Shown here one piece after another: positions 1-20,000 of a stretch of DNA of 20,000 nucleotides (its first letter is position 1; each line of letters opens with the position of its first letter). The stretch lies in the IMG/VR virus record IMGVR_UViG_3300042893_000829; one strand, given 5' to 3'. The notes under the pieces were generated by a model. It saw only the letters and a list, made by a program, of their open reading frames with translations. It was not told the DNA's origin and did no database searches. Both the position numbers and the translations under genes were made by a program. The DNA is from an uncultured virus (IMG/VR IMGVR_UViG_3300042893_000829) (taxonomy: Duplodnaviria > Heunggongvirae > Uroviricota > Caudoviricetes).

Positions 1-397
1 CTGCGTTTGGAGAACCGATTGGTGCGTAATGCTCACCACCATCAACGGCTGCCGATTTGTAACCTTGGATTTTAGGTACAAAGAAGAACAATTTACCGAT
101 AGGTAAGTTCATTGCTTGTACAGAAACGATGTCGTTAGCTAACAATTTAGAGAAAACTCTTCTTACGATAGGGAAAACAACTGTTTCAAATGCTCCGTTA
201 GAACCTTCTGAAGTTGCTTCGTTAATCAAGAAAGAAGCTTGGTTTTCATATAACTGTGCTACGTTTTCTTTTAGGTGGCCTCTAAGACCTTCAAGGAACC
301 CTAATCTGTCCCATTTGTTTATAGTGTCTTCTTTGATAACTTTAAGGTGTTTTAACCCGATGTTACCTACAAGACCTGATTCTAATAATGCTCCCAT
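1..397 (-). CDS. Major capsid protein, T4 gp23-like (N-terminal 132 codons; runs off the left edge; absent from ORF track)
   Basis: Manual translation from ATG at 397: MGALLESGLVGNIGLKHLKVIKEDTINKWDRLGFLEG...AQLYENQ...VFPIVRRVFSKLLANDIVSVQAMNLPIGKLFFF. KW..LEG, ENQ and P.VRR....A.DIV.VQ.M..P.G..F are gp23-family hallmarks. Lies directly downstream of the protease and scaffold genes. Confidence 0.93.
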   Translation of the reverse strand, partial: MGALLESGLVGNIGLKHLKVIKEDTINKWDRLGFLEGLRGHLKENVAQLYENQASFLINEATSEGSNGAFETVVFPIVRRVFSKLLANDIVSVQAMNLPIGKLFFFVPKIQGYKSAAVDGGEHYAPIGSPNA

Positions 398-434
398 TTT
401 TTTTGGTTTTTTATTTTTTAGTTTATTTATTTAT

Positions 435-2213
435 TTATTTTAATTTTCCCATTAAATCTTTCATTCTTAAGAACTGAGGATTTTCATACGTTTTAGATTC
501 AATTAAATTTACTGCCGATCCTGTTGTAGGAACTTTAGAAATTGTTCTTTGTACTGATTCTGTGATTGTACCATCTCCTTTTGAAGTTACTTCAGAAAGT
601 TCTCCTTTAATGTATTTGTAAAGATTTTTAGATTCTTTTAAAGTTTCGGCGTTGTCAAATCTTCTTAGAATATTAATCTTTTCTTGTTTAGTTGTTGAGT
701 GTTCAGTAAATAAACGAGTTGCGTAAGCCAAGTTTGAATTGAAAACTGCAACCTCATTTAATTTAGTTCTGAAAAGGTCAAGAGCCTTTCTGTATTCTCC
801 GTTTTTCGCTCTTAATAAATCTAATTCTTCAGTACTTTCTTTTCTTAAATGTCTAGGTGCTGCTTTTGGTTTATCCAAACCTTCTCTACCCCATCTTTTA
901 CCGTTACCCAAAGTTCTAGAAGCCTCTTTAAATTCTCCTCTAGCTTTTGGTTTCATTCCAAAACCTTCGTAGTTAACTTCTTCTTTATATTCAAATTTCG
1001 CTTTACCCATTCCAACACCTCTGGTTCCTTGTTTCATAGTTGTTTTGAAACCACCAGATTGGTTTGGTTTTTTATCGTATCTGAATTTAGATGCGTTACC
1101 CATACCCATTCCTTTGGCTTTTGCTTTCATTTTGGCTTCATTCATCCATCCTTCTTCTAATTCATCAGTGATGGACCTACCAACTGGCATCTCATTAGAG
1201 TATAGTTCATCTTCCATATATGGGTCTTCTTCCGCATATGGGTCTTCTTCAAAATATCTATCTACATTATCTGACGTATCATAATCATCCATTTCCATAA
1301 ATTCGATTGGGTGTCTGTCACCTGAAAGTCCTTCATCATCTAATTCTAACTCATAGATTGTTTCTTCACCCATCTCTTTTTTATCGTTTTCAAGAGATTG
1401 TTGAGTTAAGTCCTCAATTTCTTTAAATTCTCCAAATGAAAAATCATCATCGTTTTCTTCACCAAATTCATCAAATGAAAATTTATTTGACGAATAATCG
1501 TCTTCATCACCAAATTCATCAAATGAAAATTTATTTGACGAATAATCGTCTTCATCACCAAATTCATCGTAATCACCAAATTTATCGTAATCACCAAATT
1601 CATCACCCATCATAGAACCTTTCATAGAACCTTTCATAGAACCTCTCATAGGTATATCGTCCATCCTAGAACCTCTCATAGAACCTCTCATAGGCATATC
1701 GTCCATCATAGAATCTCTCATAGGCATATCAGATTCTCCAAGTTGGATTAGGTATTCTGTATCATTTTCGTTGTCTGATAAATGTAACATATTGTTTTCT
1801 TTTTTTACGATTACACCATCTTCATCTCCCATTGCTTTAAATACTCTTAAAACTTCAGCATCTGATGCTTTGGTTAAATCAATTGTGTCCTCATCTGAAT
1901 CCATAGTTGGTAGGTCCATCATATCATCTTCCGTGTCATCCACGTCTAATGAAAAATCATCCTCATCATCTACATCATCTAAATTATCAGTATCGGCATC
2001 AATATCTTCCAAATCATCCATGGTAGATACATCAACGTCAACATCGTCCTCATCTTCAACCTCATCTTGTTCTAAGAGAGATTCTTTTACTAATGAACCA
2101 ATTTCTCTCCTCATAGTTGAAGAAAGTATTCCTTGTGCATTTTTGTTAAGGGATTCCTCCAAATTTTGTATTTGGAAAAGTGCGTCCTCAATAACTGAAT
2201 TGTTTTTTATCAT
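435..2213 (-). CDS. Prohead scaffold/core-like protein (positional analogue of T4 gp22), very acidic with internal repeats
   Basis: 592 aa between protease and capsid gene. D/E-rich low-complexity middle and coiled-coil-like C-terminus (LNEVAVFNSNLAY...KQEKINILRRFD). Function inferred from synteny and composition. Confidence 0.65.
   Translation of the reverse strand: MIKNNSVIEDALFQIQNLEESLNKNAQGILSSTMRREIGSLVKESLLEQDEVEDEDDVDVDVSTMDDLEDIDADTDNLDDVDDEDDFSLDVDDTEDDMMDLPTMDSDEDTIDLTKASDAEVLRVFKAMGDEDGVIVKKENNMLHLSDNENDTEYLIQLGESDMPMRDSMMDDMPMRGSMRGSRMDDIPMRGSMKGSMKGSMMGDEFGDYDKFGDYDEFGDEDDYSSNKFSFDEFGDEDDYSSNKFSFDEFGEENDDDFSFGEFKEIEDLTQQSLENDKKEMGEETIYELELDDEGLSGDRHPIEFMEMDDYDTSDNVDRYFEEDPYAEEDPYMEDELYSNEMPVGRSITDELEEGWMNEAKMKAKAKGMGMGNASKFRYDKKPNQSGGFKTTMKQGTRGVGMGKAKFEYKEEVNYEGFGMKPKARGEFKEASRTLGNGKRWGREGLDKPKAAPRHLRKESTEELDLLRAKNGEYRKALDLFRTKLNEVAVFNSNLAYATRLFTEHSTTKQEKINILRRFDNAETLKESKNLYKYIKGELSEVTSKGDGTITESVQRTISKVPTTGSAVNLIESKTYENPQFLRMKDLMGKLK
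1459..1730. repeat. In-frame nested tandem repeats in the scaffold gene
   Basis: 48-bp unit at 1459-1506 and 1507-1554 (DEFGDEDDYSSNKFSF), 18-bp units (DEFGDY/DKFGDY), 12-bp units (MKGS/MRGS) and DDMPMR-type units. Confidence 0.9.
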
Positions 2214-2238
2214 CTTTTATTTTGTGATGTTTATTCAA

Positions 2239-2245
2239 ATAAATA
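2239..2245 (-). promoter_or_regulatory. Putative phage late-promoter motif TATTTAT for scaffold-capsid operon
   Basis: Coding-strand TATTTAT 25 nt upstream of ATG 2213, just downstream of a terminator. Same motif precedes most structural genes. Confidence 0.55.
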
Positions 2246-2286
2246 CTTGATAAAATAAAAAAGTTCAGTTATTTTGATATAGATGC

Positions 2287-2322
2287 AAAAAAAAATGGAA
2301 ATGAACCTAATCATCTCCATTT
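2287..2322 (-). terminator. Intrinsic terminator after the DUF4494-like gene
   Basis: Minus-strand stem AAAUGGAGAUGA/UCAUUUCCAUUU, 6-nt loop, followed by a U tract. Confidence 0.7.
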
Positions 2323-2344
2323 ATTTTTTAAATAAAATTTGTTT

Positions 2345-2560
2345 TTATTCAATTACTTCGTCAATTTTACTTTCTGTAATTGAAGTTATTCTCCAATCCA
2401 TTGTGTAATTTTCATAAACTTTAGTAACTTTGGCTTCAACATCTGTAGGTGAATACCCTTTAACTAATTTTTCTTCTCTTGTTTTTTTTACTTTACCTGA
2501 TTCACTATCTAATAAATCAGATGCGATTTTAGCCACAAAATACTTTTCTCCTTGTTCCAT
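2345..2560 (-). CDS. Small protein resembling Bacteroidota DUF4494
   Basis: 71 aa. YFVAKI...SGKVKKTREEKLVKGYSPTDVEAKV resembles the DUF4494 N-terminal pattern (recognition from memory). Confidence 0.6.
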   Translation of the reverse strand: MEQGEKYFVAKIASDLLDSESGKVKKTREEKLVKGYSPTDVEAKVTKVYENYTMDWRITSITESKIDEVIE

Positions 2561-2578
2561 AATTATAATTTTTTTTTA

Positions 2579-2609
2579 TAAAAATAAGACTAATAATATT
2601 ATTTGTCAA
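2579..2609 (-). promoter_or_regulatory. Putative sigma-A-like promoter TTGA-N19-TATTTTTA
   Basis: TTGA at 2609-2606, TATTTTTA at 2586-2579, 18 nt before ATG 2560. Confidence 0.5.
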
Positions 2610-3336
2610 GAAATGAAGATAACTTATCCATTAAACTTTTTGTTTTATCAATAGATGTGGATTCCATTCCAGTCGCTCTTTCTATATTCATTTTTGTCTC
2701 CTCCTCAAGATTCTCATCATACTTACCTCTATCGTTCTTATCTAAGAATAAATAAGCTCCAGGAGTAGATGGTGATGATACCAAGTCAAAACAAATTAAT
2801 TCAAAATCATCTTGTACCTCATTTCTTTCCCCAACTTTTTTAAGTGATCCAACACCACGAGAAGAAATACCTAATGTAACCCCTTGACGTAAGTAGTTTG
2901 CCGCAATATCTCCCTTAGTTGAACATATCCCTCTTTCATGAAATCCAGGACTTGTAAGTAACCTTAATTTACCTAATAAAACAGGACCTTCCCACCAAAC
3001 TTCAGTTATCATATGTGATACTCTATCTAAATCTATTAAAGAAGATTCCGGGTGATTTAATTCAGAAAGAGAAGTTCCCTTCTCAATCATTTTTTTATAA
3101 TTCTCAGATTCTCTCTTTAATATTTTTTCTGGATAAACCCTACCATTTCTATTTGGCGTATCATATTTTTGTAGGACCGCATAGAATTCAAATGGTTTAG
3201 AATAATCCATAAAATTTTTGGACTCTTTTAATAAATCGTAATTTCTACCTTCTCTTGGATTAATGTATCCCGCATCATACTCAATAAGAATACCCTTACC
3301 CGTATCTCTAGGGCCTAAAATTTTATAACCGTTCAT
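2599..3336 (-). CDS. Prohead core protease, T4 gp21-like
   Basis: Motifs NRNGRVYP, ELNHP (catalytic His), GISSRGVGS (catalytic Ser), DLVSSPSTPGA. Confidence 0.93.
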   Translation of the reverse strand: MNGYKILGPRDTGKGILIEYDAGYINPREGRNYDLLKESKNFMDYSKPFEFYAVLQKYDTPNRNGRVYPEKILKRESENYKKMIEKGTSLSELNHPESSLIDLDRVSHMITEVWWEGPVLLGKLRLLTSPGFHERGICSTKGDIAANYLRQGVTLGISSRGVGSLKKVGERNEVQDDFELICFDLVSSPSTPGAYLFLDKNDRGKYDENLEEETKMNIERATGMESTSIDKTKSLMDKLSSFLDK

Positions 3337-3357
3337 AATTAGTTTTAATAATAAATA

Positions 3358-3825
3358 TTAAACTTTTTCTAATATTACCTTTACAGGTTTATAATTTCCA
3401 TTTTTTGTGAGAAAGAACTTAAAATAGTCATTTCCGGTTAGGACATCGTTATAAATTTCTTTAGTTAAATTTTTTAAGGATTTTTTTAATTTTGGTGATT
3501 TAAAATCTATTTCTTGGTTTAAAAATAAATTTATTTCTAAATTCATAAATGATTTTTTCTTTAGTTGTAGTCCGCTGGTTCTTAAGTCCATATCTACAAT
3601 AAATTTGTCGTCAAATAATGTTTTGTCTATATTTTGATAAACCGAATGTTTTATTGCCCTGTTCATGTTTAATACCACACGGGTCCAATTTTCAGATTCA
3701 ATTTTTGGTTCCGACCAAGTTTGAATATTTAAATAAAGTGATTTAAATTCTTTTGAGTCGACGGTCCCGTAATGTACTTTAGATGTTCTGAATCCATTTA
3801 TTTTTGTGGTTTTTCCTTTTTTCAT
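3358..3825 (-). CDS. Hypothetical protein (155 aa, basic)
   Basis: Intact ORF filling the gap between bS21 and protease; no recognised motif. Confidence 0.75.
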   Translation of the reverse strand: MKKGKTTKINGFRTSKVHYGTVDSKEFKSLYLNIQTWSEPKIESENWTRVVLNMNRAIKHSVYQNIDKTLFDDKFIVDMDLRTSGLQLKKKSFMNLEINLFLNQEIDFKSPKLKKSLKNLTKEIYNDVLTGNDYFKFFLTKNGNYKPVKVILEKV

Positions 3826-3859
3826 ATTTTTTTTTCATACCAATATCGTTTATTTTCAA

Positions 3860-3890
3860 TAAGTTTACGTATTTTTACGATATATATCAA
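3860..3890 (-). promoter_or_regulatory. Putative sigma-A-like promoter TTGA-N19-TAAACTTA
   Basis: TTGA at 3890-3887, TAAACTTA at 3867-3860, upstream of ATG 3825. Confidence 0.5.
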
Positions 3891-3914
3891 TATACAAGAA
3901 AATAAAACAAAAAT

Positions 3915-4100
3915 ATGCTAATAGTAAAAGTTAAAAGAGGGGATATTGAAAAAGCCCTGAAAGAATTAAAAAGTAAGGTGATAAAAACAAGACAAAATAG
4001 TCACCTAAATTATAAAAAAGAATTTACTAAAAAGTCAGTTGAAAAAAGACAAGAGTTGCAAAAAGCAATTTACAAACAGAAAATCCAAATAAAAGATTAA
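3915..4100 (+). CDS. rpsU: Ribosomal protein bS21 (phage-encoded)
   Basis: 61 aa, basic: MLIVKVKRGDIEKALKELKSKV...EFTKKSVEKR...KAIYKQ matches the bS21 pattern (IE.ALK..K.K, F.K.S..R). A-rich leader; opposite strand to neighbours; stop overlaps the convergent gene by 4 bp. Confidence 0.85.
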   Translation: MLIVKVKRGDIEKALKELKSKVIKTRQNSHLNYKKEFTKKSVEKRQELQKAIYKQKIQIKD

Positions 4101-4813
4101 AGATTCTTATTCAACTGCAATAGTTTGAAATAACTTAACTTATCAAAGGATTCTTTTTGAACTTTAACAATAGTTTCATTTATTCTTCCTAAAACTTCGT
4201 TGTTAGATTCCTCAGATTTAAGATCTTCTAATTTTTCAATTACCGTTTCTTTTAAAACATCGTACTTAATAACTAACTTATCATTACTTTCATTTAAAAT
4301 TGATGTTAATTTTTTCTTATCAGATTCCTCTAAGGTTGAGATATAATCATTAACTGTCTTATTAGCAACTTTTACCATTTTATCCATTGGGACCTTTGAT
4401 GTTTCTTCTTCGGTTACTGGTTGTTTTTTTAAGTTTTCTAATATAGTTTTTTTACTTTTAATTTTTTCCTCTAAATTTACAACACTTGAGGAGAATAAAT
4501 TATCAATATCATTATAGTTATTACCTGATTTTACATGACCTAACCATAACGATAATTCTTTAAGATTTAACTTATCAATTTTATTAATAATGTTTTCATA
4601 TATAATCGTACTTTGATTAATATATTCAGAACCTAAAGATTCGTTTAGTCCTTTATTCTTTGATAATTCATCGTAAAGGTAATAAAGTTTGCTTACGTTT
4701 TTATTGTTTAGAACAAGTTCCTTAAAAAGAAACACATCTTTTTTAAATGTGCCGTTTTCATAAGATTCGGTAAGGCACTTTTCTATTTTTGTTTTTAATA
4801 TTCCAAATTTCAT
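4097..4813 (-). CDS. Hypothetical helical protein downstream of portal (possible prohead core component)
   Basis: 238 aa intact ORF with its own TATTTATA motif (4827-4834); position matches T4 core genes between gp20 and gp21. Confidence 0.7.
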   Translation of the reverse strand: MKFGILKTKIEKCLTESYENGTFKKDVFLFKELVLNNKNVSKLYYLYDELSKNKGLNESLGSEYINQSTIIYENIINKIDKLNLKELSLWLGHVKSGNNYNDIDNLFSSSVVNLEEKIKSKKTILENLKKQPVTEEETSKVPMDKMVKVANKTVNDYISTLEESDKKKLTSILNESNDKLVIKYDVLKETVIEKLEDLKSEESNNEVLGRINETIVKVQKESFDKLSYFKLLQLNKNL

Positions 4814-4836
4814 AATCAGTTTTTATTATAAATATA

Positions 4837-6636
4837 TCAATCCTTTAATATTTTAAGTAATTCTTTTTCCATATCACCTAACGATGAGTTTGTGATATAC
4901 ATATCGTTATCAGTTTCTAATAGTAAATTTTCTAACTTGTTTCTTGATTCTGGTAAACCTTCAGGTCCTCCTGGTGGTGGTCCTCCCATTTCTGGTGGTC
5001 CTCCTGCTGGTGGGGATGGTGGTCCTCCCATTTCTGGACCTTCTCCTCCTTCTGGAGGCGCTCCCCCTGATTGGGTTGTTCCGGTAACGGTTTTATATAA
5101 TCTATCAATCGTATCAAACATTCCTGTATGGGTTATGATTGTTGCGGTATTTGCAAGTTCAGCGGCAACCGCTCTTTCCATTCTTTGTCTCTGGGTATCC
5201 AACTTAATGTCTTCATCTGAGAATCCAAATATATGTTTCTTAGCCCAAGTAGCTGAGGTCGGCGCCAATGAGTTTGGTATTTCACTTACCAAATCTTTAT
5301 AAAGTAAAACTTTTTCTTTCCACACATCAACCATTAATAGGTCAGCTTGTTTAGATGGATTGTTTAACCCTAATGTAAAGTTTTGTAATTCATCCTCAAA
5401 TCCTAATAAAAATAAATGGACAATCGCAATCTTATTTAATTCGGATAAAATATTTTTTTGTATTCTATTAATTGTTCTAGCAAAACGTATATCAAGTAAT
5501 GATAAATTTTTACCATCACCAACCGGTTCTTCAAATCCAAGATATGCTTTTGGTATTCTTAATGCACAAACAAGTTTCTTTTGAATATACTCAATATCGG
5601 CAATCTCAGAAAGATTTGTACCACCTGGTAAAGTTTCAATTGGCATTGTTTGTGTTGCATCTCTAACTGGAATAAAGTAATCCTGGTCAACCGCCATTTG
5701 ATTAAAACGTAAATCGACGTTACCCGTTTTATTGTCAACAATTTGGTCACGTTTAAATTTGTTTGCAACACGTTGTACATATGCTTCAACATCTTTATCG
5801 TCCATATTACCAACGAATACTTTAAAAACCCTTCTTTCGGGGGCTCTTGATGTACGATAAATTAACATAGCATCTTCAGACAAAACCAATTGTTTCCAGA
5901 TACGACGAGCTTTTTCTAACATTGAGGTTCCGTAAGGTAACTTTCTATCATCTCCAAGTAATCTAAAGTGGGCAACTTCAAATGTATTGAATTCCATTTG
6001 TTTTTCTTTCCACTTAAATCTTAAACCTTTTTCGTCCGGTTTAACTTCTGAATTGGGAGTTCTAGGTGACATTCCCTTTTCAAGCCTTTCAACCTCAATA
6101 TTTGGTAATTGAACACAACCAATTATTCCTTTTTCGGAATCTAATTTAAGATAAACAAAATTATCACCATATTTACAAGTGTTTCTAATCCACATCTGTA
6201 GGTTAGTGTTAATATCTAAAGTGTTGTTAAATAAATCGGCTAATATTCCTTTTATTCTTTTTGATTCGGAGTAAATTTGTAAAATATGACCATCTTCATT
6301 TGGTGTTGTTGATTCTTCCGCATATATATCTAAAGCAGTAGAAATCTCTGGAGTAAATTCCATAGATTCATAATCATAAAATGCTGCAATTCTTGTTGGT
6401 TCATAATAAATGGCTTGTGTATAAAGATTACTCTCTATTTTAGTCCATTGATTGGCCATATATAATGACTGTTGAGCTTGTAATTTTTCTTTTTCAAACT
6501 CGTTTCTATCTCTAGTTTTTAATAGTTCTTTTTTGTCAAATTTGTACGTCGGAACATCTTGACCCAATAATGAATTTGGTCCGAATGCCTTTGATAATCT
6601 TTGCCAAACTGTTAGTTGATTAAAGTTTTGTTCCAT
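4837..6636 (-). CDS. Portal protein, T4 gp20-like
   Basis: Motifs EDAMLIYRTSRAPERRVF, DYFIPVR, IETLPGG, DIEYIQKKL..AL.IP, DIRFARTINRIQ; Pro/Gly-rich C-terminal tail. Confidence 0.93.
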   Translation of the reverse strand: MEQNFNQLTVWQRLSKAFGPNSLLGQDVPTYKFDKKELLKTRDRNEFEKEKLQAQQSLYMANQWTKIESNLYTQAIYYEPTRIAAFYDYESMEFTPEISTALDIYAEESTTPNEDGHILQIYSESKRIKGILADLFNNTLDINTNLQMWIRNTCKYGDNFVYLKLDSEKGIIGCVQLPNIEVERLEKGMSPRTPNSEVKPDEKGLRFKWKEKQMEFNTFEVAHFRLLGDDRKLPYGTSMLEKARRIWKQLVLSEDAMLIYRTSRAPERRVFKVFVGNMDDKDVEAYVQRVANKFKRDQIVDNKTGNVDLRFNQMAVDQDYFIPVRDATQTMPIETLPGGTNLSEIADIEYIQKKLVCALRIPKAYLGFEEPVGDGKNLSLLDIRFARTINRIQKNILSELNKIAIVHLFLLGFEDELQNFTLGLNNPSKQADLLMVDVWKEKVLLYKDLVSEIPNSLAPTSATWAKKHIFGFSDEDIKLDTQRQRMERAVAAELANTATIITHTGMFDTIDRLYKTVTGTTQSGGAPPEGGEGPEMGGPPSPPAGGPPEMGGPPPGGPEGLPESRNKLENLLLETDNDMYITNSSLGDMEKELLKILKD

Positions 6637-6733
6637 ATTGAAAATTTAGTTTATAATTCTTAAATATAAATATTTACTATTCTTACATTTTAAAGTTAAT
6701 CAACAAACATTAAGTAAAAATTAGAATCTGCAC

Positions 6734-6931
6734 TCATATATTCGTATTTGTTGGTGTTGGTGTTGGGGGTATTTGTTTTAGGTCTACTGGATGCCCTTCA
6801 TAAGTTTCCGGTTTTTTCTTATACCCAAAAGAGTTCTCAAATTTTTTATACCCTAAAATGGGTTGTCCGGGAACCACTAAAGTGGATCCATTAATTTGTT
6901 TTCCCGATGTTCTTCTAAGTTCTAACCCCAT
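6734..6931 (-). CDS. Small hypothetical protein (65 aa)
   Basis: ORF between terminase and portal on the same strand, with TATTTATA immediately upstream (6935-6942). Confidence 0.55.
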   Translation of the reverse strand: MGLELRRTSGKQINGSTLVVPGQPILGYKKFENSFGYKKKPETYEGHPVDLKQIPPTPTPTNTNI

Positions 6932-6942
6932 TTTTATAAATA

Positions 6943-8712
6943 TTATCTACCACCAAATAACCAACCATGTTTAATATAATCTTCTTTTGAGGGTCCTGAA
7001 TTCATGTTGTATCTGTGTGAGGCCGCATTCAAATTTGGAAGTACCGGATTAAAGTAAATATCTTTACCCACACTATCGTTATTACTTATAGTCCACGATT
7101 CAAGCATAACCTTTGTTTGTTCCGTTACCTTTTCAAGTTTTGCGAAGGATGTTTCACCAACATATATTGCCATTGATATTCCCATTATAAGGTCGTCGTG
7201 TTGCCCCCTTTGGTGGTCTGGTCTACCATTAAGATATATAAAAGTATTCATTTCATTATATAAACGAATGCTTTTAATTTTAAATTTGTGTCTTACATAT
7301 TCCTCAAAAGAGGCGATAATTTGAACTCTTTTATTATTAAAACTTATACCAGGTATTTTTTCCTGCGCCTTTGCGTTATAACTCCATATATTTGTTGTGT
7401 CAAAACCATCAACATATAAATTCTTATAACCAAGTTCTTGCATTTTTCTAATCGTAGTGACACCCATACCTCCAGTAATATCCACCACTACAAACGCACT
7501 ATACATTAACCCCCATTTATATGCAATTTCCGCCAAAGCGTCAGGTGGTATTTTACCCACATATTCTAGAACCTGTTCTCTAGTGTCAAAATCAATTATC
7601 TGTATTGATGAAAAATCCTCACTATCCCCACGAGAAACGTCAACCCCCATTATATACTTATGACCCTCTTTAGGTTCTTCCCACATCCATAAAGAATTAC
7701 CCATTAACTTTGTTTTAGGTTCTTCTATAGAATTATTTTTAATATATTCTAATTGTTTGTTGTCAAATACGTTATCTCCGGAACCTAAAAATTCACAATT
7801 TAACTCCTGATTAATTTTTCTTTTATCATATTTAAGTTTTTTAACCATTTTTTCATACCAAGAAGAACAGGGTTTATAACCCTTTTTAAAATATGATGTT
7901 AGTTCGTCATAATCTCTATGATACGGATCAATATGTTCAAACGATACGTGTTTTAACGGATCTTGTTCATCTTTATGTAGTAAATAATGAACTAAATCGT
8001 CTGTTGGGACTAAATATAAATCTTTTGAGTATCTTGGGTCTCTGAACCAAAACATCTCAGAGATTTTAAAGTTATTCATTCCTTTTAAAGATTGGTCATA
8101 AATCTCGTAATAAATTGGGTCATACCCGTTAGGTGTGGAAACCACAATTACCTTACCCCCTGTTGATAGGGACGCCATACAAGCTGCCCAGAAATCGCTA
8201 TCAGCCTCAATAAATGCCGCTTCATCAAATACAAGTATCGTAGGGGTAAATCCACGTAAGGCATCCTTTGATGTCGCAACGGCCTTAACTTCACTACCAT
8301 TAGTTAGTTTATAATGTTTTTGTGAATTTTTGTCTACCGAAAACCCAGCACCAACCCAAGAAGGCCATTGGTCAACAAAGGCACGAATCTTATTAGCCAT
8401 CTCCATTGAGGTGTCCAATTTATTTGCAATTATTAGTATTTTCTCAGGTTGTGTTTTTTTTGCAAAAACTAATCGTTTAGATATCCAAGCGGCGGTTACC
8501 GTAGTTACACCGGCTTGTCTATATTTTAATGCAATATTCTCCTCAAATTCCTCATAATCATTTAATAAGGAAATTTGGTCAGGAAATAATCCCAATGGAA
8601 CGTACTTTGATACTGTGTTGTCGTATGTTTGTAAATAAGTTCTAAGAGCATATGGAGTGTCTTTCATACACTTAACATACTCTATCATTAACTGTTCTTT
8701 AGATAAACCCAT
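6943..8712 (-). CDS. terL: Terminase large subunit, T4 gp17-like
   Basis: Walker A-like KYRQAGVTT, Walker B ILVFDEAAF, motif III STPNG, RNase H-like nuclease MGVDVSRG and HDDLIM. Confidence 0.93.
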   Translation of the reverse strand: MGLSKEQLMIEYVKCMKDTPYALRTYLQTYDNTVSKYVPLGLFPDQISLLNDYEEFEENIALKYRQAGVTTVTAAWISKRLVFAKKTQPEKILIIANKLDTSMEMANKIRAFVDQWPSWVGAGFSVDKNSQKHYKLTNGSEVKAVATSKDALRGFTPTILVFDEAAFIEADSDFWAACMASLSTGGKVIVVSTPNGYDPIYYEIYDQSLKGMNNFKISEMFWFRDPRYSKDLYLVPTDDLVHYLLHKDEQDPLKHVSFEHIDPYHRDYDELTSYFKKGYKPCSSWYEKMVKKLKYDKRKINQELNCEFLGSGDNVFDNKQLEYIKNNSIEEPKTKLMGNSLWMWEEPKEGHKYIMGVDVSRGDSEDFSSIQIIDFDTREQVLEYVGKIPPDALAEIAYKWGLMYSAFVVVDITGGMGVTTIRKMQELGYKNLYVDGFDTTNIWSYNAKAQEKIPGISFNNKRVQIIASFEEYVRHKFKIKSIRLYNEMNTFIYLNGRPDHQRGQHDDLIMGISMAIYVGETSFAKLEKVTEQTKVMLESWTISNNDSVGKDIYFNPVLPNLNAASHRYNMNSGPSKEDYIKHGWLFGGR

Positions 8713-8735
8713 AAAGATATTTACATATAAATATC

Positions 8736-8769
8736 AAAACCCCCAGTTATTTTTGTAAAAGGGGGTTTT
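8736..8769 (-). terminator. Putative terminator hairpin between the 465-aa gene and terL
   Basis: AAAACCCCC (8736-8744) / GGGGGTTTT (8761-8769), 16-nt loop, directly before the TATTTATA motif at 8726-8733. Confidence 0.5.
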
Positions 8770-8792
8770 AATAAATAATAATTGTTTTATTA

Positions 8793-10190
8793 TTAATCTA
8801 ATTTACTTAGAATATCGCCACCATCATCATCGTAATCATCATCATCGTAATCATCATCGTCATCATCAGGAGCATCACCGTAAGTTTTTCTATACATTTC
8901 TTTTGCTTGTCCTAAAATTTCAGTAAATTTTATTCTAGCTTTTTCATTGTCAGATGGGTTATCGGAAACAACATTGGCAATCACATCTTTTAAAAATTTT
9001 TCAGCTGGGATTCCATAAAGTATTTTATAAAAGAAAGGTTTGTAAATTTTACCTTCATCATATAAAGTTAACTCATCTGGTAATAACGTCCTCATTTTTG
9101 TTAAAAGTGGGGTTCCAACACGAAAATTCATTGGTTCATTCTCCATTGTATCTGTTTGACCCATAACATCCATTGCCATTTCTGGGTCCATATCCCTCCA
9201 TTGTTCTCTTGTTTGTATCATTGGGAACACCTTAGATAGTTCGTGAAGTAGGATTGGGAATATTACTCCATTTGAATGGTACGTATCATTATCGTTACCC
9301 TCATTATTTTGTTCTCCCCCTTGTTCTTCATCATCGTCATCATCAGGAGCATCACCTCCCTTACCGGCAGAACCGGCAGCATTACCACCTAAAGATTCAA
9401 TAAGGTCTTCATCCGTAAAATACATTAAATCATTTGCTCCCATTATTTTATTATATAAATCATATAATGATGGGTCTATTGCGTCTAATCTATCTTTATA
9501 TAGTTGGTACAAAAATTGACCTTTTTTACCCGCCCCTTGTGACAGTGCGTTAATAACATTTCTTTTTTCAATTTCTAACTCTCTTTGTTCTTCAGGGGTT
9601 AATTCATCAATATCAAAAGAAAAGTTTTTAGGTAATTCTAATTTCTTTTTTTTATCCGGTTTAATCTGAAACTCATTTGGATTAATTGGTTTTTCACCTA
9701 AAAATGTAACAATGTTAACAAAATTAAATTCATACACAATTCCACCACCATTCCGTCTTTTTTTAGCAATAATTCCTTGATTAACTGCATCTTCCATAGT
9801 TAAATCATAAGATAACCACCCATCTTCTTTAGCTGCTATCTCAACCGCTAAATCTCTTAATTGTTCTCTATATCTAGGTTCGGTTCTCATGGCTTGTTGT
9901 ACAGATCTCATCTGTTCCATTTGAATCGCCAACTTAACTTGTGGGTTTGTAATATTTTGTTGAGTACCAAAATATCTTTTAACGTAATCAACAATTTCTT
10001 TAAATCGTTTACTAGTCATTTTTTCTACGTCACTAACACCACCTCTAAACGCCCTATTTTTTGCATAAATTCCTTGAGGGTCCTCAATTTTTTGTTGGGT
10101 TCTTGGGTGAGGTCTTTCCTGGTAATCACCAAAATCCATAGGAGCTTCATTAACAATTTTTCTTATTAATCTTTCTAAATTATTTGACAT
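8793..10190 (-). CDS. Hypothetical protein (465 aa) with acidic tracts, probable virion/head-associated
   Basis: Long intact ORF, last gene of a four-gene run; poly-Asp tracts internally and at the C-terminus. Confidence 0.75.
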   Translation of the reverse strand: MSNNLERLIRKIVNEAPMDFGDYQERPHPRTQQKIEDPQGIYAKNRAFRGGVSDVEKMTSKRFKEIVDYVKRYFGTQQNITNPQVKLAIQMEQMRSVQQAMRTEPRYREQLRDLAVEIAAKEDGWLSYDLTMEDAVNQGIIAKKRRNGGGIVYEFNFVNIVTFLGEKPINPNEFQIKPDKKKKLELPKNFSFDIDELTPEEQRELEIEKRNVINALSQGAGKKGQFLYQLYKDRLDAIDPSLYDLYNKIMGANDLMYFTDEDLIESLGGNAAGSAGKGGDAPDDDDDEEQGGEQNNEGNDNDTYHSNGVIFPILLHELSKVFPMIQTREQWRDMDPEMAMDVMGQTDTMENEPMNFRVGTPLLTKMRTLLPDELTLYDEGKIYKPFFYKILYGIPAEKFLKDVIANVVSDNPSDNEKARIKFTEILGQAKEMYRKTYGDAPDDDDDDYDDDDYDDDGGDILSKLD

Positions 10191-10193
10191 TTT

Positions 10194-11156
10194 TTATACA
10201 TTTAACGCTTGTTTTATCGCTCCAATGAACTCATTTTTTTGACTTTCAATTTCCGCCTTTGGTTTTTCTTTTACTCCAGGGTTAGGATCTTTAAATGGAT
10301 TATCTCCTTTTTTTGGTGGAGTTTTAACTCCAGGTTTTGCCGGAGCCTCTTTAGTTCTAGTATTTGCCTTTGGTTTTTCTTTTACTCCAGGGTTAGGGTC
10401 CTTAAATGGGTTATCTCTTTTTTTTGGTGGAGTTTTTGTTCCTGGAGTTTTTGTTCTTTCTTTTTCTTTAGTGTTTTCTCCCATTTCTCCACCCATAGAC
10501 GACATTTTACCAATTGGTCTTTTCATTTCCATACCTTCATTTTCGGAAAACATAGTATTTCTTTTTGGTTTTGACAACATAAAAGATTCGCTCTTATTAT
10601 TTCTTTCGGAAATTGTTCGTAAAATGTCTCCCTTAGTCATTTTAGGGTCAATATGTTTTTCAATCATTTCAACAATTCTATCTTCAAGATATCTTTCATA
10701 TCCTTCTTTGGTTACTTTTTCTGGCATATTTTTTTGGTCTTTTTTAGTTGTACTACGTGAAAATTCATCTCTCATTTTACACCATTTTTTTTGTTCTTTT
10801 GTTTTACCATTACCACATTTTGTAAAGAATAATTTTTGTTGTGATCTTGATTCAAATTTTTCATCAAGTTCTTTTTCTTCAGACATAGGAGCATTAGAAC
10901 CAGTAACAACTTGTACTTTACCTCCAACTTTTTTAATCTGAACATCACCTGTTGCGTCATCGTTAGGTACTGCCATACCTTTACTTAAATCTGTATCATC
11001 TAATGTTGTTATGGTTTGAGCAACTTTTTGTGTTACTGCCTCTTTTGTTTCAAACTTTTCTGCAAGAATTCTAACTTGATTTCCAGTCATTTTTGAAATG
11101 GTGTTAAAATGAATACCATTTTCTAGTAAAACTGTAACATATTTTTTAGTTTTCAT
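10194..11156 (-). CDS. Hypothetical protein (320 aa) with duplicated Lys/Pro-rich segment
   Basis: Intact ORF overlapping the upstream gene by 11 bp. Confidence 0.75.
   Translation of the reverse strand: MKTKKYVTVLLENGIHFNTISKMTGNQVRILAEKFETKEAVTQKVAQTITTLDDTDLSKGMAVPNDDATGDVQIKKVGGKVQVVTGSNAPMSEEKELDEKFESRSQQKLFFTKCGNGKTKEQKKWCKMRDEFSRSTTKKDQKNMPEKVTKEGYERYLEDRIVEMIEKHIDPKMTKGDILRTISERNNKSESFMLSKPKRNTMFSENEGMEMKRPIGKMSSMGGEMGENTKEKERTKTPGTKTPPKKRDNPFKDPNPGVKEKPKANTRTKEAPAKPGVKTPPKKGDNPFKDPNPGVKEKPKAEIESQKNEFIGAIKQALNV
10255..10436. repeat. Intragenic duplication, 111-bp period
   Basis: About 71-bp copies at 10255-10325 and 10366-10436 encoding KTPPKK(R/G)DNPFKDPNPGVKEKPKA. Confidence 0.88.
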
Positions 11157-11553
11157 ATACTACTTTTTTTTCAAATTCTAATACAAGATCTCTCTCATAC
11201 AGTTTATCTTTAACTATCTGTTCCTCATCACCAAACTTGAAAACAAGTCGTTTGACTAATGAGAAATCAATGTCTTCTTCTTTTTCCCAACCCAAAGCCA
11301 ATACACCGTCTATTGAATCCTGAACAGAAAATACATCTGAGTTTTGCACCAACTCTAATGTTATTTCCCCGTTGGTTAAGGTACCAACCTTTTTCACGTG
11401 TTCAACATCTGGAGGACTTGGGTATCCATTAGCTGGTTTTAATTCCCAACCTTCACCCCAAATCTCATCAATACTATCTGAAAATATAAATTCATAAATG
11501 TTTTCTCCCCTATAATTTGGGCCTAATCCATTTATGTAAATTAAAAAACTCAT
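11146..11553 (-). CDS. Hypothetical protein (135 aa)
   Basis: Intact ORF with ATGA overlap with the upstream gene (translational coupling). Confidence 0.75.
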   Translation of the reverse strand: MSFLIYINGLGPNYRGENIYEFIFSDSIDEIWGEGWELKPANGYPSPPDVEHVKKVGTLTNGEITLELVQNSDVFSVQDSIDGVLALGWEKEEDIDFSLVKRLVFKFGDEEQIVKDKLYERDLVLEFEKKVVYEN

Positions 11554-13016
11554 AGTACTTTACCGTTCGTTGTTATTTTTCTTTCTGTTAAACCATCAAT
11601 AAAAACTAAATTACCTTTATTAGATAAACCGGCTAATTTTGATGTTGGGTTTATTTCAATAAATTTAAGAGACATTCTTTCTTGTTTAATATTTTCAGAT
11701 AATCTTTTTATTCCTTTAATATTTTTTTCTCTTAATTTTTCCATTTCTTCTTTTCTTTTAATTCCCTTACTTTCGTTAATCATTACATCCTTGTTAGTAA
11801 TATTAAAATATTTTGAAATAATTTTATCCACTTTTGACTCACCAAATGTTCCGTGTTCAAAATGGTTATAATTTCTTTGACTGGTTCTTGCCCCATGTTT
11901 AGGATATTCTTCACCCATTTCACCACTCATTTTAGATAGACCATCAGCCATTGTTGTTGTTGCCAAACGATTAACCGCATCCCCAAGTGTAGGTGTGTCA
12001 TATTCAGTCATTTCTCCTCCTTCTGGTGGTGGTGGAGGTAATTCATCATCTCCCATATCTGAAGGTTCTTCCATTGATAAATCTTCGTCTTCATTGTCAT
12101 CATCCTCTTCGTCTTTATCTTCATCATCATAATCACCCTCTAATCTTGATATAATTTCTTCAAGATCATCATCGTCTAATACATCAACATCAATAGCGGA
12201 TAAAATAGAATTAATAATGTATTTAACATCATTACCATCCATTTCATCTTTATCGTTAAATTTTCTGATTTTTTGTGCTAATTTACCTGTAAGTTTCTGG
12301 ATAATTTTAAAAGAAGTTCCTTCTTCTTTTTTTGATTCGTCACCCATATCATCTCCCATATCATCAGGAAGTGGTGGCATTTCATCATCCATATCTCCCA
12401 TATCATCACCCATTCCTTCCGGTGGTGGAGGCATATCACCTCCCATATCATCACCCATTCCTTCCGGTGGTGGAGGCATATCACCTCCCATATCAGATGG
12501 TGGTGGGGGCATATCACCTCCCATATCATCAACAGGTACCGGTGGGGTAATAGGTGCCGGTGGGGTAATAGGTGCCGGTGCCGGAGCTAATTCTGGTGCC
12601 GGAGATGGTGTGGGAATTTCTTCCGTATTTGTTTTAGGTAATCTTAGTTTAAACTTTTTTTTTTGCTCTGTAAAAAGAGAGATACCTTCATCGTTTCCGT
12701 ACAAACCGTTGTATTCTTTGGCCATTAAATTTAATCTTTTTAAGGCTTGGGAATATGATGGGTAGTATTTCCTACTTTGCATAGGTTCAACATAATCTGT
12801 TATAGATTCGTTTAAACTTAGTTTAATAATATAACCTTGTCTTTCTTTAACAATAGCATATGTGTTACCATCCGCCAAAGGTATAGTGTATTCAGTTGAT
12901 TTGTTTTCATTTATGGATTGTGGTAAAACTTCGTTAAATCTGGCAATTTCCATAATTCTACGAATCTTGTCCATACCTTGCAATTTTTCACTTCCAATAG
13001 GTCTTAATCCTCCCAT
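11550..13016 (-). CDS. Hypothetical protein (488 aa) with Pro/Gly/Asp/Met-rich repeats, probable head-associated
   Basis: Intact ORF, first of an operon preceded by TATTTATA (13048-13055) and TATTTAT (13061-13067). Confidence 0.75.
   Translation of the reverse strand: MGGLRPIGSEKLQGMDKIRRIMEIARFNEVLPQSINENKSTEYTIPLADGNTYAIVKERQGYIIKLSLNESITDYVEPMQSRKYYPSYSQALKRLNLMAKEYNGLYGNDEGISLFTEQKKKFKLRLPKTNTEEIPTPSPAPELAPAPAPITPPAPITPPVPVDDMGGDMPPPPSDMGGDMPPPPEGMGDDMGGDMPPPPEGMGDDMGDMDDEMPPLPDDMGDDMGDESKKEEGTSFKIIQKLTGKLAQKIRKFNDKDEMDGNDVKYIINSILSAIDVDVLDDDDLEEIISRLEGDYDDEDKDEEDDDNEDEDLSMEEPSDMGDDELPPPPPEGGEMTEYDTPTLGDAVNRLATTTMADGLSKMSGEMGEEYPKHGARTSQRNYNHFEHGTFGESKVDKIISKYFNITNKDVMINESKGIKRKEEMEKLREKNIKGIKRLSENIKQERMSLKFIEINPTSKLAGLSNKGNLVFIDGLTERKITTNGKVL
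12395..12580. repeat. In-frame tandem repeats (45-bp and 18-bp units)
   Basis: 45-bp units starting at 12395 and 12440 (GDMPPPPEGMGDDMG) with a partial copy at 12485; 18-bp unit twice at 12539-12574 (APITPP). Confidence 0.9.
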
Positions 13017-13090
13017 AGTATATTTGTTTTTAAAATATTATTTTTTATATAAATATATCAATAAATATGTTTATTTGTTGATTTGTTAAA

Positions 13091-13828
13091 TTATTGTTTC
13101 ATAGATAATTTTTTATCTATAATTTCTGTCGGTATGTCATATAGTTTTTCAATATAACCATTTCTTCTAATTAATTTGAACGCTAGATTCTCAAGTGACA
13201 TTTCTCCACCTTTTTCTAACCCACAATTTCTAAACTTTTTAAGCTTTTCTTTGTATTTCTTTACAATTGACTTTATTTCATCCGGACTTTCATCTTTGAT
13301 GTTATCAACAACACCATCAATAATTTTCATCCATTGTTTTGATTTTTCCTTTATTAATTCCACATCAATATCTTTCATATCACCTTTATTTGGTTCATTT
13401 ACCCACATGTCGTAAAGGATTGAATAAACCCCAGAACTAAAGGTAACTCCAGTTTCGTCTTGGACAAAACACTCAACTTCGTACCCAAACAATTTTATAT
13501 TATGTTTTTGATTAAATACTATTTTTTTTAAATCAAAAAACTCCATATATAAATCTTTTGCATTTTCAGGAAACTGAGAATAATTTAATACGATGTGTAA
13601 ATCAACATCAGAATATTTTGACCAATTATAATTAGTTAAAGAACCTATCATTATTATGTCTGTTATTAGGATATCTATACCTAAAAAATCTATAAATAAA
13701 TTTGAAACCTCTAATAATTTTTTTCTAACTTCTGGGTTTATTTCGTATTTATTACCTTTTTTATTCCAGATTTTAGAATTAAGTTCATTTTGTGTTTCAA
13801 AACTTTTTAAAATTTCCGTATTATTCAT
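13091..13828 (-). CDS. Nucleotidyltransferase, DNA polymerase beta superfamily
   Basis: Signature hGS-x10-DhD: IIMIGSLTNYNWSKYSDVDLHI, with a third carboxylate candidate in YEVECFVQD. Confidence 0.8.
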   Translation of the reverse strand: MNNTEILKSFETQNELNSKIWNKKGNKYEINPEVRKKLLEVSNLFIDFLGIDILITDIIMIGSLTNYNWSKYSDVDLHIVLNYSQFPENAKDLYMEFFDLKKIVFNQKHNIKLFGYEVECFVQDETGVTFSSGVYSILYDMWVNEPNKGDMKDIDVELIKEKSKQWMKIIDGVVDNIKDESPDEIKSIVKKYKEKLKKFRNCGLEKGGEMSLENLAFKLIRRNGYIEKLYDIPTEIIDKKLSMKQ

Positions 13829-13852
13829 AATAATAAATACTTGAAATTTAAA

Positions 13853-14098
13853 TTAACTTAACTTTTTATATTTAAATACCTTTGAAATGTTTGTATTAAA
13901 AAACGACCCTTGTGATTTAGCGGTTCTAAATTGGGTATATGTTTGGTGAGGAACTTCTTCATATTCGTATCTCATACCATTTTTAAATTCCGTAATCATT
14001 TTTTTAGTTTGAGTGTCGTATTCTGTCTTAATGATATTAGATGACTCAACCTCATTTAAAATTTTTGTTCCTTTTATTTCTTCTTTAGTAATTGCCAT
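13853..14098 (-). CDS. KTSC-domain protein
   Basis: VESSNI....YD......F.NG..YEY..VP...Y..F..A.S.GSFFN..I is the KTSC pattern. Confidence 0.88.
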   Translation of the reverse strand: MAITKEEIKGTKILNEVESSNIIKTEYDTQTKKMITEFKNGMRYEYEEVPHQTYTQFRTAKSQGSFFNTNISKVFKYKKLS

Positions 14099-14159
14099 AA
14101 TGTTTTTTTATATAAATATATTTTTAATAAAAAAAAAATACACCCTTTTGGGTAAAAAC

Positions 14160-14174
14160 CTGACAAAATGTCAG
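14160..14174. promoter_or_regulatory. Perfect inverted repeat CTGACA-AAA-TGTCAG, putative operator upstream of clpC
   Basis: Seen directly in the divergent KTSC/clpC intergenic region, 36 nt upstream of the putative -33 element. Confidence 0.55.
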
Positions 14175-14210
14175 TATTATAAAAAACAAACTAACAAGTT
14201 GTTAAAATTA

Positions 14211-14241
14211 TTGACTACATACGACCTTATAGTTACACTTA
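14211..14241 (+). promoter_or_regulatory. Putative sigma-A-like promoter TTGA-N19-TACACTTA for clpC
   Basis: TTGA 14211-14214, TACACTTA 14234-14241, 16 nt before ATG 14258. Confidence 0.5.
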
Positions 14242-14257
14242 TGTAAAACAAATTATT

Positions 14258-16312
14258 ATGATAGAATTTATTGATGAGGGAGATAAAAATAAAAAAAAAC
14301 CTGAAGGGGGTGGAACACCAGTTTTAGATAATTTTAGTAAAGATTTAATTAAACTTGCAAGTCAAGGAAAATTAGACACAGTGATTGGTCGTGAAAAAGA
14401 GATTTTAAGAATTGCCCAAGTATTGTCAAGAAGGAAAAAAAATAACCCCATCATTATTGGAGAACCTGGAGCGGGTAAAACGGCAATAGTTGAGGGTCTT
14501 GCAATGATGATACATAATGGGGATTGTCCTAAAAATTTATCCGAAAAAAGAATTGTTTCGTTAGACATTAATTCAGTTGTTGCTGGTACAAAATATAGAG
14601 GTCAATTTGAAGAGAGAATGAAGGTGATTATTGAAGAGATACAAAGTAACCCAGATATAATTATTTTTATAGATGAGGTACACACAATGGTTGGTGCGGG
14701 TAATAGTTCAGGGTCATTAGATGCATCAAATATATTCAAACCAGCATTATCTCGTGGTGAAATACAATGTATTGGGGCCACAACATTAGACGAATACCGT
14801 AAACATTTTGAAAAGGACGGAGCTCTTGAAAGAAGGTTTCAAAAAATAATTGTAGACCCTTCAACAAAAGAAGAAACATTAGAAATTTTAAAACAAAGTA
14901 AGGGTAAATACGAAGAACACCATAATGTGAATTATAGTGATGAGTCATTACGTTTATGTGTAGAATTGGCAGATAGATATATAACAGACCGAGAATTTCC
15001 AGATAAGGCGTTTGATATCTTAGATGAGGTCGGTTCAAGAATGCAAATAGATATTAAACTCCCAGAACATATTGAAAAATTAAAACAGATATCTCAAGAT
15101 ATAAAAAGGGAAAAGGCTGAGGTTATTAAAAAACAAAACTATGAGTTAGCGGCAGAACTTAGAGATAGGGAAAAAAATATATTAACACAATTAGAGGCTG
15201 GAAAAAGAAAATTTGAGGAAGAACTTAAAAATAGTAAAAGACATATTCCAGAAGATTTAATTTATGAAGTTGTGTCTAATATGACTAAAATTCCTGTAAG
15301 TAAAATTAATATTGATGAAAAAAATTCATTAGTTAGTCTTGAAAAGACTTTAAATTCTACGGTTATTGGTCAAGAGGATGCGGTTGGAAAAATATCAAAA
15401 TCAATTAGAAGAAATAGAGTTGGTATTAAAGATCCTAATAGACCTATTGGGTCATTTATTTTCTTGGGGTCAACCGGTGTTGGTAAAACGTTTTTGGCTA
15501 AAAGATTGGCTAAAGAAATTTTTGGTAATGAAGATAGTTTAATTAGAGTTGATATGTCTGAATACCAAGAAAAACACACCATCTCTAGATTAATTGGGTC
15601 ACCTCCAGGATACGTTGGTCACGAAGAAGGTGGACAACTTACAGAACAAGTTAAAAACAAACCATATTCGGTTATTTTATTTGATGAAATTGAAAAAGCA
15701 AATAAAGACATATTTTCAACATTACTCCAGATGTTAGATGATGGACATATGACTGATGGTCTTGGTAGAAAAATCAATTTTAAAAATTGTTTAATAATTA
15801 TGACATCAAACATTGGGGTTAGAAAAGTTCAAGAGTTTGGTGGAGGAATGGGATTTAAAACAAACAATACAAGTGAGGAAGTTCTTGAGGAACATAAAAG
15901 AGACATTATTAAAAAGGAATTAAGTAAGTTTTTTGCTCCTGAATTTTTAAATAGAATTGATGATGTAATTATCTTTAATTCACTTAAAAAAGAACATGTG
16001 GATAAAATAGTTAAACTTGAGATCGATATCCTTATTAAAAGATTAAAATCAATGAGATATAATTTTACATATGAAGAATCTGTTGTTACGATCATATCTA
16101 AGGTGGGGTTTGATGAAACATACGGAGCAAGACCAATTAAAAGGGCAATCCAAAATAAGATTGAAGATTTAATTTCAGAAAAAATACTTCTTAGTGAAGT
16201 TGTTGAGGGTACCGAATATATGTTACTTGTAAAAGAGGGTGAGGAGATTGTAATTGAAGACCACACAATTCAGGAACCAAAGAAACGAGGTAGAAAGAAA
16301 AAGGAGGATTAA
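14258..16312 (+). CDS. clpC: ClpC-type Hsp100 AAA+ ATPase lacking the N-terminal Clp-repeat domain
   Basis: Two AAA modules (GEPGAGKT/IFIDE, GSTGVGKT/LFDEIEK), pore loops KYRG and GYVG, short UVR-like middle domain (QNYELAAELRDRE), ClpP-docking-type MGF loop. Confidence 0.92.
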   Translation: MIEFIDEGDKNKKKPEGGGTPVLDNFSKDLIKLASQGKLDTVIGREKEILRIAQVLSRRKKNNPIIIGEPGAGKTAIVEGLAMMIHNGDCPKNLSEKRIVSLDINSVVAGTKYRGQFEERMKVIIEEIQSNPDIIIFIDEVHTMVGAGNSSGSLDASNIFKPALSRGEIQCIGATTLDEYRKHFEKDGALERRFQKIIVDPSTKEETLEILKQSKGKYEEHHNVNYSDESLRLCVELADRYITDREFPDKAFDILDEVGSRMQIDIKLPEHIEKLKQISQDIKREKAEVIKKQNYELAAELRDREKNILTQLEAGKRKFEEELKNSKRHIPEDLIYEVVSNMTKIPVSKINIDEKNSLVSLEKTLNSTVIGQEDAVGKISKSIRRNRVGIKDPNRPIGSFIFLGSTGVGKTFLAKRLAKEIFGNEDSLIRVDMSEYQEKHTISRLIGSPPGYVGHEEGGQLTEQVKNKPYSVILFDEIEKANKDIFSTLLQMLDDGHMTDGLGRKINFKNCLIIMTSNIGVRKVQEFGGGMGFKTNNTSEEVLEEHKRDIIKKELSKFFAPEFLNRIDDVIIFNSLKKEHVDKIVKLEIDILIKRLKSMRYNFTYEESVVTIISKVGFDETYGARPIKRAIQNKIEDLISEKILLSEVVEGTEYMLLVKEGEEIVIEDHTIQEPKKRGRKKKED

Positions 16313-16326
16313 AAACCCTCCATTTT
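16298..16326. terminator. Possible bidirectional terminator between convergent clpC and OmpA-like gene
   Basis: GGAGG (16303-16307) / CCTCC (16317-16321) flanked by A and T tracts; short stem. Confidence 0.4.
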
Positions 16327-16328
16327 TA

Positions 16329-17099
16329 TTATTTTACATCATAAACACCATAAGGAATATCCCCTAAAGAGTTTTCCCTTTTAAATTCCCTTACTTTTTG
16401 TTTAAATTTATCTAAATATTGTTCAGGTATCTTAACACAAACTCTTTTAATTTTCCGTTTTGGGTTTGGTCCTGGTTTTGGTTTAATTACTTTTTTATTA
16501 ACAATTTTTGGTCCTGGTTCTGGTATATATGTATTAGTATTGTCACCTTTTTCAGCTTTAATTGGTACGTTCATTGTTCCTACACCAGATATTGATGCGG
16601 AAACATATTGTTCTTTTGTTGAAGCCGCGCTATCTTTTACTGTTGATTTACCAATAACTGTTGCTCCTGGCGTTACATTCAATCTTAGTGATTGCGAATT
16701 ATCTTTTATAAGTTTTATTAAATTATCCCTTCTTCTTGTAGCCAAAGATTTATTATTATAACCAGAAGAACTATTAACGGCTGAAGCCCCACCATTCACA
16801 ATAACATTAACACTACCTTTTGTTACTTTTAATAAGTCAGATATTGTAAGTAATATTTCTTTAATTTTTGGGTCATTTTTATTAATTATATCAATACCGT
16901 TTGAAAATGTAGAACTACCGTATGATGTTATAGTATATGGGATATTAAATCCATTTGGATATTTTTTTTTCTGTCTGTCTTCAGAACTTATATCCTGACC
17001 ACCTAAAGCTTCAGAAATTAAATAATGATTTTTTGTTGCGTCTTTATGTTGATTAAGTATGTTTTTCTTTTCTTCTTCTGTAATTATAAATTTTTTCAT
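16329..17099 (-). CDS. Hypothetical protein with probable OmpA-like (peptidoglycan-binding) domain
   Basis: F.NG, V.V.GGAS and YNNKSLATRR resemble the OmpA-C pattern F..g / I.Gh.d / N..LS..RA. N-terminal KKFIITEEEKKNIL leader; no signal peptide. Confidence 0.55.
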   Translation of the reverse strand: MKKFIITEEEKKNILNQHKDATKNHYLISEALGGQDISSEDRQKKKYPNGFNIPYTITSYGSSTFSNGIDIINKNDPKIKEILLTISDLLKVTKGSVNVIVNGGASAVNSSSGYNNKSLATRRRDNLIKLIKDNSQSLRLNVTPGATVIGKSTVKDSAASTKEQYVSASISGVGTMNVPIKAEKGDNTNTYIPEPGPKIVNKKVIKPKPGPNPKRKIKRVCVKIPEQYLDKFKQKVREFKRENSLGDIPYGVYDVK

Positions 17100-17138
17100 A
17101 TTTGATTTTTATTATAAATATAATAAACTATGAAAAAA

Positions 17139-17924
17139 TTAATGTTTGGTGTAACCTAAATTTTCAATCATTAACTTACCAACCTTAATTCCGTTATAGG
17201 TATCCTCAACAACAACATACTCATTTCTTGTATGATAGTTGTAATATCCAATGGAGATATTAAAACAAGACAGACCAAAGTTTTTATTTAGTGGGTATAT
17301 GTCAGTATATGGGTGCCTATGATATTTTGTATCTCCAGGAAAATGTTCCGTTATCAAACTACCCCCAACGTTAAAGAATTCACTATCTCTATTAAACATT
17401 GGTCTGTTCATTAGAAATTCTGAAATCATATTGTTTTCTGGAGCGTCGAATTGAATTACGTACCCGACATTAGTGAAGAATTCAGGATCCGCATTAAACG
17501 AACCTTTACATCCTGTTTCCTCAGCAACAAAAAATGCCGCTTTAAGGTTCGGTAATTCATTTAAAAGTTCCAAACAACCATACACACCACACTTATCATC
17601 ACCGCCAATACCGGTTGGTTCGCCATCATTATTGTAAGCCTTTAAAGAAAGTTTAATTTCTTTCTGGGCATTAGGTAATTGTTCTTCAACAACATTGATT
17701 GAATCAATTGTATGTACGGTATCCGTATGTGCAACCACACAAGGAAAATAATCAATATTCTCATCAGTTTGTTTTGTGGCGTAGATATTGTAAAATTGGT
17801 CAACGTAGAAGGGGATTTTATTTTCCTCCAACCAAGTTGTTATAAAATCAATCATCAAATCTTCTTGATAAGTTTTTGTGGGAACAGATAAAACCTGTTT
17901 TAATAACTCAAAATTTCTTTCCAT
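17139..17924 (-). CDS. Zn-dependent peptidase, M20/M28/M42-like (clan MH)
   Basis: Metal-ligand motifs AHTDTV, GGDDKCG, AEETG, FD, YHT. Confidence 0.87.
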   Translation of the reverse strand: MERNFELLKQVLSVPTKTYQEDLMIDFITTWLEENKIPFYVDQFYNIYATKQTDENIDYFPCVVAHTDTVHTIDSINVVEEQLPNAQKEIKLSLKAYNNDGEPTGIGGDDKCGVYGCLELLNELPNLKAAFFVAEETGCKGSFNADPEFFTNVGYVIQFDAPENNMISEFLMNRPMFNRDSEFFNVGGSLITEHFPGDTKYHRHPYTDIYPLNKNFGLSCFNISIGYYNYHTRNEYVVVEDTYNGIKVGKLMIENLGYTKH

Positions 17925-17928
17925 ACCA

Positions 17929-17936
17929 CAAATATA
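17929..17936 (-). promoter_or_regulatory. Bacteroidota -7 element TATATTTG, implying a leaderless peptidase mRNA
   Basis: Exact TAnnTTTG match ending 4 nt before ATG 17924; no clear -33 element. Confidence 0.5.
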
Positions 17937-17951
17937 TAAAACTTATTTGAA

Positions 17952-19040
17952 TTAAAAAAATCTTTCTATTATTATTCTACTTTCTTTAAACAATTCTGGA
18001 TGGTAAAGGAATAAGTTTAACCCTTCAAAATCAACGGATCTGTCTTTTGTTATTGATCTAAGGGAACCATCATAATCCGGGTGACTAGTATCATATTGAA
18101 CAACTAAACGAACTTTATTTGTCATTGGATCAATACCTTTAATTACATATTTTATTGTTTTATCTTTTGGTAAAGTTAATACATTTTTAAATCCACCAAG
18201 TTCAATAATCTTATTTAATAAATTTTTATACTCTTCAATATCAACATACTTATCAGAATCTTCAATTTCATCACTTATTTTATCTAATATGTTAGACACA
18301 TCCCTTTGAAATCCCTCACTATCAAAGTCGTTACAATACGTGTTATATTCCAACTCATACCAACCACCGATATTAGTTTTTGTGTATCTACTAATTAATA
18401 AGGTTAAAAGTTCCTTTAGGTCGTATGTGGGACACTTTAATTGTTTATACCAATGATATATAATCCCAACATTTGTTTCATATCTACGTCCATTATATAT
18501 TTCTTTTATTCCAAATCTAACATATGGATTTTTTGTTTCACTATTAATTTCTTCTTTTACTGCCCTTTCTATACAGTCACGATCTCTATAACCATATTCA
18601 TAAATTATTTCATCACTTTCACTTGGGAATGACTGAGTTAAAAATTGCGCTATTTTATCCTTATCTCCACCAATTAATGAAGGATTTAAAAACCTTAAAA
18701 TATTATTAAGTTTTAGGGTGTTAGATTCATCAAAATTATCCAATAAATAACCTTCTCTAAAATCCTCTTCGTATCTATAATAATCTATGTCAGAACCATA
18801 ACTATCATAATTAAATCTTCTATATGTGTATATATCATCATCATCATCAACACCCAGAGTGTATAAAAAATCCTCCTCATCTGGAAATTCAATAATAATA
18901 GTACTTGCTTTTTTATTATCCTTGTCTTGACTAATATAATCCACCAGTTTGTCATCAGTATATATGGTTCTATTCCAGGACACATCTTCTCCTTTAACTA
19001 ATTCGTCTAGCAATTCATATAACTCACTATTTTTCTCCAT
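17952..19040 (-). CDS. Hypothetical protein (362 aa, Asp/Glu/Tyr-rich)
   Basis: Long intact ORF with TATTTAT at 19046-19052; no recognised motif. Confidence 0.75.
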   Translation of the reverse strand: MEKNSELYELLDELVKGEDVSWNRTIYTDDKLVDYISQDKDNKKASTIIIEFPDEEDFLYTLGVDDDDDIYTYRRFNYDSYGSDIDYYRYEEDFREGYLLDNFDESNTLKLNNILRFLNPSLIGGDKDKIAQFLTQSFPSESDEIIYEYGYRDRDCIERAVKEEINSETKNPYVRFGIKEIYNGRRYETNVGIIYHWYKQLKCPTYDLKELLTLLISRYTKTNIGGWYELEYNTYCNDFDSEGFQRDVSNILDKISDEIEDSDKYVDIEEYKNLLNKIIELGGFKNVLTLPKDKTIKYVIKGIDPMTNKVRLVVQYDTSHPDYDGSLRSITKDRSVDFEGLNLFLYHPELFKESRIIIERFF

Positions 19041-19061
19041 ATAAAATAAATATCAAAAAAT

Positions 19062-19100
19062 TTTGATTATTGTAATTTTACATTTATATTTGTATTTATA
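19062..19100 (+). promoter_or_regulatory. Tandem promoter signals for tmRNA: TTTG-N19-TATATTTG followed by TATTTATA
   Basis: TTTG 19062-19065, TATATTTG 19085-19092 (Bacteroidota -33/-7 consensus), TATTTATA 19093-19100. Confidence 0.65.
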
Positions 19101-19123
19101 ATATAACAAGTTATTTGACATAT

Positions 19124-19523
19124 GGGGGTGTTTTTGGATTTGACAGGTATTGGCTGAAGACAAAGGGCACGTGGAGACTGAATTAATCTCCTTAAAAACT
19201 GATTCACAAAAACAATCGGCGACGTTTTATCGAAAATGGAAACTCTTGGTTTACTAAGAGGTTCTGAAGTTACTGTAGCCTAATAGGTTTACGGAAACGG
19301 GGGGTCGGTCAGACAGATAACCTAGCAACAGAAGTCGTTGATGAGTTTGTTTTCACTCTAAAAGAAGACAAAACGGGCGTGGTTCCCCGTAAGAACTACC
19401 ACCGTCGCTGAGTGGTGTGAGAACTCAGATATTTCGGAAGGTATAACAAACCTTGACCTAAACGTGTAGTCCTTCTCTGACAGGATATTATGGACCGGAG
19501 TTCGAGCCTCCGCACCTCCACCA
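19124..19523 (+). ncRNA. ssrA: tmRNA (one-piece, 400 nt); tag (A)GDVLSKMETLGLLRGSEVTVA**
   Basis: 5' GGGGGUG pairs with 3' CACCUCC-ACCA including G3:U70; GGAUUUGAC D-loop-like segment; T-arm CGGAG-UUCGAGC-CUCCG; PK1 (GGAGA/UCUCC with UGAAU/AUUCA); tag frame 19218-19286 with stops in a hairpin loop. Confidence 0.95.
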
Positions 19524-19528
19524 AATGT

Positions 19529-19556
19529 AAACCTCATCTTCGGATGGGGTTTTTTT
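19529..19556 (+). terminator. Intrinsic terminator after tmRNA
   Basis: AAACCUCAUC-UUCG-GAUGGGGUUU followed by a U tract. Confidence 0.88.
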
Positions 19557-19607
19557 ATGCGCCATAATTATATTTTAGTGTTGTGCGAATATTATATTTT
19601 AAAGCAC

Positions 19608-19632
19608 AAAAAAACCCACCAAAAGGTAGGTT
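19608..19632 (-). terminator. Intrinsic terminator after the lipoprotein gene
   Basis: Minus-strand AACCUACC-UUUU-GGUGGGUU plus U tract. Confidence 0.7.
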
Positions 19633-19653
19633 CCGTTTTAAAATAATATAAAA

Positions 19654-19827
19654 TTATTTTTTTGTTGTGTCAGAAACAACTTCACTTGTTGTTAAAGTAG
19701 AATCTGATACGTTTGTTACTTCCTCAGTCGAAACTTCAGTTGTTGCTCCATTTCCGTTTTCACCACAAGCCGTCATAAGAGTGATTGTCGTAAAAATAGC
19801 GATAGAAAAGAAAATTAATTTTTGCAT
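19654..19827 (-). CDS. Small lipoprotein (57 aa; below ORF-track cutoff)
   Basis: MQKLIFFSIAIFTTITLMTA-CGENGNGATTEVSTEEVTNVSDSTLTTSEVVSDTTKK: basic N-terminus, hydrophobic stretch, lipobox-like MTA-C at Cys21; followed by a terminator. Confidence 0.8.
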   Translation of the reverse strand: MQKLIFFSIAIFTTITLMTACGENGNGATTEVSTEEVTNVSDSTLTTSEVVSDTTKK

Positions 19828-19865
19828 GCTTTCAATTTAATTTAAAGTTTATGTTAAAAATAAAA

Positions 19866-20000
19866 ACCTGAGATTACAGTTTTTTTTAAGTGTCTTTCGA
19901 GTCATTATTGGTTCTACTCTTATCCACAGGATTTTGTCCCGTAACACTCATTACCGATTGGTTAGACCAATCACCCCTTGACGATACAACTACTCTCTTA
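19866..20000 (-). ncRNA. Probable 3' end of a large structured ncRNA (possibly GOLLD/ROOL-class), truncated by window edge
   Basis: Nested minus-strand helices: 19956-19972 hairpin, 19926-19942 hairpin, 19943-19950 with 19887-19894, and 19988-19997 with 19870-19881. G:U pairs work on the minus strand; GC is above the intergenic background. Confidence 0.5.

Follow-up and report, generated by a model that had tools for sequence, protein, structure and literature searches.

The window, a stretch of 20,000 nucleotides, belongs to a 92-kb contig (CheckV completeness 31%) of an uncultured freshwater phage from lake water, with a genome of ~300 kb and a T4-like head. The region has no megablast match among GenBank phages. 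An alternative genetic code was considered and is unneeded, with a coding density of 94% under table 11. Downstream of the head/packaging block lie genes for a ClpC-like unfoldase (+ strand), a PepT-like peptidase (− strand), a protein termed g362 (− strand) and a tmRNA (+ strand). An intrinsic-terminator-like hairpin with a T-run (19529–19552, + strand) directly follows the CCA end of the tmRNA. Given the differing strands and this terminator, the ClpC, peptidase and tmRNA genes do not form one operon; we read them as three separately transcribed auxiliary genes that make up a loose toolkit for proteostasis and translation support.

The first of these genes (14258–16312, + strand) encodes a 684-residue ClpC-type class I Hsp100 unfoldase without an N-domain, as assigned from domain matches and alignment with Staphylococcus aureus ClpC. 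The ClpC-like ATPase of the preliminary description is thus real, with two AAA+ modules (Pfam scores of 84.7 bits for AAA, 94 for AAA_lid_9, 219.7 for AAA_2 and 70.3 for ClpB_D2-small) and a short M-domain with a UVR motif, shorter than that of ClpB, at residues 281–308 (PF02151, 25.5 bits, cut-off 21.5). The protein aligns end to end with residues 148–799 of S. aureus ClpC (E = 1.6e-214), and the alignment is continuous against ClpC versus two separate stretches against ClpB. Its scores stay below the NCBIfam equivalog cut-offs for ClpB (794 versus 1232 bits) and ClpA (701 versus 993), and no ClpC equivalog was among the models listed. The ClpP-docking loop, assigned on the assumption that the [LIVM]-G-[FL] loop of D2 serves this role, reads GGGMGF and precedes PEFLNR; Flavobacteriaceae ClpC has GVGF, and [VIM]GF is kept in all 80 loci of the phage's own clade.

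Clp_N (PF02861) was found neither in the phage ClpC nor anywhere in genomes G000–G003, and the protein is therefore called ClpC-like without N-domain, not canonical ClpC. Own-clade ClpC ORFs have 64–98 residues before the first Walker A motif (74/74), and Flavobacteriaceae ClpCs are 848–869 residues long with the N-domain present. Clp_N repeats are the docking site for MecA, McsB and phospho-arginine substrates. The Firmicute ClpC-MecA-ClpP system (Bacillus subtilis, S. aureus; PDB codes 6em8 and 3j3s) shares the two AAA+ rings, the UVR/M-domain and the VGF-type ClpP loop, but the phage ClpC lacks both Clp_N repeats and thus this docking site, so that its regulation and substrate choice must differ from those of Firmicute ClpC. 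Among more distant phages (set 2), the N-domain is likewise missing from 45 of 84 ClpCs, and many of these belong to tmRNA-free genomes; a tie between N-domain loss and an adjacent tmRNA was rejected on these grounds.

The peptidase gene (17139–17924, − strand) encodes a 261-residue, PepT-like, di-metal enzyme of clan MH (M20), as judged from its fold match and conserved residues. The Pfam M20 score of 21.9 bits is under the gathering cut-off of 24.6; the peptidase noted in the preliminary description is nevertheless genuine, with a match to phrog_4191 ('peptidase', 3.9e-35) and a fold match to PepT. The model (pLDDT 91.6) has its best Foldseek matches to PepT structures 3gb0 and 1fno (E = 1.5e-12 and 2.3e-12), with TM-scores of 0.77–0.78 normalised to the query and 0.51–0.56 normalised to the targets, which have 373–410 residues. 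It therefore shares the fold and the metal and catalytic residues of Peptidase T (M20B tripeptidase), but consists of the catalytic domain alone, without the lid/dimerisation domain. Residues H66, D68, D109, E135, E136, D160 and H231, invariant in 23 sequences, are presumably the di-metal ligands and catalytic Asp/Glu, with roles as in M20 enzymes. Of the 80 own-clade loci, 78 encode the peptidase.

The tmRNA gene (19124–19523, + strand) proposed earlier is supported by a match to the full Rfam model RF00023 (positions 1–374; 100.9 bits, cut-off 47), although ARAGORN missed it in the window even at a relaxed threshold. The acceptor stem pairs 5′ GGGGGUG with CACCUCC and continues into ACCA; the G3:U pair, an identity element for AlaRS, and the 3′ CCA are both present. 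A promoter-like element, TTTG-N19-TATATTTG (19062–19092, + strand), lies upstream, 32 nt from the 5′ end of the tmRNA. We take this TAnnTTTG-type element to be the Bacteroidota sigma-A consensus. The pattern TTTG-N19-TAnnTTTG occurs once in the window, against a chance expectation of 1.15, and TAnnTTTG upstream of the tmRNA is kept in 61 of 66 relatives. The idea that every gene of the trio has a sigma-A-like promoter was not borne out: sigma-70-like matches in 13800–20000 number 26, versus 32.9 ± 5.9 in shuffled sequences, and a conserved promoter-like element was found at the tmRNA only.

The tag reading frame (19218–19280, + strand) consists of 21 codons, GDVLSKMETLGLLRGSEVTVA, with GGC as the resume codon, and is closed by UAA (19281–19283) and UAG (19284–19286). 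The tag had been described as odd, and it is indeed much longer than the 9-residue tags (GENNYALAA or GEDNYALAA) of five Flavobacteriaceae genomes. Of 67 tmRNA copies, 65 keep this frame open and conserved. Single-nucleotide codon differences within it are 2366 synonymous versus 1115 non-synonymous, compared with 1562/3197 and 591/4759 in the other two frames, such that synonymous differences prevail in the tag frame only. As judged from these comparisons, the tag is translated and under peptide-level selection.

These features would suit a strict private pathway, in which an orthogonal degron is read directly by an adaptor-free ClpC and fed into ClpP, the peptidase recycles the products, and the parts co-evolve as a module. 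In its favor, own-clade tags are 21–22 residues long, clade-specific and conserved as peptides well past the C-terminus, unlike GENNYALAA, and the ClpC has lost the adaptor-binding N-domain while retaining the ClpP loop. However, the conserved middle of the tag coincides in part with an RNA hairpin that is itself conserved and shows compensatory changes, and RNA structure thus accounts for a portion of the constraint. The C-terminal residues of the tags are V-x-V-A, VVA or VAA. Since these resemble the non-polar ends read by ClpX, the tags may not be orthogonal. The frequency of N-domain-less ClpC in tmRNA-free phages also argues against such a specialized pairing.

The surrounding genes are of mixed character. 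A bS21 homolog of 61 residues (3915–4100, + strand), already proposed in the preliminary description, is located within the head-gene block and is real by PF01165 (32.5 bits, cut-off 27), with a TIGR00030 score of 24 bits, below the cut-off of 28.95. Upstream of ClpC, a 245-residue protein (13091–13828, − strand) has a weak nucleotidyltransferase-like match (phrog_36119, 4.6e-37; NTP_transf_2, 19.8 bits, cut-off 21) and is conserved at this position in the own and sister clades, with tblastn matches in set 1 and in 23 of 84 set-2 loci. Head to head with ClpC is a KTSC-domain protein of 81 residues (13853–14098, − strand; PF13619, 63 bits), the most deeply conserved neighbor of ClpC, which adjoins it in set 1 and in 35 of 84 set-2 loci. 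Between ClpC and the peptidase, a 256-residue ORF (16329–17099, − strand) is a variable insert with no Pfam, PHROG or NCBIfam match, and is present in just 4 of 80 related loci (L007, L013, L045 and L071).

The gene for g362 (17952–19040, − strand), divergent from the tmRNA, encodes a fast-evolving acidic protein that is 22–41% identical to its relatives and is kept beside the tmRNA within the clade. Its model (pLDDT 86.4) gave no Foldseek match at E ≤ 0.001 and no Atlas match, its sequence no Pfam, PHROG or NCBIfam match, and the best VIA-align Z score was 5.8, to generic helical chains. That g362 might serve the tmRNA as an SmpB-like or RNA-binding protein was considered, and no sequence or fold match supports it. 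Convergent with the tmRNA is the 3′ part of a GOLLD RNA gene (19865–20000, − strand; RF02032), which extends to contig position 84739, 269 nt past the window end; on L005 (1335–1739) the GOLLD match scores 287.7 bits (cut-off 150). The tmRNA is followed by GOLLD in 38 related loci, with tRNAs further along, and heads an RNA-gene island (GOLLD, tRNAs); Clp genes often border such islands.

Four sequence features point to a probable host among the Bacteroidota, of Flavobacteriales-like type. The closest cellular ClpCs to the phage protein are from Flavobacteriaceae (56–59% identity), the GGC resume codon and G-initial tag are the same as in Flavobacteriaceae tags, the TAnnTTTG motif precedes the tmRNA, and relative G002 encodes a SusC-like outer-membrane protein.

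The preliminary description reported neither smpB nor clpP in the window, and this extends to the whole 92-kb contig, which at 31% completeness leaves room for them elsewhere in the genome. The search for these partners, recommended there for the rest of the genome, was productive in part among relatives: ClpP is encoded by 7 of 21 own-clade records and SmpB by 2 of 21, at 0.5–7 kb from the tmRNA, but ClpS was not found in G000–G003 or G028. The complete relative G001 encodes neither ClpP nor SmpB. Tag type, compared by eye with ClpP and SmpB presence in own-clade records, showed no pattern; both traits follow phylogeny.

The own-clade set comprises 80 loci, 13 of which end too early to show the tmRNA. 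In all 67 informative loci the tmRNA lies downstream of ClpC and the trio with the peptidase is together; that the trio is never split favors the strict pathway. However, the own clade is collinear across the whole 15-kb region from the portal gene to the tmRNA, and its synteny therefore counts as one event, with little specific to the three genes. Variable genes are inserted between trio members. Co-occurrence and synteny, the checks proposed earlier, hold within the clade; in set 2, a tmRNA over the cut-off is found in 5 of 37 ClpC-bearing records (4 of 10 among those at least 90% complete), none of the 37 has one within 10 kb of ClpC, and the distance is always at least 50 kb. The GenBank megaphages LR745206 and LR756502 have a ClpC and no tmRNA over the cut-off.

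These observations can also be explained by coincidence, with ClpC belonging to a terL–KTSC block, the tmRNA to an RNA island, and the peptidase being an unrelated auxiliary or virion-associated protein, their adjacency frozen by collinearity. The order terL, g465, g135, g488, NTase, KTSC, ClpC is kept in phages whose terL is only 40–44% identical, and no tmRNA or peptidase was found within 10 kb of ClpC in those phages. The position of the tmRNA at the head of the GOLLD and tRNA genes, the differing strands and the variable inserts are likewise expected of coincidental neighbors, as is the location of the sister-clade peptidase next to a T4_baseplate-family gene. More broadly, Clp genes and tmRNAs both border tRNA/GOLLD islands, and their proximity may reflect a shared auxiliary region or expression timing rather than a pathway.

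Against coincidence, related pairings recur independently in other phage lineages. In the sister clade, the peptidase ortholog lies about 2.9–7.6 kb from ClpP in 5 of 5 genomes. In 41 of 80 ClpP loci, a second tmRNA type follows ClpP directly, at 0.1–2 kb, and Rfam confirmed 12 of 12 tested; in G028 the gene order is DnaJ, ClpP, tmRNA, FKBP. Three pairings among ClpC, ClpP, peptidase and tmRNA are therefore seen in three arrangements, in genomes of 290–380 kb, where one pair within ~5 kb would arise by chance with a probability that we estimate at roughly 3%, and such co-occurrence had been predicted beforehand in the preliminary description. Coincidence is a serious alternative, though less likely than not. 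The region is best described as a loosely knit, recurring cluster of proteostasis and translation genes bordering an RNA-gene island, and the recurring pairings in related giant phages, in other arrangements, hint from gene order at a shared role in protein clean-up.

The recurrence of Clp-tmRNA and Clp-peptidase adjacency in other lineages also favors the strict pathway, but its details do not. Sister-clade genomes with the same tag family (e.g. G028, G047 and G058) have a full-length ClpC at least 50 kb away, and where the tmRNA is adjacent to ClpP rather than ClpC, the unfoldase is at least 120 kb away. The private pathway put forward earlier therefore stands in part: trio linkage, selection on the tag and the ClpP loop speak for it, and clade collinearity, separation in set 2, N-domain-less ClpCs without a tmRNA and the confounding island speak against it. 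In its strict form we consider it improbable.

We prefer the reading, with a probability of about 0.5, that the locus carries a proteostasis toolkit, not an operon, in which the tmRNA rescues and tags, the N-domain-less ClpC works with ClpP, and the PepT-like enzyme trims. The tmRNA would be transcribed from its own host-type promoter, presumably charged with alanine and brought in by the SmpB and EF-Tu of the host, and would rescue ribosomes stalled in infection, adding a 21-residue tag that is phage-specific and hydrophobic at its end. The ClpC would most likely pair with host ClpP, or phage ClpP where present, as an unfoldase-protease that does without N-domain-docking adaptors, and the minimal peptidase may trim the resulting oligopeptides. 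What the genes encode, that the tag is conserved and that the parts recur side by side is established; the feeding of tagged proteins to the phage ClpC is a putative step.

In cells, tags are read by ClpX, ClpA and SspB. Compared with bacterial trans-translation (tmRNA-SmpB with ClpXP/SspB or ClpAP), the phage tmRNA has the full Rfam model, G3:U, CCA and an in-frame tag that ends in non-polar residues and Ala and is closed by two stops. However, its tag has 21 residues versus 9 in Flavobacteriaceae, and phage tmRNAs neighbor clpC or clpP instead of smpB, which is absent from the contig.

Huge phages of at least 200 kb are known to carry tmRNA, SmpB, bS21 and tRNA arrays, and the hosts of some clades are Bacteroidetes (Al-Shayeb et al. 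2020, PMC7162821). In that study tmRNAs were called with ARAGORN, which misses the tmRNA described here, and 'Clp' is absent from its main text. Jumbo phage Atu_ph07 and the Rak2-like phages encode ClpX, ClpA, ClpB, ClpP and ClpS, which have been proposed to act in assembly, replication and the clearing of aggregates (PMC6102473). These phages differ in host phylum, and the parts of that report considered here describe no tmRNA link and no N-domain-less ClpC. Phage-borne ssrA was already known from mycobacteriophage and Bacillus phage G, which belong to other phage groups, and no Clp association is described in the relevant portion of the source (PMC4131195). Outside subscription journals and supplements, no ClpP-tmRNA or ClpC-tmRNA link in phages was found in the literature.

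Both phage tmRNAs and phage Clp proteins have thus been reported before, each as a curiosity of its own. The phage tmRNA family described here has peptide-conserved tags of 21–26 residues and is found repeatedly beside Clp components, ClpC in one lineage and ClpP in another, and a minimal peptidase follows Clp genes in two arrangements. Since the family escapes ARAGORN, which is common in phage surveys, it may be under-counted. The naturally adaptor-free ClpC and the candidate new degrons could serve as tools. A bolder and rather doubtful proposal is that huge Bacteroidota phages run their own route from trans-translation to degradation, in which a long, lineage-specific tag poorly handled by host readers would be read by the adaptor-free, N-domain-less ClpC or, in other lineages, by a phage ClpP partner whose gene adjoins the tmRNA, and the PepT-like peptidase would finish the products. 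If so, what becomes of stalled products would be under phage rather than host control. The Clp-tmRNA pairings provide a testable hypothesis for the role of phage tmRNAs.

The window corresponds to positions 64471–84470 of a 91,986-bp IMG/VR virus record with an estimated completeness of 31% (CheckV), which implies a genome of about 300 kb, consistent with the 296–321 kb of complete relatives. Greedy ORF calling produced a coding density of 94% under table 11, so that recoding is not needed. A T4-like head and packaging block, recognized by profile matches to the Gp23 capsid, S77 prohead protease, Gp20 portal and large terminase, occupies positions 1–8712 (-) of the window, with the bS21 gene (3915–4100) embedded in it. 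The four genes named in the preliminary description (tmRNA, ClpC-like ATPase, peptidase and bS21) were all confirmed by Rfam, Pfam or fold match. The same DNA recurs in metagenome runs from lakes and freshwater; in 17 of them, all non-RNA, at least half of the sampled words are present. The left part of the contig (1–58000; loci L001–L003) is rich in genes for glycosyltransferases, sulfotransferase, APS kinase, methyltransferases and epimerase, a glycan-modification set that is large for a phage; PhoH and dUTPase are also encoded there.

The ATPase gene (14258–16312, +) encodes a 684-residue protein with AAA, AAA_lid_9, UVR, AAA_2 and ClpB_D2-small domains, in which a Clp_N domain was not found with Pfam. 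The protein forms one continuous alignment with S. aureus ClpC (residues 148–799, E 1.6e-214). At least 596 ClpC relatives are present in IMG/VR, and the best 80 (66–100% identity) were examined as own-clade loci; the ClpP-docking loop is kept in all 80 of them. The nearest cellular ClpCs, at 56–59% identity, are from Flavobacteriaceae and are 848–869 residues long with an N-domain; the phage protein starts at their linker. Each of the 74 own-clade ORFs whose 5' end is complete is short and lacks this domain. More distant ClpC loci (set 2) contain 84 ORFs, of which 45 are also short, 34 long and five unclassified, which rules out that loss of the N-domain is tied to the tmRNA. The ClpC of G028, a genome of the sister clade, keeps Clp_N. 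A KTSC-domain protein (13853–14098, -) and a 245-residue NTase-like protein (13091–13828, -) are the most deeply conserved neighbors of ClpC, and the former adjoins it head to head in 35 of the 84 distant loci.

The peptidase (17139–17924, -) scored 21.9 bits against Pfam M20, below the cut-off of 24.6. Its predicted fold (pLDDT 91.6) matches the catalytic domain of PepT (Foldseek E 1.5e-12, TM-score (query) 0.77), with no lid domain, and residues H66, D68, D109, E135, E136, D160 and H231 are identical across 23 homologs. Two forms occur in the own clade, one of ~261–281 residues on the minus strand and one of ~340–370 residues on the plus strand.

The tmRNA gene (19124–19523, +) spans the full Rfam RF00023 model with a score of 100.9 bits. 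When run on the window, ARAGORN, which phage surveys usually employ to call tmRNAs, did not report this gene, and it also failed on the tmRNAs of several relatives (loci L269, L272 and L273); tmRNAs that it misses may be under-counted in published catalogues. The resume codon, GGC at 19218, was located from the alignment to the Rfam model and from the sequences of relatives, and the tag frame from this position reads GDVLSKMETLGLLRGSEVTVA, followed by UAA UAG. The frame is open over 20–22 residues in 65 of 67 copies (the window and 66 loci), the remaining two being truncated where their loci end. For 38 distinct 21-codon tags, the codon-position entropy is 0.825, 0.524 and 1.175 at positions 1, 2 and 3, with the third highest, and the single-nucleotide codon differences are 2366 synonymous versus 1115 non-synonymous, compared to 1562/3197 and 591/4759 in the other two frames. 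Third-position variability and a synonymous excess, the latter confined to the tag frame, thus indicate that the tag peptide is under selection. The middle of the tag (the LGLxR region) partly overlaps a hairpin with compensatory changes. The tag had been described as odd, and it is indeed long beside the GENNYALAA or GEDNYALAA of five Flavobacteriaceae genomes, whose resume codon is likewise GGC; this comparison argues that the phage tag is a lengthened form of a Bacteroidota-type tag.

Host-type (sigma-A-like) promoter elements had been assigned to all of these genes in the preliminary description, an assignment that could not be upheld, with 26 sigma-70-like matches against 32.9 ± 5.9 in shuffles. 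A conserved promoter-like element, TTTG-N19-TATATTTG (19062–19092), is found only at the tmRNA, and its TAnnTTTG part is kept in 61 of 66 relatives; we take an element of the TTTG-N19-TAnnTTTG type to represent the Bacteroidota sigma-A consensus. The CCA end of the tmRNA is directly followed by a terminator-like hairpin. Since the genes alternate in strand, they do not constitute an operon. The region upstream of ClpC (14099–14257) contains two small hairpins (~14141–14174) and, near 14112, a motif resembling TATAAATA; ATAAATA motifs of a similar kind sit just upstream of several minus-strand genes, and motifs of this type may be phage promoters.

Within the own clade, the tmRNA is located 2–5 kb downstream of ClpC on the same strand in 66 of the 80 loci by nhmmer and in one more (L074) by Rfam, while the remaining 13 end 34–5,513 nt after ClpC, short of the expected place of the tmRNA. 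The peptidase is present in 78 of these best 80 of at least 596 ClpC relatives, g362 (17952–19040, -) in most, and g256 (16329–17099, -), an ORF of 256 residues, in only four. Because these loci are collinear all the way from the portal gene to the tmRNA, with variable inserts between members, their synteny effectively amounts to a single evolutionary observation. As the preliminary description stated for the window, neither SmpB nor ClpP was found, and this extends to the whole 91,986-bp contig, which is 31% complete and ends 11 kb after ClpC. Among 21 larger own-clade records, ClpP is encoded in seven (two of the three complete ones), 20–28 kb from ClpC or, in genome G003, 81 kb away, and SmpB in two, ~0.5 kb after the tmRNA (G016) and ~7 kb away (G003). 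The complete relative G002 has the order ClpC, ORF, peptidase, g362 and tmRNA, followed by ~9 kb of other genes that include a SusC-like outer-membrane barrel and an M23 peptidase, ~25 tRNAs and, further on, ClpP, with a ClpC-to-ClpP span of ~27 kb.

Outside the clade, a ClpC at 45–57% identity is encoded by four megaphages in GenBank; a tmRNA over the cut-off was not found in two of them, and is more than 100 kb from ClpC in the other two. The second IMG/VR sample (set 2), seeded with the LR745206 ClpC, consists of 80 loci, 39 of which, picked by eye and mainly on contigs of at least ~59 kb, were selected for a tmRNA search that covered 37 records. The Rfam cut-off is passed in five of the 37 records, including four of the ten that are at least 90% complete (seven of ten only if sub-cut-off short tRNA-like matches are counted). 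None of the 37 has a tmRNA within 10 kb of ClpC, with distances of 51–212 kb. Many set-2 loci, with a terL only 40–44% identical, keep the upstream order terL, g465, g135, g488, NTase, KTSC and ClpC, and are without the peptidase, g362 and tmRNA downstream. This conserved upstream order without the downstream genes argues that the deep partner of ClpC is the packaging-block flank, not the tmRNA, and counts against a dedicated module. The 488-residue protein of the terL-to-ClpC block (g488; 11550–13016, -), conserved within it, contains long acidic, Pro-rich, low-complexity repeats (DMGGDMPPPP-like).

In the sister clade, the same tag family is found on unlinked tmRNAs, such as GNILENATVGHFVAEDAAVVA in G028. 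A strict private pathway, with tag, ClpC and peptidase as a dedicated route, would fit the own-clade linkage and the selection on the tag; given the unlinked tmRNAs of set 2 and the sister clade, we consider it improbable. The sister-clade peptidase ortholog (48–50% identity, E 1e-69 to 1e-76) is 2.9–7.6 kb from ClpP in all five genomes having it (G028, G043, G047, G053 and G058). Additionally, G028 encodes a second ClpP, which precedes the second tmRNA of this genome by 591 nt, within the series DnaJ, metallopeptidase, ClpP, tmRNA and FKBP-type isomerase. Viral contigs sampled with this second ClpP gave 80 loci. In 41 of them, all among the 47 best matches, ClpP is followed on its own strand by a tmRNA at 0.1–2 kb; of the loci checked with Rfam, all 12 positives were confirmed, and none of the 11 negatives gave a tmRNA. 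The tag of these tmRNAs is again long but a different one (~25–26 residues), and both complete genomes of the group also encode a Clp/Hsp100 ATPase, at a distance of at least 120 kb. Loci L282–L328 represent a large group of huge-phage contigs with ClpP, a tmRNA within 0.1–2 kb and then tRNAs. Together with the own clade, these placements show three different pairings among ClpC, ClpP, peptidase and tmRNA that recur in three arrangements, which speaks for a functional link.

A GOLLD RNA (RF02032, 287.7 bits) is convergent with the tmRNA ~340 nt downstream, from window position 19865 through 20000 to contig position 84739 (-; 1335–1739 in locus L005). GOLLD is 3' of the tmRNA in 38 related loci, with tRNA arrays further on; the array of this contig (90194–91502, -; L005 7194–8502) contains, by ARAGORN, tRNAs for Asp, Glu, Met, Ile and His, all listed by Rfam at gathering score, and a "tRNA-Stop" with anticodon tta, a putative UAA suppressor that is absent from the Rfam list and doubtful. 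In megaphage-type loci, GOLLD (in ten loci) and tRNAs are 1.5–6 kb upstream of ClpC. tRNAs also follow the tmRNA in the ClpP–tmRNA lineage, and are within 6 kb in 8 of the 11 tested ClpP loci without tmRNA. Thus, Clp genes recurrently border RNA-gene islands, and Clp–tmRNA proximity may arise from a common auxiliary region or shared expression timing rather than from direct coupling. That ClpC, the peptidase and the tmRNA are chance neighbors agrees with these islands and with the single evolutionary observation of the own clade; weighed against the recurrent pairings, coincidence seems to us somewhat unlikely.

The Flavobacteriaceae affinity of ClpC, the SusC-like barrel of G002, the promoter-like element of the tmRNA and the way in which its tag begins point to a probable Bacteroidota host. 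Previously, tmRNA, SmpB and bS21 were published in huge phages (PMC7162821, whose main text contains no word starting with "Clp"), tmRNAs in mycobacteriophages and Bacillus phage G (PMC4131195), Clp-family genes in jumbo phages (PMC6102473), an adaptor-like protein of phage SPO1 that modulates host ClpCP (PMC6873191), and GOLLD near tRNA clusters (PMC6582537). No description of tmRNA–Clp linkage or of such long tags was found in the searched main texts of openly accessible papers. The reading we prefer, with a probability of about 0.5, is a loose, functionally related toolkit for proteostasis and translation. In such a toolkit, the tmRNA would rely on AlaRS, SmpB and EF-Tu of the host, the ClpC without an N-domain would pair with a ClpP of host or phage origin and need none of the adaptors docking on that domain, and the peptidase would trim the degradation products.

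Follow-up and report, generated by a model that had tools for sequence, protein, structure and literature searches.

A large uncultured phage carries a tmRNA gene that encodes a tag of 21 residues, longer than usual and ending in VTVA. The gene is a genuine tmRNA and almost certainly functional. A specific reader of the tag is argued for because the tag has been kept in length, and partly in sequence, among related phages. The best explanation overall, which we consider probable on balance, is a working phage tmRNA of the Bacteroidota type with a tag that is read by a specific partner.

The window analysed here is a stretch of 20,000 nucleotides, corresponding to bases 64471-84470 of a 91,986-bp IMG/VR virus record. 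The completeness of this record is 31% according to CheckV, which at 91,986 bp points to a phage genome near 300 kb in size. Among the genes of the window are those for a T4-type portal, the large terminase and a prohead protease, together with the beginning of a gene for a gp23-type capsid protein. Three relatives sharing the tmRNA are 257-304 kb in size and 99-100% complete. The closest cultured phages by portal are Microcystis phage Mel-JY01 (42.8%) and Flavobacterium phage immuto (39.8%), so the host is ambiguous by this protein; a host among the Bacteroidota is presumed.

A full-length tmRNA gene in the phage genome

The gene, its tRNA-like parts, the first pseudoknot and the adjacent terminator-like site are located as follows.

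19124..19523, plus strand: one-piece tmRNA gene (ssrA) with the CCA encoded (Rfam RF00023, 35 distinct aligned relatives and RNA contigs)
19124-19130, plus strand: 5' strand of the acceptor stem, GGGGGTG, partner 19513-19519, third pair G:U
19173-19206, plus strand: PK1 (stem 1, 19173-19177 with 19187-19191; stem 2, 19179-19183 with 19202-19206)
19496-19512, plus strand: T arm, with a 5-bp stem and a 7-nt loop
19520, plus strand: discriminator A (from sequence)
19521-19523, plus strand: encoded CCA (from sequence)
19529-19552, plus strand: terminator-like hairpin and T run directly 3' of the tmRNA (consensus scan)

Rfam model RF00023 matches 19124-19523 on the plus strand over its full length (model positions 1-374) with 100.9 bits and E = 9e-39, the gathering score of this model being 47 bits. 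The tmRNAs of the relatives score 94-129 bits with the tmRNA model. In all 35 distinct sequences of the alignment, the seven pairs of the acceptor stem are standard and invariant, and pair 3 is G:U. The G3:U70 pair is the alanine identity element that directs AlaRS. Among the same 35 sequences, 99-100% of the cells in PK1 are paired, and double-sided changes are found at 5 of its 10 pairs and at 4 of the 5 pairs in the T arm. These 9 double-sided pairs were reached by none of 500 shuffles. Overall, 98.1% of the cells pair, a proportion that drops to 41-59% once the partners are slid by 1-3 columns. The initial annotation had recognized a phage tmRNA with an intact tRNA-like domain and PK1, and a frame starting 11 nt after PK1. 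The full-length match and the conserved pairs bear this out, the GGC at 19218 follows the end of PK1 (19206) at just that distance, and the coordinates that it gave for the tmRNA and the frame all hold in the sequence and the Rfam alignment.

Terminator-like sites number 3 in the region, against 0.7 expected in the consensus scan. A GOLLD RNA is located 340 nt downstream of the tmRNA.

An exact match to the first 24 nucleotides of the tmRNA was found at 79 loci on viral contigs and at none in 185,579 bacterial and archaeal species genomes, and a blastn search with the tmRNA gave no match among 50,697 deposited phage records. ARAGORN, run on the window and on the whole record, made no call at the tmRNA locus, even with a lowered threshold; its three calls away from this locus were rejected as spurious. 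Among the 79 loci sharing the 5' end, it detects a tmRNA in 11, nine of which belong to this family and have five different tags.

The tmRNA is present in RNA libraries

Eighteen RNA runs match part of the stretch; four were examined, each from a different metatranscriptome study of lake or fresh water. In each of the four runs, RNA contigs of up to 402 nt lie on 19114-19520 and are 90-99% alike. Their differences match sister variants, such as GGT to GAA at codon 15. The Illumina adapter abuts at 19114 or 19132 towards the 5' end of the gene and at 19516 or 19520 towards its 3' end. Because the contigs are assembled and come from related strains, they attest presence in the libraries only and carry no information on level, strand or exact ends. 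The tmRNA is presumably made as a discrete and stable RNA. Positions 18000-19071 and 19541-19607 are without RNA contig cover, and such gaps carry no weight.

The tag frame is conserved in length and partly in sequence

The frame and the two hairpins that it overlaps are as follows.

19218-19220, plus strand: resume codon GGC (Gly), aligned on the RF00023 resume codon, 11 nt after PK1
19218-19280, plus strand: tag reading frame of 21 codons, GDVLSKMETLGLLRGSEVTVA (open frame, conserved length)
19281-19283, plus strand: stop TAA, followed by a second stop, TAG, at 19284-19286 (from sequence)
19243-19260, plus strand: extra in-frame hairpin, codons 9-15 (folding; absent from 9-codon Bacteroidota tags)
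19273-19294, plus strand: helix 5, with the UAA in its loop (folding and alignment)

Among the 75 viral loci with a complete tag region, the frame is open for exactly 21 codons in 72. The three exceptions are L041 and L075, which are permuted tmRNAs of another kind, and L008, which is internally deleted. This last is reduced to 213 nt, lacks pseudoknots 2-4 and has a tag of 13 residues, suggesting that the full tmRNA form is not indispensable everywhere. Among these 72 loci, the tag occurs in 27 distinct nucleotide versions, all of them with the GGC resume codon, and in 17 peptide versions. The tag pattern is G-[ND]-[VT]-[LI]-x-[KN]-[ML]-[ES]-[TVA]-[LVI]-G-L-[LVI]-[RSA]-[GET]-[SQE]-[EQD]-V-T-V-[AS], in which positions 5 and 13-16 vary freely. 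The last residue is Ala in 67 of the 72 loci and Ser (VTVS) in the other 5.

The numbers of variable columns at codon positions 1, 2 and 3 are 15, 7 and 18 of 21, respectively. The pN/pS ratio is 0.57 in the tag frame versus 0.78 and 2.32 in the other two frames; over codons 2-14, none of which is part of helix 5, it is 0.48 in frame versus 0.65 and 2.20 out of frame. Leu4 shows synonymous turnover among TTA, TTG, CTA and CTT, Arg14 is encoded by AGA or CGT, and Gly11-Leu12 is invariant despite alternation between GGT and GGA and between TTA and CTT. Internal stops occur in frame +1 in 27 of the 27 distinct versions and in frame +2 in 23 of the 27. With pN/pS near 0.5, the constraint on the tag is no more than moderate. 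Some of it acts on the RNA, since the last five codons make up a strand of helix 5 and the hairpin takes in codons 9-15.

Two other readings of the region were rejected. Frame +1, which encodes ATFYRKWKLLVY in the window, is closed after 3 codons in L005-type relatives. In some relatives ARAGORN places the resume point later in the same frame (giving ATEQVTVA or AKLSTLGLIRTEEVTVA); these later points were discarded because codons 2-7 are conserved in a coding style and because GGC aligns with the bacterial resume codon. The resume codon chosen in the initial annotation is the one on which the Rfam alignment and the Bacteroidota GGC agree, and no frame yields a canonical tag. That annotation had also described a tag of about double length with a VTVA ending. 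The ending is read at the 3' end of the GDVLSKMETLGLLRGSEVTVA frame, and the 21 residues compare with 9 in the Bacteroidota tags GENNYALAA and GENTYALAA. The frame thus described is also the one conserved in relatives. Of the TAA TAG end that it reported, both stops are present as written and TAA ends the frame, but a stop directly follows TAA in only 7 of the 75 loci, so TAG is not conserved.

A canonical ClpXP degron has about 10 residues and an ALAA or LAA-COOH end; the present tag, with 21 residues and a VTVA or VTVS end, does not have this form. Among the ORFs in the 92-kb record, none proved similar to the tag, either overall or at the C terminus (best blastp-short E, 0.17).

Hairpins within and after the frame

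The fold common to five lineages consists of about seven unpaired codons, the in-frame hairpin and then helix 5. In all five lineages, the MFE or centroid fold places the UAA in the loop of helix 5. The inner pairs of helix 5 change together among lineages (GCCU/AGGC versus GCUU/AAGC in the alignment), and its outer five pairs are nearly unvarying and hence hold no covariation information. The in-frame hairpin shares its position across relatives through differing sequences and pairing registers. The extra tag length corresponds to this in-frame hairpin, a gain of about 12 codons over the 9-codon tag of the host type. In the Rfam alignment, the in-frame hairpin is mistaken for helix 5, and the real helix 5 is forced into PK2 at low posterior.

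Comparison with Bacteroidota tmRNAs

A degenerate 5'-end scan of genome contigs gave at least 120 loci, of which 80 were read, and ARAGORN called 46 tmRNAs. Among the matches listed, the bacterial tmRNAs are mostly from Pedobacter and other Bacteroidota, with the tags GENTYALAA or GENNYALAA as called by ARAGORN. The phage tmRNA shares its overall architecture with the one-piece tmRNA of Bacteroidota. A global alignment matches the phage GGC with the first codon, GGC, of the Pedobacter and Weeksellaceae tags, with a similar A-rich leader in both. The 24-nt 5' end of the phage tmRNA differs at 1 of 24 nucleotides from that of a Weeksellaceae MAG tmRNA, and the motif GGATTTGACAGG is common to the phage tmRNA and the Pedobacter tmRNAs. 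Overall, the phage tmRNA is only 44-49% identical to those bacterial tmRNAs and no closer to them than to the Desulfurella or Vampirovibrio tmRNAs; its assignment to the Bacteroidota type is therefore based on the 5' end and resume region. The differences lie in the tag (21 residues with a VTVA end in the phage, 9 residues with an ALAA end in Bacteroidota), in the in-frame hairpin, which only the phage tmRNA has, and in the carrier, a phage without its own SmpB.

Candidate partner genes encoded by the phage

Two genes upstream of the tmRNA encode a putative unfoldase and a putative peptidase.

14258..16312, plus strand: ClpC-type double AAA+ unfoldase without an N-terminal domain (Pfam AAA_2, AAA_lid_9, AAA, ClpB_D2-small, UVR)
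17139..17924, minus strand: peptidase (M20/M42-like), between ClpC and the tmRNA (PHROG 4191 'peptidase', E 3.9e-35)

SmpB (PF01668) was found in none of 31 records, namely the record of the window and 30 tmRNA-carrying relatives, three of them 99-100% complete, and TIGR00086 was absent from 5 of these records. ClpP was likewise found in none of 6 records (the record of the window and 5 relatives, three of them 99-100% complete). The Bacteroides control gave both SmpB and ClpP. Since the phage clade is without SmpB, the SmpB of the host would be needed. The initial annotation had spoken of a phage ClpC plus ClpP: the ClpC is indeed encoded at 14258-16312, but none of the 6 records provided the ClpP.

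The phage ClpC aligns to residues 148-799 of S. aureus ClpC (6em8) with E 1.6e-214, and the start of this alignment at residue 148 indicates that the Clp_N domain is lacking. Its motifs in the comparison with 6em8 are GEPGAGKT, KYRG, GSTGVGKT, GYVG and an MGF loop at the ClpP-docking position. Thus, the protein has the two AAA+ modules, the Walker motifs, the pore loops, the short M-domain with UVR and the docking loop of a ClpC. The short N terminus and an [MVI]GF loop are common to all eight phage ClpC homologues read, and neither these eight nor the protein in the window has a Clp_N domain. The D1, M-domain/UVR, D2 and docking loop align with those of the Firmicutes ClpC (S. aureus 6em8 and B. 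subtilis 3j3s). Unlike the Firmicutes ClpC-ClpP system, which has the N-terminal domain, the phage has a ClpC without this domain and no ClpP. The N-terminal domain of ClpC binds MecA-type adaptors and phospho-arginine.

ClpC is found in the window and in all 30 related records at 2.0-4.7 kb from the tmRNA (2.8 kb in the window). Across these records the identity drops to 57-61% for ClpC and to 63% for the tmRNA. The peptidase also shows a Pfam M20 match, below the cut-off (E 1.8e-4), and it is possible that it takes part in a tmRNA/ClpC pathway. The 362-aa gene just upstream of the tmRNA (17952-19040) gave no lead in Pfam, PHROG or Atlas, and neither did a 256-aa gene. The 362-aa gene was rejected as a fixed partner of the tmRNA because it is a neighbour in only 42 of the 79 loci.

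Long tags and unfoldases in other phages

Eighty viral loci were sampled by a generic tmRNA 3' end, and ARAGORN called 57 tags in them. Forty-eight of these tags have 8-16 residues and nine have at least 20 residues, although some of the long ones are doubtful. The ending is AA in 53 of the 57 tags and VA in one. A ClpC-like hit was found in none of the 48 short-tag loci and in two of the nine loci with tags of at least 20 residues (L238 and L282). L267 also has a ClpC-like hit, with no tag call from ARAGORN; L238 and L267 belong to the tmRNA family of the window. L282 comes from a complete phage of 296 kb that is unrelated to this family; its tmRNA is permuted and has a tag of 31 residues as called by ARAGORN. 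At 7 kb from this tmRNA is a gene for a 649-aa protein in which a novel N-terminal part is combined with a D2 module like that of ClpC and with a VGF loop. No ClpC was found on the contigs of three other long-tag loci (L228, L280 and L296), which are 9-14% complete or very short.

Three published huge phages have a ClpC homologue (49-57% identity). Two of them are without a tmRNA above the Rfam cut-off. In the third, LR756508.1, a tmRNA (58 bits, 112 nt, tRNA-like domain only) is located 360 kb from ClpC; its frame from the aligned GGC has 36 codons and a KPAAV end. Taken together, the link between a long tag and a phage unfoldase is found in two independent lineages, both jumbo, and is a lead rather than a result.

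How the tag may be read

We infer charging, SmpB dependence, tagging and degradation for the phage tmRNA in the following way. The AlaRS of the host would charge the tmRNA with alanine via the G3:U pair, and the SmpB of the host would bring it to stalled ribosomes. Translation would resume at the GGC at 19218 and end at the UAA in the helix 5 loop, and the nascent chain would gain Ala plus the 21 encoded residues. In what would then be a degradation tag, the front (N-V-L-x-K-M/L-E/S-x-L-G-L) may bind a reader or adaptor, and the E-V-T-V-A end may be engaged by an unfoldase. The phage would free ribosomes during infection and decide the fate of truncated proteins. The initial annotation had suggested that tagged chains may escape host degradation or be routed to a phage unfoldase, and that the tmRNA might also counter defences that cleave RNA. 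The tag is most likely a signal for a specific partner, not a means of mere escape, because it is kept at the peptide level.

The leading candidate for the reader, put forward tentatively and less likely than not, is the phage ClpC on host ClpP, closely followed by the ordinary proteases of the host. The former is a special case of the preferred explanation in which the reader is named. The ClpC without an N domain would read the tag on host ClpP and the neighbouring peptidase would finish the peptides, turning truncated proteins into amino acids by a route orthogonal to host ClpXP. It is consistent with this possibility that ClpC stays close to the tmRNA in the window and in 30 of 30 related records despite sequence divergence, and that all eight homologues keep the Walker sets, the pore loops and the [MVI]GF loop without the adaptor-binding N domain. 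The ClpC-like hits in 2 of 9 long-tag versus 0 of 48 short-tag loci, and the pairing of a 31-residue tag with a D2-only AAA+ protein with a VGF loop in the unrelated L282, point in the same direction. However, synteny within one clade is a single observation and not 30, and the two independent lineages are both jumbo phages, which carry many extras. Moreover, two of the three published huge phages with ClpC are without a tmRNA and the third has the two 360 kb apart, and the long tags of L228, L280 and L296 are without ClpC on what are fragmentary contigs. In its fullest form, for the lake-phage clade (about 300 kb), the proposal would be a private tag that is unread by host ClpX and read by the adaptor-free ClpC and host ClpP, with the peptidase recycling the products; we regard this form as rather doubtful. 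It takes the link between a Clp unfoldase and a long tag to recur in a jumbo phage that is unrelated to the clade and whose tmRNA is permuted (G009). If it is true, long tags would be a mark of phage-owned disposal routes.

It is alternatively conceivable, at nearly the same low probability, that the tmRNA only adds capacity for rescue during host mRNA destruction, with ClpXP, Lon, FtsH and the tail-specific protease taking the hydrophobic tag end and the extra 12 codons being a by-product of an RNA hairpin that is needed or tolerated. The extra codons do fall on a hairpin that every lineage retains with differing sequences, the middle of the tag is variable at positions 5 and 13-16, a small hydrophobic run and a terminal Ala still end the tag in 67 of 72 loci, and the phage depends on host SmpB and ClpP anyway. 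Published views, in the text available, also stress the upkeep of hijacked machinery (PMC9004378, PMC7162821). A mere by-product does not easily explain why codons 2-7, outside both hairpins, turn over synonymously with their residues kept (N/D, V, L, K/N, M/L), why Arg14 is kept across AGA and CGT, or why the length is constant at 21 codons in 72 of 72 full-length versions; a VA ending, moreover, was found once among the 57 sampled phage tags, against 53 AA endings. We consider it improbable that the tag is not a degron and that it spares rescued chains from host proteolysis, which could protect phage proteins tagged by accident, or sends them to the membrane or to aggregates. The absence of the ALAA end of the 9-residue Bacteroidota tags would agree with this, as would the 5 of 72 tags ending in Ser, with which a strict requirement for a C-terminal Ala fits badly, and the hydrophobic pattern at residues 3, 4, 7, 10, 12 and 13, which might form an amphipathic helix. 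Escape, however, requires no particular sequence, yet the length and many residues are conserved, and no ORF in the 92-kb record resembles the tag or ends like it. Still more improbable is a decoy RNA that titrates host SmpB or blocks trans-translation in the manner of the mycobacteriophage DS6A molecule. The phage has no SmpB of its own, the tmRNA relative in the huge phage LR756508.1 is reduced to the tRNA-like domain, and the DS6A molecule, as reported in the text available, is a precedent with only that domain (PMC4131195, PMC11915505). A decoy would require no frame, whereas this tmRNA keeps its frame and resume codon among relatives, as well as PK1 and the helix 5 stop.

Significance and relation to known systems

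What the tag means depends on its reader. If a protease chosen by the phage reads it, the tag would offer a degradation signal that is natural, compact and orthogonal, and the phage would be the first virus to rewrite the end-point of bacterial ribosome rescue and not merely to boost it. If ordinary host proteases handle it, this is one more phage tmRNA with an odd tag. The results also point to a blind spot, since ARAGORN-based surveys of phage tmRNAs overlook an abundant clade (79 viral contigs, four metatranscriptome studies).

Phage tmRNAs and long tags are already known. In the text available of the respective sources, tmRNAs are described from the mycobacteriophage Bxz1 group and Bacillus phage G (PMC4131195) and from huge phages (PMC7162821), and two-piece tmRNAs from the OM43 phage Melnitz and pelagimyophages (PMC9004378); one ARAGORN survey gives a tmRNA in about 2.3% of phage genomes (PMC9004378). 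These known phage tmRNAs are also found in large, often T4-like or jumbo carriers, and ribosome upkeep or selective tagging have been proposed as their roles. The surveys, in the parts available, used ARAGORN (PMC9004378, PMC7162821), which is weak on the present family (11 of 79 loci). No description of this 21-residue tag was found in the literature searched, and the supplementary tables of the surveys may list such genes.

The commonest tag length is given as 10 aa (PMC11915505, in the text available). The two-part tag proposed for the phage would resemble the two-part tag of E. coli, and not be mere filler. In Mycoplasma and Mesoplasma florum, Lon takes the place of ClpXP in reading a longer tag (Gur and Sauer 2008, cited in the available text of PMC9382460). 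The phage tag has no sequence likeness to that tag, and the likely host phylum of the phage has ClpP and SmpB (Bacteroides control). The Mycoplasma tag is, like the phage tag, longer than usual and without an ALAA end, and it is the known precedent for a switched protease.

GOLLD RNA and a short ORF beside the tmRNA

The phage tmRNA is followed 340 nt downstream, on the opposite strand, by a GOLLD RNA, and a short ORF lies between the two.

Window 19865-20000, continuing past the window end to ~20269 (G000:C1:84335-84739 in the full record, G000; 2242-2646 of its stretch L001), minus strand: GOLLD RNA (RF02032, 287.7 bits, E 1e-81)
Window 19654-19827, minus strand: 57-residue ORF
Window 19634-19611: terminator-like hairpin accompanying this ORF

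GOLLD is covered by assembled RNA contigs from all four lake or freshwater metatranscriptome runs, and adapter sequence abuts the covering contigs at window 19868. GOLLD is known from positions near tRNA genes in phage-derived DNA (PMC6582537); our literature search returned no description of GOLLD adjoining a tmRNA. The 57-residue ORF begins with a signal-peptide-like stretch, and a Cys follows LMTA, so its product looks like a lipoprotein. Similar ORFs were found at 4 of the 79 related loci, within the DNA examined around each.

Variation of tmRNA and ClpC among relatives

The tmRNA occurs in several deviant forms in related viruses, and the gene of the neighboring unfoldase, ClpC, matches in two pieces in one complete relative (G003).

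L008 512-724, minus strand: short tmRNA (213 nt, 93.9 bits)
L012 122-345, L042 1088-1311 and L080 1074-1295: group I intron splitting the tmRNA T loop (RF00028, 90-96 bits)
G003 C1:31829-32038 and 33703-35571: two pieces of the ClpC gene

The short tmRNA is without pseudoknots 2-4, its frame reaches a stop after 13 codons (GNVLDNLSVVGLN), and it has the appearance of a natural internal deletion. At another locus (L029), the 3′ tRNA-like part is divergent and by eye its acceptor 3′ strand does not seem to pair with the conserved 5′ strand; recombination or decay may account for this copy. The T loop is likewise intron-split in L069 and L082, as judged by eye, and tmRNA T-loop introns have been reported from bacteria of 21 phyla (PMC11915505). 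In G003, residues 2-72 and residues 63-684 of ClpC match separately, with 1.7 kb between the two parts, which suggests that an inserted element (e.g., an intron, an intein or a homing endonuclease) interrupts the gene.

A possible tRNA with anticodon TTA

G000:C1:91428-91502 (L002 2323-2397), outside the window, minus strand: tRNA with anticodon TTA, called by ARAGORN, one of a six-tRNA cluster

This anticodon reads the stop codon UAA. The tRNA was not reported by the Rfam tRNA model at the gathering threshold. With the standard code, 90% of the record is coding, and TAA ends 49 of its 68 long ORFs. If the tRNA is real, it would act as an ochre suppressor, causing readthrough of the UAA in the tmRNA itself as well as additional non-stop events.

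tmRNAs of other huge phages

G009 C1:157027-160914: region with the gene of a 649-aa protein (L339 1417-3366, minus strand)
LR756508.1 92434-92880 and 414804-414915 (L092 and L095): tmRNA and tRNA-like-domain molecule of a published 484-kb phage

In the unrelated complete 296-kb phage G009, which has direct terminal repeats, ARAGORN assigns a 31-residue tag to a permuted tmRNA (locus L282). The 649-aa protein, encoded 7 kb away from this tmRNA, has a novel N-terminal half, a single AAA+ module resembling ClpC D2, and a VGF loop. The tmRNA of LR756508.1 (72 bits) has a frame of 36 codons when read from the aligned GGC. A separate 112-nt molecule in this phage (58 bits) is limited to the tRNA-like domain, as in mycobacteriophage DS6A.
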